Shown here: positions 1 to 64,000 of the stretch, one piece after another
Position numbering within the stretch: position 1 is the stretch's first letter
Layout: every line of letters starts with the position of its first letter
The notes under the pieces: model-generated
Databases searched by the model: none
The model's input: only the letters and a program-made list of their open reading frames with translations
What the model was told of the DNA's origin: nothing
Program-made: the position numbers and the translations under genes
Origin: a virus
Taxonomy: Duplodnaviria; Heunggongvirae; Uroviricota; Caudoviricetes
DNA length: 64,000 bases
Virus record (IMG/VR): IMGVR_UViG_3300034069_000533
Location: 65,947 to 129,946 of that record
Direction: 5' to 3' (one strand)

Positions 1-157
1 GCAACCTCGTTCGTCACGTCAGCGCGGTCCTCATGCACGCGCTTTAGCGGCGCATAAGTGGACGTAACCAGCATTGCCTTATAGCTGGCGCTATCCGGGT
101 CAACTAGGCCGCGCCACACATTTTCAATAAACTTGTTATAAATAAGATTGGCCATTG

Positions 158-649
158 CTAAACTCCATATTTTACGTCAAGAGAATGGATGTGATCGCCA
201 CATAAAAGCTCGACTGTTTCGATCAATCCTAATTCTTCTTGGGTAATAATGTTATCCATAACCGTAGCTTCTAAAATTCCGCGTTCCTCGTATTGCGAAT
301 TATTTAAAAGCATTGGGACGTTTCTAACAACGTCAACCGTAATGGTAAGCCCGAATGGCGCGGCAGCTTCTACAGCGGACGGCCCCCGGATTCTCGCGGC
401 AATGGCCTCCAACCTCTCGTAAGCCTCGGCGCCGTAGCGCTCAAGCTCTATGGTCCGCACAATGGGCACAACGACGCGGGCGTTGCCGTCAGCGTCCACA
501 GAGCTAACGTGAATCCCCGCCGGCATAACGCTGCGGACAGCCAGTGTGGAGTATGGTTTATCGGGCCGGTTGGCGTTTTGATCCCGGTAAATTAACCGGC
601 CCGGAGTGCAATACAATGCTAGATAATTTAGCACGTTGGAAAGGCTCAT
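158..649 (-). CDS. hypothetical phage structural protein (end of head/connector module)
   Basis: 163-aa ORF co-oriented and tightly packed with the capsid module; no recognisable motif. Confidence 0.35.
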   Translation of the reverse strand: MSLSNVLNYLALYCTPGRLIYRDQNANRPDKPYSTLAVRSVMPAGIHVSSVDADGNARVVVPIVRTIELERYGAEAYERLEAIAARIRGPSAVEAAAPFGLTITVDVVRNVPMLLNNSQYEERGILEATVMDNIITQEELGLIETVELLCGDHIHSLDVKYGV

Positions 650-1038
650 TAAATAACCTCCCCGTTGGAATTCTCTATTTCTGGCGTCAGCAAATACCGC
701 GCATGCGAAGTATCAACATCATCCAGTGAATCATATTTTGAAACAGCAATAGCTAAATAACGCTTGTCATTATAAATAACAATATCGCCGGGATAGCCTT
801 TTTGTTCTCCTGCAACTTTAATATCAACGTCAATATCCGTGTAACACCGCAGCACGCCAGAGAAGCGCCGCCCCTCCGGGTTGGCTTCTAGCCGCTGATA
901 ATCGCTGGACGATGCTGGATGGATATTAGCCATTAATGGAATTGGCGCGCTGACAGATGGCGGGTTTTCCCGGCCATCTGTATAGCCGGATTCGGTGCGG
1001 CGCAGATAATAATACTGCTTAGGGAAAAGTACGCCCAT
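649..1038 (-). CDS. hypothetical phage structural protein
   Basis: 129-aa ORF; its stop overlaps the upstream gene start (ATGA-type coupling). Confidence 0.35.
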   Translation of the reverse strand: MGVLFPKQYYYLRRTESGYTDGRENPPSVSAPIPLMANIHPASSSDYQRLEANPEGRRFSGVLRCYTDIDVDIKVAGEQKGYPGDIVIYNDKRYLAIAVSKYDSLDDVDTSHARYLLTPEIENSNGEVI

Positions 1039-1502
1039 TACTTGCGCGACTTTTCATAATTGACCGCACCAATTAAAATGCCGTGGTCAATAAGCGGAGT
1101 GCTGCTTTTCTTCATCTTAATTGTCAATGGAGAATTTGGCACCGCCCATGATTTAGATGTGCGAATAGTCTCCCGAACCTTGGATTGGTAATACAAGCCA
1201 ACGGCGTTAAGCACCTGATTTGGATTCAGGCGCCGGGAAATCATCTGCTTAATCAGCAGGGCAAATTGTCCGTTGGCTGTCCTGAGCGAACGGCGCTCTT
1301 GGTCGGCGGTGCGGCGCATAAATGGCCGCGATGGAATGCTTTCGGTGCCAAACTCGTTCCAAGTGGCATAATCAACAACAGGCGTACCGTCCTGAGACGG
1401 CCCGCCGGCCAGAAAGCCGACCTTAACTGAACGGTCTTTTAGCGCCGCAATGTCAAGCTGAATTCTATTCCAACCGCGATCACGCCGAATGACATTGGCC
1501 AT
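1038..1502 (-). CDS. putative head-tail joining/minor structural protein (HK97 gp10-like?)
   Basis: 154-aa ORF downstream of capsid genes; weak resemblance to gp10-type head-tail proteins; coupled to neighbours. Confidence 0.3.
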   Translation of the reverse strand: MANVIRRDRGWNRIQLDIAALKDRSVKVGFLAGGPSQDGTPVVDYATWNEFGTESIPSRPFMRRTADQERRSLRTANGQFALLIKQMISRRLNPNQVLNAVGLYYQSKVRETIRTSKSWAVPNSPLTIKMKKSSTPLIDHGILIGAVNYEKSRK

Positions 1503-1508
1503 GCTGCA

Positions 1509-1964
1509 TTACCCATATGCGGTCATAATGCCGCCACGGCGTACCGGCTTTTGTCCTTCTTCCAAAACTGGCGTGCAAATTTCCCAAAGTGCCTGCCAAG
1601 CGGAATAGGCGGTGCCAGGGCCAGTTAAATTGGATTTGACTTGCGTAATCGTGGTATTTTCGGAAGCAGAGGTTGCGTATTTGACGCGGGTATCACCCTC
1701 TTGCTTTTCAACAATTGGCCCAGCTACAGTTGGCGTGGTCGTCTTTTTAGTGACGTTCGCTTTCTGTCGGGCAATAAACTCTGTTACATAAACCGCGTAA
1801 TGTGCCTGAGCCTGATTCTGCCGATCTTCGGTCAGGCATTCCGGGCGGTATGCCGCCGCCACGGAAATTGCCATTTCCAAATCTTGTTCGGGAACAAATC
1901 GCGGATCATCGCCATCCTCAATATAAGGATAGAAGAACCGGACCCATTCCCGAACAGTCGGCAT
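1509..1964 (-). CDS. hypothetical head-completion/connector protein
   Basis: 151-aa ORF in the structural operon. Confidence 0.3.
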   Translation of the reverse strand: MPTVREWVRFFYPYIEDGDDPRFVPEQDLEMAISVAAAYRPECLTEDRQNQAQAHYAVYVTEFIARQKANVTKKTTTPTVAGPIVEKQEGDTRVKYATSASENTTITQVKSNLTGPGTAYSAWQALWEICTPVLEEGQKPVRRGGIMTAYG

Positions 1965-1975
1965 TAATTAGCTCT

Positions 1976-2215
1976 TTACTTGGTCGCCGGCTTTGGTGCG
2001 GGCGGCTTAACGGGCGGCGGATCGTTTTCATCGTCAAGCTCAGACTTCAGCTTGATTTCGCCCTTTTCAATATCACGCCGATCAAGATAAATCTGAATCA
2101 ACGGATGATCCAGCATATCGGCGGATAGCGGAATAGGCTCGCCGGGGACCATAAGCACCCCGCCGGGCAGATGAATAGCCCGGCGGGAAGTGTTGGTATA
2201 CATCGGGTCAGCCAT
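1976..2215 (-). CDS. hypothetical small structural-module protein
   Basis: 79-aa ORF between major capsid and connector genes. Confidence 0.3.
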   Translation of the reverse strand: MADPMYTNTSRRAIHLPGGVLMVPGEPIPLSADMLDHPLIQIYLDRRDIEKGEIKLKSELDDENDPPPVKPPAPKPATK

Positions 2216-2218
2216 GAC

Positions 2219-3238
2219 TTATAGCCCCTCCATCTTGGCCAGCGCGAGCGGCTGACGGACAATAACGCCCGCAGTCTGCGCCTCACACGGCACCACAAGC
2301 TCTAGACCGCGCGCCTGCGGCGGATGCTCGGTAAACTCAAGCACCGACTCATAGGCATAATAGTTCTGATTGCGGTCAGCGAAAATCATGGCGTGCGTCC
2401 CGCCAGCGCCAGCGCCGGCAAGCTCCTGCACTTCCACAATCTGCACATCAGGAAACGTCTCCTGAATTAGCTGCATCGCGGTCGTGGAAGTGTTCGCCAC
2501 GCGACGGCGCAGCGCCGCAATGCGAAGCTGATAGGGCATGCCAACCACGGTCGGGCGGAAATTACCCTTGGACTGCGCATAAATCGCGCTCATGCCATCG
2601 GTAAAATCCTGCGCAATCTGATCGGCAGTCCGCGCCGCATCGCTCCAAGTGCCGTTGGTCGGCACCACGGCAGGGATATTCGGGTGATTAACCAGCCCAT
2701 AAATATTATAGGCAGCGTCACCACGAACCTTAATGCTGTTGATCTTGCGGTCAACAACATCGCGCGCCACGGCAGCCTTACGGGCCGGAAGACCGGCGCC
2801 GCCAAACACGGCGTTTCGCACTTCCTGAAAGGTGTAGCCATAGCTCACGCCGATGGTCTGGACGCGGGCGGTACGCTCAACCGAACGCACGTCAACGCGC
2901 GGCAGATCATCAACATTGGCGCCGATAATCTTGGCCATACCAACAGCATCATAAATGCGGTAGACCACGCTTTCCGCACCAACGGGAATTTCGTTGGAGG
3001 TCGGCACAAGCGCGTCAATGCCGGGCGTATTGCGCAGAACGCTAATGGTGCGGGCGCTGACGAAATCCAGCGCACGCGCAACATAAATGCTATCCGCGTC
3101 ATTACGCAAATTAATGGCGTGCGCCATCTGCCGAACGGCACTCAGCGTATTCGCCTCGTAGCCCGTCCAAGTTTCGTCAAAACGCTCGGGGACGGAAGCT
3201 AAAAGCGCATCCCGGCCGCTAGTCTGAGTGCCGCTCAT
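2219..3238 (-). CDS. putative major capsid protein
   Basis: 339-aa ORF immediately downstream of scaffold and decoration-like genes, the usual position of the major capsid gene; no transmembrane segments, Ala/Val-rich. Confidence 0.55.
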   Translation of the reverse strand: MSGTQTSGRDALLASVPERFDETWTGYEANTLSAVRQMAHAINLRNDADSIYVARALDFVSARTISVLRNTPGIDALVPTSNEIPVGAESVVYRIYDAVGMAKIIGANVDDLPRVDVRSVERTARVQTIGVSYGYTFQEVRNAVFGGAGLPARKAAVARDVVDRKINSIKVRGDAAYNIYGLVNHPNIPAVVPTNGTWSDAARTADQIAQDFTDGMSAIYAQSKGNFRPTVVGMPYQLRIAALRRRVANTSTTAMQLIQETFPDVQIVEVQELAGAGAGGTHAMIFADRNQNYYAYESVLEFTEHPPQARGLELVVPCEAQTAGVIVRQPLALAKMEGL

Positions 3239-3257
3239 TTCAAATACTTCCCTTTAA

Positions 3258-3743
3258 TTAAGCAACAGCCGGGGAATGAAGCTCAACCTGAACAATAATC
3301 TGCGATCCGGTATCAATTCCCGGCACAGACAGATTAGCGGTTAAAAACTTCGCATTCGGCAGCGTCGCAGTGCCGGCATCGGAAAATAGGCCGGTCGCCG
3401 GATCATACTTCGCAACCGCATCCTTCGTGCAGGTGCCCGACGCGCGGCCCCAAATACGGCCGCGCCGCATCACGGACATTGCATCGCCCTGAAGGTAATT
3501 GTCGCCATTACCAACAAGCCGCGCGCCGCCGCGATGATCGTGGATGGCGACGCCCTCTGGAACGTTGGTCCCAATCGGCAGAACCGACACGCCAGTTGCC
3601 GTCACGGAAGCCACAACAGAGCCATAAGGCTGCGCCGTCGCACCGCAAGGCACCGTCACCTTATCGGTAAAGCCGCTGTCGGCAATCATGCCGGCATAAG
3701 CGGGCGGGTAATCGTAATTGGCGTTCCAAGTAACCGGCTGCAT
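3258..3743 (-). CDS. hypothetical structural protein (possible head decoration/DUF2190-like)
   Basis: 161-aa Gly/Thr-rich ORF between scaffold and capsid genes. Confidence 0.3.
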   Translation of the reverse strand: MQPVTWNANYDYPPAYAGMIADSGFTDKVTVPCGATAQPYGSVVASVTATGVSVLPIGTNVPEGVAIHDHRGGARLVGNGDNYLQGDAMSVMRRGRIWGRASGTCTKDAVAKYDPATGLFSDAGTATLPNAKFLTANLSVPGIDTGSQIIVQVELHSPAVA

Positions 3744-3758
3744 CTTAAATACTCCCTA

Positions 3759-4928
3759 TTAAACGCGAGCCAGCGCGCGGCGAAGGTCAGCGGAGGAACG
3801 AATAACCTGCGCACTATCCTGACGCGGCGCCGGATTACCTTCCTGGCCACCGCCATTCGCAGCAATACGGTTACGGTCGTTCGTCTCGGTCGCCTTCTTC
3901 ACCTTGGCAGTCTCGGCATCAAAAGCGAACGCAACGTAAGCGTCTTCCTTGCCGTCAAACTTATAAACGTCAGGCGCCAGCTTATTCGTAACCGCCTCAC
4001 GAATGGCGCGCGGCGTCATATCCGGCTTGGCGTCAACGCCATGCGCCTTGGCCACGGACTCTAGCTCTAGCCGGGCGCGAACGTCCGCAACGGCGTCCTC
4101 ACGGGCCTTGGCAATCGCCGCCTCATGCTTGGCAACGTCAGCCTTCAGCGCGTCACGCTCAGCCTCTAGAGCGTCGGCGCGGGCCTTCTCAGCCTTGGCG
4201 GCATCGGTGCCAGCCTTGGTCGCGTCGGCAATAGCCGAATCGGCCCGCAGCTTATCAGCCTCGCGCGCCGCCTTCTCGGCAGTCAGCGCCTCGTTGACGC
4301 GATCAAGCGCGGCGGCAACTTCCGGCTGCGCCTGATAATCCAGGCGGTCAACGCGGACGGTAACAAGGCGGGGGAGATTGCTCGGCTCGGCCATAATGCT
4401 TTGATCCTCAATCTTAACAGATGCTTCCGCTGCATCCTCACGGTCTAAACGAAGCCTTGCATTACCAGCACGGCCCCGCGTGACAACGGCTAAATGATTG
4501 CCGCGAAGGTTCCTTTGAATGGCATCGTATCGCTGCCCGTCAATCTCGCCGGGCGTTTCGTCAAGCTCAAGGCTGTAACCTAGTGATAACTCCCGTCGCG
4601 CTCCAATCTTCTTTGTCCGGTGAATGACGATTTCTGCCCGGAGATTGGAGTCCTCGCGCTTGCCCTCGGTCAAAACGGCGCCAACAATGGCGTCGTCGTT
4701 GTCTTCATTGACTCGGCCGGGGTGTCCGTCCGTTACCGGCAAGCCGCGAAGGCTATTCAAATGCTCATCGGAAAAGACTTCCTCTGGCGGACGGTATTCG
4801 CGCTGCACCGTACCGTCAGCCCGGCGGTATTCAAAAATGCCGGAACGCGTTAAAATTGGATTATCCTTAATCCAACCTTCGGGCGTCTTTGCCGCTTTGG
4901 AAATGTCAATAAAATCGTAACGGAGCAT
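3759..4928 (-). CDS. DUF2213-like prohead scaffold/protease protein
   Basis: 389 aa; N-terminal globular domain followed by a long A/E/K-rich coiled coil (AKAEKARADALEAERDALKADVAKHEAAIAKARE), typical of scaffolding proteins; position upstream of the capsid gene. Confidence 0.5.
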   Translation of the reverse strand: MLRYDFIDISKAAKTPEGWIKDNPILTRSGIFEYRRADGTVQREYRPPEEVFSDEHLNSLRGLPVTDGHPGRVNEDNDDAIVGAVLTEGKREDSNLRAEIVIHRTKKIGARRELSLGYSLELDETPGEIDGQRYDAIQRNLRGNHLAVVTRGRAGNARLRLDREDAAEASVKIEDQSIMAEPSNLPRLVTVRVDRLDYQAQPEVAAALDRVNEALTAEKAAREADKLRADSAIADATKAGTDAAKAEKARADALEAERDALKADVAKHEAAIAKAREDAVADVRARLELESVAKAHGVDAKPDMTPRAIREAVTNKLAPDVYKFDGKEDAYVAFAFDAETAKVKKATETNDRNRIAANGGGQEGNPAPRQDSAQVIRSSADLRRALARV

Positions 4929-5155
4929 TTTAATAACCTTCCGTTAAATACGCCAACTCGTTCGTTGACCTCTAGTTCCAAAAGAATGAGTCAAGCAATC
5001 TTTTTTCTTGCGGCCCGTGGCGGATTGAATTATGTTCAAGGGGTCGCGGCGGTTTCTGGCCAGAGGCTTGGAGGCGGTTGCAAACGTATTCTTGGCTTAG
5101 TTGCTGAGCGTTCCGTCAGAGACGGGAGCTATTGCATTAGCCGCCGCGACACTGT

Positions 5156-5232
5156 GCGGGCTTATTCCAATCGGTAGAGAAATGCAGCTTAAACCTGTTA
5201 CAGTGTGGGTTCGAATCCCACAGCCCGCACCA
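5156..5232 (+). tRNA. tRNA, class-I architecture with 7-nt loop cTTAAac (anticodon UAA, Leu-type) and encoded CCA
   Basis: Acceptor gcgggct/agcccgc, T-arm gtggg-ttcgaat-cccac, discriminator A plus CCA; hand-folded. The variable arm is only 5 nt, unusual for tRNA-Leu. Confidence 0.55.
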
Positions 5233-5284
5233 TTCATCGCTTGACCATCCATCCCGCAACCATTAAACCCCAAATCAGCGCTAC

Positions 5285-5358
5285 GCTCCCGTAGCCCAAT
5301 TGGCAGAGGCGTTAGGTCTAGGCCCTAATCAGTGTTGGTTCGAGTCCGACCGGGAGTA
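5285..5358 (+). tRNA. tRNA, class-I architecture with loop tcTAGgc (anticodon UAG, or CUA if shifted); C33 is non-canonical
   Basis: Acceptor gctcccg/cgggagt (one G-U pair), anticodon stem ttagg/cctaa, T-arm gttgg-ttcgagt-ccgac; short variable arm. Confidence 0.5.
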
Positions 5359-5379
5359 TTTCGCGCTTTTTGGTTTTAT

Positions 5380-5453
5380 CAGAGCGTAGCTCAGCTTGGT
5401 AGAGCGTTTGCTTTGGGAGCAAAATGCCGTTGGTTCAAATCCAACCGTTCTGA
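5380..5453 (+). tRNA. tRNA-Pro: tRNA-Pro (TGG)
   Basis: D-arm tagctcagcttggtagagc, anticodon loop tTTGGGa, T-loop ggttcaaatcc, acceptor cagagcg/cgttctg. Confidence 0.75.
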
Positions 5454-5459
5454 TTTTAT

Positions 5460-5540
5460 GGTAAGGTGGGCGAGTGGTTGATGCCGTCAGACTGTAAATC
5501 TGATCCTTCGGGCGCGTTGGTTCGAATCCAACCCTTACCA
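5460..5540 (+). tRNA. tRNA-Tyr: tRNA-Tyr (GTA), class II with long variable arm
   Basis: Acceptor ggtaagg/ccttacc, anticodon stem tcaga/tctga with loop cTGTAAa, variable arm tccttcgggcgc, T-arm gttgg-ttcgaat-ccaac. Confidence 0.75.
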
Positions 5541-6344
5541 TTACCTCAAAACCTGCAAGCCAGGGAACACCGGCTCAGAATTACACCGGCAACGAATCTC
5601 GGAACCGGGCTTAATGCCCGGATCACTCCATTTATAGGTTTTGCCATCACGCACCCGATGCGTTGGTCTAACGCGCTCATCTTGGCTAGTGCGCCAGATA
5701 TATTCGTCAATGCCAACCGAACGCTGCCGCATTTCGGCTAGCTGGCCATTCAATCGGCCAATCTGATCGCGCGCAATTAACTCAGCCCGACTACGGCCAA
5801 CGCCCGCGCGATCCTGCACAATCTTTGCAAGGTCTTTCATGGACGCGCCTTGCGTAAAGGCTCGCACCATTTCCCCACGCATTTGCTCAATAATGCGGTC
5901 AGGGATTGATTTAATTAATGCTAAGTTTTCCTGTTCCCACGCTTGTAGCATACCCGCCAATTGCGGCTCGCCGCGCAGAATATCCACCCCATATGCCGCC
6001 CTTACCTGCTTTCGCCAATCGGTTAGGTTCTTTGCATTAATCTGACGGCCAATGGGTTGAACGGTATTTAAGCCGTCTAGCAGTCTTTTTGCGATCTTAT
6101 CTGCGACGCCAAGCAAAAAACTAGCTAGCGTGGAATACCATGCGTCAACGCGCTGGTTACGCTCAGCGGCAACATCAGCAATAATCATCGGGCCAATGGT
6201 TTTTAGATCATTAAGCGCCGCGCGCTCCAAATCATTAACGATAGCTAGCAGCTTCGCTTTATATTCTAGCTCTGCCGTTAATGGGTAGCGAAGCGGCGGA
6301 ATTTTATTCTTCCGCCGCCGCACCATGGTTGCCGCTATGGCCAT
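5541..6344 (-). CDS. phage head morphogenesis protein, Mu F-like / SPP1 gp7 family
   Basis: 267 aa; C-terminal signature RVRPTHRVRDGKTYKWSDP...CRCNSEP is typical of Mu F-like minor head proteins; sits between portal and scaffold. Confidence 0.6.
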   Translation of the reverse strand: MAIAATMVRRRKNKIPPLRYPLTAELEYKAKLLAIVNDLERAALNDLKTIGPMIIADVAAERNQRVDAWYSTLASFLLGVADKIAKRLLDGLNTVQPIGRQINAKNLTDWRKQVRAAYGVDILRGEPQLAGMLQAWEQENLALIKSIPDRIIEQMRGEMVRAFTQGASMKDLAKIVQDRAGVGRSRAELIARDQIGRLNGQLAEMRQRSVGIDEYIWRTSQDERVRPTHRVRDGKTYKWSDPGIKPGSEIRCRCNSEPVFPGLQVLR

Positions 6345-6856
6345 TAGCCGCCGCTGACGGTATCGCCCGCAGGCGTCTCGCCGGTCGGCTCGGTAGTCAC
6401 CCCGCCAGGGGCAGTATCGTCGCCGCCAGGGCCGGTCCCGCCGCCGGACACGGTATCCGTACCGTCGCCCGGCTCGCCGCCCTCTACGGACGTTCCCTGC
6501 GTCACCGCCTCAACGATGCCAGCCACGCCCGCGCGCAAGTCCTTGTTGAAGGCATCGAACGCGGCAAGCTGCTCAGGCGTGGCACCCTTGGCCAGCGCAT
6601 CGGCAACGGCGCGGTCAATACGCGCCGGGATGCCCTCGGCCAGCGCGCGAACGCTGTCGCGCACGGTCCCAAGGTCGGAAATGGTAGAGCGCAGTTCGTC
6701 AAGCTCACTCTGCATGGTCGTGGACATTTGGCGTAATCCCTCAATGGCTTGGGCAACCTCGCTGGCGGGCACCCCGCCAGAAAGCCGGTCCAGCAGACTC
6801 AGAATATCATCCATCTTGGTCGCGCTAAACGACACGGTAAAAGGCATCTTACGCAC
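6344..6856 (-). CDS. hypothetical protein with Gly/Thr/Pro-rich C-terminus
   Basis: 170-aa ORF translationally coupled to the portal and Mu F-like genes. Confidence 0.35.
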   Translation of the reverse strand: MRKMPFTVSFSATKMDDILSLLDRLSGGVPASEVAQAIEGLRQMSTTMQSELDELRSTISDLGTVRDSVRALAEGIPARIDRAVADALAKGATPEQLAAFDAFNKDLRAGVAGIVEAVTQGTSVEGGEPGDGTDTVSGGGTGPGGDDTAPGGVTTEPTGETPAGDTVSGG

Positions 6857-8231
6857 TCCCTGCCAGGGTATCGTTGCCGCCCGTTACCGTATCGCCAGCG
6901 TTGGCCGGATTAGCCGGGTCAAGCGGCTCATCGGGCAACGGCGGCTCATATACGGTATTCTTTAAATCCAATTCAGGAAAAGCAAGGTCGGCACCGGAAC
7001 GCGCTTCCTCTGGCGAAATCGCCTCAATATCGCGGCCAATCTGCAAAGCCTCCATGGTGGTTTTGCGGGCATTGGCTTTGATTTGATCGGTTTCCGCCAT
7101 TTCCTTTGCTGATGGAGAAAACAGCGAGCCAAATAGCAAGCGCCATGTCTCAGGCTCGCTTTCCTTGGCAACCTTTTGCGCCCATAGCAGCCCGGCCAGA
7201 TATTCAATTGCCGGGCGCATATTGCGCTCATGAATCGAGCGAATAAGCGAGTGATAAATAGATTGCTCGCCCTCGCCCCGGCTGCCTAATCCCTTAATGT
7301 CAGAGCCAAACAAAATAACTTGCGGGATTTTGGACGAAGCAGATAGCGCGGTCTGCATCGCGCCAACCACAATATCAATACCGCCAAGGCTCAGGTCAAT
7401 AATGGTATATTTATCGCCATCACCCTCGCCGTTGCCCGGCCCGCCATCAATGGTGATGCCATTCAGTAAGCCGCGCACCGCATCAGTCAGCGCGATTTTG
7501 TCACGGACGATGCTTTTGCCTTCTTCAGAGCCAAGCAATTCCGAAAGTCCGGCCATGGAATGCACCGCCTGCTGTTTCCGCTTCATAATCTCGCGGGCAA
7601 GCTGCAAGCACGTCCGGTAATTGCTCAGGTCTTCGTGGCAGGCGCCAAGCACGGACTTGCCCTGCCAGGGCAGATTGGATGCTACCCGATAATTACGGCC
7701 TGACTTGTCGCCGGTAAACTTAATCAGGCGACTTTCATGCACCACAAATGGCAAGCCGTATTCTGGCGATAGCTCATAAAAAACCGGATGCCCGTAATTT
7801 TTCAGCCGGGCATCGGTGTAACGCTGCTCCCTGGCATTAATAGACATGCCGGGATAAGGGATAAGACTATCAATAACCTCAAGGTTATTTATATCAATCG
7901 GCTCGCGTAAATCTTTGCCATCTTGTGCCAGAATAAACAGCGCAGAAGCGCCACGCAAACGAGCAAGCCGAATTGCCTCGTTGATTGCTGCAAAAGCGTC
8001 AATCCGATCAAACTCATTTAGAATAAAGTTATTTTCGTCACCTTCAATGGTAAAGCCGCAGGATACCGCGTCATCCGCTGGCTTCTCAACAATGGTGGCC
8101 GCAATACCGTCGCGCTCATAAAGCCATTCGGAATCAAAAAACAAATGATTATTGCTGAGAGCGCCATAGGGCCGCATGCCAGAAACAACGTCTAGCAGTC
8201 CATCGGCGCGAATGCCGCTCATCTGATTCAT
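6849..8231 (-). CDS. phage portal protein (DUF1073-type)
   Basis: 460 aa, directly downstream of the large terminase with overlapping stop/start; size and acidic C-terminus fit a portal. Confidence 0.55.
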   Translation of the reverse strand: MNQMSGIRADGLLDVVSGMRPYGALSNNHLFFDSEWLYERDGIAATIVEKPADDAVSCGFTIEGDENNFILNEFDRIDAFAAINEAIRLARLRGASALFILAQDGKDLREPIDINNLEVIDSLIPYPGMSINAREQRYTDARLKNYGHPVFYELSPEYGLPFVVHESRLIKFTGDKSGRNYRVASNLPWQGKSVLGACHEDLSNYRTCLQLAREIMKRKQQAVHSMAGLSELLGSEEGKSIVRDKIALTDAVRGLLNGITIDGGPGNGEGDGDKYTIIDLSLGGIDIVVGAMQTALSASSKIPQVILFGSDIKGLGSRGEGEQSIYHSLIRSIHERNMRPAIEYLAGLLWAQKVAKESEPETWRLLFGSLFSPSAKEMAETDQIKANARKTTMEALQIGRDIEAISPEEARSGADLAFPELDLKNTVYEPPLPDEPLDPANPANAGDTVTGGNDTLAGSA

Positions 8232-11200
8232 CTTAATAGCGCCTTCGCTCTTTCTAGTGCCGAAGTCTTAACTTGCACAATTTCAAATGCGTCGCTTAAT
8301 CCGTCAACAATATCATCATGCGCACCGCCGGGAAACGTACCTAATTCTTCTAATAAAAACCTATTCCAATCGCCGCGAAGCATAAAAACATTGCCTGCAT
8401 TAACCTGACTGGCAAATGGCGCGGCGCGCGTTGCCTTGTCGCCGGTCGGCCGGGAAATGCTGATCTTGTAGCCCGCCAGTTTGCGTGACAGGTATTGGAC
8501 TTGCGCCTTACCAGCTTGGCCAGGGTCTTGCGGCAAGCGGATGGTGACGTTTTTGCCGTCCTGGCTGGCTGTCCCTGTAAGCAATCGCTCAACATCATCC
8601 GGCCCGCCACGCTCGCGCTTAAGGTCGGCAATGACGTAGCCGCCATTGGGCATCCTGCCGAGTAAGGGTCCAGCGGTCCAGTCTGGATCACGCCCGCCGG
8701 TTTCTGCGGTGCTGGCCAAATCCCAAGCGCGGCAAAACGTGCAACCGACAGGGACCGCATCAATGATTTGGATATTGCCGGTTTTAAAAATGGAGCCTTC
8801 CAACGGGCGCGGGCTTTGCTGGTAAAGCGAAAACCAATCGCGCTGACCGGGGCCTTTTTCGGACTCGGCTTTGATCTTTAGGATTTCAGCAGCGTAGCCG
8901 TAAGAATCGTCGGCCCATAACATTTCGCCCGGAGCGCGGCCTAATTGATCGTTTTCTTCGGCAATGGCCGGGATTTTAATGACTTCCCAATCGCCAAAAT
9001 CATCTTGTAATAATCGTCCAGCTAAATCGTCCTCGTGCCAGCGTGTATTATGGCTAACCAAGCCATTTGCAATAAAATTTTCTGTATTCGCAATTTGAAC
9101 GTCAAAAACCTCCTCAACCCCCGCCGGGGTTATCGTCTGGATTTGGTCTAGCGTGAAGTCGCAAATAGGCGGCAAGCGCATCTGCGGCTTCTGACGTTTT
9201 AATATAGCCTGCTGCAAGGTTGCAATCATTGCAGAGAAGCGCCCGCACTTTGCCGGAATCGTGGCAATGGTCAACGCACAATTTTCCGCCCCAATGGGCG
9301 CGAACGTTTTTGCCGGGAGGTTGCCCGCAAACAGCGCATAATCCATTTTGCTGCTTAACAAAGGCGTCGTAAATTTCTGCTGTAATTCCGTAGCGGTGTT
9401 TAATATGCGCCGCGCGCCTGTCTTTAGCATTAACGGAAGGCGGTCGCACGCCATCCGCCCAACGCTTTTTATTGTAATGAGACGCGCAATATCCGCGCAC
9501 CCTAACCGGCTTGCCGCAGCCCTCATGGGCGCAATTGATGCCTTTCCACTTACCCCATTGGCCCGGAAGATTTCTTGCCCCTGGCGTAAGTTTCTCGTCC
9601 TGATCCATTGCGGCTGTCCATTAACGCTCACAAGGAACGGATGCCTTGCGTTTGCCCGGACAGTTTTACCCGAAGTCATCTTGATTTCAAAGACTGGATC
9701 AGGACCATTATTTTTCCAGTTTAGCACTTTTGATGTTGACAAAACGCCATTATCATATGTCGCAACATTGTCGCCAACCCGAATGTCCCTAAGCGGCCTC
9801 TCTGATCCATCGTGCATTAAAACCGGAGTGTCGCCGGTCATACACTGGACCAAGCACACGGACGCGCCCGGCTTTAAACGAGTGCGTAAATCGGCCCTAT
9901 ACCAGTTATAAGCCTTTTCCCGATATGTCGGGCTGTCAGCGTCAGCCCGTGACTTTACCGGGTCATCAATAATAGCGCAGTTATGAACAAGTAAACCATT
10001 TGCAAAAAAGCATTCCGTATCTTCTATTTGCAAATCATAAACGTCTTTTTCTCCGCATACTCGCTCAACCATGGCCACAGAATCACAGACGGAATTGAAC
10101 GCTCCGCTGCGTGAAGTTTGGTGTGGCATGAGCGACAAAGAATAACTAAATTCTCTAATCTGTGATCCGTTGGATTCATATTTATATGATGCACATTCGG
10201 GTTTTTGTCCGAATTGCACACCACGCATTTCAAACTGTCGCGCTCCCAAATCTTCTGTTTCGCAGCAAACCATTGCCGCGTCATGCCGCGATCCGATCCG
10301 TTCCCGTGCCGCCAAGCTGGATTTGCTTTGCCCTTCATTAATTCCGAATGGCTGGCGTTCTTGCATTTCACACTGCAATAAGCCCCGGTTCCCGCATGCG
10401 TCTTCGGCGTGAACGTATCTCCGCATGCTTGACAAGCTCGCGCCAGAATGGGCTTGCGTCTCATGTCCGCAGCCTTGCGGACCCCATCCACTCGACAAGC
10501 TTCTGAGCAAGTTGAACGCGTGCGAGGCATTCCCTCCAACGAATTGCCACAAGCTACGCAGGTTCGATCCAGCATCCCCCGCGCCGCGTTCGTCGTGCGA
10601 GTTGAGCATGTTTTGCCGCAGTAAAGTGGCCGGTCGGGGAATTTCCTGACTTCCGCCGCAAGCCTCTCGCCCGGCGCTTGGCATCGCGCGCAGGAGAACG
10701 TCAGCCACAGCGAGGGACGCAGCTTGTGTCCAACCGTTAGCAGTTTTGAATCTATGGTTTCCCGTTGCTTCAACCACTTTTCCAGCGGCAGAGCTAATCC
10801 GCCAGATATTCGCGGACTTGCGCCTAGCGACAGCAACCACTCGCTTAAAAACTGTTTTATTGGTGCGTTCGTCATAAGACAAAACATAGCCGGTTTTCGT
10901 GCCGGGCAAAACGTCTTCAATCGGGACTTCACCTAACGGTGTCGTTACCATCGTTCCCGCAACGATGCAATCTGCACGGAAGCCAGCAATACCGCCACCA
11001 ACACCGGCAGATTTATAAGTGCATCCGTTGGACGCGCTCCACATTTCTACAGATTCATTTAATAGGCCATAACCTAAAATATCTTCATTATCTTTAATCA
11101 TTGTCTGCACACGCTTGCTAAATGAATCAGCAAGCGATGACGTGTGCGAAGCTGCCAAAATATTCCTATTGGGAAAATTCAGCATATACCATGCTGGAAA

Positions 11201-11476
11201 CAATACGCTAACGTAAGTAGATTTGGCCGATCCTGGCGGCATCGTAACGATTAATCGCTTAATGTCACCACGCGCCACGGCTTCTAGTTTGGAAATTAAA
11301 AAACGATGGTGAAGCGCTGGCTCCTGTTTTAAGGGATGCAACGCATACGTCGCCCAATCAGTTAAGCTTGCTTTTATCCGGCGTTTCAGAATCTCCGTCA
11401 GCTTGACTCGCAAGGAAGCTGGCAAGTTCGTCTCTAAAAGCCGCGTCAAGTTCTTCGTTGTTAAGTGCTGCGACAT
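8228..11476 (-). CDS. terL: terminase large subunit interrupted by two inteins
   Basis: Walker A PPGSAKST in the N-extein. Intein 1 runs from C-IVAGTMVTTPLG (block A), through TGNH (block B), to FANGLLVHN-C. Intein 2 runs from C-MTGDTPVL through ARHPF to FIANGLVSHN-T. The C-extein resumes with TRWHEDDLAGRL, a terminase nuclease motif. The reading frame stays open for 1082 codons. Confidence 0.75.
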   Translation of the reverse strand: MSQHLTTKNLTRLLETNLPASLRVKLTEILKRRIKASLTDWATYALHPLKQEPALHHRFLISKLEAVARGDIKRLIVTMPPGSAKSTYVSVLFPAWYMLNFPNRNILAASHTSSLADSFSKRVQTMIKDNEDILGYGLLNESVEMWSASNGCTYKSAGVGGGIAGFRADCIVAGTMVTTPLGEVPIEDVLPGTKTGYVLSYDERTNKTVFKRVVAVARRKSANIWRISSAAGKVVEATGNHRFKTANGWTQAASLAVADVLLRAMPSAGREACGGSQEIPRPATLLRQNMLNSHDERGAGDAGSNLRSLWQFVGGNASHAFNLLRSLSSGWGPQGCGHETQAHSGASLSSMRRYVHAEDACGNRGLLQCEMQERQPFGINEGQSKSSLAARERIGSRHDAAMVCCETEDLGARQFEMRGVQFGQKPECASYKYESNGSQIREFSYSLSLMPHQTSRSGAFNSVCDSVAMVERVCGEKDVYDLQIEDTECFFANGLLVHNCAIIDDPVKSRADADSPTYREKAYNWYRADLRTRLKPGASVCLVQCMTGDTPVLMHDGSERPLRDIRVGDNVATYDNGVLSTSKVLNWKNNGPDPVFEIKMTSGKTVRANARHPFLVSVNGQPQWIRTRNLRQGQEIFRANGVSGKASIAPMRAAASRLGCADIARLITIKSVGRMACDRLPLMLKTGARRILNTATELQQKFTTPLLSSKMDYALFAGNLPAKTFAPIGAENCALTIATIPAKCGRFSAMIATLQQAILKRQKPQMRLPPICDFTLDQIQTITPAGVEEVFDVQIANTENFIANGLVSHNTRWHEDDLAGRLLQDDFGDWEVIKIPAIAEENDQLGRAPGEMLWADDSYGYAAEILKIKAESEKGPGQRDWFSLYQQSPRPLEGSIFKTGNIQIIDAVPVGCTFCRAWDLASTAETGGRDPDWTAGPLLGRMPNGGYVIADLKRERGGPDDVERLLTGTASQDGKNVTIRLPQDPGQAGKAQVQYLSRKLAGYKISISRPTGDKATRAAPFASQVNAGNVFMLRGDWNRFLLEELGTFPGGAHDDIVDGLSDAFEIVQVKTSALERAKALLR
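9114..9608 (-). CDS. HNH endonuclease ORF nested in intein 2 of terL, in a different frame
   Basis: 164 aa with CAHEGCG...CASHYNKKRW...CAVCGQ...LCVDHCHDSGKVRALLCNDCN, a clear HNH/EndoVII-like signature; frame offset relative to terL. Confidence 0.55.
   Translation of the reverse strand: MDQDEKLTPGARNLPGQWGKWKGINCAHEGCGKPVRVRGYCASHYNKKRWADGVRPPSVNAKDRRAAHIKHRYGITAEIYDAFVKQQNGLCAVCGQPPGKNVRAHWGGKLCVDHCHDSGKVRALLCNDCNLAAGYIKTSEAADALAAYLRLHARPNPDDNPGGG
10024..10932 (-). CDS. Zn-finger/HNH endonuclease ORF nested in intein 1 of terL, in a different frame
   Basis: 302 aa; the C-terminal half has several CxxC pairs and CVVCNSDKNPNVHHIN...DHRLENLVILCRSCHTKLH (HNH); the N-terminal ~90 aa overlap the Hint N-domain and look non-protein-like. 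Confidence 0.45.
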   Translation of the reverse strand: MKSRLKTFCPARKPAMFCLMTNAPIKQFLSEWLLSLGASPRISGGLALPLEKWLKQRETIDSKLLTVGHKLRPSLWLTFSCARCQAPGERLAAEVRKFPDRPLYCGKTCSTRTTNAARGMLDRTCVACGNSLEGMPRTRSTCSEACRVDGVRKAADMRRKPILARACQACGDTFTPKTHAGTGAYCSVKCKNASHSELMKGKANPAWRHGNGSDRGMTRQWFAAKQKIWERDSLKCVVCNSDKNPNVHHINMNPTDHRLENLVILCRSCHTKLHAAERSIPSVILWPWLSEYAEKKTFMICK

Positions 11477-11741
11477 TTAATGATCCGGTTAAATCAACGC
11501 TCTGCTTTGGCTTGCCCCAACCACGGTCAAGAATTTCCTTGGCCGCAGAAACGCGCGCTGCCGCTGGCTGCTTACCGTTCTTTGCAATGCCAACTAATGT
11601 GGTAATTGCAAGGTCAGTATGCTTGCGCGCCTCTGCCTCAAGCTGCGCAAAGGTTTCAATATAGGTTTCTGGCTTAACTTTGCTGCGCCTGCCCCGGTTT
11701 TCCGAGGCAAGCGGCTGATTCATGTCATTAAACTTGACCAT
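11358..11741 (-). CDS. putative terminase small subunit
   Basis: 127-aa basic/acidic ORF immediately upstream of terL; position only. Confidence 0.3.
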   Translation of the reverse strand: MVKFNDMNQPLASENRGRRSKVKPETYIETFAQLEAEARKHTDLAITTLVGIAKNGKQPAAARVSAAKEILDRGWGKPKQSVDLTGSLNVAALNNEELDAAFRDELASFLASQADGDSETPDKSKLN

Positions 11742-11759
11742 AATAAAACACCCAATTAA

Positions 11760-12164
11760 TTACCCATATTGTGCCTTGCGCAGAGCGTCGCGCGCAACAG
11801 CCGCGTCCGTCCGCTCTTTCATTCTGGCCGAGAAAGCGGCTTGCCGGGGATCGTACCCATTCAAGTCCTCACCCTTAACGAAGCTCATGCCAGCCGCGAT
11901 AGGCTCCGGGGCAGGCTCCGTCACGGGCTTTGGCATCGGGAGGCGCTGAGACAGCATCACCGCCGCCTCTGCCGCCTCCTGGCAGCGCTTGGCCACGTCT
12001 GGCGAGCCTAGCCGGGTTAGCTCGCGCGCCGCCTCTAGCAGCGTGTCAGCCTGCGCCATGATGGCGGCGCTGTGGGCCTCAGCCGCCAGCCGGTCAGCCT
12101 CGCGCTTGCGCGCGGAACGCTCTGTTGCACTCATCGCCCGGTCGCCAATAGGTCGCTGACCCAT
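11760..12164 (-). CDS. hypothetical protein
   Basis: 134-aa ORF with RBS tccttctc-type leader upstream. Confidence 0.35.
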   Translation of the reverse strand: MGQRPIGDRAMSATERSARKREADRLAAEAHSAAIMAQADTLLEAARELTRLGSPDVAKRCQEAAEAAVMLSQRLPMPKPVTEPAPEPIAAGMSFVKGEDLNGYDPRQAAFSARMKERTDAAVARDALRKAQYG

Positions 12165-12210
12165 AAATCTAGTCCTTCTCTATCTAGTGCGTTCGTAACT
12201 ATACGTTTAT

Positions 12211-12414
12211 TTAGGCGCCGAAACTGAATTGGTCAAGGTCTTTATGCGCTAGCTCGATAGCTTTTAGCAGGCTGCGCCTCTCACCCCGGCACAGCGTATA
12301 TTCTGAAAGGTCAATCGTTAAATCACAGCATTCGGACTTTTTTATTTTCTCCACCCGATTCCGCAGCTTGCGCAACGCTTCAACTTCTTCGGGCGTAAAC
12401 CATTGCTCATTCAT
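12211..12414 (-). CDS. hypothetical small protein (start moved to internal MNEQW)
   Basis: 67 aa; the adjusted start avoids overlap with the upstream gene. Confidence 0.3.
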   Translation of the reverse strand: MNEQWFTPEEVEALRKLRNRVEKIKKSECCDLTIDLSEYTLCRGERRSLLKAIELAHKDLDQFSFGA

Positions 12415-12415
12415 A

Positions 12416-12784
12416 TCAAAGAGTATCCTTCGCTGATTCACTTGCCGCGATCCTGCTGAGGTTTGGGCCTTCGTACCAAAACACAACCCGTGGCGGCTCG
12501 TTGTAGATCGTCAGGGCGTGCGGGTCGGCGTAGGCATAGCGCCGGACTGCCTTGCGAATCGTGGCGCCGGTCTGCTGTGCGGTATCAACGACAAGCAAGC
12601 GCCCTAGATGCGCTGGCGCTATGGCGCCGTAGGGGATGAACGGCACGCCTTGCCAGTGGCTTGCGTAGACCGCAGCGATGGCACCTGAGCGCCCCGGCCC
12701 GGTCACGGACCCGATGCCCGGCGGCAGGTTGTCCAACGCTTGCTTTAGGGTCCAAGCGAATTCACGCTCAGTGATTATTCGCAT
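12416..12784 (-). CDS. phosphoribosyltransferase-like domain protein
   Basis: 122 aa with the PRTase type-I PRPP-binding motif LLVVDTAQQTGATI and an upstream GxP loop. Confidence 0.4.
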   Translation of the reverse strand: MRIITEREFAWTLKQALDNLPPGIGSVTGPGRSGAIAAVYASHWQGVPFIPYGAIAPAHLGRLLVVDTAQQTGATIRKAVRRYAYADPHALTIYNEPPRVVFWYEGPNLSRIAASESAKDTL

Positions 12785-12970
12785 TTTTATTGGTTGTCCT
12801 TCTCACTATTTTTGCCACGCGCTCTGGCGTGATCGTTGTTCGGATTATAGCCAATCCACCCGGCGGGCATTCGTGCGGACAAGGCCAACAAAATAGCCGA
12901 TTATTGTTAGCCCTATCCTCGCGGATTACCTCGCCCATTCCCCAACATAGCGAGCAATTCAAATTCAATG

Positions 12971-13186
12971 TCAATCCTCCTTTTTAAACAATGGCCGCAT
13001 CGTTGTCTTGCCGTCCTTTTCGTAAACTACCCTGGCATTTTCTCCGCACTCGTTAACAAGCAAATCGTACATGGCCAGCGCGTTGGTAAATATTTGCGCT
13101 TGGCCCTTGCCGGTGCGCCGCTCAAGCTCATTAAGCATGGTTATTGTCTCAGGCGTCGCGGTCAGCATAATGATTTCACGCTGCAT
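12971..13186 (-). CDS. small putative DNA-binding protein (ribbon-helix-helix-like)
   Basis: 71-aa ORF; N-terminal b-strand plus helix pattern TPETITMLNELERRTGK. Confidence 0.3.
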   Translation of the reverse strand: MQREIIMLTATPETITMLNELERRTGKGQAQIFTNALAMYDLLVNECGENARVVYEKDGKTTMRPLFKKED

Positions 13187-13353
13187 TAGATTTTCCTCCC
13201 CTCGCCAAACGCTTCAATCAGCCGCTTGCGCGCATACGCCACAGTTACGCCAGCGGATTTAGCGGCCTCGCGCGCCATGGCGTCAATCTGGCGCTTGTCC
13301 GCCTCGCGGCGAAGTTGAGCCGGATCGGTGGCAGGCTTTTGCTCAGCGGCCAT
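13186..13353 (-). CDS. hypothetical small basic protein
   Basis: Start placed at aggaaaATGGCCGC; the same RBS and start context is duplicated at the next gene. Confidence 0.3.
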   Translation of the reverse strand: MAAEQKPATDPAQLRREADKRQIDAMAREAAKSAGVTVAYARKRLIEAFGEGRKI

Positions 13354-13561
13354 TTTCCTCCCTCCATTTCTGCGTTTCGCTTGGCGAAGCAATGCGGTCG
13401 GCCATGGCATAACACTCGCCGCGCCATAGCTCGGCAACTTCTGGCGGGCAGTTATCGGGCGCTTCAAATTCCTCCATGTATACCGCCCAATGCTGCCTAA
13501 TCCATTGCCGAGCGGCGTGCTTGGTCATCCGCCCGGTCTTCGTGGTGTCTTTAGCGGCCAT
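13343..13561 (-). CDS. hypothetical small protein
   Basis: Start placed at the second copy of aggaaaATGGCCGC. Confidence 0.3.
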   Translation of the reverse strand: MAAKDTTKTGRMTKHAARQWIRQHWAVYMEEFEAPDNCPPEVAELWRGECYAMADRIASPSETQKWREENGR

Positions 13562-13700
13562 TTTCCTGCCTCCTGCGCGAGCCGCCAATCCACCATCGGA
13601 TTTTATGCCGACGCCAAGGGTTGAATTTGGGCGGATTTGCAAAAGCAAAATAAAGGCGCTCAAGGAAGCTTTCGCGCCGTTTGTTTGTGTCGTCCATGCC

Positions 13701-14060
13701 TCACATGCTCCGCATTTCAAGGATGCGCGCCGCAGCGCCGGGGATCACAGCCAGGGCGTCCAGCGCGGCCAAGGATGCCCGCTGAGCGGCCCGCAGCGTC
13801 TTCCGGTGTAGGTTAACCGTCCGCATCGCCTGCGCCTTCTGGACGGCGCGCGGAGCCTGCCAGTTATGGGCCTCAACCCGCGCCCGGTTGGCGTGGCCAA
13901 GCTGCTTGCAGGCAACGCTATACAGATGCTCAGCGGAGGCCAGATCATCCAGAGCGCAGCGGAAAGCGTTGCGGAGCGCTTCGGCGTTGTCCATGGGCGC
14001 CACGATCTGCGGGGCATCGTAAACGGCGCAGATGGAGCGGCGGGGAACATCAAAAAACAT
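13701..14060 (-). CDS. hypothetical protein (first gene behind a consensus promoter cassette)
   Basis: 119-aa ORF; consensus cassette immediately upstream (14061-14120). Confidence 0.4.
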   Translation of the reverse strand: MFFDVPRRSICAVYDAPQIVAPMDNAEALRNAFRCALDDLASAEHLYSVACKQLGHANRARVEAHNWQAPRAVQKAQAMRTVNLHRKTLRAAQRASLAALDALAVIPGAAARILEMRSM

Positions 14061-14120
14061 TTGGTGGCTTCCTTCTCTCTGGCTCCTTTATAGCGTTAGG
14101 CACGGTATGCCGTCAACAGG
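14061..14120 (-). promoter_or_regulatory. consensus promoter-operator-leader cassette
   Basis: ttccttctctctg...atagcg-N-cacgg...gtcaac (plus-strand view), directly 5' of the start codon. Confidence 0.55.
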
Positions 14121-14148
14121 AAAAAGCGCCCGAAGGCGCTTTATTTTA
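14121..14148. terminator. bidirectional hairpin terminator
   Basis: aaaaagcgcccgaaggcgctttatttt. Confidence 0.6.
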
Positions 14149-14343
14149 AGCTAAAACTGCACGGTCAACGCTGACCCATGCTCCATCGGACTTTCGCTGA
14201 ATGCGGGCCTTGTCGTCATTGCCCCAACGACGCCAATACCATTCCCGCGCTTGTTCATCGTCGTTCAGATGCATTGCCTCTTGGACGCGCAAAGCGCCAC
14301 CATAGCCCTTGACAATTCGGTATTCGCTCTGTCCAGCACGCAT
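14146..14343 (-). CDS. hypothetical small protein
   Basis: 65-aa ORF downstream of 14357..14662 in the same transcription unit; terminator follows at 14121-14148. Confidence 0.35.
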   Translation of the reverse strand: MRAGQSEYRIVKGYGGALRVQEAMHLNDDEQAREWYWRRWGNDDKARIQRKSDGAWVSVDRAVLA

Positions 14344-14356
14344 TTTTATTTATCCC

Positions 14357-14662
14357 TTACAGGTTAAGATCAAAGCCGGTGGCGGTGCGGATTACCTGCC
14401 GCAAGCTGTCGGCATACACGCCCGAATGCTCACCCTTGTTGGTGCAGTTGATGCCGCGCACCGAGAAAAACTCAACATTATAAGTGTCGTCGGAGGTCAA
14501 CGTCACCCGCAGCTTATTGGCCTTATTCTTGGCGCCGCGACCGATGCTGAGCATAAGGCTACGCTCGCCGTACACCATGGCCGAGACGCCAACCATGGCG
14601 CAAAACTGATTGCCGCCAAGCTGAGCGAGGATGGCGGCGGGCACTTCGGGCAGGTTCGGCAT
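14357..14662 (-). CDS. hypothetical protein
   Basis: 101-aa ORF with the consensus cassette upstream. Confidence 0.4.
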   Translation of the reverse strand: MPNLPEVPAAILAQLGGNQFCAMVGVSAMVYGERSLMLSIGRGAKNKANKLRVTLTSDDTYNVEFFSVRGINCTNKGEHSGVYADSLRQVIRTATGFDLNL

Positions 14663-14720
14663 GGTGTGTGTTCCTTCTTTCTAAAGCCAATATACCGTGC
14701 CGAACGCTACACGTCAACAG
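14663..14720 (-). promoter_or_regulatory. consensus promoter-operator-leader cassette
   Basis: Same cassette. Confidence 0.55.
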
Positions 14721-14893
14721 CTAATTTTACTCGCTGCGAGCCTCAACGGAATGCGGCAAGTCGCCGCCATTCTCCTTCTTCCACATGGCCTCACCCTTGG
14801 CCGCAGCGGCAGAGGCGCTAAGCGCCTCCACGGTCTGCCAGCTAGAGCCATTGATGATTAGGCGGAATTGCCGGGGTGTGGTGGCGTCTTTCA

Positions 14894-15196
14894 TTATGCC
14901 TGCCCCGCGCGATCATAAGTGGTGCCTCTGGAAACATGCCAACCGCGCGTTGCCGCCTCTGCGGCGCAGCGGAGCGCGGCAGAATACGCGGTAAGGTCGC
15001 CCGCCTTCATAAATTCAAGCGCCTGCCGCAGATAGTCGGCAGAATTGCGCACCGCTGCGCCACCCATAGTAATATCTCTATCCTCGCAAAGATCGCGGGA
15101 AGTGGACGTGCTTACCGCATCGCTCAGCTTGTCAACATCGGCCTTGAAGGCATCGCCCGTGTAGTGGATCGGGCGGGCTCGGTAGTGCTTCGTCAT
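14894..15196 (-). CDS. hypothetical protein
   Basis: 100-aa ORF with the consensus cassette upstream. Confidence 0.4.
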   Translation of the reverse strand: MTKHYRARPIHYTGDAFKADVDKLSDAVSTSTSRDLCEDRDITMGGAAVRNSADYLRQALEFMKAGDLTAYSAALRCAAEAATRGWHVSRGTTYDRAGQA

Positions 15197-15255
15197 TTGC
15201 TGTGCTCCTTCTCTCTGAAACCTTTATATCGTGCGGAACACAGAGCGTCAACAGC
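15197..15255 (-). promoter_or_regulatory. consensus promoter-operator-leader cassette
   Basis: Same cassette. Confidence 0.55.
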
Positions 15256-16037
15256 TATTTCCCGACATACTTAAAAATTATGTGGTTGGCCAACGCTACG
15301 GCCTCCGGGTTTGGCACGGTTGCGCCCTTGCCGGACTCGGCCTTGGCGTAGTCCCATGCCCGGTCAACCATGGCGTCCAGCACCCGCACGCGCCTGCCGT
15401 GGCCAAGCTCTGATGCGGTAGCCTTAGCCATCAGCAGGGCGGAAATGGCGTCACGCTCATCCTGCGATAGCTGCAAGCCGGTGCCGGTCAAAAGCTCACG
15501 CACATCCATGGGCGGGAAACCGCAAGCGTGTTCGCGCATCCACAGGATGCAGAGCGCCGGACGCACGACATACAAATAGCGTTTGAGATTAACCGTCTCA
15601 GGATCGGCCATGTATTTGCGCTTAATTTGGTCAATCATGGCGCGGTAATGGTAGAGTGCGGCAGAGCGGTTTTCTGACAGCTTGGCTAGCTCGCTCAGGT
15701 CAGTAAAAAACTCTGAATTAACAAAATAGCCGATAGGCGAATTCATCCACTCGCGTACCGTGCTGTTGCCAGCCAGCATAAGACTCAGCGCCTTGCGAAT
15801 ATCCCAACCCGACAGATCAAGGTCATCCGGCAAATGCGGGTATTCGATCACGTCGCGGGTCTGGCCGATTGAAAGATAGCGCTGGACGTTATGGGCGTAA
15901 ATAAATCGCACATCCCAATCACTATCCGGGCTAGGAAATCCCCATGCCCGGCTGCCGGATTCTACAGCAAGCAGCACTTGGCAGGAATGCCCGCGCTCAA
16001 TCGCGCGTAGCTCAGAAACGATGCGCTTATTGTCCAT
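15255..16037 (-). CDS. nucleotidyltransferase-fold protein (Pol-beta superfamily, minimal NTase)
   Basis: GSRAWGF...SDWD matches the NTase hG[GS]x9-13Dh[DE]h motif; ~260 aa with a helical C-terminus; start coupled (TAATG) to the upstream gene. Confidence 0.5.
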   Translation of the reverse strand: MDNKRIVSELRAIERGHSCQVLLAVESGSRAWGFPSPDSDWDVRFIYAHNVQRYLSIGQTRDVIEYPHLPDDLDLSGWDIRKALSLMLAGNSTVREWMNSPIGYFVNSEFFTDLSELAKLSENRSAALYHYRAMIDQIKRKYMADPETVNLKRYLYVVRPALCILWMREHACGFPPMDVRELLTGTGLQLSQDERDAISALLMAKATASELGHGRRVRVLDAMVDRAWDYAKAESGKGATVPNPEAVALANHIIFKYVGK

Positions 16038-16333
16038 TAGCAATCCTCCTCCATCTTCTTGCGGCAAAACAAAATTACGGCATCCTCGGTTGATCCGCGA
16101 AACACAATATCCGGGCGCTTGCCAGCCTTCGTGTCGTCCATTGTTACCGTGCTGGCATCGCGGACAACAAATGCTTGGTCATATTCGTTATGCTCGCCGC
16201 AGCGCCGCACAGTCCGCACCGCGTAAATGGCAAAGCGGCTGAGCGATCCTGGCATCATGGCAACGGACAATTCCTGCCCGGCAACCAAGTGCTTCGGGCT
16301 ATTGCCGGGATTGATAGTGCGCCAGTTAAGCAT
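16037..16333 (-). CDS. hypothetical protein
   Basis: 98-aa ORF, middle gene of a three-gene unit. Confidence 0.35.
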   Translation of the reverse strand: MLNWRTINPGNSPKHLVAGQELSVAMMPGSLSRFAIYAVRTVRRCGEHNEYDQAFVVRDASTVTMDDTKAGKRPDIVFRGSTEDAVILFCRKKMEEDC

Positions 16334-16357
16334 TTCTTTATTCCCTTAAAGGCTGGC

Positions 16358-16570
16358 TTACGCCAGCCGCGCCTTGACCTCAAAGTAGGTCCAAACCCGG
16401 CCCGTACCGTTGTCGTCCACAACGTACCCGCGATCCGCGTTGGCGTAGGGCATGCTGCTCGACATATCAGGGATCGCCTGAATGTTGATAATGCGGATGC
16501 CAGCCTTGGCCAGCTTGACAATCGCACGCTTGCCGAAATCGCGGTTCGCAATCTGAAGGGCAACGGACAT
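16358..16570 (-). CDS. hypothetical small protein
   Basis: 70-aa ORF; variant cassette with a hairpin inserted in the 5' leader. Confidence 0.35.
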   Translation of the reverse strand: MSVALQIANRDFGKRAIVKLAKAGIRIINIQAIPDMSSSMPYANADRGYVVDDNGTGRVWTYFEVKARLA

Positions 16571-16650
16571 TTTAGGCTTCCTTCTACTAGGCGGCAGGAT
16601 TGCCGCCCTCTCTGTTGAACCTAACTTAGCGTGGCAAACGCTATGCGTAA
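16571..16650 (-). promoter_or_regulatory. variant cassette with leader hairpin insertion and degenerate -35
   Basis: Hairpin gggcggcaatcctgccgcc lies between CAGAGAG and the RBS; -35 is CTTTAC. Confidence 0.45.
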
Positions 16651-16654
16651 AGCA

Positions 16655-16999
16655 CTAATCGCATTTAAAATTGCGTCCGTGGTTGCGTCCTTTGCATTCG
16701 CATTCACAATCGCCCATTGGCTTGGCGCCCATACAGCGCCAATCGCAAACATGAGGATCGGGCGTCACCAAAACGCGGATTGAACGCTCAACCGGGTAAA
16801 GCTTCAGCCCATCAGGATGGCCGAACGGCAAACCAACGCGCTTACCGGAAAGCTGGCGCGGACCTCGCACGTCCGGCCAATAATTCATCATTTGACCGGC
16901 GGCGCGAGTCTCAATTTCTTGCAGGGTGTAGTTACACACGTCCTTTAACTCGAAATCTTGATGAAAGTGGATCAGCTTTCCGACGCGACGCTTAGCCAT
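16655..16999 (-). CDS. Cys-rich small protein (paralog of 17044..17385)
   Basis: 114 aa; C-terminal CDWRC...CECECKGRNHGRNFKC metal-binding cluster; consensus cassette upstream. Confidence 0.4.
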   Translation of the reverse strand: MAKRRVGKLIHFHQDFELKDVCNYTLQEIETRAAGQMMNYWPDVRGPRQLSGKRVGLPFGHPDGLKLYPVERSIRVLVTPDPHVCDWRCMGAKPMGDCECECKGRNHGRNFKCD

Positions 17000-17057
17000 A
17001 ACGCATATTCCTTCTTCCTGACAGAAAGATAGCGTGCCGCACGTTATGCGTCAAGCG
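17000..17057 (-). promoter_or_regulatory. consensus promoter-operator-leader cassette
   Basis: Same cassette. Confidence 0.55.
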
Positions 17058-17385
17058 CTATTTCTTCGCAAACAAGAAAACCTTGCCCGTGCCGGGCGCC
17101 GCCACACGAACACTCACAGCGAAAGCCCTTGGCGTCGGTGCAACGCACATCGCATTTATGCTCAGTGGTAACGCCGTCCACCGGCTTGGCATTCCAAGCA
17201 GCCTGCTTGCAGCGCGGGCACCACACATCGGCAGAGGCTTTAATCCAGTGTTCAAAGTGCATGCGGCCATACTGCTTGCCCTGACGCTTAAACATGCCTT
17301 GGCCAAGCGTCACGGTACGAAAGTCGTTGTAGTCGCGGGCGCTGGTCTGCTTGCACTCGCGGCACTTACCAATGTAGCGGACCAT
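17044..17385 (-). CDS. Cys-rich small protein (paralog of 16655..16999)
   Basis: 113 aa; CRECK...CPRCK...CDVRC...CECSCGGARHGQGF; consensus cassette upstream. Confidence 0.4.
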   Translation of the reverse strand: MVRYIGKCRECKQTSARDYNDFRTVTLGQGMFKRQGKQYGRMHFEHWIKASADVWCPRCKQAAWNAKPVDGVTTEHKCDVRCTDAKGFRCECSCGGARHGQGFLVCEEIALDA

Positions 17386-17444
17386 CTTCGCTATTCCTTC
17401 TGTCTGACAGAAAGATAGCGTTTCGCACGCTATTGGTCAAGCAG
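17386..17444 (-). promoter_or_regulatory. consensus promoter-operator-leader cassette
   Basis: Same cassette. Confidence 0.55.
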
Positions 17445-17445
17445 T

Positions 17446-17886
17446 TTATTCAGTCTTTTTTATCTTATAGCGGGCGCCGTCACGGTATGCCGCCTGAGCA
17501 AACGACAGAGCGCATATGTTGCCGCAAAACGGCTCACATGCCGTTAAGTAGTAACTTTCGCCATCCCACGTTTCCCACGTCACCCGCACGCCATGCAGGT
17601 AATTGGCGTCGCGTGTTTTATAATAGTCCGGCATGCCGTGTTGCGGTTGCTCAGCACCGGGCTTCAGCATCATGGCGCTGCGGTCAACCCATGTCTGCAA
17701 AAGATGGTGGTTGCCCTGATACTGCGGGTCCGGCTCGCCATGACAGACAAACTCGCTGGTCTTGCGCGTGTTGCGCTTGCCGTACTGCTTGCCGCATAGC
17801 GCGCAAATTGGCCGGGGTTTTGCGCCAGGAATCTTAACTCGGCGCTTGGTGGCTGTTGCAGAATGCAAATGGTGAGTAATGGTCAT
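17446..17886 (-). CDS. Cys/His-rich hypothetical protein
   Basis: 146 aa with CALCGK...CHGEPD...CEPFCGNIC. Confidence 0.35.
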   Translation of the reverse strand: MTITHHLHSATATKRRVKIPGAKPRPICALCGKQYGKRNTRKTSEFVCHGEPDPQYQGNHHLLQTWVDRSAMMLKPGAEQPQHGMPDYYKTRDANYLHGVRVTWETWDGESYYLTACEPFCGNICALSFAQAAYRDGARYKIKKTE

Positions 17887-17888
17887 AA

Positions 17889-18137
17889 TTACTCCAATCC
17901 CGCCAGAATGGTTGCAGCCTCATGACCATCGTAAAAAACCGCATTGTCGCGGGCGGTGCGGAACGCGCTGGCAGCCTTGCCAACCTTGGTGCGCAGCCCG
18001 TTAGCGCGGGCGCGATGGCTGCGGGCGGACGCCGGGTCGCCTTCGTTGGCGGCAGTCAGCGCGCAAAGGTTGGCGTCGGTCAGAGCCTCGCGGGCGGCGG
18101 TAAGCTCAGCGTACAGGCGAAGCGCGGTGGAAAGCAT
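17889..18137 (-). CDS. hypothetical small protein
   Basis: 82-aa ORF with the consensus cassette upstream. Confidence 0.35.
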   Translation of the reverse strand: MLSTALRLYAELTAAREALTDANLCALTAANEGDPASARSHRARANGLRTKVGKAASAFRTARDNAVFYDGHEAATILAGLE

Positions 18138-18197
18138 TTTGCGGTGTCCTTCTCTCTGCGTCCCTTATACCGTGGCAAACGATATTGGTCAATAGAA
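18138..18197 (-). promoter_or_regulatory. consensus promoter-operator-leader cassette
   Basis: Same cassette. Confidence 0.55.
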
Positions 18198-18221
18198 AAA
18201 TAGGGCCTAATCCCCATTAAT

Positions 18222-18692
18222 TTAGCGCTTTACGCCTACCCCATCCGAACGAAGCTCAAAGCCACGTCCATAAAATTCTTCACGGCTAACAAAGACTGGC
18301 ACAAGCCCATGCATTGCCCTGCCTGTAATGTCATAAGCAACGCGGCCAAAACTCAAACTGCTCCAACGTTTATGCTCTATTGCATATGTCTCTTTTTCGC
18401 CAAGGCCGACATTGCATACAAATACCTTATCGTCTCCCGCCTCCGGGTGGTTTGCGCTAACGTTATCGCAAAAAATGCTGGCAAAATCTTTGCGGGAATA
18501 AACCTGCTCCGGTTCTGACTCTTCCTCCACCGGCACAGGCTCAACGCTCTTGAGCGCAAAATCCGATGGCGTCTTGACCGTCTCCACAAGCTGAAGCGTT
18601 GCCGTAAACACCGCGCCGCCGGGCGTTTCCGCCCAAGCTGTTGCGCGCACTTCCTGAAAATTGCCGACAAAAACAACCGCATATTCAATCAT
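18222..18692 (-). CDS. hypothetical protein (start moved to MIEYAVVF)
   Basis: 156 aa; RBS aaagga upstream of the adjusted start. Confidence 0.35.
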   Translation of the reverse strand: MIEYAVVFVGNFQEVRATAWAETPGGAVFTATLQLVETVKTPSDFALKSVEPVPVEEESEPEQVYSRKDFASIFCDNVSANHPEAGDDKVFVCNVGLGEKETYAIEHKRWSSLSFGRVAYDITGRAMHGLVPVFVSREEFYGRGFELRSDGVGVKR

Positions 18693-18706
18693 GGTCTGAT
18701 TTCCTT

Positions 18707-19021
18707 TCAGATAGAGAAAAAGGCGAAATTGTCGGCCAGATAGGCGCGAGCCTGCTTCGCGCGGTGCGCGGCGGCGGTATACCACTGGCCCCGGATGGTG
18801 ACGCCACGCTCGCCAGCCTCAGCGGCGGCAACAATGGCGCTGGCGATCATCCGCTTGCGGGCAGTAGCCTCATCAACGTTGGCGGCAATCTGCGCCGCAA
18901 TCTCGGCGTCCGTGGCGCCCTGGACCGTCTCCACCGGCAGCGCGTCAAGCGCCGCCTGCGGGATCGCGCCGTCATAACGAAGGCTGAGGCTTTCCAGAGC
19001 GGCGGCGCGGGTCGTGGTCAT
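18707..19021 (-). CDS. hypothetical Ala-rich protein
   Basis: 104 aa; consensus cassette upstream. Confidence 0.35.
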   Translation of the reverse strand: MTTTRAAALESLSLRYDGAIPQAALDALPVETVQGATDAEIAAQIAANVDEATARKRMIASAIVAAAEAGERGVTIRGQWYTAAAHRAKQARAYLADNFAFFSI

Positions 19022-19081
19022 TGTCGGTGTTCCTTCTCTCTGACGCCATTTATAGCGTTGGCAACGCTTGGCGTCAACAGA
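19022..19081 (-). promoter_or_regulatory. consensus promoter-operator-leader cassette
   Basis: In transcription direction: TTGACG-17-TATAAA, palindrome AGCGTTGCCAACGCT, leader GTCAGAGAGAAGGAACACCGACAATG. Confidence 0.6.
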
Positions 19082-19084
19082 TAT

Positions 19085-19291
19085 TTATGCGTTTGACTGC
19101 CAAAGATGGATGCAGTTTTGCAGAATCTGCGAGCAACGCGACGCCTCAACATCGCTGTCATTGGACTGCTCTACGGCCCTGTCAGTCACCGCCTTAGCCT
19201 GAATAAGCTTGGTCAGCGTTGCGCCTCGCGTATGCCAGGGCCGCTTTTGGTCAAGGCTGACGGCAAGGTTAAAGGCTTCATCATAGGTCAT
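19085..19291 (-). CDS. hypothetical small protein
   Basis: 68 aa, second gene of a unit. Confidence 0.3.
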   Translation of the reverse strand: MTYDEAFNLAVSLDQKRPWHTRGATLTKLIQAKAVTDRAVEQSNDSDVEASRCSQILQNCIHLWQSNA

Positions 19292-19317
19292 TTTATTAAT
19301 CCTTCTCTTTTTGTCTA

Positions 19318-19536
19318 TTACAGGTTTTCAAGCAAATTAAGTGCGTCAGTCACACCGCTAACGTTAATTTCGCCGCCCAAATTGGGGCCAGAAAGAAACC
19401 AGCACGAAGCAGAGCCGCCCAACTTGGCGCCACCGTCAACCGTAAACACGCCCGCATCATGCTCAATCTGATAGCGGCCCGCCGCGATCTGCTGCACAGA
19501 CTTGGCCCGACTGTAAAACTTGCGGCGGTATGTCAT
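19318..19536 (-). CDS. hypothetical small protein
   Basis: 72 aa; consensus cassette upstream. Confidence 0.35.
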   Translation of the reverse strand: MTYRRKFYSRAKSVQQIAAGRYQIEHDAGVFTVDGGAKLGGSASCWFLSGPNLGGEINVSGVTDALNLLENL

Positions 19537-19594
19537 CGGTCAACTCCTTCTCTCTGACATCAACATAGCGTTGCACACGCTATCAGTCAACAGA
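19537..19594 (-). promoter_or_regulatory. consensus promoter-operator-leader cassette
   Basis: TTGACT-17-TATGTT with ATAGCGTGTGCAACGCTAT palindrome. Confidence 0.6.
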
Positions 19595-19611
19595 TATTTT
19601 TGTTGTTTTTG

Positions 19612-19887
19612 TTAAGCTTCTCCTAAAGCTTCCTCGCTAACTATCTGTTGAAGATTCATATCCTTTTCCGGGTTGACGTAATACCATTGCCCAACGTCAT
19701 CAACCGAGCATTCAGGAACACAAGAAATCACAACCAAATCACCGGCAGCGATTAATGTTGGCTCAAAGGAACATTTGCCCAAATAGCGAAGGTGATCGCC
19801 AATGGCATACTTTGGCGTAAAAATCTTGCCAGCTTCGGATTCTCTGACTTCGGCATCTTCCCAAGAGCGATATTCGTTCGTACCCAT
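19612..19887 (-). CDS. hypothetical small protein
   Basis: 91 aa; consensus cassette upstream. Confidence 0.35.
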   Translation of the reverse strand: MGTNEYRSWEDAEVRESEAGKIFTPKYAIGDHLRYLGKCSFEPTLIAAGDLVVISCVPECSVDDVGQWYYVNPEKDMNLQQIVSEEALGEA

Positions 19888-19945
19888 TGTTTAATTCCTT
19901 CTTTCTGCTGCTGTTATACCGTGCGGCACAAGTATGGTCAACAAT
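19888..19945 (-). promoter_or_regulatory. consensus promoter-operator-leader cassette
   Basis: Same cassette. Confidence 0.55.
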
Positions 19946-19973
19946 AAAATGGGGCTTGCGCCCCACTATTTTT
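19946..19973. terminator. bidirectional hairpin terminator
   Basis: aaaatggggcttgcgccccactattttt. Confidence 0.6.
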
Positions 19974-20151
19974 AACCAGCGCTGGCACACTCATCGCCAA
20001 GAGAAATCCACTCCTGAATCTCGGCCAACAGCGCCGCATCCGTCATAAACTCCGGGTCAAGGTCTTTCAGAAAGAAATGGTCAAACAACAGCCCTTCGCC
20101 GTAAATGGCATTCAGCAGATCGGCGCGGGATGTGGTGCTGTCAATAAACAT
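19972..20151 (-). CDS. hypothetical 59-aa protein (below the ORF-track cutoff)
   Basis: Found because a full consensus cassette (20152-20209) has no annotated ORF behind it; ATG plus 59 codons; terminator at 19946-19973. Confidence 0.4.
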   Translation of the reverse strand: MFIDSTTSRADLLNAIYGEGLLFDHFFLKDLDPEFMTDAALLAEIQEWISLGDECASAG

Positions 20152-20209
20152 TGTCTGCTGTCCTTCTCTCTGTAGCTAACTTAGAGTTTGCCACGGTATA
20201 GGTCAAGCA
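20152..20209 (-). promoter_or_regulatory. consensus promoter-operator-leader cassette
   Basis: Same cassette; revealed the 59-aa gene behind it. Confidence 0.55.
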
Positions 20210-20210
20210 G

Positions 20211-20238
20211 AAAAATAGCCCCTTGCGGGGCTTTATTT
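20211..20238. terminator. bidirectional hairpin terminator
   Basis: aaaaatagccccttgcggggctttattt. Confidence 0.6.
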
Positions 20239-20445
20239 AATTCTTTTCGCTACTGCAAATTCAACTTCTAGGTTAATCAAATCTCGGTCCACAAGCGAGC
20301 CAATGGAGTCAACGAACGGAATCTTACGGTTGGGTTTTACTCCGGGGTATCTGGCAGTTACGGTTATGGCGGTGTCATCGAACATAAAATCAATTTCGTG
20401 GTTTTCAAGTTTGGTCACGGCGTCAGCAAAAGTGATTGTCACCAT
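20233..20445 (-). CDS. hypothetical small protein with a distinct promoter region
   Basis: 70 aa; upstream region carries two CACCTATAGGTG/AACCTATAGGCG palindromes instead of the consensus cassette. Confidence 0.35.
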   Translation of the reverse strand: MVTITFADAVTKLENHEIDFMFDDTAITVTARYPGVKPNRKIPFVDSIGSLVDRDLINLEVEFAVAKRIK

Positions 20446-20530
20446 TTTTATTATTTCCTTTACATGCCACCTATAGGTGACATTTGCGATTGTAACCTAT
20501 AGGCGGCACCGCTGGTAATCGGCAGTCACA

Positions 20531-20558
20531 GTAAAAGAGGCGCCCGAAGGCGCCCCCA
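20531..20558 (-). terminator. rho-independent terminator
   Basis: Minus strand: ggcgccttcgggcgcc plus a T-rich tail. Confidence 0.55.
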
Positions 20559-20562
20559 TTCC

Positions 20563-20976
20563 TCAGCCCGCCGCCTGACCCTCGCGCTCGGCGCGCTTGC
20601 GCGCCATGGTGGCCACCCGGCCAGCGGTCATGCGCGCAACCGTCTCCGGGCTGCACTTGTAGCCCGCCGGTCGCCCGCGCTTACCCTTGGGCGGTGCCTC
20701 GCCCTCAGCGGTAGCCATCAGCGCCGTAACCTGTCGGGTCAGCGAGAGGTTGGCGTTGCTCAGCGCCACGTTGGCAACCTCAGCCTCGGCCAGCTTGGCG
20801 GAAAGGCTGTCAACCAGCGCCGTCAAGGCGGCGTCAGGGAGGCCCACAGCGACGGCACCCATGATGGCGGCGGCGGCAGCCTTGACCGCATCCGGGGCGC
20901 CTTCGGGCACGTTGGCCGGGTCAACCGACTGCATCTGGCCACGGGCATTGCGGAAGCTGATGTGAAGCTTGGTCAT
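20563..20976 (-). CDS. AT-hook-containing hypothetical protein
   Basis: 137 aa; C-terminal PKGKRGRPAGYK AT-hook; cassette with leader-hairpin insertion. Confidence 0.4.
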   Translation of the reverse strand: MTKLHISFRNARGQMQSVDPANVPEGAPDAVKAAAAAIMGAVAVGLPDAALTALVDSLSAKLAEAEVANVALSNANLSLTRQVTALMATAEGEAPPKGKRGRPAGYKCSPETVARMTAGRVATMARKRAEREGQAAG

Positions 20977-21066
20977 TGTCCTATTTCCTTCTCTCTGTTG
21001 AGAGACGGGGTTAGCTCCCCGTCCTCTCTGAAAACTAACTTAGCGTTTGCCACGCTTTAGGTCAAC
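20977..21066 (-). promoter_or_regulatory. variant cassette with leader hairpin insertion
   Basis: Hairpin gacggggagctaaccccgtc is flanked by a duplicated CAGAGAG. Confidence 0.5.
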
Positions 21067-21080
21067 AGGTTTTTTCAGAA

Positions 21081-21335
21081 TTATTTGCCGCAAACCAAAT
21101 CAATCTGAAGATTGCGGCTTTTGCCGTTTGCGTCGTCATAGGTTGAGCTGTAGCCAATGCACGGCGGCTTGCCCTGTGCCTTGGCGTCATCGCGCGCCTT
21201 CTCAAAATCAGTCATTAGGCGGTAGATGCAAGTTGAAATAGCACCGCGCCGAACCTCTTTGGCGGTTGTGCAAATCTCCAAGCCATCAATAACGAGACGG
21301 ACGCGGGCGGAATCTGCGATGCGGTGCGAGGCCAT
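21081..21335 (-). CDS. hypothetical small protein
   Basis: 84 aa from the internal MASHRIAD start adjacent to the cassette. Confidence 0.35.
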   Translation of the reverse strand: MASHRIADSARVRLVIDGLEICTTAKEVRRGAISTCIYRLMTDFEKARDDAKAQGKPPCIGYSSTYDDANGKSRNLQIDLVCGK

Positions 21336-21394
21336 TTGTCTATTCCTTCTCTCTGACTGGAAACATACCGTGCGGCACATTTCCAGTCAACAGG
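21336..21394 (-). promoter_or_regulatory. consensus promoter-operator-leader cassette
   Basis: Same cassette. Confidence 0.55.
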
Positions 21395-21409
21395 TTTTTT
21401 CAAAATTAT

Positions 21410-21661
21410 TTAGTCAATCGTCTGCATATAGGCGGCGCCAAGCTCGGTCATGTAAATGACATTCTGGCCACGGTCGTATTCCTCAGAAGTCAGATAGCCC
21501 TTTTTCGCCAGCGATCCGACCACGCCCGACAATTCCTTGCCGGTAATCCCGCTAGGCTTCTGGCTGTCGTTGATGGCCCATGCCCACACACCGTCACCAT
21601 CGGTCCCATAGTGGTTGTGCTTCAGCGACAGCATAACGGCGGCTTCGTTGGTGGTAAGCAT
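21410..21661 (-). CDS. hypothetical small protein
   Basis: 83 aa; consensus cassette upstream. Confidence 0.35.
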   Translation of the reverse strand: MLTTNEAAVMLSLKHNHYGTDGDGVWAWAINDSQKPSGITGKELSGVVGSLAKKGYLTSEEYDRGQNVIYMTELGAAYMQTID

Positions 21662-21721
21662 TTTGTTGGCTCCTTCTCTCTGACACTGAAAATAGCGTTT
21701 GCCACGCTATCTGTCAACACT
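21662..21721 (-). promoter_or_regulatory. consensus promoter-operator-leader cassette
   Basis: TTGACA-17-TATTTT with perfect ATAGCGT-ggcaa-ACGCTAT palindrome. Confidence 0.6.
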
Positions 21722-21797
21722 TTATTTTTTTTATTTGTAACCCTAACTATGGCAAAGTTATCCACAGCCATAGTTAGGGTTATCTGCTTAACTTTAA

Positions 21798-22007
21798 TTA
21801 GGGCAGAATGACATGCCCCATATTGTCACGATCAACAACATAGTAGCGCTTACCGGAAAACTGCCCGGCGCGCTTGGCGGCAGTGCGGGCGGCGGTGTCA
21901 GCATCAGCGCGCACCGTATAAGTGCGGTAGCTAAAACCAACACCCTTGGCAATGCTGTTCGTCTCGGTAACGAGAATAAAGCGGTTGGTGAAGCGCTGCT
22001 TGGTCAT
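21798..22007 (-). CDS. hypothetical small protein
   Basis: 69 aa from the MTKQRF start adjacent to the cassette. Confidence 0.35.
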   Translation of the reverse strand: MTKQRFTNRFILVTETNSIAKGVGFSYRTYTVRADADTAARTAAKRAGQFSGKRYYVVDRDNMGHVILP

Positions 22008-22066
22008 TGTCGGTGTTCCTTCTCTCTGACCTAAAGATAGCGTGCCGCACGGCATCCGTCAACAGT
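22008..22066 (-). promoter_or_regulatory. consensus promoter-operator-leader cassette
   Basis: Same cassette. Confidence 0.55.
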
Positions 22067-22073
22067 TAAATGC

Positions 22074-22108
22074 AAAAAAAAAAGCGCCCGAAGGCGCTTA
22101 ATTATTTT
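22074..22108. terminator. bidirectional hairpin terminator
   Basis: aaaaaaaaaagcgcccgaaggcgcttaattatttt. Confidence 0.65.
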
Positions 22109-22425
22109 CTAATTGTGTTCAAATGCGCAACGGGCTGCCCAACCGCTCTGGCGGCATAACATACTGTTCTGTATGCAGTCTCAATATCATAGGGAATGCC
22201 AAAATTTTCCGGCCAATCCGGCAACAAACGAAAGCTACGCATGCAGTCCATCGCTCGCAGCCTCCAATTTTCATAAGCCGTCGCTGCGCCTTCGTTCAGA
22301 CTATCAACGTATTTGTAATCAAATTCCTTGCCATTAATTGCATCGTTCCACCCACGCCGGGCAGGCTCAGCGCGATAGTCGTCGGGCACAATTCTTTTTA
22401 GTTTTTTTGAGGAAAAATTAGTCAT
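22102..22425 (-). CDS. hypothetical protein
   Basis: 107 aa from the MTNFSSKK start adjacent to the cassette; terminator at 22074-22108. Confidence 0.35.
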   Translation of the reverse strand: MTNFSSKKLKRIVPDDYRAEPARRGWNDAINGKEFDYKYVDSLNEGAATAYENWRLRAMDCMRSFRLLPDWPENFGIPYDIETAYRTVCYAARAVGQPVAHLNTIRK

Positions 22426-22484
22426 CTTTTTTCTCCTTCTCTCTGACGCCAACCATACCGTTTGGCACGGTTAGCGTCAACACT
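22426..22484 (-). promoter_or_regulatory. consensus promoter-operator-leader cassette
   Basis: Same cassette. Confidence 0.55.
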
Positions 22485-22493
22485 TTATTTTAT

Positions 22494-22745
22494 TTATTTG
22501 TAGGTCACAGACAGGTCAAGATTGACGATGGCGCGGCAAGTGTGCCGGCCCGGAATAACCTCCATCACGTCAAAGCCGCTGGCGCCATGGCTGCGAGCGC
22601 TGGACAGAGCGCGCTTGGTGCTGGACACCGCCGCCTTAACCGCATCCGCCAGAGTGGCGAAATCCTTGCCGCCCGCCATCTTGGCGCCAACGCCGTTGAT
22701 GACGTAGAAAGTGCCGGGAACAAAGGTCGGAAACTTGACGGCCAT
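22494..22745 (-). CDS. hypothetical small protein
   Basis: 83 aa; consensus cassette upstream. Confidence 0.35.
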   Translation of the reverse strand: MAVKFPTFVPGTFYVINGVGAKMAGGKDFATLADAVKAAVSSTKRALSSARSHGASGFDVMEVIPGRHTCRAIVNLDLSVTYK

Positions 22746-22804
22746 GGCGTGTATTCCTTCTCTCTGCCCCCTTTATAGCGTTCGCCACGCTACCCGTCAA
22801 CACT
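22746..22804 (-). promoter_or_regulatory. consensus promoter-operator-leader cassette
   Basis: Same cassette. Confidence 0.55.
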
Positions 22805-22808
22805 TAAA

Positions 22809-23183
22809 TCAGAAAAAATCGCAATGCGTATTGCGGAACGTTTGCGCGGCCTCGGCTGGCTGCCAGCCAGGGAGCGCCACCGGGGTGGGTCCGCGCTGGT
22901 AGACCATCACGACAGCCTCAGCCCGGCCAAGGATCGCAGCCGCCCGGCCAGACAGCCCGGCATCCGCGATAGCCTGCCGCTCAGCCGGTTTGGTCAGGTA
23001 GCCGACCGGATACAGCCGGGCGGGGCTAGCAGCCGCCAGAAGGCACGCGGGGAGCGCTGAGGCGCCAACCGTTGCCGGGCCAGCAACCGACAAGCAGCCA
23101 TCGGCAACCTCAGCAGCGGTCAGCGCGCGGCAATAACCGACATGCACAAGCGCGCTATCAGCAAACAGCATAACCCGTGTCAC
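22809..23183 (-). CDS. hypothetical protein
   Basis: ~120 aa; GTG or a nearby ATG start; no cassette, probably read through from upstream. Confidence 0.3.
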   Translation of the reverse strand: MTRVMLFADSALVHVGYCRALTAAEVADGCLSVAGPATVGASALPACLLAAASPARLYPVGYLTKPAERQAIADAGLSGRAAAILGRAEAVVMVYQRGPTPVALPGWQPAEAAQTFRNTHCDFF

Positions 23184-23185
23184 TC

Positions 23186-23358
23186 TTAAACCCCTTGCAT
23201 CTTCGCAATCTGCATCATGTCCAACAGCCGATTAAAGCGCCGAGTCGCAATAAACAACCTTTCTCCATTGTATGAATGCGGATGCTTTTTATACCGCCGG
23301 GCTGCGTAGAGAAATTTATATTTCGCTTGAGCGTAAGCAGTTTGATTAATCTGCATTA
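23186..23358 (-). CDS. hypothetical 56-aa basic protein
   Basis: ATG with RBS gagaagga; not in the ORF track. Confidence 0.3.
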
Positions 23359-23443
23359 TTTTGGTTCCTTCTCAAAAAGCCATCAACTTGACAGCCGGAG
23401 TCGGCGGGGCGATTTCCCCGCCCTCAGCCTTCCCGATTATACC

Positions 23444-23698
23444 CTAACCCGGCCAGCCATGGCGAGCGCGCAAGGCATGCCACAGCCCCTTGCAGTCAGC
23501 CTCATCGCCCTTATTCAGCGCCTCACGGATCGCAACCACGTCTTCTGGCGGGGCAAACTTGAACCGCTTGGCCGGACCCTTCCAAGCCGCGCGCTGCGTT
23601 TCATAGGAATTGGCCGCAATTGCCGTAGCCATGTCGCCTAGCCGCTTATAGATAGCGTTTGCGCCCGGCCAGCCCGGCAAATTACCTGTTGATTCCAT
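23444..23698 (-). CDS. hypothetical small protein
   Basis: 84 aa with RBS; hairpin terminator after the stop. Confidence 0.35.
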   Translation of the reverse strand: MESTGNLPGWPGANAIYKRLGDMATAIAANSYETQRAAWKGPAKRFKFAPPEDVVAIREALNKGDEADCKGLWHALRARHGWPG

Positions 23699-23952
23699 CG
23701 CCTAATTTCCTTCTTCAGCTTGCGGCGCTTTTGCGCCTGACGTGCAATATACCGCGCCATGCGCGCCTGCACACTATTTCTTTGCATTATTTCCCTTCTT
23801 TTTCCTGTCAGCCTTCCGCCATTTGTCCATGCGCGCCAACATCATATTGTGCGCCATCTGCCGGTAAGCCTCAGCCAATTTCCGGCTATCCTCGGCGGCA
23901 TCGCGCAAGCTTTGCGCATGCTGCAACCATTCCTCCGGTGTGCGTTCGGTCA

Positions 23953-24180
23953 CTATGGTTTTGCCTCGCGCAAAACCAAATCTGCAAGATCAGGCTTTCC
24001 AATCTTCTGCAAAAAATCTGCAATAACAGCGGCGGCAACTCCCCTATCGTCAACATAATAGGCGTCAATATATTCGTCTCGCTCACCTGCATAATTACCT
24101 GACGGATCGCTTTCCACAATCTTTTTACGCAAAGTAACAGCGGCGCAATTAAGCGCCCGAGAAAAATCATTTTCAGCCAT
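23953..24180 (-). CDS. hypothetical small protein
   Basis: 75 aa; TAATG coupling to the upstream gene. Confidence 0.35.
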   Translation of the reverse strand: MAENDFSRALNCAAVTLRKKIVESDPSGNYAGERDEYIDAYYVDDRGVAAAVIADFLQKIGKPDLADLVLREAKP

Positions 24181-24434
24181 TACACCGCCTCCCCATACAA
24201 AGCGTTGAAAATCTCCAACGCCTCGCCTTCCACAAAGCCAAACTCGTACATGGTGGTACGCCCCTTGTATTCGCGCCGCACGACGCGGCCCCACAGCCGG
24301 AAGAAGTCAATCTCGTTTTCGTCCTCCTCGCCCGACCGGAAGCAGGCAGCTACCACCTTGGTCGCAAACGGGCCGTCAAGGTCCGTGTGCAGGTTGTTGA
24401 CGCAATGGGCGGGAACCGGAGTGGCGAAAAGCAT
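24180..24434 (-). CDS. hypothetical small protein
   Basis: 84 aa from the MLFATPV start adjacent to the cassette. Confidence 0.35.
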   Translation of the reverse strand: MLFATPVPAHCVNNLHTDLDGPFATKVVAACFRSGEEDENEIDFFRLWGRVVRREYKGRTTMYEFGFVEGEALEIFNALYGEAV

Positions 24435-24493
24435 TGTATGTGTCCTTCTCTCTGACACCTAACTTAGCGTGCGCCACACTAAAGGTCAATAGT
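24435..24493 (-). promoter_or_regulatory. consensus promoter-operator-leader cassette
   Basis: Same cassette. Confidence 0.55.
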
Positions 24494-24761
24494 TATTTTG
24501 CACATTTTCAAGCGCGACATTCGCCTTACGCACCACGCGCGCCCACTCAGCGCCAACTAGCCGTGTGTTGTCCTTTCCGGTGCGAATATCAATAATACTG
24601 TCGAACATGGTGAATACCCGGTGCATGGCCTCGCCTTCCATGTGGCATTCATAAGCCAACACACCCGGCGGCACGGATGCCCGCTCATACGGCACGGCAT
24701 AATTGGCCGGTAGCTTCACCTTGGCGCGACTCATGATGCCATCCAGCCCATAGCCATCCAC
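24486..24761 (-). CDS. hypothetical small protein
   Basis: 91-aa ORF. Confidence 0.3.
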   Translation of the reverse strand: MDGYGLDGIMSRAKVKLPANYAVPYERASVPPGVLAYECHMEGEAMHRVFTMFDSIIDIRTGKDNTRLVGAEWARVVRKANVALENVQNNY

Positions 24762-24879
24762 AGCACGCCCGACAGCGCAAAGCCTGCCGCATATCCCGGC
24801 GCTGCCGCTGGCGACAGGCTGAGGCGAAACCCGCCAGCGATCAGCAGCGCGCCAAATCCCATGAAAACATGACCAATCA
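24731..24879 (-). CDS. small hydrophobic membrane protein
   Basis: 49 aa, almost entirely hydrophobic (GFGALLIAGGF...VLWMAMGWM). Confidence 0.3.
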
Positions 24880-24899
24880 TTTGCTTGCTCCTGCCTGCC

Positions 24900-25053
24900 T
24901 CAAGATTTGCACAAAACAACAACGATGCCAGTCATAGAGATTGAAGCCATAATTAAAAAATAAATCTTGTCTCTTGTCCTGTCGGCACATGATATGACCA
25001 TCAAAGAAAAAACAACAGTAAGAATGCTGAGCGCAAGATAAATTTCGGTAAAC
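24900..25053 (-). CDS. small hydrophobic membrane protein (GTG start)
   Basis: 51 aa with TM-like LALSILTVVFSLMVI...MTGIVVVLC; RBS agaaggaaa 6 nt before the GTG; consensus cassette upstream. Confidence 0.35.
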
Positions 25054-25119
25054 ACGGCAAATTTCCTTCTAATTTTCCTACAAACAAATATACCGTGTCG
25101 CACGCAAACGGTCAACAAA
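25054..25119 (-). promoter_or_regulatory. consensus promoter-operator-leader cassette (slightly divergent leader)
   Basis: ataccgtgtcgcacgcaaacggtcaac plus RBS agaaggaaa. Confidence 0.45.
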
Positions 25120-25146
25120 AAAAGCGCCCGAAGGCGCTTTAATCTT
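25117..25146. terminator. bidirectional hairpin terminator
   Basis: aaaaaaagcgcccgaaggcgctttaatctt. Confidence 0.6.
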
Positions 25147-25157
25147 GTCACTCATAA

Positions 25158-25541
25158 TTATTCTCCCCACACAAAGTTAACGCCATCAACCGGTTTCCAG
25201 CCCGGTAGCCATCGCGGATGCGGTGATTCCACATCCAGCAAAACGATAACTTCCACATCGTAAAACGGTTCAAGTTGCATCGCAATAGCGATTTGCGCGG
25301 TATTATAAAGAATATAAGCAAATCCCTTGTTATGCGTCTCGCCTTCGCGCTCCTTCACGATGGCGCCAAACTTGTATTTCACCGGAGGATTAGCCGCGCG
25401 CACAATATCCGCCGGCAAGCCGGATGCGTCGTTGCGGGGCGGCTGAATGCTCCATGTTCCGCTAGCCATCTGCTCAGCGGTAGCGCTGTGGCAATCTCCC
25501 ACCTTCGGCACACCGACACGGGTAAGCGCGAAAACCTGCAT
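25158..25541 (-). CDS. hypothetical protein
   Basis: 127 aa from the MQVFALT start adjacent to the cassette; terminator at 25117-25146. Confidence 0.35.
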   Translation of the reverse strand: MQVFALTRVGVPKVGDCHSATAEQMASGTWSIQPPRNDASGLPADIVRAANPPVKYKFGAIVKEREGETHNKGFAYILYNTAQIAIAMQLEPFYDVEVIVLLDVESPHPRWLPGWKPVDGVNFVWGE

Positions 25542-25601
25542 GCGTTCCGACTCCTTCTCTCTGTGGTCAGCATATCGTGGCAAACGATATGGGTCAAGGA
25601 C
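25542..25601 (-). promoter_or_regulatory. consensus promoter-operator-leader cassette
   Basis: Same cassette. Confidence 0.55.
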
Positions 25602-26196
25602 AGCTTTTGTACCAATATGGCAACGACAAGGCAAATTTTCCTGTCATTACGGAATTATGGGCCGACGAATTTTTGACGCAACCATGACGATTGCTCTCTG
25701 ATTATGGATTATGGGCCGACACGTCCGGCAAAAACAGGGGTCCGAAATGGGCAATCGTGCCATTGCATGACAGAAACATCGGCCCATAATACCGTAACAA
25801 AAAGTAGGGGGAGGAAGAAGGGAAATAGAGCTAACCACTTGATATATATAATATATATATATTACATATATGTATTATCTCTCTTTCTCCCTGATTTATG
25901 GATTATGTCCGCAGCCTTTGTGTCATTCGCAAGGGGTCAGCTTGTTTCCCCGATCATTTTGCTATCGTTACTAGCTACCCCACCCCTCCCGCCAGATACC
26001 CGGCGGGAGGGGAAGACAGGCAAAAAACTCTGCCATTAGGACGAAAGTTTTTCCGTAACAAAATCTACGCCTAGAGCAAGCTGGCTTTTCTTTTCGCCCG
26101 ACCACCCGAAAAGTTTTGGTAATTTGCCGTCAGAGAATTTAATCCTGTCCTTAGTTTCGGGGGCGTATACCATAATTGGTTTGCTCAACTAATTGG
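25602..26196. other. large intergenic region with AT-rich tract and iteron-like repeats (candidate origin/att region)
   Basis: Direct repeats GGAATTATGGGCCGAC / GGATTATGGGCCGAC, inverted copy CGGCCCATAAT, another TTATGGATTATG, an (AT)n tract at 25845-25880, G-rich stretches and a strong hairpin ccctcccgcc/ggcgggaggg. Confidence 0.35.
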
Positions 26197-26727
26197 TTAG
26201 TCCCAAAACCATGCCAGCCGGGGTCTGCCGCGCTGCGGTGTTCGCTCCTGACGCACGCCATACGCCTTCAATTCCTCAAGGTGCTGCGCAACCTCGCATT
26301 CATCAATGATGCGCAGCCTTGTCTTCATGAGGTCGCGCGTGGTGACGCCAGCCGATCCGCTCAGTTTAATATTAAAAAGGATTTCCCGTTTAATCGGCTC
26401 ATTTATATTATTCTTATACATAAACATAGCAACGGCATCCAAAGCAATGCGATCCGCGTCTGTCAGCTTGTCGTCATCCCTGTCCTTAAATGGACCATCA
26501 TCATAGCTTATTGCCTCGCCTTCTTTCTCTGGCAGCTTCTTTTTATCAAACTTTGACAATCTTGCCATAGCTTTATTGTATTTAGCGTAAAGCTCATCAT
26601 GCTTTGCGTCTTGTCTATTTCTTTTCAATTTTAATGTTATGTATTCCTGATAATCTTCCTCCGGTATGGTGACAACGGCGTTGCCATCATCGTTAACGCT
26701 GAAGATATGATTTTCGTTTTCCATCAT
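26197..26727 (-). CDS. hypothetical protein in low-GC island (possible winged-helix C-terminus)
   Basis: 176-aa Lys/Asp-rich ORF in an AT-rich context. Confidence 0.35.
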   Translation of the reverse strand: MMENENHIFSVNDDGNAVVTIPEEDYQEYITLKLKRNRQDAKHDELYAKYNKAMARLSKFDKKKLPEKEGEAISYDDGPFKDRDDDKLTDADRIALDAVAMFMYKNNINEPIKREILFNIKLSGSAGVTTRDLMKTRLRIIDECEVAQHLEELKAYGVRQERTPQRGRPRLAWFWD

Positions 26728-26744
26728 TCATCTTCCTTCTTTCA

Positions 26745-27446
26745 CTAACTGAAGTCTGGCCTATAAATTTCGATGTAATCACAATGAACGTAAGCGTTTC
26801 TTTCTCTTCCTCCCGTCCTAATTTCTAACAAATAAACCAAACCAAAGGCACAATACGCATTTAATATTTCGTTCCATATTTTGTCACTATCAAATCTTGC
26901 AATTAACCTCTTTAAATCTCTAAGGGTCAATCCCCTTTTGTCTGCCTTATAAATTATTGAATACAATTTAACCATTTCTGCCAGTCTCGGCTTTGATCCC
27001 CTGATTTCAAATAATTTTTCCGCCTCGTTAAACTTCTGCCTGCACAAATTGCCTTCGGGCGTATCTGGAAATATTTTATCCAATAAACTGCTTTCTTTGT
27101 CTTTTTCTTTATATTCAACGCTTCCTAAATGCCCTGGCACAATAAATTGAACATTCGTCAAATCTGAATACATATTTCTAAAATGGACTATCCACTGCGC
27201 CTCTAATTCCATCCATCCTTCGTAGCATGAATCAATTTCTTCAATTAGCGGATAATGGCCATTGTCGTATAATTCACGAATCCATTTGCATTTCTCTGAC
27301 CTAAATTCAGTCGAGCCGTAAGCAAATGCTTCGTCCATGTGCTGCTTCAATCGGCGGTCAAGTCCGTGGAATGTCTTGCCAACGTACCTGACGCGTTTAT
27401 TCCTTGGGTCTTTCAAAACATAAATACGCGTTTTAAAACCGGACAT
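26745..27446 (-). CDS. GIY-YIG homing endonuclease
   Basis: N-terminal RIYVLKDPRNKRVRYVGKT...L..R...H matches GIY-(10-11)-YIG; low-GC island. Confidence 0.55.
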   Translation of the reverse strand: MSGFKTRIYVLKDPRNKRVRYVGKTFHGLDRRLKQHMDEAFAYGSTEFRSEKCKWIRELYDNGHYPLIEEIDSCYEGWMELEAQWIVHFRNMYSDLTNVQFIVPGHLGSVEYKEKDKESSLLDKIFPDTPEGNLCRQKFNEAEKLFEIRGSKPRLAEMVKLYSIIYKADKRGLTLRDLKRLIARFDSDKIWNEILNAYCAFGLVYLLEIRTGGRERNAYVHCDYIEIYRPDFS

Positions 27447-27843
27447 TTTTTACCTCGCAATTTGCTGCCCGACAGCATTTGCGGAAGCCGGCAAACTTTT
27501 GTCAATCAAACGTCTTCGTGATGTACTTTTGTCATCCGAAACGAAAAACCGCTGACAGAAAGCCATAACCCTTGACTCCCCCGACACCCTTCCCCATCCT
27601 CTGCGGCGAGGCGCCCGGCTCCTGTTAAGCACTTACGCCAGTCCCCCAAGACATTCGGCTGTATAGATGGCCACCGGGGGCCGGGGCGCCTCACCAAGAT
27701 TGCCCGCCTGAGACGCGCTCCGCGCGCTGGCGGGCGCAGGCCGGGGTTTCAGGGGTGTCCCTCGGCCGGCGGGTGCAAGACCCGCCATAGGCTTCACCGG
27801 GCGGGACTCCTCCTTCTCCACCACGCCCGGCGCGGCTAGCGAG

Positions 27844-28157
27844 CGGTGAAAATCCGCCGGCCGGGTGCTGTTCCCGATGCGGCATCCGGCAGAGGCATGG
27901 GAGCGCAGATTGCGCCGCGTTTGCCATGCTGCGGCCGGTGGAAACCCGGCCCTCTATTTTCCCTTGATCTTTCTGCAATGACCGGATATACCATTCTCCG
28001 GTTTCGCCGCTAGCGCTTGTCACGCCAGCGGCAGACGGGCCTCCTCCTCCCGGCAGCCGGTGAAAGCCCGGCTGTGCTGCGATTGCTGGAACAAGACGCA
28101 ACACAGAGACATGACGGCGCCGCACACGCCATCATGTCGCGGCCGGTGAAAGCCCGG
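27844..28157 (+). repeat. array of four GC-rich hairpin repeats (GCCGGTGAAAGCCCGGC family)
   Basis: Copies at 27844-27860 (cggtgaaaatccgccgg), 27934-27950, 28056-28072 and 28141-28157, spaced ~90-120 nt apart, in an ~800-bp region with no convincing ORF. Confidence 0.5.
27965..27993 (+). promoter_or_regulatory. putative promoter TTGATC-N17-TATACC, sharing a 20-nt motif with the rsr promoter
   Basis: TTGATCTTTCTGCAATG here versus TTGATCTTTTTGCAATG at 30245. Confidence 0.4.
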
Positions 28158-28257
28158 CGCCAATTTCACCTTACATAAAGCTGTTTATGTTTGCCTTGCC
28201 TTACACAAGGCACTCGCCTATTGAAGTTGTGCCACAAACTTTAATGGAGCAATAACC

Positions 28258-28482
28258 ATGTCCGATGTTGACCAGCGCGCAATGCTAGCGTGGCAAACTC
28301 TGGCGTTTGATCGCTTGGCTGCCGTCAACCAGCTTATTGACGCGCTGAATTCCGCATTACGCGATGTTGCCGACGCTGGCATGACGGTAAATCAGCCAAG
28401 GATCGAATCCCACCCGGCCAGCGCTGGCGGCTTGTCGGTGCCGTCCTACAGGATTTTGCCGATTAAGGGTAAGATTGGCTAA
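28258..28482 (+). CDS. hypothetical protein
   Basis: 74 aa; RBS ggag; stop overlaps the next start (TAATG). Confidence 0.4.
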   Translation: MSDVDQRAMLAWQTLAFDRLAAVNQLIDALNSALRDVADAGMTVNQPRIESHPASAGGLSVPSYRILPIKGKIG

Positions 28483-29021
28483 TGGCAACATTCTTTACCT
28501 CCGACACGCATTTTGGTCACACCGGCATTATTGCTCATTGCCACCGGCAATTTGCCAGCGTGCAGGAGATGGACGCGACGCTAATCCGCAACTGGAATGC
28601 GTTTGTTGGCCCGCGTGACGAAGTTTGGCACCTTGGCGATTTTACACTGGCTGGCACCGATGATGCCATTAATTATCTTAACCAGCTAAACGGCAAAATT
28701 CATCTGATTTGGGGCAATCATGACCGCAACAGCGTGCGGTCACTGTCCCGATGGGTGACAAGCGACTATGCGCGCGAAATCAACCTTGACGGCCACAAGC
28801 TGACGCTCTGCCATTACGCAATGCGCGTTTGGAATCAATGTGCGAGAGGCGCGCTCATGCTGTATGGCCACAGCCATACCGGCTTGCCCGGCACATCGCA
28901 GAGCCAGGATGTTGGCGTTGACGCTTGGGACTTCCGCCCGGTGACGCTAGCTGACATTCTGCACCGCATGGCCGGCGCACCCGCGTTTGCCAGCGAAGAT
29001 CATCATTCCCCGGAGTTTTAA
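28482..29021 (+). CDS. calcineurin-like metallophosphoesterase
   Basis: Motifs SDTHFGH, GD, GNHD and HSH in the canonical order. Confidence 0.65.
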   Translation: MATFFTSDTHFGHTGIIAHCHRQFASVQEMDATLIRNWNAFVGPRDEVWHLGDFTLAGTDDAINYLNQLNGKIHLIWGNHDRNSVRSLSRWVTSDYAREINLDGHKLTLCHYAMRVWNQCARGALMLYGHSHTGLPGTSQSQDVGVDAWDFRPVTLADILHRMAGAPAFASEDHHSPEF

Positions 29022-29024
29022 TAA

Positions 29025-29282
29025 ATGCCGAGTTTTGAGATTGATCCGCTGATTGCGCAAGCCGCCAACCGGCTGGACGTGCCTTACCATGCGGTTGAGT
29101 GGTTTGCTTGGCCGGAAGCCTTCCCCACTACCGCCGGCCCGTCGCGCGGCATGATCGCGGGCCAAGCCTTCACCACCTTTCAAGTCTTCGCCTTCCGCGT
29201 GGCGGGCGCTGACAAGGGGCTGATGTATTGCGCCGGTCACTGGCAGGATTGGGGCGGCGCCATGCAGGAGCGTTGGAAGTAA
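29025..29282 (+). CDS. hypothetical protein
   Basis: 85-aa ORF followed by the A/T-flanked hairpin caacggaaaaa...tttttccgttg. Confidence 0.35.
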   Translation: MPSFEIDPLIAQAANRLDVPYHAVEWFAWPEAFPTTAGPSRGMIAGQAFTTFQVFAFRVAGADKGLMYCAGHWQDWGGAMQERWK

Positions 29283-29368
29283 GTCGAATCCGCAACGGAA
29301 AAATCTTCAACGCCGATGCATTTTTCCGTTGCGCCCCATCCAGAATGGCGGCATACATAGCGGGCCGG

Positions 29369-29426
29369 GTTTGGCGCAGGTCGCGGTTTCATCATGGAAC
29401 GAAAAACCGCAGCCGACTCTTTCCAA
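29369..29426 (+). ncRNA. Y-RNA-like hairpin RNA, unit 1 (stem only)
   Basis: 5' TTGGCGCAGGTCGCGGTTTCATC pairs imperfectly with 3' GAAAAACCGCAGCCGACTCTTTCCAA, giving a long bulged stem with a 10-nt loop; the same 5' and 3' motifs recur in five more units. Confidence 0.55.
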
Positions 29427-29477
29427 TCCGGTATTTACCGCCGCAGTAGCGGCGATCTACCGCCGCAGGGCGGGACG

Positions 29478-29557
29478 CTTGGTGTAGGTTACGGTTGCAT
29501 CTGTTTTGTAAACAGGCGTCCTTATGGGACACCGCACGCCGTTCCCGCTTATTCCAG
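29478..29557 (+). ncRNA. Y-RNA-like RNA, unit 2
   Basis: Starts cTTGGTGTAGGttacGGTTGCATC and ends cTTATTCCAG; internal hairpin ctgtttTGTAAacagg; flanked by a long inverted repeat (gcagggcgggacgc / gcgtcccgccctac). Confidence 0.45.
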
Positions 29558-29596
29558 CGTCCCGCCCTACGGCGTCTAACTCGGTAAAGGGGAATT

Positions 29597-29720
29597 CTTG
29601 GCGTAGGACGCGATTGCATCAGCAGGGAGCGGAGGTTGCCGGTTTGGAGTCCGGCCAGCGCCATTCGGGGCTGTAGCTCAACATAGAGCGCCGTTAAGCT
29701 TCGCATCCGATTATTTCCAG
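29597..29720 (+). ncRNA. Y-RNA-like RNA with permuted tRNA-like module, unit 3
   Basis: 5' cTTGGCGTAGG...GATTGCATC; T-arm-like gccgg-tttggag-tccgg; acceptor-like cagcgcc/ggggctg; D-arm tagctcaac-atagagcg; 3' ...TTATTTCCAG. Confidence 0.5.
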
Positions 29721-29759
29721 AATTCCCCTTTGCTGTGTTGGTTGCCGATCAGCGGGCAT

Positions 29760-29819
29760 CTTGGCGCAGGCTTCGGTTTCATCTCCGTAACATGAAAAAC
29801 CGCAGCCGATTATTTCCAG
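29760..29819 (+). ncRNA. Y-RNA-like hairpin RNA, unit 4 (stem only, paralog of unit 1)
   Basis: cTTGGCGCAGGcttcGGTTTCATC ... GAAAAACCGCAGCCGATTATTTCCAG. Confidence 0.55.
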
Positions 29820-29858
29820 ATGCCCGCTTAACGGCGCCTCGATTAAAAGAGTGGTTAT

Positions 29859-29990
29859 TTTGGCGCAGGTTTCGGTTTCATCAAAAGCAGTGTGCCGTTG
29901 GTTCGATTCCAACCAGCCTCCCCAAAATTTATGGAGGCTGTAGCTCAGTGGTAGAGCAACCGCCAGTAGACCGATACCGCCTCTTTCCAA
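29859..29990 (+). ncRNA. YrlA-like Y RNA with canonical circularly permuted tRNA-like domain, unit 5
   Basis: 5' TTGGCGCAGGtttcGGTTTCATC, then T-arm gttgg-TTCGATTCC-aac, acceptor 3' cagcctc, loop ccccaaaatttat, acceptor 5' gaggctg, D-arm tagctcagtggtagagc, then 3' aaccgcc...CTCTTTCCAA. This T-arm / acceptor / D-arm order is a tRNA opened at the anticodon loop and closed at the acceptor end. Confidence 0.65.
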
Positions 29991-30027
29991 ATAACCGCTC
30001 TTTTAATTAGGTCTGTAAAGTGGTTTG

Positions 30028-30175
30028 CTTGGCGTAGGATTTGGTTGCATCGCAGCGCGCGGGTTCGATTCCCGCACAGTCTCAAGCCTAGGCAGCCGGG
30101 AGATTGTTGGGCGAGTGGTAAGCCAGGGGGAGCAATCCCCCGCTTCGGCAATATGCTAATTCCGCTAAATTTCCA
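30028..30175 (+). ncRNA. Y-RNA-like RNA with permuted tRNA-like module, unit 6
   Basis: 5' cTTGGCGTAGGatttGGTTGCATC; T-arm gcggg-TTCGATTCC-cgc; acceptor-like cagtctc/gagattg; D-like ggc-gagtggtaa-gcc; 3' ...TAAATTTCCAG. Confidence 0.5.
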
Positions 30176-30244
30176 GCAAACCGCTTTACCGACTTAATTC
30201 CCGCAAGCTGTCAGACAGCCCCAATTTTTCCCCAATTCTCTGTT

Positions 30245-30273
30245 GATCTTTTTGCAATGGGCGCGTAGCCTAA
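30245..30273 (+). promoter_or_regulatory. putative rsr promoter TTGATC-N17-TAGCCT with the shared TTGATCTTTTTGCAATG motif
   Basis: Same -35 and spacer sequence as at 27965. Confidence 0.4.
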
Positions 30274-30319
30274 ATTTGCGGGCCTATTTTGGCCCCATCG
30301 CAGAAGGAGCAACCATCCC

Positions 30320-31753
30320 ATGTCTCGCATCAACGTCGCCCGGTCTTCCGGCGTATCCCCGTTCGTTCCGCACGAAGCGGGCGCCAATCAGGCGCTTTCC
30401 GCTGAGCAGACGCTAGAGCGGCTTGTGTCGTGCTGCCTGCTTGGCGAGGATCAGTTTTATCTCAACGGCCAGTCCGTCCAGACTGCGATTGCTGAGGTCG
30501 CCAAGCAGGTTAAGCCGGAATTTGTGGTGTCGCTCGCCGTCAAGGCGCGGCTTGAGCTTGGGCTGCGGCATGTCCCGCTGCTGCTGCTGACGCTCACGCT
30601 CGATACCGACGCGGGGCGCAACGCCATCCGCAAGCAGGCGGCGCCGATTCTGCGCACGCCGAAGGATGCGATGGATTTGCTGGCGCTCTACTGGCGAGCG
30701 GGCAAGCGTCCGGTGCCGCACGTTTTCAAGCAGCTTTTCCGTCAGCGCTTCGCGGTTTGGTCTGACTACCAAATCCAGAAGTATGGCACGCTATCGGCGC
30801 GCGTTAGCGTCCGGCTGCGTGATGTGCTGCGGCTGTGCCATGCCGATCCGCGCAATTTTTACTCCAACGCTCTGGCTGATGATCGTAACGCAATTACTGT
30901 TGCGCGCGAGGCTTTGTTTAAGTCGCTGACCGACGACACCATTCGCGCGCCCGACACCTGGGAGTCCGCGCTGTCTGCGGCCGGGCCGGATGGCGACAAG
31001 CGCGCCATTTGGGAGCGGCTGTTGGCTGAGCGGAAGCTTGGCGCGCTGGCGCTGGTCCGCAACCTGCGGAACATGGAGGCGGCCGGCGTCACCCCGGCGC
31101 TCGTGATCGCGGCCATGGAGACGGTCAAGGCGGGCGACGTATGGCCCTGGCAGGCTCTAGCGGCGGCGCGTGAGGCCCCGACCTATACGCACGCCCTGGA
31201 TGCCCTCATGCTGCGATCTGCCGGCTCCCTGCCGCGCCTGCCGGGGCATACGGGCGTGCTGGTAGACGTGTCGGGGTCCATGGATCACGGGCTGTCCACC
31301 AAGGGCACGATGAAGCGCATGGACGCGGGCGCCGGGCTTGCCGTGGTGCTGAATGAGGTTTGCGAGGCGTCCACCATCGCCAGCTTTTCCGAATCCGTGG
31401 TGCTGGTTTCCAGCATCGCCATAGGCAAGCGCGGCGCGGGTCTGGCCAGCGACATTGTACGCAGCCAGCCGCATGGCAGAACCTATCTGGCGCAGGCGGT
31501 GGAAACCTTCCTGCGCTGCCATCCGATCATTGACCGGCTGGTAATTCTGACCGACGAACAGGCGCAGGACCACTTCACGTCCCCGCCGAATTTGCCGGTG
31601 TATGTCGTCAATCTCGCGTCCACTGAGCGCGGGATGAACATGCAACAGAAGGTAACGCGTATCAACGGTTGGTCCGGCAATGTTATTCGCTGGCTGGCTC
31701 AGGATATTGCCGGCACCATCGGGCAGGTTGGCGACGGTAGCGAGGAAGATTAA
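30320..31753 (+). CDS. rsr: Ro60-related protein (TROVE domain plus vWA domain), Rsr ortholog
   Basis: The N-terminus NQALSAEQTLERLVSCCLLGEDQFYLNG aligns with the Ro60/Rsr N.xGG.A..L....L.RFL.LGSEGGTYY block. The C-terminal vWA has a MIDAS-like DVSGSM. Y-RNA-like genes lie immediately upstream, and the terminator gccgggcagtaatgcccggcttttttt follows. Confidence 0.75.
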   Translation: MSRINVARSSGVSPFVPHEAGANQALSAEQTLERLVSCCLLGEDQFYLNGQSVQTAIAEVAKQVKPEFVVSLAVKARLELGLRHVPLLLLTLTLDTDAGRNAIRKQAAPILRTPKDAMDLLALYWRAGKRPVPHVFKQLFRQRFAVWSDYQIQKYGTLSARVSVRLRDVLRLCHADPRNFYSNALADDRNAITVAREALFKSLTDDTIRAPDTWESALSAAGPDGDKRAIWERLLAERKLGALALVRNLRNMEAAGVTPALVIAAMETVKAGDVWPWQALAAAREAPTYTHALDALMLRSAGSLPRLPGHTGVLVDVSGSMDHGLSTKGTMKRMDAGAGLAVVLNEVCEASTIASFSESVVLVSSIAIGKRGAGLASDIVRSQPHGRTYLAQAVETFLRCHPIIDRLVILTDEQAQDHFTSPPNLPVYVVNLASTERGMNMQQKVTRINGWSGNVIRWLAQDIAGTIGQVGDGSEED

Positions 31754-31761
31754 CCAACGAA

Positions 31762-31789
31762 GCCGGGCAGTAATGCCCGGCTTTTTTTA
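31762..31789 (+). terminator. rho-independent terminator after rsr
   Basis: gccgggcagtaatgcccggc followed by a T7 run. Confidence 0.7.
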
Positions 31790-31808
31790 ACCGAGAAGGA
31801 TAAACAAA

Positions 31809-32171
31809 ATGGCTGAAGTGCATATTGGTGGCAAAAAGTTTATTATGTCCGATTCCGACGCCATGCAGCGAACCATGGAGGGAATTCTAGAAATTCAATC
31901 TAACGGCTCTTACGGGCTGCACCCGGATTTCCCGCTGTTTGATGTTATGTCCAAGGGCGTTGCTGATACCATGGACATTGGGCGGCTGCCCTCTAGGAAA
32001 TCTGGCGTTATGGCATTTCTGATGGCAATGTTTGTCAATGTGCAAACACGCCAGGGGACGGTTGCTGCCATTCCCAACGCAATCCTGATTGCGGAATATT
32101 GCGCCGATCATGGCCACGATGTTGCTGCTAGCCTGCGCCTCGCCATGTCGCTTGATCGGCCGCCGCAGTAA
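31809..32171 (+). CDS. hypothetical protein
   Basis: 120 aa; RBS gagaagga; terminator at 32195-32226. Confidence 0.4.
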   Translation: MAEVHIGGKKFIMSDSDAMQRTMEGILEIQSNGSYGLHPDFPLFDVMSKGVADTMDIGRLPSRKSGVMAFLMAMFVNVQTRQGTVAAIPNAILIAEYCADHGHDVAASLRLAMSLDRPPQ

Positions 32172-32194
32172 CTAACGCTTGCCGCCACAGACGA

Positions 32195-32226
32195 AGCCGG
32201 GCTATAATAGCCCGGTTTTTTTATTG
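32195..32226 (+). terminator. rho-independent terminator
   Basis: agccgggctataatagcccggc plus a T run. Confidence 0.65.
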
Positions 32227-32236
32227 AGGAATAATC

Positions 32237-32365
32237 ATGTCCTGGCTGCTGTGGTTTGCTATTGGCTATTGCGTATCAACCATCTTCCCGGTGCCGAAGG
32301 TCCAGCGCGTCATTCTGGACGGTTGGGCGCGCGTGTGGGATCGGATCAAGGTCCACTTTGGTTAA
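32237..32365 (+). CDS. 42-aa hydrophobic peptide
   Basis: RBS gagga 8 nt upstream; MSWLLWFAIGYCVSTIFPV looks like a TM helix. Confidence 0.3.
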   Translation: MSWLLWFAIGYCVSTIFPVPKVQRVILDGWARVWDRIKVHFG

Positions 32366-32377
32366 CCGGCGGGTGCC

Positions 32378-32593
32378 GTGACGGACCTAGCGGACGCACC
32401 CGGCCAGCCCGCCAGCCCTGACGCCGTAACCGCTGGCGAGGTCCACAAGCTAGCCGCTGAGCGCGGTATAGGCGTGCTGTCGGCCAAGGCGCTGCTGATC
32501 CGCGAGCGCATGCAGGCGCAGCTAGAAGCGGCTCAGACGGTAGAAGATTTGAAGCCGCTGCTGCGGCTGCTGATCCGGCACTACACGCCGTAG
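32378..32593 (+). CDS. hypothetical small protein
   Basis: 71-aa ORF. Confidence 0.3.
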   Translation: MTDLADAPGQPASPDAVTAGEVHKLAAERGIGVLSAKALLIRERMQAQLEAAQTVEDLKPLLRLLIRHYTP

Positions 32594-32595
32594 GA

Positions 32596-32910
32596 GTGCG
32601 CCAGATGGGTTGGAGCGATTGCGACACTCATAGCCAGGGGCGGCGCATCGGGTACGCTCACGCGGCGTCCTGCGACCACCCCGGCTGCACCCGCGCCATA
32701 GACCGTGGCCTAGCCTATGCCTGCGGCGGCGATCACGGCGCAGGCGAATTGTTCTGCGAAGGATACTTCTGCGGCGATCATCTCATGGTGGCGCCGGATA
32801 CCGATGGCGGCAGCGTATGGCTCTGCCCTGGCTGCTACGAAGCATATGCAAAAGCCGCCACGGATGATCCGGGCGGCTTTCCTGACATGGCGCGGGATTT
32901 GGGGCTTTAG
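32596..32910 (+). CDS. Cys/His-rich hypothetical protein
   Basis: 104 aa with CDHPGC, CGGDHG, CEGYFCGDH and CPGC metal-binding motifs. Confidence 0.35.
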   Translation: MRQMGWSDCDTHSQGRRIGYAHAASCDHPGCTRAIDRGLAYACGGDHGAGELFCEGYFCGDHLMVAPDTDGGSVWLCPGCYEAYAKAATDDPGGFPDMARDLGL

Positions 32911-32916
32911 CGGGGC

Positions 32917-33306
32917 TTAGCGCCCCGCCTCCCAACCAAGTGCCTGCTTGGTCTTGTTGTCAGCCTGCATGCCGCAGGTAGTCTTGCCGTTCTCCTTCGG
33001 TGCCCGGTCATACGGGTTGCGCTTGTGATAGGTAATGGTCTGCACCACAAGGCAGATAGAGAATTCGCCGCCCTCGCCGCCTTCGCGCTCGAAAACAATA
33101 CTCCAAACCGTCTTGTGGTTATCGGCGTAAGAGGAGCGGCCCCAATTAAAACCAGTGTTATTGGTGGCCTTGGTGCAGTCGAGAAGCTGAAACCCCTTGG
33201 CGGCGATCCGCTGAAGCGTGCGGGTGACAATCTTGTTGGGGCTGTTGTCGGAAGGCTCAACGCCCTCAATCACGCCCGCATTCCAGTCAAAACCCGTCGC
33301 GTTGGT
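32917..33306 (-). CDS. hypothetical protein
   Basis: ~129 aa from MTNATGF; consensus cassette upstream (33307-33367). Confidence 0.4.
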   Translation of the reverse strand, partial: TNATGFDWNAGVIEGVEPSDNSPNKIVTRTLQRIAAKGFQLLDCTKATNNTGFNWGRSSYADNHKTVWSIVFEREGGEGGEFSICLVVQTITYHKRNPYDRAPKENGKTTCGMQADNKTKQALGWEAGR

Positions 33307-33367
33307 CATCAGTGTCTTCCTTCTCTCTGACATCTTTTTACCGTGCCGCACGCATACGGTCAACACC
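33307..33367 (-). promoter_or_regulatory. consensus promoter-operator-leader cassette (outside the main array)
   Basis: Same cassette. Confidence 0.55.
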
Positions 33368-33382
33368 TAATTTCAGCTTTAA

Positions 33383-33412
33383 CAAAAAAAAGCGGGGCTT
33401 AAGCCCCGCTAT
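33383..33412 (-). terminator. rho-independent terminator (bidirectional type)
   Basis: aaaaaaaagcggggcttaagccccgc. Confidence 0.6.
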
Positions 33413-33600
33413 CCATCTGCTTGATCGCCAGATTGGCCTTATGCCGTAAACGCCGATTGTATCCGCGCTTGATCGACTGACACACGCCCGGCCGGTGGGT
33501 GTAGCAATACATCTTGCGCCAGCCGGTAAACACGTCCTGCTCATTACCGTTGGCAAGCTTAATCTTGGACGGCGGCTCTACCTCATGCGCTCGCATTGTC
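33399..33600 (-). CDS. small basic protein
   Basis: 67 aa (MTMRAHEVEPP...), K/R-rich; the longer ORF upstream overlaps tRNA-Gln and was truncated. Confidence 0.3.
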
Positions 33601-33610
33601 ATTCTCCATT

Positions 33611-33685
33611 TGGTTGCCCTGCCAGGATTCGAACCTAGACCCTCGCATTCAAAGTGCGATGTTACTACCGTTAAACTACAGGGCA
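33611..33685 (-). tRNA. tRNA-Gln: tRNA-Gln (TTG)
   Basis: Minus-strand read: acceptor tgccctg/cagggca, anticodon stem tcgca/tgcga with loop cTTTGaa, T-arm ctagg-ttcgaat-cctgg, encoded CCA. Confidence 0.7.
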
Positions 33686-33690
33686 ATAAA

Positions 33691-33927
33691 TTAACTGCGC
33701 TTCGTTTTCTTCTTCTCATCCACCGACGCCACAGCGACCGCCAGCCGGTCAATTGCGCTGGCGATGGCGAATAACCCCGCCGCCTGCCAGCATAGTGGCT
33801 GAATGCTGGATGCGCCCTGCATGCCGGCCAGAGAATTGCCAACATCGGTCAGATGCTCACGCTGCACATCAGACGCGTTAGCCATCATTTCCGCACGCTC
33901 TTTAATGTCCATACTGTTTATTCCCAA
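33691..33927 (-). CDS. hypothetical small protein
   Basis: 78-aa ORF. Confidence 0.3.
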   Translation of the reverse strand: MGINSMDIKERAEMMANASDVQREHLTDVGNSLAGMQGASSIQPLCWQAAGLFAIASAIDRLAVAVASVDEKKKTKRS

Positions 33928-33966
33928 ATAAAAGAAACCCGGCGGGACAATCCCGCCGGATTATTT

Positions 33967-34155
33967 TTAGCGCCGCCTAGCGTCCTCAAACAATGGCGTC
34001 AGGACAACCGCGAGCGCCGTCATGGCTACGCCCAATATTGCGGAAGCGAGAATTGGCACCGGCCCAAAAATCTCGCCAAAGAAGTAAGCAAAATTAACCG
34101 TAAACCCAATAATCAGAATAGCAGCCAGATAAAGCGGCATGTTTTTCTCCCTCAC
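33967..34155 (-). CDS. small membrane protein
   Basis: 62 aa with two hydrophobic helices; translationally coupled upstream of the SPFH gene. Confidence 0.35.
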   Translation of the reverse strand: MREKNMPLYLAAILIIGFTVNFAYFFGEIFGPVPILASAILGVAMTALAVVLTPLFEDARRR

Positions 34156-35081
34156 TTCCCTTCAACGCTGCCGGGCAGCATCATCATGGGAGTCGGCCCG
34201 GAGCCACCGAAAATCTGCCGGGGCATGGCGCCGTCCCACCGTTCAGCCTGCCGCAACCGCACATAGCTGTCGCCAGCGGCCCCAAGCGCTGCCGCCTGCG
34301 CCCGAATGGCACCAGCCTCAGCCTCACCCCGGAGCGCGATGCTGCGGGCCTCTGCGGCTGCCTGTAGCTCGGTCGCCTGCGCCTTGGCCTTGGCCTCGGC
34401 AACCGCGCTGTCAGCCCGCCCACGCGCCGCCTGAATGGCAGCGTTGGCCTCACCGCGCGCCGCATCCTCGCGCGTCTTGGCCTCCGTCTCAACCTGCGCC
34501 TGCCGCTGCTGCGCGATGGCCGCAGTGTTTACCGCATCACGGAATTCCTTGGAGTAATCAAAATTATCAAGTCGCAGGTCGTTAATCAGGATGCCATAAC
34601 GCTCCATCGCTTCTGGCTTCACGCGCTCAAAGATTGCCTGCTGAATGCGCGCCCGACCGCCGGGCAATTCCTCAGCGCGATGCGTGCCAATCTCAGCCTT
34701 GGCGCGGGCAACAATCAGGCTGGCGAGTAGCGCCTCAACGTTGCCGCGAATACGCCATACCTGCTCAACGTTGGCTTCCGGCACGATCCAATCAACCACG
34801 AAATCAACGTCAACGTGCTGCGGCTGGTTGCCGCTGGTAAACACTTCCAAATTCTTCAGCGTAAGAATGCGATTGGTCAAGCTAATATCGTCAACGCCGT
34901 CAATAAACGGCACCTTAAAGCCCATGCCGGGCTGAGCAATGCCGACAAAAGCGCCATTGCGGGTCAACACCCCACGCTCAGTGGCATGCACGTTGTAGAA
35001 GCTGCCGCCAATGGTGGTAATGCCAACCAGCCCAACCACGCCGAGAGCGGCAACACCGCCAATAAATCCAGCATTCGACAT
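34152..35081 (-). CDS. SPFH/band-7 (stomatin/HflK-like) membrane protein
   Basis: N-terminal TM segment, SPFH core, C-terminal Ala/Glu-rich coiled coil (AQVETEAKTREDAARGEANAAIQAARG...). Confidence 0.6.
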   Translation of the reverse strand: MSNAGFIGGVAALGVVGLVGITTIGGSFYNVHATERGVLTRNGAFVGIAQPGMGFKVPFIDGVDDISLTNRILTLKNLEVFTSGNQPQHVDVDFVVDWIVPEANVEQVWRIRGNVEALLASLIVARAKAEIGTHRAEELPGGRARIQQAIFERVKPEAMERYGILINDLRLDNFDYSKEFRDAVNTAAIAQQRQAQVETEAKTREDAARGEANAAIQAARGRADSAVAEAKAKAQATELQAAAEARSIALRGEAEAGAIRAQAAALGAAGDSYVRLRQAERWDGAMPRQIFGGSGPTPMMMLPGSVEGK

Positions 35082-35196
35082 TAATAGTTTTCCTTCTTCT
35101 CTTTTGCATTAGGACCAAGGAGGTAGCATGCGGCCCATCCACACGCGCCCCCAAAGGCAAAGAAAGTCATAGCCACAAAGGCTAGCTCTTTCAGCA

Positions 35197-35778
35197 TTAC
35201 TTCATCCCAAAATTGCCAGGAAACGCAGCCTTCAGCCCCCAAGCCGCGTTAAGATAAATCCGCGCCTTGGAAATATTCGTCTCGCCGGTGTAGAGCGCCA
35301 TCGCCCGGTTGTAGACATCAACGATGGGGTCAAGCGCGCTCGCCGCCGCATCCGCTACGCTGGCCGGCGCTGCCTCAGCGACGGACTCAGCAGCAACGGG
35401 CGCCGCCTTCGCAGGCTTGGCCTCAGCACGGGCAGCCAGCAAAGCCGCTGAGGCCGTCTTGCCGCCCTTGGCCGCGACCGGACCCTTGCCAGTCCACGGC
35501 GCGACGAACCGGCGCGGACCAACACCCTGCACAACCGGCTTGCCAAGCTGCTCGACAGCCTTAACGCCCGCCGTGGTCAGCGAGTAGACCGACACGCCAT
35601 ACTTGTCGGGATACCGGACAGCGAGGCCATCACGCACAAGCTTCTGTGCGTAATTATACGCATTGTTGCCAGCGATGCCGGTTTCCTTGGAAATCTCAGT
35701 CGTCTTGACCGCACGGTGATGCGAAAGGATGAAATATGCAACCTCATGCGCGCGAGTGTTCGGGTAAATCTGCTTCAT
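35197..35778 (-). CDS. winged-helix DNA-binding protein with Ala-rich tail
   Basis: wHTH-like TTEISKETGIAGNNAYNYAQKLVRDGLAVR; upstream promoter carries its own GGAAC-N9-GTTCC palindrome. Confidence 0.4.
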   Translation of the reverse strand: MKQIYPNTRAHEVAYFILSHHRAVKTTEISKETGIAGNNAYNYAQKLVRDGLAVRYPDKYGVSVYSLTTAGVKAVEQLGKPVVQGVGPRRFVAPWTGKGPVAAKGGKTASAALLAARAEAKPAKAAPVAAESVAEAAPASVADAAASALDPIVDVYNRAMALYTGETNISKARIYLNAAWGLKAAFPGNFGMK

Positions 35779-35868
35779 GGTATGTGTTTTCCTTCTCTGT
35801 TGTGGTTAGCGAGTTAGGTATAGCGCTCTGGCTGGAACATTGCAAGCGTTCCGTACAGTTGCGGCGAA
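35779..35868 (-). promoter_or_regulatory. variant promoter TTGCAA-N17-TATACC with a different palindrome GGAACgcttgcaatGTTCC over the -35
   Basis: Upstream of the wHTH gene; possible autoregulatory operator. Confidence 0.35.
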
Positions 35869-36758
35869 TTTTCTTGAGCAACCTCAGAACCGGACTTGGA
35901 GCCAAACAGCGCGCCAATCAGCCCCTTACCCTTTTCTTCATGCATGACAACCTGACAATCATCCTGAATGCCAAGCTGCTCGGCCATGGCGTAAGCTGCC
36001 TGCCGGCGCGAACCGATACCATCAATCAGGCTGTATTCAAGCGCTGTCTGCGCATCAAAAATCATGGCGCCCATTTCGTCGGTAATAACATTTTCGTCAA
36101 TCATCCGGCACGATGAAACATGATTAACAAAATCGGCGTACTGTCGCTTCAGCATGCCACTAATGCCGTCATATTCCTCCTGCGTCATTGCGCGGTGCGG
36201 ATTCAAAATATCCTTGCCGCGCCCGGCGCTCAGCGTGCGAAAGTCAATGCCGCCGCCGCTGGCATCCGTCTCAATTCCGCCAAGCAATCCCTTCTGCGCA
36301 ATAACCTTGCGATAAAAAGCGTGCGTGCCAAGCGTCACGCCAATTGATCCAATGATGCTGCCAGGATCGGCGTAAATCTTGTCAGCCGCCACCATGGCCC
36401 AAACGCCACCCGATGCCGAAATGCCCTCAACATGGGCAAAAATCGGCGCTTTGTCGCCATAGTCAGAAATACCCTCGGCCAGCGCCTCAGCCGCCGATAC
36501 CGTGCCGCCGGGCGTGATAAACTGCATCAGTACGCCCTTGATGCTTTTGTCATCTTCGGCGCGGTCCAAGAGGTTCTGAATGTCCAGCGCCGATGCGCTG
36601 CGGTCAAGCGCGCTGAACGCGCCACGGGGCTTAACCGTAGTCATCACGCCTTCAACCCGGATCAGCAGAATCTTATTCTTGGAGTGACGATCACCCCAAA
36701 CATAGCGCGTGCTAAGCTTCTCGCCCTTGGTCGCGGTCTTACTCGAAAAAATACCCAA
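35814..36758 (-). CDS. S49-family (SppA/ClpP-fold) serine peptidase, NfeD-like
   Basis: GGTVSAAEALAEGI...APIFAHVEGISASGGVWAMVAADKIYADPGSIIGSIGV matches the SppA catalytic region; paired with the SPFH gene. Confidence 0.55.
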   Translation of the reverse strand: MGIFSSKTATKGEKLSTRYVWGDRHSKNKILLIRVEGVMTTVKPRGAFSALDRSASALDIQNLLDRAEDDKSIKGVLMQFITPGGTVSAAEALAEGISDYGDKAPIFAHVEGISASGGVWAMVAADKIYADPGSIIGSIGVTLGTHAFYRKVIAQKGLLGGIETDASGGGIDFRTLSAGRGKDILNPHRAMTQEEYDGISGMLKRQYADFVNHVSSCRMIDENVITDEMGAMIFDAQTALEYSLIDGIGSRRQAAYAMAEQLGIQDDCQVVMHEEKGKGLIGALFGSKSGSEVAQENSPQLYGTLAMFQPERYT

Positions 36759-36876
36759 TTAACTAACTCCTTCTCTTGTTGGGCCTTAGTTTTCCGGCCA
36801 CAGCCCAACAATAAGCGTTGCAAACGATAGGTCAAGCAGATACTTTGAAAATCGTTCAACACAGGAGTTAGCCCCT

Positions 36877-37086
36877 ATGCCCGCCCTGGAAGCGGCGGCA
36901 CCACAGCCGCCCGCCCCAACCCTACTGGACCCGGCCAGCGATCATGCCGCGCTTGTCGCCGCATGGCGCGCGGCTGACGCAGCTTATGAATCATACCGTA
37001 CATGCAATTTCAATGTGTATGGCAGTTGGCTTTCATGGCAACGTCTTGTTGCTGTGGCTGCAAGCTTGGGCGAGCGGCCAGAATAA
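36877..37086 (+). CDS. hypothetical small protein
   Basis: 69-aa ORF. Confidence 0.3.
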   Translation: MPALEAAAPQPPAPTLLDPASDHAALVAAWRAADAAYESYRTCNFNVYGSWLSWQRLVAVAASLGERPE

Positions 37087-37100
37087 GTGGAGTAATTAAA

Positions 37101-37475
37101 ATGAGCGTATGCACTGATGATGTTGAGCGCGCGGTGTTTAATGCCTTTATTCGGCATTACCGCTGCGCCGGGATGGCCGGGCCAGCCTTGACCATTAATC
37201 ATTGGCTGGCGGTAGTCGCGGCGGGTGACGATGACGGATTCAACGCCAGTCAGCGCTTGCGCGATTGGTCGGCCATTCTGAGCGCGGCGGCGAGCGCGCT
37301 GGACGGCACCACGCCAGAGGATGCCGCCCGCATCCACAAAATTGAATGCGAGGCTTACGAACGCGCCGCAAAAGAGGTAGAAGCCATATTGCGCGAGGCG
37401 TCGCAAACAGTCGCCCGCGACATATCAACTGCCATCCGGCAGCTTGGATCAAAAGAAGGAAATAAACATGAGTAA
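37101..37475 (+). CDS. hypothetical protein
   Basis: 125 aa from MSVCTDD with RBS aagtggag. Confidence 0.35.
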   Translation: MSVCTDDVERAVFNAFIRHYRCAGMAGPALTINHWLAVVAAGDDDGFNASQRLRDWSAILSAAASALDGTTPEDAARIHKIECEAYERAAKEVEAILREASQTVARDISTAIRQLGSKEGNKHE

Positions 37476-38277
37476 TGACGCGCTAGGTGACAGAATGAAG
37501 GCTTACGAAGCGCGCGAAAGCGCGCGGCGCTTTCTGCCGGGTTTGCCGATCTATGCCCGCATTGATGGGCGCGGCTTTTCTCGCTTCACCAAGGGACTTG
37601 TGCGCCCCTTTGACCAGCGCATGTCGCTGGCCATGCTGAGCGCCACCCGGCGTCTTGTGCAGGAAACGCACGCCCGGATTGGCTATGTGCAATCGGATGA
37701 AATATCCCTCGTCTGGCTGGCGGAAGACGTGACCGGATCGGTTTTTTTTGACGGCAAGATTCAAAAAATGTGTTCGGTGCTGGCCGGAATGGCGACCGCT
37801 GCCTTTACCCGTGCCGTTCTGAATAGCGATCCGACATTCGCCGCCTACGCTGAAAAGCTGCCGCATTTTGACTGCCGGGTGATTGAGCTACCGAACAAGA
37901 CCGAAGCCGCCAATATGTTCCTTTGGCGTAATCTGGACGCGACCAAAAACGCAGTCAGCATGGCGTGTCGCCATTATTACCCGCATAAAGAAATGCACGG
38001 CCAGGGCCAAGCCGATCAACACGAAATGTTGCATGTGCAGGGTGTTAATTTCAATAACTACCCGGCATTCTTCAAGCGCGGGGTTTGGGTGCGGCGCGTG
38101 CTGGTAGAGCGGCCATTCACGCCACAGGAATTGGAGCGCATCCCCGAAGCGCACCGGCCAGAGCCGAATACCCTTGTGACTCGAAGTGAGATTCGTTCGT
38201 TTGACTTACCGAAGTTTAGCAGCGTGCTAAATCGGGAGGCGGTTATTTTTGATGGCGCGGAGGCGCTGACGCTATGA
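37468..38277 (+). CDS. Thg1-like protein (tRNA-His guanylyltransferase family, 3'-5' nucleotidyl polymerase)
   Basis: DRMKAYE...FLPGLPIYARIDGRGFSRFTKGL...QSDEISLVW parallels Thg1 blocks (KxYE, R[IL]DG[RK]xF[HS]xF, SDE[YI]SF); ~270 aa; RBS aaagaaggaaa. Confidence 0.65.
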   Translation: MSNDALGDRMKAYEARESARRFLPGLPIYARIDGRGFSRFTKGLVRPFDQRMSLAMLSATRRLVQETHARIGYVQSDEISLVWLAEDVTGSVFFDGKIQKMCSVLAGMATAAFTRAVLNSDPTFAAYAEKLPHFDCRVIELPNKTEAANMFLWRNLDATKNAVSMACRHYYPHKEMHGQGQADQHEMLHVQGVNFNNYPAFFKRGVWVRRVLVERPFTPQELERIPEAHRPEPNTLVTRSEIRSFDLPKFSSVLNREAVIFDGAEALTL

Positions 38278-38699
38278 GCCAACACAAATTCTGGCTCATG
38301 GTTACGGGCGGCAGGCACTACGCCAACCAGCCGGCGGTATGGGACGCGCTGGATGAGGTGCATTACGAGGTGGGCGGTATAACCCTGCTGATCCATGGCG
38401 CCACACCAACCAAGCAAGGCGCGGACTGGCTGGCCGATGCTTGGGCTAAAGCCCGTGGCGTGCCGGTCAAGCAGGTTCCGGTTGACACCAAGTTTGATGG
38501 TCCCTGGCCGAACGCTGGCCGCATGCGCAACGCGCGGATGCTGATGCACTACCCGCCGGATGGCATCATGGCGTGGCCAGGAGGTCCGGGAACACAGGAC
38601 ATGATGGTTAGAGCCGATTTAGCCGGGTATATCGTTCGCTATATTGACATACCCGACACCGGGCTTAATGCGGATGGCTCGCTAGTCGGAAAAGGATAA
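38274..38699 (+). CDS. SLOG-family (DUF2493-like) Rossmann-fold protein
   Basis: LMVTGGRHY...LLIHGATPTKQGADWLADAWAKARGVPV resembles the DprA/LOG-like SLOG core; coupled to the Thg1-like gene. Confidence 0.4.
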   Translation: MSQHKFWLMVTGGRHYANQPAVWDALDEVHYEVGGITLLIHGATPTKQGADWLADAWAKARGVPVKQVPVDTKFDGPWPNAGRMRNARMLMHYPPDGIMAWPGGPGTQDMMVRADLAGYIVRYIDIPDTGLNADGSLVGKG

Positions 38700-38723
38700 G
38701 GCGCCTCACGGCGCCTTTTTCAA
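38699..38723 (+). terminator. rho-independent terminator
   Basis: aaggcgcctcacggcgcc plus a T run. Confidence 0.6.
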
Positions 38724-38992
38724 TTAGCTGTCCGCTTAAGCTGCTTTTCCAGCTTCCGGCTGCGCTGCAAAACATCGTCGTACAGCTTGCAGCCAGGGCC
38801 ACGCTTGAAGCTGGAACCGGGCGCCATGTGCCGTTCATAAGCCATGAAGGCAAGCGCCTCGGCCAGAAGCGCGCGGGTCCGCGACACGCACTTGACCGGG
38901 TAGCAGTTGGACGCATGCAGCGGATTTTCCGGCGAAGGCGTCAGTTGTGCGCGAAACTCAACCTGAAAGTCAGCAAGGGTCTTGATTGTCAT
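38720..38992 (-). CDS. hypothetical protein
   Basis: 90 aa; consensus cassette upstream (38993-39050). Confidence 0.4.
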   Translation of the reverse strand: MTIKTLADFQVEFRAQLTPSPENPLHASNCYPVKCVSRTRALLAEALAFMAYERHMAPGSSFKRGPGCKLYDDVLQRSRKLEKQLKRTAN

Positions 38993-39050
38993 GGCTGCAT
39001 TCCTTCTCAACGCAGCCAACTTAACGTGCCACACGAATGCGGTCAACATG
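38993..39050 (-). promoter_or_regulatory. consensus promoter-operator-leader cassette
   Basis: Same cassette. Confidence 0.5.
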
Positions 39051-39070
39051 TTTTTTCAGAATTATTTACA

Positions 39071-39271
39071 TTACAACCGACAGCACGCCACCAACCACCG
39101 CAAAAGCGAACACTTCCAAATTTTCCAATGAGATAGCTTCCAAAGCATCCCTTCAATTAACTGCTCAACGCTGGTTCCTTTGCGCTCGCAATGATACTGA
39201 ATTATGCAACCAATCAATCCAATAATTATTGGCATACCATAAATCAGCAGCAGAAATTGCCCGTCGTTCAT
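39071..39271 (-). CDS. small membrane protein (low-GC)
   Basis: 66 aa with TM helix LLLIYGMPIIIGLIGCII. Confidence 0.3.
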   Translation of the reverse strand: MNDGQFLLLIYGMPIIIGLIGCIIQYHCERKGTSVEQLIEGMLWKLSHWKIWKCSLLRWLVACCRL

Positions 39272-40062
39272 TCGTGCAACTCCTTTACAAACGTCATATT
39301 GTTTTGCTGACAATATCGCTGAAACGCGACTTGGTGAAGCTCACCGGGCAGCATATTTATGCTGGTTCCGATTGTGCCGCCTTTCCATGATCCCTTGCGT
39401 CGTCCGGTTTCTTCTGAAAAAAACAAATCAAGCGAGCGCACAATTTTAGATTTACGGAACAGTGAAAGCCATTTAAACCACCCCTCACCAAACTTCCATT
39501 CGCCCTCATGAATGGCGGTTGTCGCTATAATTTCTTGTCCATCATAATCCTTAAATAAAAACTTACGCTTTGGGCAATCCTCTCGCGCGTCATGCCATGC
39601 GTCATATCCTTGCGTGCCTTTGTCTTGTGGCACGGTTGCAATGTGCTCGCCGTTTAATCCGTACACACTCCACCTAGTGTGCCGCCAATTCATCCAAGGC
39701 AAAAACTTAGAATAGCTTTTTGTTGTTTCGCTATCCCCGGTTTGCGGACCATAAAATAACTGAAAAAATCCTTCATTTGAGGAAACGCCGTATTGCTTTC
39801 TTGCAGTGTCAGTTAACAATTGACCATTGTATGCCGATATACGCGACTTTTGCCAAGGCTTTATGATCTCTGGAATCTCAGCAATAATAGTATGGCCAAA
39901 CCCGCTAATACGCAGCGAGCATGCCGGGGATTCGTCCCCGTCGCCGGAAGATAAAATAATGGCTAGTGGTTTATAACCTGACCTATTGCGGGCATAGGTA
40001 AATGGCCCACAATATTTATCATGATCGCTCCACCGATTATTGCGCGGCATTGTTTTCTCCAT
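39268..40062 (-). CDS. hypothetical Trp-rich protein (low-GC island)
   Basis: ~265 aa with GC well below the surrounding genome. Confidence 0.35.
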   Translation of the reverse strand: MEKTMPRNNRWSDHDKYCGPFTYARNRSGYKPLAIILSSGDGDESPACSLRISGFGHTIIAEIPEIIKPWQKSRISAYNGQLLTDTARKQYGVSSNEGFFQLFYGPQTGDSETTKSYSKFLPWMNWRHTRWSVYGLNGEHIATVPQDKGTQGYDAWHDAREDCPKRKFLFKDYDGQEIIATTAIHEGEWKFGEGWFKWLSLFRKSKIVRSLDLFFSEETGRRKGSWKGGTIGTSINMLPGELHQVAFQRYCQQNNMTFVKELHE

Positions 40063-40531
40063 AATTAAATTCCCTCGCCGCCAACGCCATAGCTGCATGC
40101 GGCCAAATCCAATCCAGCATGCGCTTTATCTCTGGCGGCATCTGTGCGCTCTGCACAAAGCCCATGCCGCCGTTACCCATCATCTGACCAAACACCATCG
40201 GACCAAACGGCCAGGGGCCATGAGCATACGGCTCCATATTCATTGTCCGGCACATATGTAAAGCCAGCCGTTCAATGCGCGCATCCCTGCGCGCCCAAGC
40301 AATAGCTTTGACGTAAGCCGCACGCAAAGAATTCGCTGAGCTATTAAACTCGCGCATTGGGTTGTTATAACTAAAATCATTCTTCCTTGCGCTGACGCCG
40401 TAATCTCCGTTGTGCGTCCAGCCGTTATTAATCAAATAGCCCGGCGGCGCCAGCTTACTAACCACACGCGGCAAGTCTTTAATAATTTTGTCCGGCACAT
40501 TTCGCGCCTGCTGTATTTGCCTTCTATTCAT
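40037..40531 (-). CDS. hypothetical protein
   Basis: 164-aa ORF. Confidence 0.35.
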   Translation of the reverse strand: MNRRQIQQARNVPDKIIKDLPRVVSKLAPPGYLINNGWTHNGDYGVSARKNDFSYNNPMREFNSSANSLRAAYVKAIAWARRDARIERLALHMCRTMNMEPYAHGPWPFGPMVFGQMMGNGGMGFVQSAQMPPEIKRMLDWIWPHAAMALAAREFNYGENNAAQ

Positions 40532-40763
40532 TGCCCTTCTCCTCGCGCTTTATATATGGATTGTGGCGGTTGCTGCCCGGCTCAGGGCATGGCCCCAAGC
40601 CTATTTTGTTTTCCTCGCGCCATTTGGCCTCGTCGGCTTGGTCATACCAAATGTCAGCCATAATATCGTAATTAGGGCAAATTAGCAGCGTTTCCCCTGG
40701 ATCATTGCAGCCGCAGTGGACGCAATAAGCGCCCGGCCAGCCGGACCATGAATGATTATTCAT
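40524..40763 (-). CDS. small Zn-binding protein
   Basis: CVHCGC...CPNYD...C spacing. Confidence 0.3.
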   Translation of the reverse strand: MNNHSWSGWPGAYCVHCGCNDPGETLLICPNYDIMADIWYDQADEAKWREENKIGLGPCPEPGSNRHNPYIKREEKGNE

Positions 40764-40950
40764 TTTTAATATCCAATAATGCTTTCTCTCCGCCGATTAA
40801 TGTTAGCGCATCTAAAGCATTAGATACTTCATTCCAAAGTTCGGGACGTACCGGATAGCGTGAGCCCGCCGCTTCTCTGCCGCGACGATATGCAATAACA
40901 GCGCGTATAACACGCATCGCCGCATTATTTGTTTGCAAATTATCAGACAT
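40756..40950 (-). CDS. hypothetical small protein
   Basis: 64-aa ORF. Confidence 0.3.
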   Translation of the reverse strand: MSDNLQTNNAAMRVIRAVIAYRRGREAAGSRYPVRPELWNEVSNALDALTLIGGEKALLDIKNE

Positions 40951-40973
40951 ATATTGCTTTCCTCAGTTGTTAA

Positions 40974-41411
40974 TTACAACTTGCGCCTCGGGCCGAACAT
41001 CCGGTCAATGCGATCAATTGCGGATTCGCTAATCCGCCGGTCCATCATCTCTTGCAGGGTCGGCGGCTCGGCAAACGCCGGGTCCGGTGGCGGCGTCTCT
41101 GGCAGCCCTAGCCCGCCGGGCTCTGGCGTGACCGTGGACGGGTCTTCCAGCCCTTCGGCTGCCGACAAGCCGTGATTGCCCCGGCGGGCATCCTCAGCCG
41201 CCATGCCGGCCTCTACGGAGGCCCGCCACGCGAGGTTTTCGCGCAAGCCCCGCTCAGCCGCCGCCAGGATGCGCGGCCGATACTCGGCATCCGTCTCCCC
41301 CGGCCGGCGCGGCACGTCCGATCCCCGGCCGAGAATATCCAACTGCCGCATGTTGTAGGTCGCCACCCGCCGGGCGTAGCCATCCAAAATATGCGTCACT
41401 TCGTCAGTCAT
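40974..41411 (-). CDS. hypothetical protein
   Basis: 145-aa ORF. Confidence 0.35.
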   Translation of the reverse strand: MTDEVTHILDGYARRVATYNMRQLDILGRGSDVPRRPGETDAEYRPRILAAAERGLRENLAWRASVEAGMAAEDARRGNHGLSAAEGLEDPSTVTPEPGGLGLPETPPPDPAFAEPPTLQEMMDRRISESAIDRIDRMFGPRRKL

Positions 41412-41575
41412 TCCTTCATTCCCTCTGCTTCTTCAACCAACACCCGACAAACGCACGGCGCCCCTTCATGGTAAGCGCACGCGCGCATTTGCTTAAAATG
41501 CCACGGACAATCAATACGCGTGGCAAATTCCTCAATCTTGTCGTCAATAAGCTTTCGCTTTTCCTTCTCGTTCAT
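41408..41575 (-). CDS. hypothetical 55-aa protein
   Basis: Fills a gap; MNEKEKRKLIDDKIEEFATRIDCPWHFKQM...; not in the ORF track. Confidence 0.3.
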   Translation of the reverse strand: MNEKEKRKLIDDKIEEFATRIDCPWHFKQMRACAYHEGAPCVCRVLVEEAEGMKE

Positions 41576-42141
41576 CCGATTAACTCCCGACAGATTGCGC
41601 GATGACTTCTAATCCAATTGCTAAATGTATGCACAGCAACTATCTTGTCGTGCGGAAACTCTGGATGCCAATGCTTAGGGTTTTCCGGGTCGCAGACATA
41701 ACCAACCGTCATATAATCAATGTCGCTTGGAAATGGTGGCGTCCGGTTGCACCATACGATTGTGCGGGGTGGCGTGTCACGTCTGATTTTGCGCGGTATC
41801 CACTTTTGGCCGGGCGCCAATTTAAACGCGCTATAATCAAACGTGTTTAGTTTTTGATCGGCAGTTTTTTCTTGTTCGATCCACTCGCCGTTTTCTGCCT
41901 CCTCAAACAGCCGATCATTGCGCCGCTTAATCTCAGCGCCAATCGCCTGCATAACCTGTGCCGGCAAACGCAGCGGCTTGCCCGGCACTAGCTCAATCTC
42001 CACCCCATCCCGCATGGCATCAAAGAACGCAGCCACAATCGTTGTTGTGTGCCGCAGTCGCCGCATGCCGGAAGATCGGACGGATATATGCGCCTCTTTC
42101 AAAGCGCGCTGTATCGGGTCCAGCTTGGCCATTAGGTCCAA
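41572..42141 (-). CDS. hypothetical protein
   Basis: 189-aa ORF. Confidence 0.35.
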   Translation of the reverse strand: MDLMAKLDPIQRALKEAHISVRSSGMRRLRHTTTIVAAFFDAMRDGVEIELVPGKPLRLPAQVMQAIGAEIKRRNDRLFEEAENGEWIEQEKTADQKLNTFDYSAFKLAPGQKWIPRKIRRDTPPRTIVWCNRTPPFPSDIDYMTVGYVCDPENPKHWHPEFPHDKIVAVHTFSNWIRSHRAICRELIG

Positions 42142-42620
42142 AGGCTCTCGCGTATTTCCATTAGCTTTTTAAGTTTTTGGTCACATACGTTTTCAACGTG
42201 ACCATATTCATATTTGGATTCTTTTACTCGGCCAAGGCTAATAACCCGTTTAATTTCAACGCCAGCAACCGTTTCCGGCACGGTCATAATTTTTCCTGAA
42301 AAAGATTCTCGAACATCTTTGGCGTAATCTTCTTTAAGCGCTGGCAGTTCGTCCCGATACCACAGCCAAAGATCAATAGCTTTTTTATCTCCATCGTCAG
42401 AGGCGTGCAGGCGATAGCCGCGATACATGCCATTCTCGCCGTCTTCTCGGTCAGCGGACCAAGAGGCTGGCTCGGTGCCAAGCTCCTTCTCGACATATTC
42501 ACCAAGAATAATGAAGCAGGCGTGAAACATACGGGTATCCGCATCAACCCAATCACCCTTTTCAAAGGGCAGCTTCAGGGTGGTAAAATCAAGCTCAGAC
42601 ATTTTAAACTCCCGCACCAA
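42132..42620 (-). CDS. hypothetical protein
   Basis: 162-aa ORF. Confidence 0.35.
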   Translation of the reverse strand: MVREFKMSELDFTTLKLPFEKGDWVDADTRMFHACFIILGEYVEKELGTEPASWSADREDGENGMYRGYRLHASDDGDKKAIDLWLWYRDELPALKEDYAKDVRESFSGKIMTVPETVAGVEIKRVISLGRVKESKYEYGHVENVCDQKLKKLMEIRESLWT

Positions 42621-43182
42621 ACAGCTTCAGGTTAGGAATACGCCCGGCAATAACATGCGATGGCGTCCAGTCGTTTTGCACAACCTCATTACGCAGCTTC
42701 GTGCAGATCAGCCCAAGCTTATTGTAACCCCGCAGGCAACCGGGGCTGCCAGCCAGCACCGCCGCGCCCCAAAAGTTATCCTTGCTGCTGCGCTCAACAA
42801 TGGTGCGGTCCTCGGTGTCCCGAATGGCCGGGGTAAGCGTGTGGATATTCTGCTCAATCTTCAGCCGCACCACCCATTCCATAACGGACTCGCGTACCGC
42901 ATCCCAATCCGGCCGGGTGTCGCTGATGAACGCCTTGGCATTCAGCTTGGCGTTAAAGCCATTCAGCCCGGCAAACACCGCCTCTTGCGCCCGCACATTA
43001 TGCGGATACCGGCAAGCCTGATACAGCGCCTCAGAGGAAGTCCAGCCCATGTTATTGACCATAATTGGATAGCCGCTGGTCATGTTGGACCACGCGCCGT
43101 GGCGCTCGCGCGAGCGAAAGAACACCGCGCATTGCACGGCGTAATAGGTTGTCATATCCGGGGCGTCAGGAAGCATTGGCAT
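42604..43182 (-). CDS. NADAR-domain (YbiA-like, DUF1768) protein
   Basis: FFRSRERHGAWSNMTSGYPIMVNNMGWTSSEALYQACRYPHN matches the NADAR core (F...G..SN...GWTSSEALYQA.KF). Confidence 0.55.
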   Translation of the reverse strand: MPMLPDAPDMTTYYAVQCAVFFRSRERHGAWSNMTSGYPIMVNNMGWTSSEALYQACRYPHNVRAQEAVFAGLNGFNAKLNAKAFISDTRPDWDAVRESVMEWVVRLKIEQNIHTLTPAIRDTEDRTIVERSSKDNFWGAAVLAGSPGCLRGYNKLGLICTKLRNEVVQNDWTPSHVIAGRIPNLKLFGAGV

Positions 43183-43185
43183 TTT

Positions 43186-43935
43186 TTAAACTCCTTCTTT
43201 ATATTTTTTCAGTCTATCTCTTGTTTGCTCTGGCGTCAATCTGCTTCCTTTCATTCTGTTGCACCTAAGACAAGATATTTTTAGATTTTCCCATGTGTGG
43301 TTGCCGCCTTTTGCTATGGATACAATATGCTCAATCTCTGCTTTGTTCGCTGATCTAGGCTCAGCTTGAATTGACGTTTCTATTCCACATATATAGCATA
43401 TTAATCCGTCTCTTTTTGCTATGTCTTCAATTGTAATTTTTTCAAATATTATTCCACGAATTGTTGCTTTTCTTTTTGCTTTAGAGATTTTTGCGTTAAT
43501 TTTTACTTTTTCTTTATTTTTTGTTCGCCAAATTTTTGAATTGCATGAAGCTTGCTCTGAATTGGAGTAATGCCATATTTTTGATCTTTCTTTTATTTTT
43601 TCTTTGTTGTTTTGATAATATTTGATTTGGTTTTCTTTGTATTTTTCAGGATTTTTTGCTATCCACTCTTTAAATTTTTTGTTTCTTTTTTGCGGGTCTT
43701 TGTTGGCATTTTTTCTATTTGTTTCTTTTACTTTTTCAGGATTTTCCAACCAAAGTTTTTGCATTCTTTCCCTTGATCTTATTCTTCCGCACTCATTGCA
43801 AACACCGTTTAATGTTTGTCTATCTGACAAATGATTGTTTACACATAATTTTCCTGTAAAATAACTTTTTAAACCAAGCTTTTTGGCTTCTGATCTTTTT
43901 ATAATTTTTTGATTCATTATACACCCATCAAACAA
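43186..43935 (-). CDS. HNH homing endonuclease (low-GC)
   Basis: C-terminal CYICGIE...EIEHIVSIAKGGNHTWENLKISCLRCNRMKG; AT-rich gene with a K-rich N-terminus. Confidence 0.6.
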   Translation of the reverse strand: MFDGCIMNQKIIKRSEAKKLGLKSYFTGKLCVNNHLSDRQTLNGVCNECGRIRSRERMQKLWLENPEKVKETNRKNANKDPQKRNKKFKEWIAKNPEKYKENQIKYYQNNKEKIKERSKIWHYSNSEQASCNSKIWRTKNKEKVKINAKISKAKRKATIRGIIFEKITIEDIAKRDGLICYICGIETSIQAEPRSANKAEIEHIVSIAKGGNHTWENLKISCLRCNRMKGSRLTPEQTRDRLKKYKEGV

Positions 43936-45299
43936 GCCGCAAACCTTGCTCTAGTCAAAGCTACATACATAAGTTGCTGGTATTCAAGCAGCTTATAGCT
44001 AATTAACTTGTTGCAGTCAGGAACGTCAATCAGCACATTTGAAAATGTAGAACCTTGGCTTGTGTGGATGGTCATGCTGTAAACCGGCCGCAAATCGGCA
44101 ATCTCATCCTTGAAAAGAAATAAGTCTTTCCATCGTGCCTTATTGCCCTGCGCCTCAGCCCGAATGCGACCGATGACAAATTGCAACTCTTGCTCATTGA
44201 CCGGAATGTAAGCCGTCACGTCATCGTTGTTAATAATCTGCTCGCCAGTCCACTTGTCGCGGTAAATGTCTGGCTGGTTGCGGACAAGACTGACCTTCCA
44301 TACCGGCAAGTCATAATACCATTCCGGTATTTCAAGCTGGCCGGGGGAGCCTACCCGCTTTTCAAAATAAATCTTTTTGGTGGATAGCTCAATGTCGGAA
44401 ATATACGCCTCCTCATTGGTCTGGAATGCCGGGCGCCCCATACCATCCAACACCGGATTGCGGCACATGACGCGCTCACCCGGTACAAACGGGGTTTCCG
44501 TCTCGCCGTAAATCCAATAACGCGCCTTGGCGTTAATTTCTTTGACCTTATTATTGGTGTAGGCCAGATAACGAAAACTATCGTTATCCTCCCGAAAAAC
44601 CTCTGACGTAAAAGCGTCATTCAGCCATTTATCGCCATCCGTGCCCGCGCAATACACGCCCGATTGGCCATGCTCGACAGTCCGCACCCATGACATATCC
44701 AGCGCACCGCCCTGCTGGCGCCGCAGAATGCCCGCCGCTTGCAGGATGGGGTTATCTGCCGCCTGCCGCACAACCTCGCTCAGATGCGCGTGGTACTCGC
44801 CACCGATCATCCGATCAAAGATAGGCGCGCGAGCTTCACCCACAGGCGGAAGCTGCGCCGGGTCGCCAACGTAAAGCCGGAAATGCCACGCCAAGTCATT
44901 GTCAATGACACGCTGCATTTCGTGGCCGTTCATTGAAGTTTCGTCAACAACAACGGCCTGATATGCGCCGGCCCGGCTCTTGCCGATTTTCTTTAATACG
45001 GTTTTTTCCGTATCACCCGCCGCCGGGCGCAGCCCCATAAGGCTATGCTCGGTCATGCAGGGAACGTCTAGCTCAGCCTCTACCATCTTGCGCGACAGCA
45101 CTTTGACGGACTGATGCGTTGGCCCGACGCACACAACGTTATGGCCAATGTCCTGAATGGACTTGGCCACCTTTTGCATCAGCGTGGTTTTACCTGTGCC
45201 AGAATCACCCGTGAGCAAAACCTCACGGCTCACCCGATCTTGGTAAATCTGCATAATCCGGGCAAACGCGGACTCCTGCGATCCGCTCAGCGTTATCAT
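43917..45299 (-). CDS. RecD/Dda-like SF1 DNA helicase
   Basis: Walker A LTGDSGTGKTT; Walker B VVVDETSM; C-terminal SMTIHTSQGSTF ... ALTRAR. Confidence 0.65.
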   Translation of the reverse strand: MITLSGSQESAFARIMQIYQDRVSREVLLTGDSGTGKTTLMQKVAKSIQDIGHNVVCVGPTHQSVKVLSRKMVEAELDVPCMTEHSLMGLRPAAGDTEKTVLKKIGKSRAGAYQAVVVDETSMNGHEMQRVIDNDLAWHFRLYVGDPAQLPPVGEARAPIFDRMIGGEYHAHLSEVVRQAADNPILQAAGILRRQQGGALDMSWVRTVEHGQSGVYCAGTDGDKWLNDAFTSEVFREDNDSFRYLAYTNNKVKEINAKARYWIYGETETPFVPGERVMCRNPVLDGMGRPAFQTNEEAYISDIELSTKKIYFEKRVGSPGQLEIPEWYYDLPVWKVSLVRNQPDIYRDKWTGEQIINNDDVTAYIPVNEQELQFVIGRIRAEAQGNKARWKDLFLFKDEIADLRPVYSMTIHTSQGSTFSNVLIDVPDCNKLISYKLLEYQQLMYVALTRARFAACLMGV

Positions 45300-45660
45300 G
45301 TTTTGGTTTGATCCTTCTCGCCTTGGCCGCGCGTTTGCGTGCTTTATGCTTGACGTATCTTAGCTCAGCCGCCGCCAGTAGGTCAACGTAGAACATGATT
45401 CGCTCTAGCTTTACCGGATCATGTTTAAGAAATCTTTTAACTGACATGCTGCCTTTGCGCAGATTGCACGGCTGGCAGGAAGCCACAAAATTACTATACC
45501 GGGCCATGCAGCCATCTAGGGCGCGGGGGATTACATGGTCCAAGTGATCGCGGGATGTTAGCCCGCAATCACAATAGGCGCAGCGCCAGCCCCATGCATG
45601 AAACACAGTGTCTTTTATCTGGCGCCGCTGTTTTGCGTTCCGGTTTTTAATTCCGGCCAT
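45223..45660 (-). CDS. HNH endonuclease
   Basis: CAYCDCGL...DHLDHVIPRALDG...CQPCNLRKGS. Confidence 0.55.
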   Translation of the reverse strand: MAGIKNRNAKQRRQIKDTVFHAWGWRCAYCDCGLTSRDHLDHVIPRALDGCMARYSNFVASCQPCNLRKGSMSVKRFLKHDPVKLERIMFYVDLLAAAELRYVKHKARKRAAKARRIKPKHDNAERIAGVRVCPDYADLPRSGEP

Positions 45661-45983
45661 TAATCAGCGGGCGGCTTAATCTCTTGCCACTTGCAGCCAT
45701 GCCAATATCTGATTTCGTGAGGATGAAAGGTGGATACGTCAAAAGTATCTGAAGCTTTATGATACCGCATGACTTCCTGGCCTTGGTCCGGCCTCTTTTC
45801 AGAGAAATTCCACCAACCGTTAGCGTCCGGCTTCGGCTCTGGCGCAAGAATTTCTGCCCATTCGCACCCAATTGTGGCTTCGTAAGCGTGTCCTGTATAA
45901 ATTCTTGTATCATTCCTAATAAGAACAAGCCTACCGTCACGTTTAAGCTCAGACATTGGCTGACCATTAATAAGCTTCACCAT
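45660..45983 (-). CDS. hypothetical protein
   Basis: 107-aa ORF. Confidence 0.35.
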   Translation of the reverse strand: MVKLINGQPMSELKRDGRLVLIRNDTRIYTGHAYEATIGCEWAEILAPEPKPDANGWWNFSEKRPDQGQEVMRYHKASDTFDVSTFHPHEIRYWHGCKWQEIKPPAD

Positions 45984-45998
45984 TTGCTTTCTCCTTAT

Positions 45999-46691
45999 TT
46001 AGCCGCCTCGGCAACCCTTTGTAATCATCGTATTGTCGCTGTCAAGCGCAATATGTCGGGCAATTCGCGGAACACCATCCGGGCCGGTGGTAATCGTCTC
46101 AATTGACTCGCGCGGCACCGCATATTCCCCATTGGGCAGAATGCGCAGCGGCGCAATCAGTCCCGCCTTAACGGTGTCGTCGTTATCTTGGTCATGATAA
46201 TAGCAGGTAAGCACCTGCACCACATCGCGCGAAATAACCTCAGCAATAATTCGCATTGCGACAAAGCCACGAAAACGAAAGGCGCGGTCGGCGCAAGCTT
46301 GCATAAGCTGCGGCTTGGTCCGGCGCCGGAAGCCAAGCCGCCTGCCCTCGGTGTGAACGAAGTTGGCATGCACAAGCTCGCCCATGGCCGCACAGTGGCG
46401 CATGCGCTCCGCATTGTCGGGCAGGTTCATCCCAAGCCCCATATGCGACACGCGCCGCAGGTACGTCCTGATTCCGGCCTCCCAAGCCGCGTCCAGCGCC
46501 GCCGCTTCCTCTGGCGTCTCGCTCTCACCGGGCACGCGCGGCACCACAGCACCCGCCGTGACCGGGTAATATGTTTCCGACCAATGCAGGTCTAACGCAG
46601 GCTCAAAGCCCCATGCCGGGCCAGGATCGGTCGCACGCGCGGCATGGAGGCCAGCCAGGAGGCCAGCGGTAGCCAGGAGAAATTTACGCAT
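45999..46691 (-). CDS. secreted hypothetical protein (signal peptide)
   Basis: MRKFLLATAGLLAGLHAARA signal sequence; 230 aa. Confidence 0.4.
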   Translation of the reverse strand: MRKFLLATAGLLAGLHAARATDPGPAWGFEPALDLHWSETYYPVTAGAVVPRVPGESETPEEAAALDAAWEAGIRTYLRRVSHMGLGMNLPDNAERMRHCAAMGELVHANFVHTEGRRLGFRRRTKPQLMQACADRAFRFRGFVAMRIIAEVISRDVVQVLTCYYHDQDNDDTVKAGLIAPLRILPNGEYAVPRESIETITTGPDGVPRIARHIALDSDNTMITKGCRGG

Positions 46692-46718
46692 TTTCGTTTT
46701 CCTTCTCAGTTTGTTTAT

Positions 46719-46889
46719 TTAATCTTCGTCGCCAGCCTGCGTCAGCAAGTCAGCCTTGGCGGCATCTTCGGTTGCGCCCCAACCTTCCGGCTGTGTGTCG
46801 TCAGCGTCAAACCGGGCGAAGCGCGCCCGGTAATCAAAGCCGCGGTCAGGGACCGGCGGATTCTCGAACGTTACCACAATTTTTGGCAT
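46719..46889 (-). CDS. hypothetical 56-aa acidic protein
   Basis: Found behind a consensus cassette (46890-46946); not in the ORF track. Confidence 0.35.
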   Translation of the reverse strand: MPKIVVTFENPPVPDRGFDYRARFARFDADDTQPEGWGATEDAAKADLLTQAGDED

Positions 46890-46946
46890 TTTCTTTCCTT
46901 CTTAACGCCAACAGATTTAACGTGCCAAACGCTTTGCGTCAACACC
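46890..46946 (-). promoter_or_regulatory. consensus promoter-operator-leader cassette
   Basis: Same cassette; precedes a 56-aa gene. Confidence 0.5.
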
Positions 46947-46951
46947 TATTT

Positions 46952-49615
46952 TTAGTCTTCTTCTGCCTCCATCCCATCCGGCCGATGCACGGCGATGTGG
47001 TCCTTATGCACCCACGCCTTACGCTCGCGTCCGCCGGTCTTAATTGTAATCCAAAACAAATCGCCCGCCTGCGCCGCTAGCTCTTGGATTTCTTCAAGCA
47101 GCTTCTTTGGTAGGCGCCCGGTCGGTGCCCGGCTAACGTCGCGCTGCGTCATGCCGCGCTCGCCAGAGTTGCGCACAAGCTTAACAAACGTGTTGTAGTC
47201 CCGCTGAAACGGGCTATCGGCAATGTTGTCGGATACCGCGTCCATGCGCTCGACTGTGGCGCGCGACAGGTCAACCGCCCAACGCATCGTCTCAGCATCC
47301 ACATTCAGCGCGCTTTCGTTAATAAAAGGCCCCATGTCGGATGCGGTGGGCAGGATCGCACACGCCCGGATAAGCGCAAACTTCAGCGCGTTTTCCATCG
47401 CACGAACGTACAGCGCATCTTTGCCGCGCTTTCGCGCCTTAAGTTTGGCGTCGTGAATTTCGCCCTCAAAATCCTCAACAATTTTCTTCGCTTCATCGCT
47501 AACGCTGACTGTGCGCGGCTCCAACAACTGCGTACCGCCAAAGCGATGCAGCGGATTTTGGATGGGCGATACCTTGGTCCATGCTGTTAGCCAGTCCGTC
47601 ACCACGCTTGGCACCGGCAGGTTGGCCGGCACGCGGATGCGTTCGTCTCGGTCGCCGGCATCAAACAGCACCATACGCGACAGCAAGCCATTGTTGAGGT
47701 CAGCAGAGGTCAAGGCGCCCGTGATACCGGCGGGTGTTGACGTGCCGTAAAATGATGCGCAAGGCTGGTCTATAATCTTAACCAACTTGGTATCGGCATA
47801 CGATTTGCTTTTGTAGGTGCCTTTGCTGGCGGAATACAGCTTAAGCAGCGTGCCGATAATGCCCACCATATGCGGCCCGGCTTGCTTGCTGTTGGCGGCG
47901 TTAATCATGAATGACGCTTCATCAACTAGCATAAGCTGACGCGGGTATTCTGCGATTGAGTTGACGATGCCGCTATCTGACACCATTTCCTCAACGCCAA
48001 TCAATTCCTCTGTCAGCCCGGCGGATCGCGCCATTTCCTTGACGCATGACATGGGATGCTCTTTGCCGGCGCCGGAATAGGCAATGCCCAACGCATACAT
48101 ATTCGGGCGAGTATTCCAGTATTCCAACTTGACGCGCTGGCCAATCGCGCTGGCCATGAATGCCAGCACACAGCCCAAGGTTAGCGTTGGCTGCGGCTTC
48201 AGCGCGGTAGCCAACACCCATTCGGTCATCATGCCAAGCACACCCGGCAAGCCCTCATACATGGCAGGCGTAACGTTGGAGCCAGTATCCAACGGCTCGG
48301 TTTTAAGCGCCCGCTTGGCGGCGCTCTGGATCAAAGCAGACGGGTCAATCTGCGGCGCGTCCGGCAGCAAGAATGCCGGGTCCGTCAGGTCGGACACCCC
48401 AAGCTTGCCCGTCGCCAACAGCGCGTGCAGATGGTCCAGCCGATCTAGGCCGACGCAGCCGTTGTGCCGACAGTTAATGACGAAGCCGCTGCTAATGCCC
48501 GGCATATGCGCTTGCTCAAGCTGGCTGGCATTGACCGCAAACGTGCCGGTGCCTTCCGCGCCTTGCGTTACATGCTCTGCCGAATTCGGACAAATCAGAT
48601 GGTGTTTGACGCCACTAACCCGTGTAGAAAACACGCTTGGCGCCCGCGTCTTAAGTGCGGTAACAACCTCAAACCGTAGCGCGTATTTTGCTGCCCACGT
48701 TGTCAGGTCAACGAATTCGCCAGCCGGACTAACGAATGTCTTATGGTTGGCGTTGACCGCCTGCAAGCTTGGGCGTGGCGGCGCGTCGAATAACGTTGCT
48801 GCCTTTTGCGCATTGCGATCCGTGATGCGCTCAGCATCCGGCAGGCTCCACAAGTCGCAATCGTCACCATCAACAACCCGGTGCAGGAATTCTTGCGTCT
48901 CATCCCGCCGTCTCGGCAGGTAGAACAGCCGCGACGTGTCAACGCAGGATTGGTCGTGGTCTAGTCCAAGCGCATACGCCAAAGCGCCAATGCGCTCGCG
49001 CCACTTCTGATTTGCGACGGTTTGGTTTTCGTAATTCTCAGCCTGCCAGGGCGTGACAAGCGGCAGGATGATACGAAACTTCGGACACGGCTGATGCTTA
49101 ATCAGATAATTCCGATTGTCCGGGTTGTTTTGGTCTATGACTTCATCAACAATGGCCGCGCCATGCATGACGCGCGGCAGATAGCCGCGCTTGGCTACCA
49201 TGTATGCGCCAATAGGAGCGCCGGAATTCTCAGCAAGCCATTTGTCAGCCGGCTTGGCCGCAATCAGGCTGGTATCGGTCAGGTGCGAAAACGTGCTGTG
49301 GATGATTGCCCGCCAACCCTTCGCCGCAAGCGAGGCGCGGATTTCCTCTAGCGTGTGGCCGCTGTCAGCGTCCAACACCACCACATCAATGCGGCTGGCT
49401 TGGTCCATGCGCCGGACGTAGCCGCTGAACAGCGCAGGCGTGTAACACTCGCCATCTTTCGTCCCAACAGGCGACGTGCTGAGTAGGTCGGCAAACTGCG
49501 CAAACGACATTTCGCGCTGGTCAGTCCAGCGCATTTCAGAGCGCGAGCGCCCAAAGGTGAATCGGAACGGCGCGGACTCGGCAAACTGCCGAACGTCAAA
49601 CAGCAGCGGGGCCAT
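46952..49615 (-). CDS. putative AEP-type primase-polymerase fused to a P-loop helicase-like C-terminal region
   Basis: 887 aa; N-terminal VVVLDADSGHT (AEP DxD motif); later GIAYSGAGKEH P-loop. Confidence 0.45.
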   Translation of the reverse strand: MAPLLFDVRQFAESAPFRFTFGRSRSEMRWTDQREMSFAQFADLLSTSPVGTKDGECYTPALFSGYVRRMDQASRIDVVVLDADSGHTLEEIRASLAAKGWRAIIHSTFSHLTDTSLIAAKPADKWLAENSGAPIGAYMVAKRGYLPRVMHGAAIVDEVIDQNNPDNRNYLIKHQPCPKFRIILPLVTPWQAENYENQTVANQKWRERIGALAYALGLDHDQSCVDTSRLFYLPRRRDETQEFLHRVVDGDDCDLWSLPDAERITDRNAQKAATLFDAPPRPSLQAVNANHKTFVSPAGEFVDLTTWAAKYALRFEVVTALKTRAPSVFSTRVSGVKHHLICPNSAEHVTQGAEGTGTFAVNASQLEQAHMPGISSGFVINCRHNGCVGLDRLDHLHALLATGKLGVSDLTDPAFLLPDAPQIDPSALIQSAAKRALKTEPLDTGSNVTPAMYEGLPGVLGMMTEWVLATALKPQPTLTLGCVLAFMASAIGQRVKLEYWNTRPNMYALGIAYSGAGKEHPMSCVKEMARSAGLTEELIGVEEMVSDSGIVNSIAEYPRQLMLVDEASFMINAANSKQAGPHMVGIIGTLLKLYSASKGTYKSKSYADTKLVKIIDQPCASFYGTSTPAGITGALTSADLNNGLLSRMVLFDAGDRDERIRVPANLPVPSVVTDWLTAWTKVSPIQNPLHRFGGTQLLEPRTVSVSDEAKKIVEDFEGEIHDAKLKARKRGKDALYVRAMENALKFALIRACAILPTASDMGPFINESALNVDAETMRWAVDLSRATVERMDAVSDNIADSPFQRDYNTFVKLVRNSGERGMTQRDVSRAPTGRLPKKLLEEIQELAAQAGDLFWITIKTGGRERKAWVHKDHIAVHRPDGMEAEED

Positions 49616-49880
49616 CTGTTAAAAACCGTTCAACAAATTGCGAATCAATGGATCGCTGCCGCCACTTCGGGTATTAAGCACATAAGCCATTGGTTGCTAC
49701 CTCTTGGCGTCTGCTTGAAAGCCCGGCCCCGCAAGCGCTGCGAACGCTTCGCGGGGTCGTTGGCGTTATGGGTTGCTCTCAGCCCGGCCAGACGGCCGAG
49801 ACGGGGCAGGCATCATCCATGGAATCTCTGTTCGTTGGCATACATTCTTCCTTCATCTTTGCTTGCGTTGTTGCGTAAGC

Positions 49881-50090
49881 CTAAGCATAAATGGAACCGG
49901 GCTGCCCTGGTTCGTTGCTGTTAGTGCAGGCTAGCCGGTGGTCGCTGTGGTGTGGACACCGCTTGTTGCCACATACCTCGCAGGCATAGCGAAATCGCTG
50001 CCAGGACAGCGCGTCAAGCGGTCCAATTTCTTCCTTCTCGCGCCATTTCCGGCGGCAGCGCAGGCATTCACAATCCGGGCGCTCAGTCAT
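49881..50090 (-). CDS. small Zn-finger protein
   Basis: CECLRC...CEVCGNKRCPHH. Confidence 0.3.
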   Translation of the reverse strand: MTERPDCECLRCRRKWREKEEIGPLDALSWQRFRYACEVCGNKRCPHHSDHRLACTNSNEPGQPGSIYA

Positions 50091-50427
50091 TCCCCTTCTC
50101 CCCTTCCACTACCATCAGCTTCCAAATCTCGCTCCAATCTTTGTCATGAGAATGCGCGCTGAAACCACATTTACGAATTGCGGGCGTTGCCTCACGCGGC
50201 ACTAACGCATAGCGCCGGGGCACGCCATACATGCCGCGCTCGCCAATGGCCTTAGCCACCGCCTCTGGCGCTTTCATCCCAAGCTTCGCCACATTGAACG
50301 CAGCCAGGGCAGCAAAATACATGGCACCGGCAACGCCCTCGCCCTGCGGCGCGGCTTCGTAAGCGCCGTAAATCGCTGCCTCTAGCTCATCCCGCAAATC
50401 ATCATCTGACATGTTGCTTTCCTTCAT
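50083..50427 (-). CDS. hypothetical protein
   Basis: 114-aa ORF. Confidence 0.3.
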   Translation of the reverse strand: MKESNMSDDDLRDELEAAIYGAYEAAPQGEGVAGAMYFAALAAFNVAKLGMKAPEAVAKAIGERGMYGVPRRYALVPREATPAIRKCGFSAHSHDKDWSEIWKLMVVEGEKGND

Positions 50428-50684
50428 GTTGGAACATACGGCGTTATTTTATTCATTGCATTATTTGCGGCCGCATTCTTTTCAACCACGCTATCAACGT
50501 AGCCGCCGCATACCGTGCGTATAAAAGTCTGCCATTCGTCGTGAGTCAAGGTTGATAAGTCGGTTTTCTTTATTTCGTCTAAATACTCGCCGCCAAGGTT
50601 TCCAGCATCATCCATGGCGGCTAATTCTAAATCGGTCGGGTCAATCATTTTTACCTCTGATAGTTTGGATCGTAATATTTGCAC
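50424..50684 (-). CDS. hypothetical protein
   Basis: 86-aa ORF. Confidence 0.3.
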   Translation of the reverse strand: MQILRSKLSEVKMIDPTDLELAAMDDAGNLGGEYLDEIKKTDLSTLTHDEWQTFIRTVCGGYVDSVVEKNAAANNAMNKITPYVPT

Positions 50685-50817
50685 TTATTAATATCTACGC
50701 ATTCGCCGCCGGGATAGGCGCACAGCATACAATCGTATTTTGATTCCTTTATGTTGTCCTCCAACATTGCAGGCTCTTTCTTTTGCGGCGCGAATAGTCG
50801 CTTAATCCAAGTCATCA

Positions 50818-52503
50818 TCATATGAATCGCGCCCCTACAACGTTAATGTATTTACCATCCGGCTTTAGCTGAATCTGCGACGGCCAACGCAATTCGCCAG
50901 TCCGGCCCATGGCTTCCGTCACGCTGCCAGGAATGCCGCCGCTGGATCGCTGACGCCACCACATTTCCGCTTTGCTGCGAGGCCAGCCCATGTGGTCCAG
51001 CATGACGTTTTCATTGTGCCGGTTTAGTCCGCAATGATACGTCACCTTCAGCATAGGAAGGTTGGTCTGACGCGATACGGTCTGCGAATACGTTACCTTA
51101 TTCACATCAACCCATTCCGCCGCTTTCTGCTGAATAGACAGCATCGGCGCGACAAATGCCGTGGTGGAAATCTTGGAGCCTTCAATGTCGAACGGAGCGC
51201 CGCATGTGCTGCACTCGCGCGCCGCGATGAAGTTGTCAGCGCCGCACACCCGGCATGCCTTCATCGGCATTTCGCCGCCACCCTTGCCGGGCGTCTTCAC
51301 GTTCGGCTTGTCAATGAAGCCGTGGCGTTTGATGTTGCCGCCGAAGTCCAGCACAAGGCAATCAGGCTTCGGGCCAGCCGCCATCGCCGCCAACCGCCCG
51401 TCAGCGGTGTCAAGGTCGTAGCCGTCCGCATACAATGGCCGAGTGCCGCGCCCGCAAATCTGGATATACAGCCCGGTTGATTGCGTCGGTCTGGCCAGCC
51501 CGATTAGGTCAACGTGCTTGGCGTTGAAGCCAACCGCAAGCGCGTTAACAGACAACAGACAACGGATTTCCTTTCTTTTAAATCGCTCAATTAAGCTGTC
51601 ACGCTCAGCCTTCTTTGTAATAGCGTAGACGCCGTGCGCCGAGAAGCCGCGCCGCTGGATCGCTTCGGCCAGCATTTCGCAATGCTTGACGCCAGCACCA
51701 AACACGATCCAGCCATGCCGGTTGGCGCCTTTGCGGCAAATTTCCTCAGCGATGGAATCCACGGTCTGCGGGTCCATGGCGACAGCTTCAAGCTGGCCGG
51801 GGATAAACTCGCCGCCCCGCACGCCAACGCCCGTGGTGTCAATCTGCGTCTCTGATGCTTCGGATTTCGGACAGGCAAGATAGCCGTCCTTAATCGCCTC
51901 AATAATCGAATACTCGTAACAGACTTCATCAAACATGGCGTCATCGCCATCCGTCAGCCGTCCGCTATCAAGCCGGTAATCGGTCGCGGTCAGCCCGGCA
52001 ACCCGCAGCTTGTTGCCGTTAATGCGGTTAACATCGTTAAAAAACTTCAGCCACATGGTATTTTCATCGCGCGGAATAGACTGCGCTTCGTCAACCAAAA
52101 CAATATCAACCCGCTGCAAAGCAAAGGCAGATTTGTGCATGCTCTGAATAGAGCCAAAAATAACGGTGCTGCTAACGTCACGCTTGCCCAAACCGGCGTT
52201 GTTAATACCGGCAGGGCAGTTTGGCCATAATTCTATCATCTCTTTGTAGTTTTGGGCCACTAGCTCCTTAGCGTGGGTAAGCACCAAAATTCTACAATCA
52301 GGATAGTCAAGCATTACCCTTTGCACAAACAAGCAAATGATAAGAGCCTTGCCCGTTCCTGTCGGGCAAACCACAAGAGGATTGCCGTCTTTATTAATCA
52401 AAAAATCCCATAAGGAATTAACCGCATCCTCTTGGTATGGACGCGGCTTAAGCGGTGTGTGATTCGTCGTTTGCAGCGCAAGCCGCTTCATCGGCATATG
52501 CAT
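50818..52503 (-). CDS. SF2 DEAD/DEAH-box family DNA helicase with C-terminal Zn ribbon
   Basis: PYQEDAV, motif I VVCPTGTGKA, motif II VDEAQ, motif VI QICGRGTR, C-terminal CRVCGADN...CSTCGAP. Confidence 0.6.
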   Translation of the reverse strand: MHMPMKRLALQTTNHTPLKPRPYQEDAVNSLWDFLINKDGNPLVVCPTGTGKALIICLFVQRVMLDYPDCRILVLTHAKELVAQNYKEMIELWPNCPAGINNAGLGKRDVSSTVIFGSIQSMHKSAFALQRVDIVLVDEAQSIPRDENTMWLKFFNDVNRINGNKLRVAGLTATDYRLDSGRLTDGDDAMFDEVCYEYSIIEAIKDGYLACPKSEASETQIDTTGVGVRGGEFIPGQLEAVAMDPQTVDSIAEEICRKGANRHGWIVFGAGVKHCEMLAEAIQRRGFSAHGVYAITKKAERDSLIERFKRKEIRCLLSVNALAVGFNAKHVDLIGLARPTQSTGLYIQICGRGTRPLYADGYDLDTADGRLAAMAAGPKPDCLVLDFGGNIKRHGFIDKPNVKTPGKGGGEMPMKACRVCGADNFIAARECSTCGAPFDIEGSKISTTAFVAPMLSIQQKAAEWVDVNKVTYSQTVSRQTNLPMLKVTYHCGLNRHNENVMLDHMGWPRSKAEMWWRQRSSGGIPGSVTEAMGRTGELRWPSQIQLKPDGKYINVVGARFI

Positions 52504-52515
52504 TAGCTATTCCTT

Positions 52516-52770
52516 CTAACTGGCGAAATTGCGCGCCTTCTTTGCGGGCGGCTGCGGTATCTGTCGCCATTCTAGGTGATTGGTTACTTCGGTTTGCTGG
52601 ATAGCGACAAACCCGCCGCCGTGTTTGAATCCGACAATAATCCATGAACCGCTGCCACCCGCTGCCTGCACACAATCGCCGGGGCGCAGGTTGGCAAATT
52701 CTTCTTCAGTCAATTTTATTAATCCTTCTTTTCCGTTTGCAACCCTAGCAGCCTCGCCGCCGGGTTGCAA
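52516..52770 (-). CDS. hypothetical protein
   Basis: 84-aa ORF. Confidence 0.3.
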   Translation of the reverse strand: MQPGGEAARVANGKEGLIKLTEEEFANLRPGDCVQAAGGSGSWIIVGFKHGGGFVAIQQTEVTNHLEWRQIPQPPAKKARNFAS

Positions 52771-52791
52771 GATTTTCAGCGATTGTTCCGC

Positions 52792-53103
52792 TTACTGACC
52801 AGCACGCTTGCGGAATTCTTCGTCCGGCGCCCGGAGCGCTTTGGCTAGGTAGCTGTAGCACGCCAGGGTGCCGCGCTCCCGCAGCATGTCGCTTGCCTGC
52901 CGGGTCGCCATCATGGCCGCTGCCGCCTCCGCAGGGCTGCCAGGAGGCCCGCCCATGGACTTCCGCACCACCACACGCGCGGTTGCCTCGCAGGGGTCCA
53001 CAGCGCCCGCAGCGACGAAGGGAAAGCCAAGCCCGATAGCGGTCAGAGTTGAAAGCGTGACAAAGCCAATAACCAAGCCGCGCTGTAAATTAATGTTGCT
53101 CAT
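52792..53103 (-). CDS. small membrane/secreted protein
   Basis: N-terminal hydrophobic LVIGFVTLSTLTAIGLGFPFVAAGA. Confidence 0.3.
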   Translation of the reverse strand: MSNINLQRGLVIGFVTLSTLTAIGLGFPFVAAGAVDPCEATARVVVRKSMGGPPGSPAEAAAAMMATRQASDMLRERGTLACYSYLAKALRAPDEEFRKRAGQ

Positions 53104-53283
53104 AATCCGTACCTCAAATGTTAAGTTTTTGTCTTGTCGCGCGCTTTCGGTCTTGCCTCAACACGAACCGACATGACATAGAGACAGCAGCAAGGCGGCG
53201 GGTCTATTTCCTTCTCCCCGTTCGCTAAACTTGGCCCTGCCGATGACACCCTTTGGGGAAGCTCTCGGCAGGGCATTTTTTTG

Positions 53284-53592
53284 CTAATTCGTCCGGTGGG
53301 GTTGAAGCTCCTGCATAATCTCAGCCGCCGCCGCATCCAATGCCCGGCGCTCAGCGTCAATGGAATTCTGCGCTACCGCTCCCGATAGGCAAGCAATTGA
53401 TAGCGCCGCCTCTTTCATTTGCGACGCCGGTAGCGCGCTGGCCATTTGGTCCACCGCTTCCAGAAAGCACAGCAATACAATCTGCGGCATAACTCCGGTA
53501 AATTTCTCTGTCAGCATTTCATCAATTGCGGCGCGGACAATTTCCGTTTCCTGCAAAATGTCCTGCGGCGCATGATTCTGATTAACTTCCAT
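53284..53592 (-). CDS. hypothetical protein
   Basis: 102 aa from MEVNQNH. Confidence 0.3.
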   Translation of the reverse strand: MEVNQNHAPQDILQETEIVRAAIDEMLTEKFTGVMPQIVLLCFLEAVDQMASALPASQMKEAALSIACLSGAVAQNSIDAERRALDAAAAEIMQELQPHRTN

Positions 53593-53593
53593 A

Positions 53594-54547
53594 TTACTTG
53601 TCCTTTCCACTATCACGCCAAATTTTGCCGTCACCCATTTTGTAGTCGATCCACGCGGCATTTTCTGCTGCGTCGATTTGTTCCCCGGCAATAAATGCCG
53701 GGATATACTTGTGCCCATTGCCGCAGCCGTGCCGCTGCATGCGGCTATTCAAAATCCAGCCGTGAAGCTCGCAACGCCATTTCCCGGCTAGCTCACCATC
53801 CGCAACGGGAGTTGAATGCATGCAACTGCGACAATGCCGCTCTGGTAGGTTGCCAGCATGGCACGCGCTGTGATGCTGGCACATTTTGCATTGAAACCAA
53901 GTTGGATCATCGCTGATCCGGCCGGGTGGCACGGGCGAGCGGATAATCCGGCCAGCATGCGCGACAATACGCATGCCTTCCTCCGCATCGTATTGCACGC
54001 GCTCCTGATATAATTCGTCGGTATTTTTATTAACTGCCAAATACATAAATCGCGTTAGCTGCGCCAAATGCATATAGGTTTGCATCTGGCCATAATGCTC
54101 TGGCTTGGATGCTTGAACACCCTTGGCTTTTAATGCGTTAAATGATTTCTCAGAATGCGTCTTGAATTCTAATCCGTGGTAAGTCTTCGGCGCTTCCGGC
54201 AAGCCAATGCATACGCCGTCCATTGACCCACCAAAATGGCCGGTGCTATCCCGCACGGTCCATTGCCGTCCGGTGTCAGGGTCAACGTCCATGACGGTTA
54301 CGCCAATGGACCGCAGGTCATCAACAAACCTAGCCTCAGCCAGATTTCCGGTTTCAAACAAGCGCAATAGCCGGCCGGGGAATACCGCCCTAGTCATCCA
54401 GCGCCAAGTATACCACTTGGCCCGGTCGCAAGCGCCGCCAATAAGTGACGCGCCTAAATGGTCGCGGAAGCCATTGTTGGCTTTGGACTCATACGCTTTA
54501 TATATCGCTTCAACTGTCGGCATTTGTGGCGGTGGAATTGCTACCAT
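53594..54547 (-). CDS. PD-(D/E)XK nuclease with C-terminal Cys cluster (Cas4/RecB-like exonuclease)
   Basis: GGSMDGVCI...LEFKT (D..ExK) plus CKMCQHHSACH...CRSC. Confidence 0.5.
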   Translation of the reverse strand: MVAIPPPQMPTVEAIYKAYESKANNGFRDHLGASLIGGACDRAKWYTWRWMTRAVFPGRLLRLFETGNLAEARFVDDLRSIGVTVMDVDPDTGRQWTVRDSTGHFGGSMDGVCIGLPEAPKTYHGLEFKTHSEKSFNALKAKGVQASKPEHYGQMQTYMHLAQLTRFMYLAVNKNTDELYQERVQYDAEEGMRIVAHAGRIIRSPVPPGRISDDPTWFQCKMCQHHSACHAGNLPERHCRSCMHSTPVADGELAGKWRCELHGWILNSRMQRHGCGNGHKYIPAFIAGEQIDAAENAAWIDYKMGDGKIWRDSGKDK

Positions 54548-55065
54548 GTCCTAGACCTACAGTTAGGGCACATTCTGTTGCCCGGTCCTTCTGAGGTAAA
54601 CCATTTGCCGCAATCCGTGCCCAAGCATTTCATTTGTTTTGGCCACTTCTTCTCGGTCTCCGGTTTACCGGCGGGTTTATCTTCGGGCTGGACAATATGA
54701 ATGGACGAACCGCGCCGCTTTTCAATCACTCCCCGCGCTTGCAAAATCTTTGAAAGTCGGGTGCGGTGCGTATCAATATCTTTGGCTTTAAGTCGCGCCG
54801 TCATTTCAGTTAGGCTTGGCGGCGGGCTTTCTTTTAGCCAAGGCTTCAGCGTGTCAAAAATAAATTGATCGCGGTTAGCGCTGTTTTTCCTAATGTCGTC
54901 AATGCTGATGCGTTTAGCCCAAAGAATATACTTAATGGCATAACCATAGTCGCGGCCAAGAATATCCGAAATCTCATCATTGGTTTTGCCTTCAGCAAGC
55001 AAGCCTTTGACTTGTTCGGTTATTTCCTGCTGTGACTTTCGCTTTGGCTTAAATGATTTATTCAT
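54541..55065 (-). CDS. hypothetical DNA-binding protein with C-terminal Zn ribbon
   Basis: CLGTDCGKWF...CPNCRS. Confidence 0.3.
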   Translation of the reverse strand: MNKSFKPKRKSQQEITEQVKGLLAEGKTNDEISDILGRDYGYAIKYILWAKRISIDDIRKNSANRDQFIFDTLKPWLKESPPPSLTEMTARLKAKDIDTHRTRLSKILQARGVIEKRRGSSIHIVQPEDKPAGKPETEKKWPKQMKCLGTDCGKWFTSEGPGNRMCPNCRSRTW

Positions 55066-55080
55066 TTATTATATCCAGCT

Positions 55081-55112
55081 AAACAAAAGGGCGGCTTGCG
55101 CCGCCCTTCAGT
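55081..55112 (-). terminator. rho-independent terminator
   Basis: gggcggcgcaagccgccc plus a T run on the minus strand. Confidence 0.6.
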
Positions 55113-55131
55113 CTCTCATGCCCGGCCGGCG

Positions 55132-55803
55132 TCAGCCGCGCCGCCACGGGGCGTTGCCACCCCCGCCGCCCTGGCCAACCATGCCCTGCATGGGCGGCTG
55201 CCCACCCTGGCCGCCCTGCTGACCCTGGTAGCCCTGGAAGCCCTGTCCCTGCGGCTCCTGCGGGCGCTGCTGCGGCGCTTGGGCGTAGGCCCCGCCGCCG
55301 TTGGTGTTCGGGTTCGGCGGCAGACGCGGCGCCTGCGCCTGCTGATACAGCCCGCTATCGTTGTTGAACGTGGAATAGCCCTTGACCGCATTGACCAAGC
55401 GCTGTGTCCCCGGCGGGAGATTCTTGTCCTGCCCGTGAACCTCAACCGCGACCTTCAGCAGCATGGGAATACCATGCAACTGCTCGCTGTCCTGAAGGTT
55501 CATCACGCCCGCCGCCCGGCAGATGGCCGAAAGAGTGCGCTGCGCAATCTCCATGGTCTGCTGCGCCTTGGGGCCGGTGTTGACCAAGTTGAGTCGGTCC
55601 CACAGTTTCTTATCCTTGGCCTCACCGTCAAGGATGGCGAATTCCAACACAAGCTGCTGCCCGCCCGTGCTGGTATCCTTCATCTCGCTTTTGGTGATCC
55701 AAGCCGGATAATCACCGGCCGGAAGCGGAGCAAAGGGCGTGGACGGCTCCACCGAATTAGCATCAAAAGCGTTGCCGCCGAAAAGTCCACCGAGGTTAGC
55801 CAT
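55132..55803 (-). CDS. DUF669-like SSB-type partner of Sak4 with Gln/Gly-rich tail
   Basis: 223 aa with a Q/G-rich low-complexity C-terminus; directly downstream of the AAA_24 ATPase. Confidence 0.4.
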   Translation of the reverse strand: MANLGGLFGGNAFDANSVEPSTPFAPLPAGDYPAWITKSEMKDTSTGGQQLVLEFAILDGEAKDKKLWDRLNLVNTGPKAQQTMEIAQRTLSAICRAAGVMNLQDSEQLHGIPMLLKVAVEVHGQDKNLPPGTQRLVNAVKGYSTFNNDSGLYQQAQAPRLPPNPNTNGGGAYAQAPQQRPQEPQGQGFQGYQGQQGGQGGQPPMQGMVGQGGGGGNAPWRRG

Positions 55804-56595
55804 TTATGCAAGTCCCTTCTCTGTAGTTTCGTGTTGGGCATCAATGGCCTTTTGGCCACTGTAATAGGGCACATAGCCCTCAACCGCCGCCCATTCCAGC
55901 GGGATTCGGTCTGGCATATTATAACGGTTCTTTGCCAGAAAAGCCGGGCGCTCAATCGTATAAAGATGCCGGGTGCCGTTACCGACGCCACGCACAGCCT
56001 TACGATTAAACCCCGCATCCGCCTTGGTTGTGGAAACCATGTAGTTGGCGAATAGCAGCGCGTCCACATGCTCTTGCACTAGAGCGGATGCGCTCTTTTG
56101 AAGCTTCGGCTGATACCTGTCGTAAGGCTCAGTTTCCGGGCTATCAAACTTCTTAATCTCCGCGTGGCCAATGAGGATAATCCCCATTTCGCGCTCATCG
56201 CGGGCAATATTCAGCCCCTCTAGAAACTCGCGCCACACCTCCAGCGCGGCGGCAAATCCCTTGCCGTATCCGGGGTCTTCAATGCTATTCCATTTGTTAA
56301 TGCGGCAGGTTTCCGCATGGATAAGCGGCTCAAGCCAATCAACGCTATCCAGCACAATCGTCTTAAAATCGTGCGGCTGCTTAATAAGCTCGCCAATCGC
56401 CTGCGTCACATCGGAATAGGTTTTCAGCACGCCAAAGGTTGCAACCTCAACGTGGCTATCTTCGGTCTGGATAAACACCGGGGCTGGCGCATAAGTGCCA
56501 AGCGTGGTCTTACCAATACCGGCAGTGCCGTAAACCCAAATGCGGGGCGGCTTTGGTCGGGACTGTCTTTGTAATGATGCAATGCTAATTGCCAT
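55804..56595 (-). CDS. Sak4-like (AAA_24) recombination ATPase
   Basis: Walker A VYGTAGIGKTT close to the N-terminus; ~260 aa RecA-like core. Confidence 0.55.
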   Translation of the reverse strand: MAISIASLQRQSRPKPPRIWVYGTAGIGKTTLGTYAPAPVFIQTEDSHVEVATFGVLKTYSDVTQAIGELIKQPHDFKTIVLDSVDWLEPLIHAETCRINKWNSIEDPGYGKGFAAALEVWREFLEGLNIARDEREMGIILIGHAEIKKFDSPETEPYDRYQPKLQKSASALVQEHVDALLFANYMVSTTKADAGFNRKAVRGVGNGTRHLYTIERPAFLAKNRYNMPDRIPLEWAAVEGYVPYYSGQKAIDAQHETTEKGLA

Positions 56596-57046
56596 CGCTC
56601 GCCTTTTCCTTTTGCCTTTTCTCGTTCATCGCTTCGGTCAGTAGTTTGCGCGCCTCCGCTATCATCGCAGAAGCCATCGCCTCGCCTTCGTCAATGGTGC
56701 CACCGGAGTCAGTGTTACCGTTGCGAAAATCTCCGTGTTCCGACACGCTTAATAGCATATCCAACCCGGCCAGCAAGCGAGAAAACAAGTCAAGCCGCCG
56801 TTTATCTTCTTTATTCCCAATAAAGAAGCCGTGCCGGGTAAGAATATCTGACAATTGCCGCGCGCTGTGCATGTACGTTGCGCACAATTCGCCACCAAAC
56901 TTGTCAGCAGTATTGTTTTTGCTTTGCTGAAATTTGACCAAATTGTTGTCTGTTTCTGCCAAAGCCTCTGCCGTTACTTCAATCGTGCGCAACGCTTTGT
57001 CTGCTTTGCTTAGCGGCCCGTCAGTAAAGCCGTCATCCATTGCCAA
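56585..57046 (-). CDS. hypothetical protein
   Basis: 153-aa ORF. Confidence 0.3.
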   Translation of the reverse strand: MAMDDGFTDGPLSKADKALRTIEVTAEALAETDNNLVKFQQSKNNTADKFGGELCATYMHSARQLSDILTRHGFFIGNKEDKRRLDLFSRLLAGLDMLLSVSEHGDFRNGNTDSGGTIDEGEAMASAMIAEARKLLTEAMNEKRQKEKASDGN

Positions 57047-57386
57047 GCGCCTTGTTAACTGCCGCCTTTATCTCGCCGTAGCTGTGCTGGCTGCGGGCTA
57101 GCCCGGCATCCACCTTGGCCACGAAATTCATGCAGGCTTCCAATAGGTCGGGCGCTGCCGCCATAAGCTGCGCATTAGCCCTGGCTACATCGGGTGTCAG
57201 GGTATCGCCCGTCATGTTCCCTTCGTATTCGTCAGGGATGCGGACAACGGCAAGCGAAAACCACGAAGGCAACCCGACGACGCAGGCAATTTCCGCCTGC
57301 ACAAGCCAATGGCGTTCAGTCGGATGCATAATGGCTCGCCACGGGCCGGACGAAAACGGCTTAGCCCACTGTTCTTCAAAATTCAT
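57033..57386 (-). CDS. member A of a tandem paralog triplet
   Basis: SGPWRA ... ANAQLMAAAPDLLEA. Confidence 0.4.
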   Translation of the reverse strand: MNFEEQWAKPFSSGPWRAIMHPTERHWLVQAEIACVVGLPSWFSLAVVRIPDEYEGNMTGDTLTPDVARANAQLMAAAPDLLEACMNFVAKVDAGLARSQHSYGEIKAAVNKALGNG

Positions 57387-57688
57387 TTAATTTCTCCTTC
57401 TGCCTTGGCGATGGCAGCGCGGGCGGCATCCCATGCCGACGCTGTGTGGAAATGCGCGTCACGCTGGCCAACAAGCTCGCGCAAAGCAGCCAGCAAATCC
57501 GGCGCGGCCAAAATCAGGTTGAGATTAGCGCGACCCTCCGCACTTTCCTTGCCTTCAACAATGGTAACAACCTTGGCAAAATCATACCACTGTCCGCGCG
57601 AATTAAGCGGGCCGTCTACTTCTGCGTAACCGTCATATTCCCGCTTGCACGTCCATGGGCCGGGCGTGTGCTTGCCTTTATCTGCCAT
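57383..57688 (-). CDS. member B of a tandem paralog triplet
   Basis: PGPWTC ... ANLNLILAAPDLLAA; start at MADKGK. Confidence 0.4.
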   Translation of the reverse strand: MADKGKHTPGPWTCKREYDGYAEVDGPLNSRGQWYDFAKVVTIVEGKESAEGRANLNLILAAPDLLAALRELVGQRDAHFHTASAWDAARAAIAKAEGEIK

Positions 57689-57689
57689 T

Positions 57690-58004
57690 TTATTCTCCTT
57701 CCTTCGCCAGCCGGATCGCGCTGCGCAGCAAGTCAACCTGTTCGCGCTCGCCGGGCGTCAGGTCGTTGGCCTTAATCATGGGCTCAAAGCCCCGCAGAGC
57801 GCGCTCAGCGGCCACGAACAAAGCGGGCGCGGCTGCCACTAGGCGAGCATTGGCCAAGGCTTCTGGCGGCTCCTGCGAGACTTCGCAGCATTGCAGGGTC
57901 AGCCCCCGGCCGGTTTCGATCCAGTAGCCGCCCCACGCCTTACCCGCGTCGCTGGCGTCGGGCGGCACTACGCGCCACGGGCCGGAAGAAATGCGCAGCG
58001 TCAT
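57690..58004 (-). CDS. member C of a tandem paralog triplet
   Basis: SGPWRV ... ANARLVAAAPALFVAA. Confidence 0.4.
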   Translation of the reverse strand: MTLRISSGPWRVVPPDASDAGKAWGGYWIETGRGLTLQCCEVSQEPPEALANARLVAAAPALFVAAERALRGFEPMIKANDLTPGEREQVDLLRSAIRLAKEGE

Positions 58005-58498
58005 GCGCCCTTCTCCTTTTTCCGCTCAAGCTTAATGGTGTTGCCTCCCGGCTTCGTGGTTCGCGCCGCCTCAAATTCCTTGCGGATCGGCGTTGGCCAA
58101 GACTTGTATGCAGTCTCGCTCACAGAAAGCTTGGTGATAATATACTCGCCGGGCTTGCCGCCCCACTCCTCCTGAATAAGCTTGGCCACCTTCCAAAGCT
58201 CATCCTGATTCCACTCGACATTGATCTTTTTATCGCCCGTCACCACAACGTCAGGATCATCCGGCGCCGGAATATGGACAATGCCGCTGGTCTTCTTTTG
58301 CGCGGTACGCGCGGCATCGGTGCTGTCTGCATACAGATTTAGCAGCGTGGTTTGCAGCTTGTCATTCAGCGCCTTGGCTGCGGCAACGCGCTGCTTAATT
58401 TCGTCCTGCAAGGTTAACAGTTGATCGCTTGGAATGCCGGTGGCATCCTCTGGCGTCATGCTCTCGAATTGCTCAACGGTCACACGGTTACTAGCCAT
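58001..58498 (-). CDS. hypothetical protein
   Basis: 165-aa ORF. Confidence 0.3.
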   Translation of the reverse strand: MASNRVTVEQFESMTPEDATGIPSDQLLTLQDEIKQRVAAAKALNDKLQTTLLNLYADSTDAARTAQKKTSGIVHIPAPDDPDVVVTGDKKINVEWNQDELWKVAKLIQEEWGGKPGEYIITKLSVSETAYKSWPTPIRKEFEAARTTKPGGNTIKLERKKEKGA

Positions 58499-58531
58499 GT
58501 TTGGCTTCTCCTTCTTTGTGGCCAGCCAGAG

Positions 58532-58969
58532 CTAGTCGCCTGTTGAATTTTCTGCAACAGGTTTCTTTTTTATTCTTTTTACTTTTTCCGGCATTGTCTC
58601 GCCCGTATCCACAAGCTCAATCATGACCGAACCGGGCGGGCGCGTTTCGTCAATGTCCAACGTCACGCCACGACAGTATTTGTCATTGACAATGGCGCCA
58701 CCCTTTTGGCATGCGTCTAATAATTCTTTTAATGGCGCATCAACGTCAAAGCCGCTTTCGTCAACCAAGATATGCGCACGAAAGCGATATGGCAGGGTGA
58801 CGCCTTCGCGCTGATTGGCGACGCTGTAAGCCGCTTCATGCGCCCATGCACGGGCCGGTGTGCTTTTGCGAATGCTGGCGCCGGTACGCGTGCGCTGAGC
58901 GCGATATAGCCGGTTTACCCCGCCGGGGCGGTCAAGAAATAGCGTTATCCGTAGCAATTCATTTGTCAT
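58532..58969 (-). CDS. rusA: RusA-like Holliday junction resolvase
   Basis: Size and motifs match RusA (LPYRFRAHILVDE...D.DAPLKELLDA). Confidence 0.55.
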   Translation of the reverse strand: MTNELLRITLFLDRPGGVNRLYRAQRTRTGASIRKSTPARAWAHEAAYSVANQREGVTLPYRFRAHILVDESGFDVDAPLKELLDACQKGGAIVNDKYCRGVTLDIDETRPPGSVMIELVDTGETMPEKVKRIKKKPVAENSTGD

Positions 58970-59205
58970 ATTTTAAAACCTTTATCTTTTAACCTTACGG
59001 CGCCTCGCATTTTGCCGCCGCCAGCATGCTTTGTGCAAGCTTGATAATTGTGGTCATCTTCGCCACAATAAGTGCATCTTATTCTAGAATACTTAACCGA
59101 TCCGCCCCAAGTGTGCGGGCAATGGCTGGTTGGATGCTTCTCTGATCCACAATAAGTGCATCTCATTTTATCACCATAAAAAAGCGGGGCTTGCGCCCCG
59201 CTCAT
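58966..59205 (-). CDS. small Zn-knuckle protein
   Basis: CTYCGSEKHPTSHCPH plus CTYCGEDDHNYQAC. Confidence 0.35.
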   Translation of the reverse strand: MSGAQAPLFYGDKMRCTYCGSEKHPTSHCPHTWGGSVKYSRIRCTYCGEDDHNYQACTKHAGGGKMRGAVRLKDKGFKI

Positions 59206-59208
59206 TTG
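59178..59208 (-). terminator. rho-independent terminator
   Basis: gagcggggcgcaagccccgc plus a T run on the minus strand. Confidence 0.6.
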
Positions 59209-59210
59209 AT

Positions 59211-59912
59211 CTAGTCGCAGTTTGCCGCCAGATAGTCACGCTGCACCTGCGTAGGATCGGCAACGCGACGGATGGCATTGCATTGCGTCCGGCTTGGGCG
59301 CGGATCGCGCGCCGTCGCCGGATGCATCGGCACAACGCGGGTAATCGTCACTGGCTGCGCCGCCTGAGCATTGCGCCGGTTGCGGCTCTCGGTCAGCGCC
59401 TCATTCACTTCCCGATTCTTGGCCATGACCAATAGCGCCGCTTCCGGCTCGCCAAGCACCTGAAGCGCAAGCGCGTAATTGTAACGAATGCAATCCTCGT
59501 CATGCCGGCCGAACATGGCCGAGAAGCTAAAGCCCGGCCCGCTGCCGCCAACGCCTGCCGAATTCTGGCAATAAGCGGTCGCCATGCCAAGCGCAATGCC
59601 GGGCGTGTTGCGGATAGTTGACGGGCTGTTGCTATTGAATGTGTTGCTATTGCTAGCGACACCGCCGCTGGAATTGGCAGAGCCGTAGCCCGTGCCGCCC
59701 TGACCGCCAGCCCCGCCACCGCCACCCGCGCCGCCGGTCGCGGTGCTGTTGCTGCCAATCTGGCCGGTAGAGATTGCGGAGTTAACGCCGTTCTGAAAGT
59801 TGCCGTTGGTCAGCCCGGTTGGCATGTTGACGTTGCCGCCAACCTGCGGCGTTTGCGCAAGCGCTGGAAGCGCAGCGAGACAGAAAACAGCAGACAACAA
59901 AGCTTTATTCAT
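59211..59912 (-). CDS. secreted Gly/Ser/Asn-rich protein (moron-like)
   Basis: Signal peptide MNKALLSAVFCLAALPALA; low-complexity G/S/N core; own terminator. Confidence 0.4.
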   Translation of the reverse strand: MNKALLSAVFCLAALPALAQTPQVGGNVNMPTGLTNGNFQNGVNSAISTGQIGSNSTATGGAGGGGGAGGQGGTGYGSANSSGGVASNSNTFNSNSPSTIRNTPGIALGMATAYCQNSAGVGGSGPGFSFSAMFGRHDEDCIRYNYALALQVLGEPEAALLVMAKNREVNEALTESRNRRNAQAAQPVTITRVVPMHPATARDPRPSRTQCNAIRRVADPTQVQRDYLAANCD

Positions 59913-60092
59913 TTTATTAACTCCTGTTTCAACGCAGCCTGTCTAGCAACCTGCTGTAGAAATTGCAATCGGTATGTGTGACGTTGCGGCGCAGCATGTT
60001 GTTGCTGGTTTGTTAATTGCAGATTTATCAGATTTCGTTTGACACGGTATGCTTATGCTGACATATTGCAATCACAGAGACGGAGAAACCCA

Positions 60093-60317
60093 ATGCTGAC
60101 GCCAGAGCAAATTGCAAAGACCATTGACCATGCTGAGGGTTTTGGTCCGCAGGGCGTTTCAAATTTAATTGATATGCTTGAGCGGCAAGCTGTCGCCTCA
60201 GAAGCTTGGGCTGCGCAATCATCTTATAAGGGTGACAAGCGCAAGGCTTCCGCGCTGGCCGAAGCCAAGCGCCTCCGCGATGAAGCCGCACAGCTTCGCA
60301 CATACGTCTTACGCTGA
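60093..60317 (+). CDS. hypothetical protein
   Basis: Start at MLTPEQ with RBS ggag. Confidence 0.3.
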   Translation: MLTPEQIAKTIDHAEGFGPQGVSNLIDMLERQAVASEAWAAQSSYKGDKRKASALAEAKRLRDEAAQLRTYVLR

Positions 60318-60332
60318 CGCAGGAACCGCTTC

Positions 60333-60527
60333 ATGAACGATCACCACTTTGCTCCGCATAGCAATGAAACATCACAAGCGGAGCGACGGGAATTGATTCG
60401 GCTCCGCGCTATCGAGGCGGCAGCACAAGCCGTATCTCTTGCTGCTTGGACTGATCGCCATTCGCGTCTTCACGGCCACCCTGCGGTGACTGCTTTGGAT
60501 GCCGCGCTGAAGCCTAACCCTGACTGA
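60333..60527 (+). CDS. hypothetical protein
   Basis: 64-aa ORF. Confidence 0.3.
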   Translation: MNDHHFAPHSNETSQAERRELIRLRAIEAAAQAVSLAAWTDRHSRLHGHPAVTALDAALKPNPD

Positions 60528-60542
60528 CCGACAGGCCCCGAC

Positions 60543-60941
60543 TTAGCCCCGCACATACGGCACAGCCAACCCCGCGCCTAACAGCGCGTCGCCAACATCC
60601 TCGCCCGCCTGCGTCACGATGCGGGCGAGGAACCGGCCGAAGCCGTCTTTCGGGTCGCTCCCCTTGGCTTTATCCGTGATGACGAACACCGCCGCGCCGG
60701 GCGGGGCCATATGGTTGGAGTAAGCGGCGCCTAGCTCTGCCGCCTCGCGCGTCTTCGGGTCGCTGGCGTGTAGCTCATAGCAGTTGACGCCTCCCTTGCT
60801 GCCAAGGAGACGGACCCGCTGTTTTGTTCCGATGTAAAAACCAACGTCCACATCCAAATCAACGGTATCGCCATCAATCCAGCGGACGATGCGCGCTTGA
60901 TAGCGCCATAAATTAATTTCCTCTGGCATCGTTGAAATCAC
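60543..60941 (-). CDS. thermonuclease (SNase-like) family nuclease
   Basis: ARIVRWIDGDTVDLDV...QRVRLLG matches SNase (IDGDT...RL.GID). Confidence 0.5.
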   Translation of the reverse strand: MISTMPEEINLWRYQARIVRWIDGDTVDLDVDVGFYIGTKQRVRLLGSKGGVNCYELHASDPKTREAAELGAAYSNHMAPPGAAVFVITDKAKGSDPKDGFGRFLARIVTQAGEDVGDALLGAGLAVPYVRG

Positions 60942-61126
60942 CTTGACAATTTAGGTTTCTTGGACGCCACGGGTGGTAGGTCGCCCGTGTCGCGGTGCCT
61001 GACGATTGCGCGCTCAGGAATGTCAAGCAGCGCGGCAATCCGCACGGTTGAATATTTCTTGCTTAAATATTCACGAATCTGCGCCAGTTGGTCGGGCGCC
61101 AATTTGCCAGCCGGACGGTTTGCCAC
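60938..61126 (-). CDS. small HTH DNA-binding protein
   Basis: EYLSKKYSTVRIAALLDIPERAIVRH helix-turn-helix. Confidence 0.4.
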   Translation of the reverse strand: MANRPAGKLAPDQLAQIREYLSKKYSTVRIAALLDIPERAIVRHRDTGDLPPVASKKPKLSR

Positions 61127-61143
61127 GCTGCCAGCGCGCTAGC

Positions 61144-61374
61144 TTAGCGGACCCGACTCAGAGTCATCTTCTTTGGCGCTCCGCGCGCCAGGGTGTCCAG
61201 CGTGATCTTGTCGCGCATATCTTTGTTCTTCTTTGCAATATCCACAACCTGTGTCCATCGCAGCGTAGGGATGCCGCCCTTGCGCCACTTGAATACGGTT
61301 GTCTCTACAAGGTCCAACTTTTCGGCAAGGAGCTTGTAGCCGCCCAACGCCTCAATAATTTTCTCATGGTTCAT
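61144..61374 (-). CDS. Cro/CI-like HTH regulator
   Basis: MNHEKIIEALGGYKLLAEKLDLVETTVFKWRK; divergently oriented from the 61475 gene. Confidence 0.45.
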   Translation of the reverse strand: MNHEKIIEALGGYKLLAEKLDLVETTVFKWRKGGIPTLRWTQVVDIAKKNKDMRDKITLDTLARGAPKKMTLSRVR

Positions 61375-61395
61375 CGCTTTTGCTCCAAATACCTG

Positions 61396-61424
61396 TTGAC
61401 GCCATGTTGGCGCCCGCCCATAAT
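61396..61424 (+). promoter_or_regulatory. sigma70-type promoter TTGACG-N17-CATAAT in the divergent switch region
   Basis: Canonical hexamers with 17-bp spacing upstream of 61475. Confidence 0.5.
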
Positions 61425-61474
61425 CACCGCATCGCATCCGGCGATAAAGCCCAAAAGTGAGAAAGGATCAAAAA

Positions 61475-61780
61475 ATGTCTGACGTTGTGAACACCGAGGT
61501 TGCCGAGGCTTTCGACGCGCTCAAGACCAAGCTGAAGCAAGTTGCCATGGCTGGCAAGGCTGTGGATATGCAGCGCAATATCAATTACGCTGTGGCGGTT
61601 GAGGCGCTTGAGGAGACGTATAATGCTGGCCATCCGGTTGGCGGCGTGAAGCCTGCGGGCGCGAAGCGCGGTCGTAAGCCGAAGAATGCCGCGACCGAGG
61701 CCAGCCCGGAGGGCGAGACTGCCGCGACCGAGGTTGAGGCTTCTGCCGAGGCTGAGGGTGGGCGGCGCCGCCGGGGCTAA
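61475..61780 (+). CDS. AT-hook-like acidic protein
   Basis: GAKRGRKPKNAATE AT-hook-like motif followed by an acidic tail; RBS gagaaagga. Confidence 0.4.
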   Translation: MSDVVNTEVAEAFDALKTKLKQVAMAGKAVDMQRNINYAVAVEALEETYNAGHPVGGVKPAGAKRGRKPKNAATEASPEGETAATEVEASAEAEGGRRRRG

Positions 61781-62057
61781 TCCCCTAGAGTAAGAGAAAG
61801 CCCGCGCTGGTTCACTGGCGCGGGATTTTCTTTAAAGTAAAAAAGGAAAAAAATTCAATGCAGAAGGAAGCCACCAACATTATTAATTTGCATGCCGCGC
61901 GGGACCGCCGCAACGCGTTCGCCATCCCCTGCCCGCCGCCGGGCAGTCTGATCTACAGCCGCACATGGCCTAGCCGCTGGTTGAATTACCCGCGCATTAT
62001 TGGCCCGTCGCGTCGTCTGTGGATTTGGTTTTAAAAATAGAAAAACGGAGAAGGAAA

Positions 62058-62213
62058 ATGCAAACAATTGCTAGCTATATATATGCTTTTTTTGTAACCA
62101 TTCTCAGCGTTATGTTTATTTTTTACGGGAAAGCTACAAATATTTTATCATTTATTTTTATATTTACATTTTTGACTTTTGCTTTTATTACAGTAAAGGC
62201 AGTTTTGCCTTGA
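62058..62213 (+). CDS. 51-aa hydrophobic membrane protein (very AT-rich)
   Basis: RBS ggagaagga; two TM-like segments; GC far below genome average. Confidence 0.35.
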   Translation: MQTIASYIYAFFVTILSVMFIFYGKATNILSFIFIFTFLTFAFITVKAVLP

Positions 62214-62764
62214 GCGGCGCAATCACATTGGCGATGTTTCTGCAACTGGCCGGGGCCAGTTGCGAGATTGCGCCGCACACTCTGGCCAGCCTGAGCTTTG
62301 CCGAGAGCGGCGGCGCAGGCCAGACGCTTGACTCACTGGCTATCAACATTAACGGGCCGGGTGGCGGCACGGTAAGGGGGATCAGGACGAAGGCGCAAGC
62401 CATGGCGAAGGCGCGCGAGTTAATCCGCGCTGGCAGGGACTTTGATGCGGGTGTTGGACAAATTAACGTCCGCAATTGGCGTTGGCTTGGCGTGACGGTT
62501 GAGACGGTATTTAACCCGGCAGATAATATTGCCGCGCAATGCCGGCTTTTGCAGTCATACAGCCGATACAATACGGGATCACCCGTCCGTGGCGTGGCTA
62601 ATGGCTATGTCGGACGGATTGTCAGAGGCGCAGCCAGCGTCAGGGAGGTTGCTCGGCAATCCGCCGCGTCAACACCCCGGCGCGACGCTAACGCATGCCC
62701 TAGCCGCTCCCGCGTGGCGGTATGGGGCACGTCGCCCCGACAGGCACGGTGCCGGTCGGGATAA
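62210..62764 (+). CDS. lytic transglycosylase (SLT domain; VirB1-like)
   Basis: SLSFAESGG ... GVGQINVRNW catalytic-region motifs. Confidence 0.55.
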   Translation: MSGAITLAMFLQLAGASCEIAPHTLASLSFAESGGAGQTLDSLAININGPGGGTVRGIRTKAQAMAKARELIRAGRDFDAGVGQINVRNWRWLGVTVETVFNPADNIAAQCRLLQSYSRYNTGSPVRGVANGYVGRIVRGAASVREVARQSAASTPRRDANACPSRSRVAVWGTSPRQARCRSG

Positions 62765-62784
62765 TTCTGCATGGAAACAAACCG

Positions 62785-63063
62785 ATGGATAATAACACTT
62801 GGCGTAAGCTTAATATTGTCTGTTTAACGCTTCTGGCTTGCTTGTTTTCCGTTACTGCCAGCGCTGATGTTATTGGCGCCATGTCGGCAGTAAGCACGGA
62901 AATGATTGGTTGGGTACAGACTGGCGCGATTATCGTTGTTATTATTTCCGCTATTGCGGTGGCAACTGGTCGCGCTTCGCTTCTTGGTTTGGCTGGTCTG
63001 ATTATTGGTCTTGCGGTTGCGGCTCAGCCGGAAACCTTCGCCAATCTGATTACTAGGTCTTAA
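62785..63063 (+). CDS. VirB2/TrbC-like pilin
   Basis: Signal peptide ending ASA, then two TM helices; size and topology of T4SS pilins. Confidence 0.45.
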   Translation: MDNNTWRKLNIVCLTLLACLFSVTASADVIGAMSAVSTEMIGWVQTGAIIVVIISAIAVATGRASLLGLAGLIIGLAVAAQPETFANLITRS

Positions 63064-63064
63064 A

Positions 63065-63412
63065 ATGTCCATTTCAGTCGAGCAAGAAATAGAAACGCAT
63101 ACCATCCAGCTTGCAGACACGCGACCGACGATGATTGGTATTCCGTTTTTGGGCGAAATACCAATTGTGCTAGGAGCGCTGGTTTTCGCAATCTTTGGCT
63201 GCGCCTATGTCTTGTTCGGCTGGAAATGGGCACTTGGCTTTCCGGCGGTGTGGTTTGGCGTGTCAAGGCTAATTGCGCTTGACTACCACGCAATTACCAA
63301 ATTTGACTTGTGGCGCAACACAAGCGCGTGGAACCTAGACACAAAGACGCACGGCGGAAATTCGGTGACGCCGTTTCCGCTGTATCCAAAGCGCCCAAAA
63401 GGTATGAGATAG
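63065..63412 (+). CDS. VirB3/TrbD-like T4SS protein
   Basis: ADTRPTMIGIPFLG resembles the VirB3 ATRPALFLGVP motif; ALDYHA resembles ERDYNA; hydrophobic core. Confidence 0.5.
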   Translation: MSISVEQEIETHTIQLADTRPTMIGIPFLGEIPIVLGALVFAIFGCAYVLFGWKWALGFPAVWFGVSRLIALDYHAITKFDLWRNTSAWNLDTKTHGGNSVTPFPLYPKRPKGMR

Positions 63413-63483
63413 CAAATTAGGTGTTGCGCACGATTAGAATTCTGCTAAGCTGTTTGTGTTGAGCAAGCAGAAGGAATAGACAA

Positions 63484-63843
63484 ATGACGCTTTCCGTTGT
63501 TATTACCCGCGAGGGTCTTTTGGTTTCCGGCGCCATGAGCAGCGCCGATGATGTTGACTTCGTTATCAAGTCGCTGCGGGCGGCGCAGGAGAGTCTTTTT
63601 CCGGTTGGGCGCATGCACTCGGTCACGCTGCGCCATGTGCCGGATGATCGGCGGATTAATACTATTAAGGAAGTCCGCGCGTTTACCGGCCTTGGACTGA
63701 AGGAAGCCAAAGATTTGGTTGACAAGGTTTCCGCTGGTAATCCGACCATTGTTGCCAGCATGTTGCCCCACAATGACGCGGTACGCGCCCGGTCTGCGCT
63801 TGAGTCACACGGTTGCGCCGCTGATATTTCCCTTGTTGCGTAG
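63484..63843 (+). CDS. protein with ribosomal bL12 (L7/L12) C-terminal-domain-like region
   Basis: [28 protein letters not shown]...[12 protein letters not shown] aligns with bL12 CTD [30 protein letters not shown]...AEALKKALEEAG; the N-terminal half is unrelated. Confidence 0.5.
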   Translation: [119 protein letters not shown]

Positions 63844-63860
63844 AGAAGGAACATGAAACA

Positions 63861-64000
63861 ATGCCGCACCTGACTGATTACTTGCCCGCCAAACTGAGGG
63901 AGGCGGTTGGTTGGTGCGGCGGGGGAGAAAGCGAGCCGTCGCGCTTCTTCCCTTATTTCGATCATGTGCGGCCCAATGTCATGCTGTTACGCGACGGCGG
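63861..64000 (+). CDS. partial ORF running off the window
   Basis: ATG at 63861 stays open to the window end. Confidence 0.2.
   Translation, partial: MPHLTDYLPAKLREAVGWCGGGESEPSRFFPYFDHVRPNVMLLRDG

What the first reader, a model, noticed from the sequence alone, without database searches (positions are those of the whole stretch)
27500..38723. Co-localised RNA end-repair and tRNA-biology module
Within about 11 kb the element encodes a calcineurin-like phosphoesterase (SDTHFGH...GNHD). The same stretch holds the Rsr protein with its Y-RNA array, a tRNA-Gln(TTG), a Thg1-like 3'-5' nucleotidyl polymerase (RIDGRGFSRF...SDEISLVW) and a SLOG-like protein. Four more tRNAs sit elsewhere. Thg1-like proteins repair or extend tRNA 5' ends. 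Ro60/Y RNA complexes recruit exoribonucleases to structured RNAs. Together with the phosphoesterase this looks like a toolkit for repairing or remodelling tRNAs. It could plausibly counter host anticodon nucleases or other tRNA-targeting defences. The combination does not match any named system.
Basis: partly seen in the sequence, partly recalled or inferred. Interest (0 to 1): 0.75.

Follow-up and report, generated by a model that had tools for sequence, protein, structure and literature searches.

The report
Loose phage tRNA/RNA-maintenance gene island
A roughly 130-kb phage really does carry several RNA- and tRNA-handling genes close together. They sit in separate transcription units and are not inherited together in related phages, so this is a familiar, shuffled phage RNA-repair gene set rather than a new defined system.

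Summary
All the gene calls hold. They are a metallophosphoesterase (28482-29021), six Y-RNA genes plus Rsr/Ro60 (29360-31753), tRNA-Gln(UUG) (33611-33685, minus strand), a bacterial-type Thg1-like 3'-5' polymerase with intact catalytic D/D/E (37468-38277) and a YAcAr/DUF2493 SLOG protein (38274-38699).

They do not form one module. They lie in at least four transcription units on alternating strands. A membrane SPFH / S49-peptidase / HTH block separates them.

About 250 related loci were examined. Rsr, the phosphoesterase and the Thg1-like gene turn up within 10 kb of each other only occasionally:
- Thg1 lies near Rsr in 1 of 80 viral Rsr loci.
- A phosphoesterase lies near Rsr in 3 of 80.
- Neither lies near the Thg1-like gene in any of 80 cellular loci.

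Thg1-SLOG adjacency exists only in one close relative, and another close relative lacks Thg1 at that spot. SLOG usually sits beside replication genes.

The theme still has support. This phosphoesterase family sits in a conserved RNA ligase-kinase-phosphoesterase cassette in other phages. Phage Thg1 and Rsr genes often lie among tRNA genes. A RlaP RNA-repair nucleotidyltransferase lies at 15.2 kb. No RNA ligase is present in the window.

Iyer et al. 2021 already listed these families as a phage anti-tRNase repair toolkit. Verdict: real, mostly ordinary, modest interest.

The parts
27450..28257 (+). GC-rich non-coding leader upstream of the MPE unit, of unknown role. It carries three copies of a GCGGCCGGTGRAAVCCCGGC hairpin and a 17-mer (27964-27980) that recurs just ahead of rsr.
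   Evidence: No gene is called here in the source contig. Repeats appear. Fold z-scores are -4.7 and -2.8. There is no Rfam hit. The 17-mer is exact at 27964 and 30243.
28482..29021 (+). Calcineurin-like metallophosphoesterase (PHROG 547 / aq_1665 family). It is the candidate RNA 3'-end healing enzyme. It is flanked by small ORFs at 28258-28482 and 29025-29282 that match no family.
   Evidence: Pfam and PHROG hits. Nearest solved structure is 1XM7 at 1.7e-8. Homologs end a ligase-kinase-MPE cassette in other phages.
29360..30191 (+). Array of six Y-RNA-like genes: U1 29360-29437, U2 29466-29567, U3 29589-29729, U4 29752-29829, U5 29845-30005, U6 30014-30191. U3, U5 and U6 carry tRNA-like T and D arms (YrlA type). 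U1, U2 and U4 are short (YrlB type).
   Evidence: Sub-threshold Rfam YrlA hits of 37.4 and 25.2 bits, and a tRNA model hit at 29934-30084. Six-copy repeat family D1. Shared motifs and folds.
30320..31753 (+). Rsr / Ro60 orthologue (TROVE ring plus vWA-like C-terminal part). It is followed by orf120 (31809-32171) and a terminator-like hairpin at 32193-32219.
33611..33685 (-). tRNA-Gln(UUG) with encoded CCA. It forms its own small unit between terminator-like hairpins at 33936-33962 and 33391-33410. It is the orthologue of the tRNA-Gln that sits in the tRNA array next to rsr in the related phage contig L030.
33967..36758 (-). Intervening block that is not RNA-related: S49/SppA-type peptidase (35814-36758), HTH protein (35197-35778), membrane-anchored SPFH/Band-7 protein (34152-35081) and a 62-aa membrane ORF (33967-34155).
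   Evidence: Pfam and NCBIfam hits. A strong terminator follows the block.
37468..38277 (+). Bacterial-type Thg1-like protein (TLP, a 3'-5' nucleotidyltransferase). It is the third gene of a plus-strand cassette: orf69 36877-37086, orf124 37101-37475, TLP, SLOG.
   Evidence: In alignment A2 (numbered from the ATG at 37468), catalytic D77 and E78 are invariant and D33 is nearly invariant.
38274..38699 (+). YAcAr / DUF2493 SLOG-domain protein. Its start overlaps the TLP stop by 4 nt. A bidirectional terminator-like hairpin lies at 38698-38717.
15255..16067 (-). RlaP (RNA-ligase-associated Pol-beta nucleotidyltransferase). It is a further RNA-repair-type gene and lies outside the reported interval.
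   Evidence: PF10127 at 2e-68. Its neighbours match no family.
5156..5541 (+). tRNA array: Leu(UAA), Leu(UAG), Pro(UGG), Tyr(GUA).

Best explanation
This is a mosaic accessory region of a tailed phage of about 130 kb. Several independently mobile genes for RNA and tRNA upkeep have accumulated next to each other and next to other counter-defence genes.

Each unit most likely works on its own:
1. Rsr binds the six Y RNAs. By analogy with bacterial and Thermus-phage Ro60 RNPs, the complex tethers a host 3'-5' exoribonuclease such as PNPase to structured or damaged RNAs.
2. The Thg1-like enzyme rebuilds missing 5' nucleotides of tRNA acceptor stems, using the 3' strand as template.
3. The metallophosphoesterase removes 3'-phosphate or 2',3'-cyclic phosphate ends left by metal-independent RNases.
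4. RlaP at 15.2 kb adds back lost nucleotides.
5. The phage tRNAs supply A-ending codons and could also replace cleaved host tRNAs.

The SLOG protein probably belongs with nucleotide or NAD-signal genes, or with DNA functions, rather than with tRNA repair.

Shown here: gene identities, catalytic motifs, the transcription-unit layout and the neighbourhood statistics. Inferred: every biochemical activity and any anti-defence role.
For: - Family assignments and motifs.
- Separate units: strand switches, plus terminator-like hairpins at 32193-32219, 33936-33962, 33391-33410 and 38698-38717.
- Mosaic history: the related contig L030 shares Rsr (58%), primase (56%) and helicase (41%). It has only 2.3 kb between rsr and the primase gene, with no MPE, SPFH block, Thg1 or SLOG.
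- Within the close clade, L066 has Thg1 followed by SLOG, but L065 has the orf124 homolog followed directly by SLOG, without Thg1.
- Variable, low-frequency links to RNA-repair enzymes. Of 80 viral Rsr loci, 3 have an MPE, 1 has Thg1, 2 have RtcB, 2 have an Rnl-type RNA ligase and 1 has a CCA enzyme.
- The MPE ends a ligase-kinase-MPE cassette in Ceto, L044, L048 and L050-L056.
- Thg1 lies near RtcB in L064 and near a CCA enzyme in Kabachok.
- tRNA genes lie within 1 kb in 8 of 20 viral Thg1 loci and 16 of 80 viral Rsr loci.
- Surrounding counter-defence genes: Acb3 and NADAR.
- The published framework is in PMC7824862 section 3.4.9. Phage Ro60-Yrl-PNPase complexes are described in PMC12135203.
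Against: - No activity was measured.
- The window holds no RNA ligase or kinase, so the canonical heal-and-seal pathway is incomplete here. The other half of the genome was not available.
- MPE enzymes are promiscuous. The only NCBIfam hint is to a DNA-damage phosphoesterase, PdeM, far below its cutoff.
- The closest MPE homologs (L031-L034) have no RNA genes nearby, except a PTH2-domain gene in L041.
- The MPE unit and rsr share an exact 17-mer upstream, and TLP and SLOG overlap by 4 nt. Both hint at some coordinated expression that pure independence would not predict.
Confidence: 0.6

Rival explanations
1. This is a coherent tRNA-repair pathway. Y RNAs with tRNA-like modules and Rsr act as a scaffold that brings damaged tRNAs to the MPE for 3'-end healing and to the TLP for 5'-end rebuilding. 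RlaP and a host or unseen phage ligase finish the job. Together they counter host anticodon or acceptor-stem nucleases.
For: - All components lie within 10 kb, and RlaP lies 12 kb away.
- The MPE sits directly upstream of the Y-RNA array on the same strand, and shares a 17-mer with the rsr upstream region.
- An MPE recurs 2.5-3.5 kb upstream of Rsr in L177, L193, L208 and L037. Thg1 lies 4 kb from Rsr in L221 and 3 kb from an MPE in L051.
- In Salmonella, rsr and its Y RNAs share an operon with RtcB and RtcA (PMC7790460).
- From memory, Burroughs and Aravind 2016 proposed Rot/TROVE proteins as scaffolds in RNA repair systems.
Against: - The combination is rare and variable. No Rsr, MPE or SLOG lies near the TLP in 80 cellular loci, and no Rsr in 25 viral TLP loci.
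- Of 80 viral Rsr loci, 76 lack both an MPE and Thg1.
- In at least ten GenBank phages that have both genes, they lie 71-139 kb apart.
- Here the parts sit in different transcription units, with an unrelated membrane block between them.
- No ligase lies in the window.
Confidence: 0.2
2. The juxtaposition is coincidental and most parts have no role in tRNA repair. The tRNAs only adjust codon supply. The MPE works on DNA ends, proteins or nucleotide signals. SLOG works in replication or NAD/ADP-ribose signalling. Rsr/Y RNA remodels host RNA decay. The TLP matures a phage tRNA, for example by adding G-1 to a tRNA-His encoded elsewhere.
For: - The tRNAs read TTA, CTA, CCA, TAY and CAA, and have perfect acceptor stems.
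- The MPE family occurs in 1,528 phage records, almost all without Rsr or Thg1. It shows a weak PdeM resemblance.
- SLOG occurs in 341 records, mostly next to DNA polymerase or replication genes.
- Two genes in a 130-kb genome fall within 6 kb of each other about 9% of the time by chance. Accessory genes also cluster.
- A tRNA-His sits 285 nt upstream of Thg1 in L006 and L007.
Against: - The MPE family's conserved ligase-kinase-MPE cassette points to RNA ends.
- The TLP is closest to BtTLP, which prefers 5'-end repair over G-1 addition (PMC3061083, PMC3701042).
- RlaP is present.
- RNA-repair enzymes are enriched near viral Rsr genes, in roughly 9 of 80 loci.
Confidence: 0.2

Closest known systems
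Jumbo-phage RNA-repair and tRNA-provisioning gene sets (Iyer, Anantharaman, Krishnan, Burroughs and Aravind 2021, PMC7824862 section 3.4.9)
   Same: The same families are listed together as a phage answer to host tRNases: phage tRNAs, ROT/TROVE with a tRNA-like RNA partner, calcineurin-like phosphatases, RlaP and Thg1. YAcAr SLOG is also noted in phages, but under NAD/ADP-ribose signalling.
   Different: This genome is about 130 kb, not a jumbo phage. No RNA ligase, kinase or CCA enzyme appears in the 64 kb available. The genes lie closer together than in the jumbo phages, where Rsr and Thg1 are 71-139 kb apart.
Salmonella rsr-yrlBA-rtcBA RNA repair operon (PMC4201824, PMC7790460)
   Same: Rsr and same-strand tandem Y RNAs, including tRNA-like YrlA types, are encoded beside an RNA-end-processing enzyme.
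   Different: The neighbour here is an MPE, not the RtcB ligase or RtcA cyclase. There is no RtcR regulator. There are six Y RNAs rather than two. The motif is GGCG(C/U)AGG instead of GNCGAAN0-1G. The Rfam YrlA score is below its gathering threshold.
Phage heal-and-seal cassettes: T4 Pnkp plus Rnl1 against PrrC, the bacterial Pnkp/Hen1 system with its MPE-type phosphatase domain (both from general knowledge), and the ligase-kinase-MPE cassette seen here in Vibrio phage Ceto and in IMG/VR contigs
   Same: The window MPE is 43% identical to the Ceto cassette MPE. It has the full set of metal-binding motifs.
   Different: The window gene has lost, or never had, the adjacent ligase and kinase. Activity on RNA ends has not been tested for this family.
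Bacillus thuringiensis Thg1-like protein BtTLP (PDB 4KGK; PMC3701042, PMC3061083)
   Same: It is the best solved relative (3e-35). The catalytic carboxylates and the RIDG and SDEIS motifs are conserved. The expected reaction is templated 3'-5' repair of truncated tRNA 5' ends.
   Different: The gene is phage-encoded. The activation-step lysine of the AKPFD motif is an arginine (RPF/YD) throughout this clade. The substrates are unknown.
Thermus phage phiLo Ro60 with Yrl1 and Yrl2 (PMC12135203), and Rsr in Caulobacter phage CcrColossus
   Same: Each is a phage Ro60 with Y-RNA genes immediately upstream. The phiLo RNP assembles with host PNPase in vitro. CcrColossus also has many GGCGTAG motifs upstream of its Rsr gene.
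   Different: There are six Y RNAs here against two in phiLo. The neighbouring genes differ.

Membership tests
Thg1 / Thg1-like protein (TLP) family | Match to the Thg1 catalytic-domain profile above the curated threshold | tested here: met
   PF04446 scores 97.5 bits against a cutoff of 29.2. PHROG 4717 scores 1.2e-77.
Thg1 / Thg1-like protein (TLP) family | Three catalytic carboxylates (BtTLP D30, D75, E76; human D29, D76, E77) | tested here: met
   The RIDG and SDEIS motifs align with BtTLP. In alignment A2, D77 and E78 are invariant and D33 is nearly invariant across 14 homologs. Residue roles come from PMC3701042.
Thg1 / Thg1-like protein (TLP) family | Bacterial TLP type rather than eukaryotic Thg1 type | tested here: met
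   BtTLP 4KGK scores 3e-35, while eukaryotic Thg1 structures score 1e-10 to 2e-5.
Thg1 / Thg1-like protein (TLP) family | Templated 3'-5' nucleotide addition to tRNA 5' ends | not testable with these tools
   This needs an enzyme assay.
Ro60/Rsr with Y RNA RNP | TROVE ring domain and a vWA/MIDAS domain | tested here: inconclusive
   TROVE scores 57 bits against a cutoff of 23, so it is met. vWA_Ro60 scores 18.7 bits, below its cutoff of 27.7. The DxSxS-type residues D316, S318 and S320 are invariant in alignment A3.
Ro60/Rsr with Y RNA RNP | Y RNA genes within 4 kb on the same strand, each with a long terminal stem and a conserved 5' motif (GNCGAAN0-1G per PMC4201824) | tested here: met
   Six units lie 130-960 nt upstream on the same strand. 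Each has a long terminal stem. The motif is GGCG(C/U)AGG, one position off the published consensus.
Rfam YrlA (RF02553) | Score at or above the family gathering threshold | tested here: not met
   The best scores are 37.4 and 25.2 bits against a gathering threshold of 69. These are YrlA-like in architecture but divergent.
Calcineurin-like metallophosphoesterase | Profile match above threshold, plus the DxH, GD, GNH(D/E) and GHxH motifs | tested here: met
   Metallophos_2 scores 35.4 bits against a cutoff of 27. The motifs SDTHFGH, GDF, GNHD and GHSH can be read in the translation.
RNA end-healing phosphoesterase (Pnkp-type function) | Conserved linkage to a polynucleotide kinase and an RNA ligase | tested here: not met
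   The linkage holds for homologs in Ceto, L044, L048 and L050-L056. It does not hold in this window, which has no ligase or kinase. Activity was not tested.
SLOG superfamily, YAcAr/DUF2493 family | Profile match above threshold | tested here: met
   PF10686 scores 52.6 bits against a cutoff of 28.2.
Complete RNA repair system (the syntax of Burroughs and Aravind 2016, recalled from memory: ligase, nucleotidyltransferase, end-modifying enzyme, scaffold) | Presence of an RNA ligase (RtcB or ATP-grasp Rnl) | tested here: not met
   Every ORF of 300 aa or more in the window has another assignment or is an overlapping spurious frame. tblastn with three ligase types finds nothing. The other roughly 66 kb of the genome was not available.
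   There are at least four units, with terminators between them. No co-conservation appears in about 250 related loci, apart from rare variable pairings.

The most novel reading that the evidence does not exclude
The MPE, the six-member Y-RNA array and Rsr form a real functional unit. It would be a phage 'tRNA repairosome', in which tRNA-like Y RNAs tether Ro60 to end-repair enzymes (the MPE, the Thg1-like polymerase, RlaP) instead of, or as well as, an exonuclease. Acceptor-stem or anticodon-cleaved tRNAs would then be repaired without a dedicated phage ligase, defeating host tRNA-targeting defences.
Probability: 0.1. Interest if true: 0.75.

Novelty: new member of a known kind. Interest (0 to 1): 0.32.

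Why it matters
If the parts do cooperate, this would be a compact natural test bed for how phages keep tRNAs working under attack by host tRNases. It would have about ten genes and lie in a mid-sized genome. It could also give the first physiological role for a bacterial-type Thg1-like enzyme and for phage Ro60/Y RNA particles.

As the evidence stands, the main value is descriptive:
- It shows that these families travel as loose, interchangeable pieces of phage tRNA islands.
- It assigns the very common PHROG 547 phosphoesterase to RNA-repair cassettes by neighbourhood.
- It warns against reading proximity in mosaic accessory regions as a system.

Tried and rejected
- Megablast of the 11-kb region against GenBank phages found nothing.
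- Single-sequence IMG/VR scans with Rsr, SLOG and SPFH found nothing. An alignment-based Rsr scan then worked.
- I could not read Burroughs and Aravind 2016. Its claim that SPFH/Band-7 proteins with a tRNA-like RNA act as RNA-repair scaffolds is recalled from the abstract only.
- I considered whether the SPFH gene plus tRNA-Gln is such a pair and set the idea aside. A strong terminator (33936-33962) separates them. The SPFH protein has an N-terminal membrane helix and the classical S49/NfeD-type partner. The tRNA-Gln is a canonical tRNA, orthologous to one in the tRNA array of L030. Phage SPFH homologs were too distant to test this.
- I looked for 5' acceptor-stem mismatches in the phage tRNAs that would call for TLP editing. 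There are none.
- I looked for a ligase beside RlaP. There is none.
- I looked for a known RNA family in the structured 27.45-28.25 kb leader. There is none.
- The closest MPE homologs gave no informative neighbours, except a PTH2-domain gene in L041.
- I did not model structures. The family assignments were already clear, and fold matches among MPEs would not settle the substrate.

Full report
**What the window is.** It is part of a tailed-phage genome. Major head protein, prohead protease, portal and large terminase lie at 2-11.5 kb. Helicases, a primase and a Cas4-type exonuclease lie at 44-55 kb. The exact Rsr, Thg1-like and SLOG proteins occur on one JGI contig of 129,946 bp and on short Logan contigs from run SRR23972087. 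There is no near-identical phage in GenBank. Most genes are on the minus strand. The two stretches that hold the MPE/Y-RNA/Rsr genes and the Thg1/SLOG genes are plus-strand islands.

**Checking the observation.** All calls hold.
- The phosphoesterase (28482-29021) passes Pfam Metallophos_2 and matches PHROG 547 at 8e-51. Its only solved sequence relative is the uncharacterised Aquifex protein 1XM7.
- Rsr (30320-31753) has the TROVE domain.
- Upstream of rsr lie six tandem units at 29360-30191. They share the 5' motif TTGGYGYAGG...GGTTKCATC and a 3' TTTCCA(A/G) motif. Each closes with a long terminal stem.
- Units 3, 5 and 6 contain a T arm followed by a D arm, the YrlA arrangement. Units 1, 2 and 4 are short.
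- Rfam's YrlA model hits two of the units below its threshold, and the tRNA model hits 29934-30084.
- The motif GGCG(C/U)AGG is one position away from the GNCGAAN0-1G motif described for bacterial Y RNAs (PMC4201824).
- tRNA-Gln(UUG) is canonical and has an encoded CCA end. Four more tRNAs lie at 5156-5541.
- The Thg1-like protein (best start 37468) passes PF04446 strongly. It is closest to the Bacillus thuringiensis TLP structure 4KGK (3e-35). It keeps the catalytic carboxylates in the RIDG and SDEIS motifs (residue roles from PMC3701042).
- The whole clade has arginine where BtTLP has the activation-step lysine.
- The SLOG protein passes PF10686 (YAcAr).

**Anatomy.** The interval is not one unit.
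- Plus strand: a structured non-coding leader (27450-28257), orf74, the MPE, orf85, six Y RNAs, Rsr and orf120, then a terminator-like hairpin at 32193-32219. Two small ORFs follow.
- Minus strand: S49/SppA-type peptidase, an HTH protein, a membrane-anchored SPFH/Band-7 protein and a 62-aa membrane ORF, ending at a strong bidirectional hairpin (33936-33962). Next come orf78 and tRNA-Gln with its own hairpin (33391-33410), then orf149.
- Plus strand again: orf69, orf124, TLP and SLOG, ending at a bidirectional hairpin (38698-38717).
- The S49/SPFH pair is the classical membrane protease-scaffold pairing and has no evident RNA role.
- Two features hint at local coordination. An exact 17-mer (TTGATCTTTYTGCAATG) lies ahead of both the MPE unit and rsr. 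The TLP and SLOG genes overlap by 4 nt.

**Co-conservation tests.**
- Around Thg1-like genes: 20 IMG/VR loci, two GenBank phages and the three closest homologs (65-71% identity) were checked with up to 10 kb of flank. None has Rsr, MPE or SLOG nearby.
- 80 loci from cellular genomes, mostly Myxococcota, also have none.
- Around Rsr: the three closest long-contig homologs and three GenBank phages have no MPE, Thg1 or SLOG.
- An alignment-based scan gave 80 more viral Rsr loci. Three have a distant MPE 2.5-3.5 kb upstream (L177, L193, L208, all inside large tRNA/tmRNA arrays). One has Thg1 4 kb upstream (L221). Two have RtcB immediately downstream, two have an Rnl-type ligase and one has a CCA enzyme.
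- Around the MPE: of 31 IMG/VR loci, one has an Rsr-like gene 3 kb away (L037) and one has Thg1 3 kb away (L051).
- In GenBank, at least ten phages carry both Rsr and Thg1: seven Brevundimonas phages, CcrColossus, CcrPW and RsoM2USA. In all of them the two genes are 71-139 kb apart.
- SLOG/DUF2493 occurs in 341 phage records, typically beside DNA polymerase or replication genes. It lies far from Thg1 where both are present.

**Close relatives show the pieces moving.**
- Contig L030 shares Rsr (58%), primase (56%) and helicase (41%) with the window. It also has an orthologous tRNA set.
- In L030 a seven-tRNA array, including tRNA-Gln, abuts the Y-RNA gap and rsr. Only 2.3 kb separate rsr from the primase gene. 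The window has 15 kb there, holding the SPFH block and the Thg1-SLOG cassette.
- L066 and L067 carry Thg1 (81%) directly followed by SLOG (64%).
- L065 carries the orf124 homolog (62%) directly followed by SLOG (81%), with no Thg1 between.
- So the Thg1 gene is an insertion or deletion relative to its neighbours, even within this clade.

**What supports the RNA-repair theme.**
- The MPE family is common, in 1,528 phage records.
- In Vibrio phage Ceto (T5-like, 43% identity) the annotated order is RNA ligase, small ORF, ATPase, phosphoesterase.
- The same ligase / small ORF / P-loop kinase / MPE order occurs in IMG/VR loci L048 and L050-L056, and in L044 with a different ligase type. In L051 a Thg1 gene sits at the head of the cluster.
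- In L041 the next gene has a PTH2 peptidyl-tRNA hydrolase domain.
- This neighbourhood makes an RNA 3'-end healing role the best guess for the family. It is not proven. A far sub-threshold resemblance to the DNA-damage phosphoesterase PdeM is a caution.
- Phage Thg1 genes lie within 1 kb of tRNA genes in 8 of 20 viral loci. Examples are a tRNA-Gln 8 nt downstream in L001-L003 and L020, and a tRNA-His 285 nt upstream in L006 and L007. Other Thg1 genes lie near RtcB (L064) or a CCA enzyme (Kabachok).
- A RlaP nucleotidyltransferase, a family defined by its association with RNA ligases, lies at 15255-16067.
- Against a complete pathway: no RNA ligase or polynucleotide kinase exists in the 64 kb available.

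**Context.**
- Just beyond SLOG lie an Acb3 anti-CBASS gene (39268-40098) and a NADAR gene (42604-43182). GIY-YIG and HNH endonuclease genes are also present.
- Acb3 is described as an inhibitor of CD-NTases (bioRxiv 10.1101/2025.07.23.666291).
- The 26-43 kb stretch therefore looks like a general accessory and counter-defence region.
- Iyer et al. place YAcAr SLOG domains with NAD/ADP-ribose signalling, which fits this company better than tRNA repair (PMC7824862).
- The five tRNAs read TTA, CTA, CCA, TAY and CAA and have fully paired acceptor stems. Codon supplementation is enough to explain them, and none needs 5' editing.

**Mechanism.**
- Most likely (about 0.6): independent units that each help keep RNA and tRNA usable. 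Rsr with six Y RNAs would tether a host exoribonuclease, as shown for bacterial Rsr and in vitro for Thermus phage phiLo (PMC4201824, PMC12135203). The TLP would rebuild tRNA 5' ends (PMC3061083). The MPE would heal 3' ends, RlaP would add back nucleotides, and the tRNAs would provide supply.
- Rival (about 0.2): a truly cooperating pathway scaffolded by Rsr and the Y RNAs.
- Rival (about 0.2): mere coincidence, with non-RNA roles for the MPE and SLOG.

**Novelty.**
- The idea that phages combine tRNAs, TROVE proteins, calcineurin-like phosphatases, RlaP, CCA enzymes and Thg1 against host tRNases is already published for jumbo phages (PMC7824862, section 3.4.9).
- The Rsr link to RNA repair operons is known from Salmonella (PMC7790460).
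- This locus is a new, compact, ligase-less arrangement of known parts in a mid-sized phage.
- Interest is modest. The more unusual items are the six-member Y-RNA array, the MPE placed directly ahead of it, and the unexplained structured leader at 27.45-28.25 kb.

Noticed in passing
window 15255-16067 (-): RlaP nucleotidyltransferase (PF10127, 2e-68). The family is defined by association with RNA ligases, but here it stands alone. Its neighbours match no family, and there is no ligase in the window.
   Followed up: partly
window 39268-40098 (-) and 42604-43182 (-): Acb3-family CBASS inhibitor (PF25187, 1e-75) just beyond the SLOG gene. A NADAR-domain protein also lies here, and resembles NCBIfam's 'NADAR family anti-phage protein' below its cutoff. 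Together they make 26-43 kb look like a counter-defence island.
   Followed up: partly
window 27450-28257: 800-nt GC-rich stretch with no gene called. It has three copies of a GCGGCCGGTGRAAVCCCGGC hairpin (27925, 28047, 28133). It folds better than shuffles (z -4.7 and -2.8). There is no Rfam hit and no homolog in any fetched locus. It could be an unknown structured RNA or a leader.
   Followed up: partly
window 27964-27980 and 30243-30259 (+): Exact 17-mer TTGATCTTTYTGCAATG, within a 30-nt repeat of 80% identity. It lies ahead of the MPE unit and again just ahead of rsr. It may be a shared promoter or operator.
   Followed up: partly
window 8228-11476 (-): The large terminase ORF is 1082 aa. 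Terminase profile matches cover only residues 29-172 and 810-1077. This suggests an intein or another large insert of about 640 aa.
   Followed up: no
window 26745-27446 (-) and 43186-43935 (-): GIY-YIG and HNH endonuclease genes. The HNH gene has a GC3 of only 0.24, against 0.5-0.7 for its neighbours, so it is probably a recent arrival.
   Followed up: no
L149 3297-5519 (Vibrio phage Ceto); L044, L048, L050-L056: Conserved cassette of RNA ligase, small ORF, P-loop kinase/ATPase and PHROG 547 phosphoesterase. It occurs in T5-like phages and several IMG/VR lineages. It looks like a split heal-and-seal RNA repair set. In L051 it is headed by a Thg1 gene.
   Followed up: partly
L030 8909-11356: A related phage contig (NCBI GCA_040384225.1). 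It has a seven-tRNA array (Leu, Gln, Leu, Leu, Pro, Tyr, Thr) that runs straight into the Y-RNA gap and rsr. The tRNA set is the same as in the window, but there it is contiguous with rsr.
   Followed up: partly
L065 823-1616; L066 43-1299: In close relatives the Thg1 gene is variably present. L066 has Thg1 (81%) followed by SLOG (64%). L065 has the orf124 homolog followed directly by SLOG (81%).
   Followed up: yes
L097 9493-10786; L101 4013-5262: In two cellular genomes (Fimbriiglobus and Myxococcales MAGs) a P-loop kinase gene lies directly upstream of the Thg1-like gene. This would fit phosphorylation of 5'-OH ends before 3'-5' repair.
   Followed up: no
L177, L193, L208: Viral contigs in which 13-22 tRNA genes and a tmRNA gene surround a distant MPE homolog and an Rsr gene. 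In large phages, tRNA islands repeatedly host these families.
   Followed up: partly
L025 3813-4997 (Caulobacter phage CcrColossus): At least six GGCGTAG motifs lie in the 1.2 kb upstream of the CcrColossus Rsr gene. Multi-copy Y-RNA arrays are therefore probably not unique to this window.
   Followed up: no

What the first reader, a model, noticed from the sequence alone, without database searches (positions are those of the whole stretch)
29283..31789. Six tandem Y-RNA-like genes with circularly permuted tRNA-like modules upstream of a Ro60/TROVE (Rsr) gene
The 477-aa ORF at 30320-31753 has the Ro60 N-terminal TROVE signature and a C-terminal vWA/MIDAS motif (DVSGSM). Directly upstream, six structured units all start with (c)TTGGCGYAGG-N4-GGTTKCATC and end with TTTCCA(A/G). 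The two ends pair into a long bulged stem, as in Y RNAs. Units 3, 5 and 6 also carry a tRNA-like domain in permuted order: T-arm (GTTCGATTCC), acceptor 3', loop, acceptor 5', D-arm (TAGCTCAGTGGTAGAGC). This is the order expected when a tRNA is opened at the anticodon and closed at the acceptor end, i.e. the YrlA-type architecture. Bacterial rsr loci usually carry one or two Y RNAs, so six diversified paralogs in a mobile element is unusual. It suggests a phage-encoded Ro60 RNP with several RNA partners.
Basis: partly seen in the sequence, partly recalled or inferred. Interest (0 to 1): 0.85.

Follow-up and report, generated by a model that had tools for sequence, protein, structure and literature searches.

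The report
Phage Ro60 gene with six Y-RNA-like genes
A previously unknown phage carries a gene for a Ro60-type RNA-binding ring protein. Just upstream lie six different small structured RNA genes, three of which imitate rearranged tRNAs. This system is already known from bacteria and phages, but this version is expanded and divergent, and databases do not annotate it.

Summary
Six units at 29358-30199 (+) share a 23-nt 5' motif (6 matches, 0 expected by chance) and a 3' CCG-N3-6-TTCCAR motif. Each closes into its own long terminal stem. A covariance model trained without units 5 and 6 finds all six units and nothing else in the 64 kb.

Across 32 units from 12 related loci, the two-helix core is 92% paired, against 64% in shuffles and 37-47% in slid controls. 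19 of 22 pairs show compensatory changes.

Units 5 and 6 carry clean circularly permuted tRNA modules, in the order T-arm, acceptor 3', loop, acceptor 5', D-arm. Unit 3 has a degenerate one. Units 1, 2 and 4 have none.

The 477-aa ORF is a Ro60/TROVE protein: Pfam TROVE E = 2.6e-15, an invariant MIDAS motif, and an AF2 model whose 13 best PDB matches are all Ro60. The best match is Thermus phage phiLo Ro60.

Related arrays sit unannotated next to TROVE genes in published phages: seven units in Caulobacter phage CcrColossus and about four in two Xanthomonas phages. All the RNAs score below Rfam's YrlA threshold.

Verdict: a divergent, expanded variant of the known phage Ro60/Y-RNA system. Expression and binding are untested.

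The parts
29358..29439 (+). Unit 1, short (S) type. Conserved core 29371-29425 with a short outer stem and a small apical hairpin. No tRNA-like module.
   Evidence: Model R2 67.3 bits, E = 1e-15. Motifs. The fold is not better than shuffles, z = -0.84, so this is the weakest unit.
29461..29574 (+). Unit 2, medium (M) type. Core 29479-29556 with a 19-bp unique outer stem. The apical module is two small hairpins (29501-29515 and 29518-29530).
   Evidence: R2 62.8 bits. Inverted repeat I3, 19 nt, 95% complementary. z = -6.1. The same two-hairpin module, with compensatory changes, occurs in L004 5681-5781 and L012 2469-2568.
29577..29740 (+). Unit 3, long type with a degenerate permuted tRNA-like module: T-arm-like 29638-29655 (8-nt loop), acceptor 3' 29656-29662, ATTC loop, acceptor 5' 29667-29673 (6 of 7 pairs), D-arm-like 29676-29689 (loop lacks GG).
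   Evidence: R2 58.3 bits. Rfam YrlA partial match 25.2 bits, E = 0.008, over positions 23-86 of the model. z = -4.3. It failed the strict T-arm/acceptor search. Coordinates.
29744..29835 (+). Unit 4, short (S) type. Core 29761-29818 with an 11-bp outer stem plus further pairs. No tRNA-like module.
   Evidence: R2 79.9 bits, the best in the window. Inverted repeat I5. z = -5.2, and the MFE and centroid structures match the covariation-supported structure.
29842..30007 (+). Unit 5, long type with a canonical class-I-like permuted tRNA module: small hairpin 29887-29895, T-arm 29897-29913 (loop TTCGATT), acceptor 3' 29914-29920 followed by C-CCA (to 29924), 13-nt loop, acceptor 5' 29934-29940 (7 of 7 pairs), TA, D-arm 29943-29957.
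   Evidence: R2 61.8 bits, although the unit was not in the training set. Rfam YrlA 37.4 bits, E = 2.5e-6, full length. The re-permuted construct is called a tRNA by ARAGORN, 0 of 5 shuffles. z = -5.2. Its halves are most similar to the phage's own tRNA-Pro.
30005..30199 (+). Unit 6, long type with a class-II-like permuted tRNA module: T-arm 30059-30075, acceptor 3' 30076-30083, 18-nt loop, acceptor 5' 30100-30107 (7 of 7 pairs), D-arm 30109-30124, then an extra GNRA-capped hairpin 30126-30141. The inner stem is diverged.
   Evidence: R2 44.9 bits, E = 1.5e-9, not in the training set. Rfam YrlA only 18.1 bits. The re-permuted construct is called a tRNA by ARAGORN. z = -3.1. 12 of 12 nt of the D-arm are identical to the phage's tRNA-Tyr. 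Inverted repeat I2, 25 nt, 88% complementary.
30243..30271 (+). Possible promoter or operator in front of the TROVE gene: TTGATC, 17 nt, TAGCCT. The 17-nt motif TTGATCTTTYTGCAATG occurs exactly twice in the window; the other copy is at 27964.
   Evidence: This is inference only: the generic sigma-70 scan did not report it.
30320..31753 (+). Ro60/TROVE protein gene (477 aa): helical-repeat ring plus a vWA domain with MIDAS residues D316, S318, S320, T388 and D412. RBS AAGGAG at 30304-30309.
   Evidence: Pfam TROVE E = 2.6e-15, 57 bits against a cut-off of 23. PHROG 850, E = 1.9e-33. phmmer to phiLo Ro60 (9KOP/9L5Y), E = 2.4e-20 over residues 35-459. AF2 pLDDT 82.9. The top 13 Foldseek PDB hits are all Ro60, TM 0.55-0.68. 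The MIDAS residues are invariant in 23 relatives.
31760..31788 (+). Intrinsic-terminator-like hairpin with a T-run that ends the TROVE transcription unit.
   Evidence: Read directly from the sequence: AAGCCGGGCAGTAATGCCCGGC followed by TTTTTTT.
28482..29021 (+). Calcineurin-type metallophosphoesterase (179 aa) on the same strand, upstream of the array. A possible functional partner in RNA-end healing.
   Evidence: Pfam Metallophos_2 E = 1.3e-8. It is 62% identical to the phosphoesterase encoded directly downstream of the TROVE gene in relative L015. The functional link is inferred.

Best explanation
This is a phage-encoded Ro60/Y-RNA ribonucleoprotein module.

The array encodes six paralogous Y-RNA-like non-coding RNAs on the same strand as the Ro60/TROVE gene. 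Each RNA pairs its 5' and 3' ends into a long stem. That stem is unique in sequence on the outside and carries a conserved element at its inner end:
- a bulged U;
- two G:C pairs;
- an asymmetric internal loop (5' YGYA opposite 3' G-N-Y-U-N-U-U-U);
- a second helix.

By analogy with Y RNAs, this conserved element is the docking site for the TROVE ring.

The far end of each RNA is a swappable module. It is a short hairpin in units 1 and 4, a two-hairpin junction in unit 2, and a circularly permuted tRNA mimic in units 3, 5 and 6. The second helix then takes the place of the anticodon stem. The modules would tether the ring to different partners, such as an exoribonuclease like PNPase or tRNA-recognising and RNA-repair enzymes. 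They could also gate access of substrate RNAs to the ring's cavity.

The units are probably released from a longer precursor. The 7-bp acceptor stems make units 5 and 6 plausible RNase P substrates. Unit 5 also has an encoded C-CCA and a 13-nt loop.

Shown here: the repeat architecture, the covarying structure, the tRNA mimicry, the Ro60 fold, and the strict co-location with TROVE genes.

Inferred: transcription, processing, binding, and the identity of the partners.
For: Motif and structure:
- 6 motif matches against 0 expected.
- The unique outer stems are complementary in every unit.
- Covariation across 32 units from 12 loci: 92.0% of cells paired against 64.4% shuffled and 37-47% slid; 19 of 22 pairs change on both sides; 194 compensatory cells. 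The first round, on 24 units, agrees.

Specificity:
- Model R2 finds all six window units, including the two it was not trained on, and nothing else in the 64 kb.
- Nearly all R2 matches in 15 loci lie beside the TROVE gene on its strand, at E <= 5e-5 in the metagenomic loci and <= 0.003 in the GenBank phages. Elsewhere there are only two matches, both with E > 0.1: a minus-strand one in L014 and one in L002, which was not fetched by a TROVE match.

tRNA mimicry:
- YrlA model alignments for units 5, 3 and 6.
- 9 of 12 long units have T-arm / 7-nt acceptor 3' / loop / 7-nt acceptor 5' / TA / D-arm. The acceptor stems pair at 6-7 of 7 positions and differ in sequence between units.
- 9 of 9 re-permuted constructs are called tRNAs by ARAGORN, against 0 of 45 shuffles.

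Protein.

The unit types are kept across phages whose TROVE proteins share only about 53-60% identity.

Precedent:
- Y RNAs are encoded next to Ro60 in 254 bacteria and 22 phages. M. smegmatis YrlA and YrlB are processed from one precursor. The 7-bp-acceptor YrlA of M. smegmatis is cut by RNase P and receives CCA (PMC4201824; bioRxiv 10.1101/312249).
- phiLo Ro60 binds two upstream Yrl RNAs, and the RNP binds host PNPase (PMC12135203).
Against: - There is no expression, processing or binding data.
- No unit reaches the Rfam YrlA gathering score (maximum 37.4 against 69).
- The published Ro-binding motif GNCGAAN0-1G is only approximated. GGCGYAGG differs at the fifth position, and many relatives have GGTGTAGG.
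- Unit 1 is not thermodynamically distinguishable from shuffles.
- The covariation counts come from an alignment fitted to the model, which favours the structure.
- Relative L005 has three short units and no tRNA-like one. The tRNA mimic is therefore not obligatory.
- The Pfam vWA_Ro60 match is below its cut-off (18.7 against 27.7).
Confidence: 0.8

Rival explanations
1. The units are not free-standing RNAs. They are a structured leader of the TROVE mRNA: repeated binding sites through which the TROVE protein regulates its own synthesis or message stability.
For: - The units lie on the same strand, directly upstream.
- No convincing terminator lies between unit 6 and the ORF. The only candidate is a weak 5-bp hairpin at 30207-30219, and the number of terminator-like sites is no higher than chance.
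- M. smegmatis Y RNAs are co-transcribed with rsr (PMC4201824).
Against: - In relative L004, two of the four units lie downstream of the TROVE gene.
- In L013 and CcrColossus the array extends 350-1,150 nt upstream of the TROVE gene, and in L013 it directly follows a run of seven tRNA genes.
- A candidate promoter motif lies between unit 6 and the ORF.
- The elaborate, diversified tRNA mimics have no obvious use in a leader.
- Being co-transcribed and then processed is compatible with the main explanation.
Confidence: 0.08
2. The tRNA-like units act mainly on their own as decoys or sponges for host tRNA-targeting enzymes, such as anticodon nucleases, modification enzymes or defence effectors. 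On this reading the TROVE protein only stabilises them or is unrelated.
For: - The modules resemble particular tRNAs: unit 5 the phage tRNA-Pro, and unit 6 the D-arm of tRNA-Tyr.
- A Ro60-like protein of phage Bas63 counters the ppl defence system (preprint PMC11482910).
- Phage RNA-repair genes accompany TROVE in some relatives: an RNA ligase in L014, and a phosphoesterase plus RlaP in L015.
Against: - Half of the units have no tRNA-like part, and L005 has none at all, yet all keep the conserved stem element.
- That element is the most conserved part of every unit, which points to a common protein partner.
- No anticodon loop mimic is present in units 3 and 5.
Confidence: 0.08
3. The array is decayed debris of a phage tRNA gene cluster: junctions of tandem tRNA genes and pseudogenes with no function of their own.
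For: - Rfam's tRNA model scores 35.2 bits across the unit 5/unit 6 junction.
- Arrays adjoin real tRNA genes in L004 and L013, and tRNA genes lie near the TROVE gene in the Rhizobium phage.
- Unit 5 keeps a C-CCA plus a spacer, like a tRNA-tRNA junction.
Against: - ARAGORN finds no tRNA in the array.
- Acceptor strands pair within a unit, not between neighbours.
- The non-tRNA stem element is conserved and covaries across 12 loci.
- Three units have no tRNA-like sequence.
- The units are strictly linked to TROVE genes.
Confidence: 0.03
4. The units are copies of a small mobile or repetitive element (MITE- or REP-like) with terminal inverted repeats.
For: Each unit is bounded by inverted repeats.
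Against: - The pattern is the reverse of a mobile element. The termini are unique to each copy, while the interior is conserved.
- There are no copies elsewhere in the 64 kb.
- All copies lie on one strand, next to one gene family.
Confidence: 0.01

Closest known systems
YrlA / YrlB Y-RNA-like RNAs with bacterial Rsr (Ro60), as in Salmonella Typhimurium and Mycobacterium smegmatis (Rfam RF02553; Chen et al. 2014, PMC4201824; YrlA structure 6CU1, bioRxiv 10.1101/312249)
   Same: - The RNAs are encoded next to the Ro60 gene on the same strand.
- The 5' and 3' ends pair into a stem that carries a conserved bulged or looped element.
- The effector module is a circularly permuted tRNA (T-arm, closed acceptor stem, D-arm), with the Y stem in the place of the anticodon stem.
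- A tRNA-like RNA is accompanied by shorter ones.
- The acceptor stems are 7 bp, as in M. smegmatis YrlA, which RNase P cleaves.
   Different: - All units are below the Rfam gathering score (at most 37.4 here and at most 52.3 in relatives, against 69).
- The conserved 5' motif is GGYGYAGG rather than GNCGAAN0-1G.
- The covariation-supported register of the stems differs from the one the YrlA model imposes.
- There are six units instead of one or two.
- Three units, and all units in relative L005, have no tRNA-like domain.
- The outer stems are much longer (up to 19-25 bp).
Thermus phage phiLo Ro60 with Yrl1 and Yrl2 (PDB 9KOP, 9L5Y; PMC12135203)
   Same: - It is the closest solved protein (E = 2.4e-20, 24% identity, TM 0.68).
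- It is phage-encoded.
- Its Y-like RNAs lie directly upstream of the gene.
- Some of its RNAs are simple stem-bulge-stem without a tRNA domain.
- The RNP was shown to bind host PNPase.
   Different: - phiLo has two RNAs, identified through a CGAA motif. Here there are six, with a different motif, and three of them are tRNA mimics.
- The hosts and phage lineages are unrelated.
TROVE loci of published phages: Caulobacter phage CcrColossus (gp139), Xanthomonas phages MET23-P3 and Sopo, Brevundimonas phage Marchewka
   Same: - TROVE proteins are 36-41% identical to this one.
- The unit family is recognised by the model built here.
- Arrays lie in tandem upstream of the gene: seven units in CcrColossus, about four in the Xanthomonas phages, and at least three in Marchewka.
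   Different: - The 5' motif variant is GTGGCGTAG...TACTTC and the 3' motif is TGTTCCCC.
- The units are not annotated in the records. One CcrColossus unit is annotated as tRNA-Gln, which ARAGORN does not confirm.
- I could not see the supplementary tables of Chen et al. 2014, so some of the tRNA-like units may already be listed there.
Metazoan Y RNAs with Ro60 (Xenopus structure 1YVP)
   Same: - The protein has the ring-shaped Ro60 fold (TM 0.64-0.67).
- The RNA has a terminal stem with a bulged pyrimidine next to an asymmetric loop, plus a variable effector module.
- There are several paralogous RNAs per genome (two to four in vertebrates).
   Different: - There is no detectable sequence similarity in the RNA.
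- Protein identity is only 14-15%.
- Metazoan Y RNAs are separate Pol III genes and have no tRNA-like domain.

Membership tests
Ro60 / TROVE protein family | TROVE domain detected above the curated threshold | tested here: met
   Pfam PF05731 at 57 bits against a cut-off of 23, E = 2.6e-15. PHROG 850 'RNA-binding protein', E = 1.9e-33.
Ro60 / TROVE protein family | C-terminal vWA domain with a MIDAS motif (DxSxS...T...D) | tested here: met
   DVSGSM at residues 316-321. D316, S318, S320, T388 and D412 are invariant in 23 relatives. vWA folds appear among the Foldseek hits. The Pfam vWA_Ro60 profile itself is below its cut-off, 18.7 against 27.7.
Ro60 / TROVE protein family | Full-length fold of a helical-repeat ring closed by the vWA domain | tested here: met
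   AF2 model with pLDDT 82.9 and pTM 0.75. The 13 best PDB matches are all Ro60 chains aligned over 475-554 columns, TM 0.55-0.68.
Ro60 / TROVE protein family | Binds Y RNA on the outer surface and RNA ends in the central cavity | not testable with these tools
   Needs binding assays or a complex structure.
Y RNA (general definition) | Encoded close to the Ro60 gene (bacterial and phage cases) | tested here: met
   The six units end 121 nt upstream of the ORF. The related units found in 15 loci lie within about 1.2 kb of the TROVE gene on its strand; the only matches elsewhere are two with E > 0.1.
Y RNA (general definition) | 5' and 3' ends pair into a long stem that holds a conserved bulged helix | tested here: met
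   Two helices with 92% of cells paired, 19 of 22 pairs compensatory, and controls at 37-64%. The bulged U, the GG:CC pairs and the loop sequences are conserved.
Y RNA (general definition) | Physically bound by Ro60 in vivo | not testable with these tools
   Requires immunoprecipitation or EMSA.
YrlA (Rfam RF02553) | Score at or above the family's gathering threshold (69 bits) | tested here: not met
   Unit 5 scores 37.4, unit 3 scores 25.2 (partial match), unit 6 scores 18.1, and units 1, 2 and 4 give no match. Relatives reach at most 52.3.
YrlA (Rfam RF02553) | tRNA-like effector domain: T-arm, closed acceptor-like stem and D-arm in permuted order | tested here: met
   Met for units 5 and 6. 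Degenerate in unit 3, which has an 8-nt T loop and no GG in the D loop. Absent in units 1, 2 and 4.
YrlA (Rfam RF02553) | GNCGAAN0-1G motif in the Ro-binding stem (Chen et al. 2014) | tested here: not met
   The window units have GGCGYAGG or GGTGTAGG, with Y where the motif has its first A. Relatives often also have T in place of the C. This is a near variant, not the motif.
Genuine tRNA gene | Contiguous cloverleaf with an anticodon arm, detectable by tRNA finders | tested here: not met
   ARAGORN finds none between 29283 and 30320. The only Rfam tRNA match (29934-30084, 35.2 bits) joins the 5' half of unit 5 to the 3' half of unit 6 across a 60-nt insertion, which is an artefact of the permuted order.
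Permuted tRNA genes that mature into functional tRNAs (as in the red alga Cyanidioschyzon; from my own knowledge) | 3' half upstream of 5' half, with an intact anticodon arm after circularisation and processing | tested here: not met
   The order of the halves is as required, but units 3 and 5 have no anticodon arm. The outer ends instead continue into the conserved Y stem. Unit 6 has an extra GNRA hairpin, not a 7-nt anticodon loop.

The most novel reading that the evidence does not exclude
The array is a panel of Ro60-tethered tRNA impostors, each copying a different tRNA class: unit 5 a class-I, tRNA-Pro-like tRNA, and unit 6 a class-II, tRNA-Tyr-like one. Some would be opened by RNase P into two-piece tRNA mimics with a real CCA end, since unit 5 encodes C-CCA. 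The phage would use the panel with its phosphoesterase, and in relatives with an RNA ligase or RlaP, in one of two ways. It could bait or sense host tRNA-cleaving defence nucleases, or it could bring repair and decay enzymes to damaged tRNAs. Copy number and module type would then track the host's defence repertoire.
Probability: 0.15. Interest if true: 0.8.

Novelty: new variant of a known kind. Interest (0 to 1): 0.5.

Why it matters
Ro60/Y-RNA particles are known from animals, bacteria and a few phages, but what the RNA's effector module recruits is still largely open. This phage clade offers a natural experiment. One Ro60 protein has up to six or seven RNA partners that share a docking element and differ in their outer module: a hairpin, a two-hairpin junction, or a class-I-like or class-II-like tRNA mimic. 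These module types are conserved between distant phages.

That makes two ideas directly testable by pull-downs with each RNA: that each RNA recruits a different effector, and that the system acts in phage RNA repair or anti-defence.

There are practical consequences as well:
- These RNAs fall below Rfam's YrlA threshold and are unannotated, or mis-annotated as tRNA, in published genomes such as CcrColossus.
- Their permuted halves create false tRNA calls that span two units.

The covariance model built here could be used to annotate them.

Tried and rejected
- **Rfam at gathering thresholds.** No Y-RNA family was reported. The only match was a spurious tRNA hit bridging units 5 and 6.
- **Exact 5'-motif scan of viral contigs.** It gave two loci, L001 and L002. 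Neither has a 3' partner or a convincing model match: L001 has no R2 match and L002 only one at E = 0.41. I treat both as chance matches.
- **First covariance model, R1, built from four short units.** It missed unit 6 and only half-matched unit 5. The second-round model R2 found both.
- **My first script for 3' partners.** It used the wrong pairing register, ignoring the bulged U, and gave nonsense. It was corrected.
- **Generic sigma-70 promoter and terminator scan.** It found nothing useful around the array, and counts were at or below chance. Transcript boundaries therefore remain unknown.
- **NCBIfam.** It gave no name for the TROVE protein or the two small flanking ORFs. Pfam found nothing for six small or unassigned neighbouring ORFs.
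- **Group I intron idea.** I considered whether the 800-nt gene-free stretch beside the GIY-YIG gene holds one. Rfam found none at E <= 0.5.
- **Retron-like ncRNA.** The flanking inverted repeats suggested it. I rejected it because none of the ORFs scanned here matched a reverse transcriptase and the units track TROVE genes. I did not scan every ORF in the window.
- **Literature not available.** The supplementary tables of Chen et al. 2014 and the 2020 Annual Review on bacterial Ro60 are not held. I could not check whether multi-copy phage arrays are listed there. Full-text searches found no paper describing such arrays.

Full report
**What is in the sequence**

The stretch 29283-30319 holds no convincing ORF. 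It contains six copies of a 23-nt motif, TTGGYGYAGG-N4-GRTTKCATC, at 29371, 29479, 29598, 29761, 29860 and 30029. All six are on the + strand and are the only matches in the 64-kb window, against 0.00 expected from shuffles.

Each copy is followed 54-146 nt later by CCG-N3-6-TTCCA(A/G). Outside the two conserved motifs, every unit is bracketed by an inverted repeat whose sequence is unique to that unit. These repeats are 19 nt at 95% complementarity for units 2 and 5, 18 nt at 89% for unit 4, 25 nt at 88% for unit 6, and 38 nt at 74% for unit 3.

The six units are packed almost end to end, from 29358 to 30199. They share only 51-81% identity in loose global alignments. The whole region is base-for-base identical in a contig assembled from a different sequencing run (L003, 0 mismatches in 9,566 nt). 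It is therefore not an assembly artefact.

**Context**

The window is part of a tailed phage. It encodes:
- a large terminase, portal, head protease and major head protein;
- a primase and helicases;
- five tRNA genes.

The phage is new: its portal protein is under 30% identical to any GenBank phage.

**The protein**

The ORF at 30320-31753 (477 aa) is a Ro60-type protein on several independent lines of evidence:
- It matches Pfam TROVE at 57 bits (cut-off 23) and PHROG 850.
- By sequence, its only solved relative is the Ro60 of Thermus phage phiLo (9KOP/9L5Y, E = 2.4e-20 over residues 35-459).
- The MIDAS residues D316, S318, S320, T388 and D412 are invariant in 23 relatives.
- An AlphaFold2 model (pLDDT 82.9) has Ro60 chains as its 13 best PDB matches: phiLo, D. 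radiodurans Rsr, Xenopus and human. TM-scores are 0.55-0.68 over the full length.

A clean intrinsic terminator follows at 31760-31788.

**Structure of the units**

In thermodynamic folds the ends pair into a long stem in all six units. Units 2-6 fold better than all 200 dinucleotide shuffles, with z from -3.1 to -6.1. Unit 1 does not (z = -0.84).

The stronger evidence is comparative. I collected loci that encode relatives of the protein, 39-61% identical, from viral, metagenome and genome collections and by exact look-up. I then built a covariance model in two rounds:
1. Model R1, from four short units, hit only sites beside TROVE genes at significant E-values (E < 0.1).
2. Model R2 was rebuilt from the 24 R1 hits, which did not include window units 5 and 6. 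It finds all six window units at 44.9-79.9 bits and nothing else in the 64 kb. It finds 1-4 units beside the TROVE gene in each of the 11 related loci.

On the 32 aligned units, the proposed two-helix core performs as follows:
- 92.0% of cells form standard pairs, against 64.4% after shuffling and 37-47% with the partner slid by 1-3 columns.
- 19 of 22 pairs change on both sides.
- There are 194 compensatory cells.

The alignment is fitted to the model, which favours the structure. However, the effect is very large, and the outer-stem complementarity is visible without any model.

The consensus, read from the outside inwards, is:
1. a unique outer stem of at least 11 bp;
2. one bulged U;
3. 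two invariant G:C pairs;
4. an asymmetric internal loop, 5' YGYA opposite 3' G-N-Y-U-N-U-U-U;
5. a 9-11-bp second helix;
6. a conserved CAUC;
7. a variable apical module.

**The apical modules**

There are three kinds.

*Short (units 1 and 4).* The second helix simply continues into a hairpin.

*Medium (unit 2).* The module is two small hairpins. The same design, with compensatory changes, occurs in L004 and L012.

*Long (units 3, 5 and 6).* These carry a circularly permuted tRNA.
- In unit 5 the order is T-arm (GTTGG-TTCGATT-CCAAC), a 7-nt acceptor 3' strand, C-CCA, a short A/U-rich loop, a 7-nt acceptor 5' strand (7 of 7 pairs), UA, and D-arm (GCTC-AGTGGTA-GAGC).
- Unit 6 has the same order, with a class-II-type D-arm and an additional GNRA-capped hairpin.
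- Unit 3 has the same order but is degenerate: an 8-nt T loop, no GG in the D loop, and 6 of 7 acceptor pairs.

Rfam's YrlA model aligns to units 5, 3 and 6, at 37.4, 25.2 and 18.1 bits.

Nine of the twelve long units across all loci show the canonical arrangement. Their acceptor stems differ in sequence but pair at 6-7 of 7 positions, and many are closed by GNRA tetraloops. I cut each of the nine in the acceptor loop and joined the halves through a synthetic anticodon arm. ARAGORN called 9 of 9 constructs tRNAs, and 0 of 45 constructs with shuffled halves.

The only gathering-level Rfam hit in the array is a 'tRNA' at 29934-30084. It is the 5' half of unit 5 joined to the 3' half of unit 6, which is a by-product of the permuted order.

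Unit 5's halves are most similar to the phage's own tRNA-Pro. Unit 6's D-arm matches the phage's tRNA-Tyr at 12 of 12 positions.

**How it most likely works**

Three things point to a phage Ro60/Y-RNA particle with several alternative RNA subunits:
- the units occur beside TROVE genes and, apart from two matches with E > 0.1, nowhere else in the sequence I searched;
- they share one docking-like element;
- they have diversified outer modules.

The literature supplies the mechanism by analogy.
- Y RNAs bind Ro60 through a bulged helix in the terminal stem and use the other module to tether an effector. They also gate the ring's cavity (PMC4201824; bioRxiv 10.1101/312249).
- D. radiodurans Y RNA tethers Rsr to PNPase.
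- phiLo Ro60 binds two upstream Yrl RNAs and then host PNPase (PMC12135203).
- M. smegmatis YrlA and YrlB are cut from one precursor. Its YrlA has a 7-bp acceptor stem, is cleaved by RNase P and gains CCA.

All tRNA-like units here have 7-bp acceptor stems. Unit 5 also has an encoded C-CCA and a 13-nt loop, so RNase P opening is plausible for it and for unit 6. The many units closed by tetraloops probably stay closed.

The neighbouring genes hint at RNA-end healing or repair:
- A calcineurin-type phosphoesterase lies upstream. It is 62% identical to one lying directly downstream of the TROVE gene in L015.
- L015 also has RlaP, L014 an RNA ligase and L013 an SNase nuclease.

A Ro60-like protein of phage Bas63 has been reported to counter the ppl defence system (preprint PMC11482910). 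Jumbo-phage TROVE proteins have been placed among RNA-repair genes (PMC7824862).

Everything in this section beyond structure and linkage is inference.

**Comparison with what is known**

Phage-encoded Ro60 with Y-RNA-like partners has been known since 2014. Chen et al. reported 355 putative YrlAs in 254 bacteria and 22 phages, about 1.3 per genome, and phiLo was characterised in 2025.

The model built here finds:
- seven well-formed units in tandem upstream of gp139 of Caulobacter phage CcrColossus;
- about four units in each of Xanthomonas phages MET23-P3 and Sopo;
- at least three units in Brevundimonas phage Marchewka.

Two further phages give only weak signs of something similar. Rhizobium phage RHph_Y65 has sub-threshold YrlA hits, and crAss001 has a bridging 'tRNA' hit.

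None of these units is annotated. One CcrColossus unit is annotated as tRNA-Gln, which ARAGORN does not confirm. TROVE genes occur in 83 of 50,697 GenBank phage records.

Three things are different here, and to my knowledge undescribed in the papers I could search:
1. This is a subfamily that falls below Rfam's YrlA threshold. It has its own conserved motif, GGYGYAGG rather than GNCGAAN0-1G.
2. The arrays are expanded, with 3-7 members.
3. Three module types recur and are conserved between phages. One relative, L005, has no tRNA-like unit at all. [quoted passage not shown]

I could not read the supplementary tables of Chen et al. 2014, which may already list several CcrColossus RNAs.

**Verdict**

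The locus is a divergent, expanded variant of a known system rather than a new kind of system. I score interest as moderate. The system is known, but the array offers a well-defined set of RNAs for asking what Y-RNA effector modules recruit, and it exposes an annotation gap.

Noticed in passing
window 27447-28257: An ~800-nt stretch with no called gene lies between a GIY-YIG endonuclease gene (26745-27446, minus strand) and the + strand gene block. It is rich in G+C and hairpins, and has three copies of GCGGCCGGTG(A/G)AA(A/G)CCCGGC at 27925, 28047 and 28133. There is no Rfam match at E <= 0.5 and no group I intron signal.
   Followed up: partly
window 27964-27980 and 30243-30259: The 17-nt motif TTGATCTTTYTGCAATG occurs exactly twice in 64 kb, both times on the + strand. 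One copy lies ahead of the ORF block that contains the phosphoesterase. The other lies between unit 6 and the TROVE start codon. It may be a shared promoter or operator (TTGATC, 17 nt, TAnnnY) that co-regulates the two transcription units.
   Followed up: partly
window 29291-29333: A perfect 14-bp inverted repeat (CGCAACGGAAAAAT ... ATTTTTCCGTTGCG) with a 15-nt loop lies between the stop codon of the 85-aa ORF and unit 1. No T-run follows it, so it is not a typical terminator. It could be a processing site or a protein-binding site.
   Followed up: no
window 29934-30084; L020 (crAss001) 4136-4279; L017 (CcrColossus) 2001-2068: Tandem permuted tRNA-like units produce false tRNA calls that span two neighbours. 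One is an Rfam tRNA match at 35.2 bits here, and another at 46.6 bits lies downstream of the crAss001 TROVE gene. The 'tRNA-Gln' annotated in CcrColossus lies inside a Y-like unit and ARAGORN does not confirm it.
   Followed up: partly
L017 (Caulobacter phage CcrColossus NC_019406, record 107047-109800, reverse strand): Seven unannotated tandem Y-RNA-like units lie upstream of the TROVE gene gp139. Their motif variant is GTGGCGTAG...TACTTC / TGTTCCCC, and their flanking stems pair at 11-12 of 12 positions. Several have class-I-like or class-II-like permuted tRNA modules, and one encodes A-CCA-CCA after the acceptor 3' strand.
   Followed up: partly
window 8228-11476 (minus strand): The terminase large subunit is 1,082 aa and is interrupted by intein or Hint domains (Pfam Intein_splicing E = 1.9e-29 at residues 554-810; Hint-type matches at about 170-263).
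   Followed up: no
window 34152-35081 and 35814-36758 (minus strand); L020 6134-6323: A Band_7/SPFH protein and an S49/NfeD-like protease lie 2.4-4 kb downstream of the TROVE gene. crAss001 also has an SPFH/band-7 gene about 2.3 kb from its TROVE gene. This may be coincidence.
   Followed up: no
L015 2237-3567; L014 1949-2539; L013 4955-5365: Genes that suggest RNA repair or RNA metabolism lie next to TROVE in relatives. L015 has a phosphoesterase (62% identical to window 28482-29021) followed by RlaP. L014 has an RNA ligase (PF09414) just upstream of its array. L013 has an SNase-domain nuclease downstream.
   Followed up: partly
L005 3642-3962: This relative (48% protein identity) has three short-type units directly upstream of its TROVE gene. 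No tRNA-like unit was found anywhere in the 9.4 kb held.
   Followed up: partly
window 5379-5454 and 5459-5541 compared with 29897-29957 and 30109-30124: The tRNA-like module of unit 5 resembles the phage's own tRNA-Pro: the variable loop plus T-arm reads TGCCGTTGGTTC.A.TCCAACC, and the D-arm matches. The D-arm of unit 6 is identical at 12 of 12 positions to the phage's tRNA-Tyr. Together with the C-CCA plus spacer in unit 5's loop, this suggests the modules arose from junctions of tandemly duplicated tRNA genes.
   Followed up: partly
window 30278-30303: The TROVE 5' leader contains GCGGGCCTATTTTGGCCCCATCGCAG. This resembles parts of units 1 and 6 (repeat families D5 and D9), including the CATC element. 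It could be a relic of a seventh unit or a site where the protein binds its own mRNA. Model R2 does not score it.
   Followed up: no
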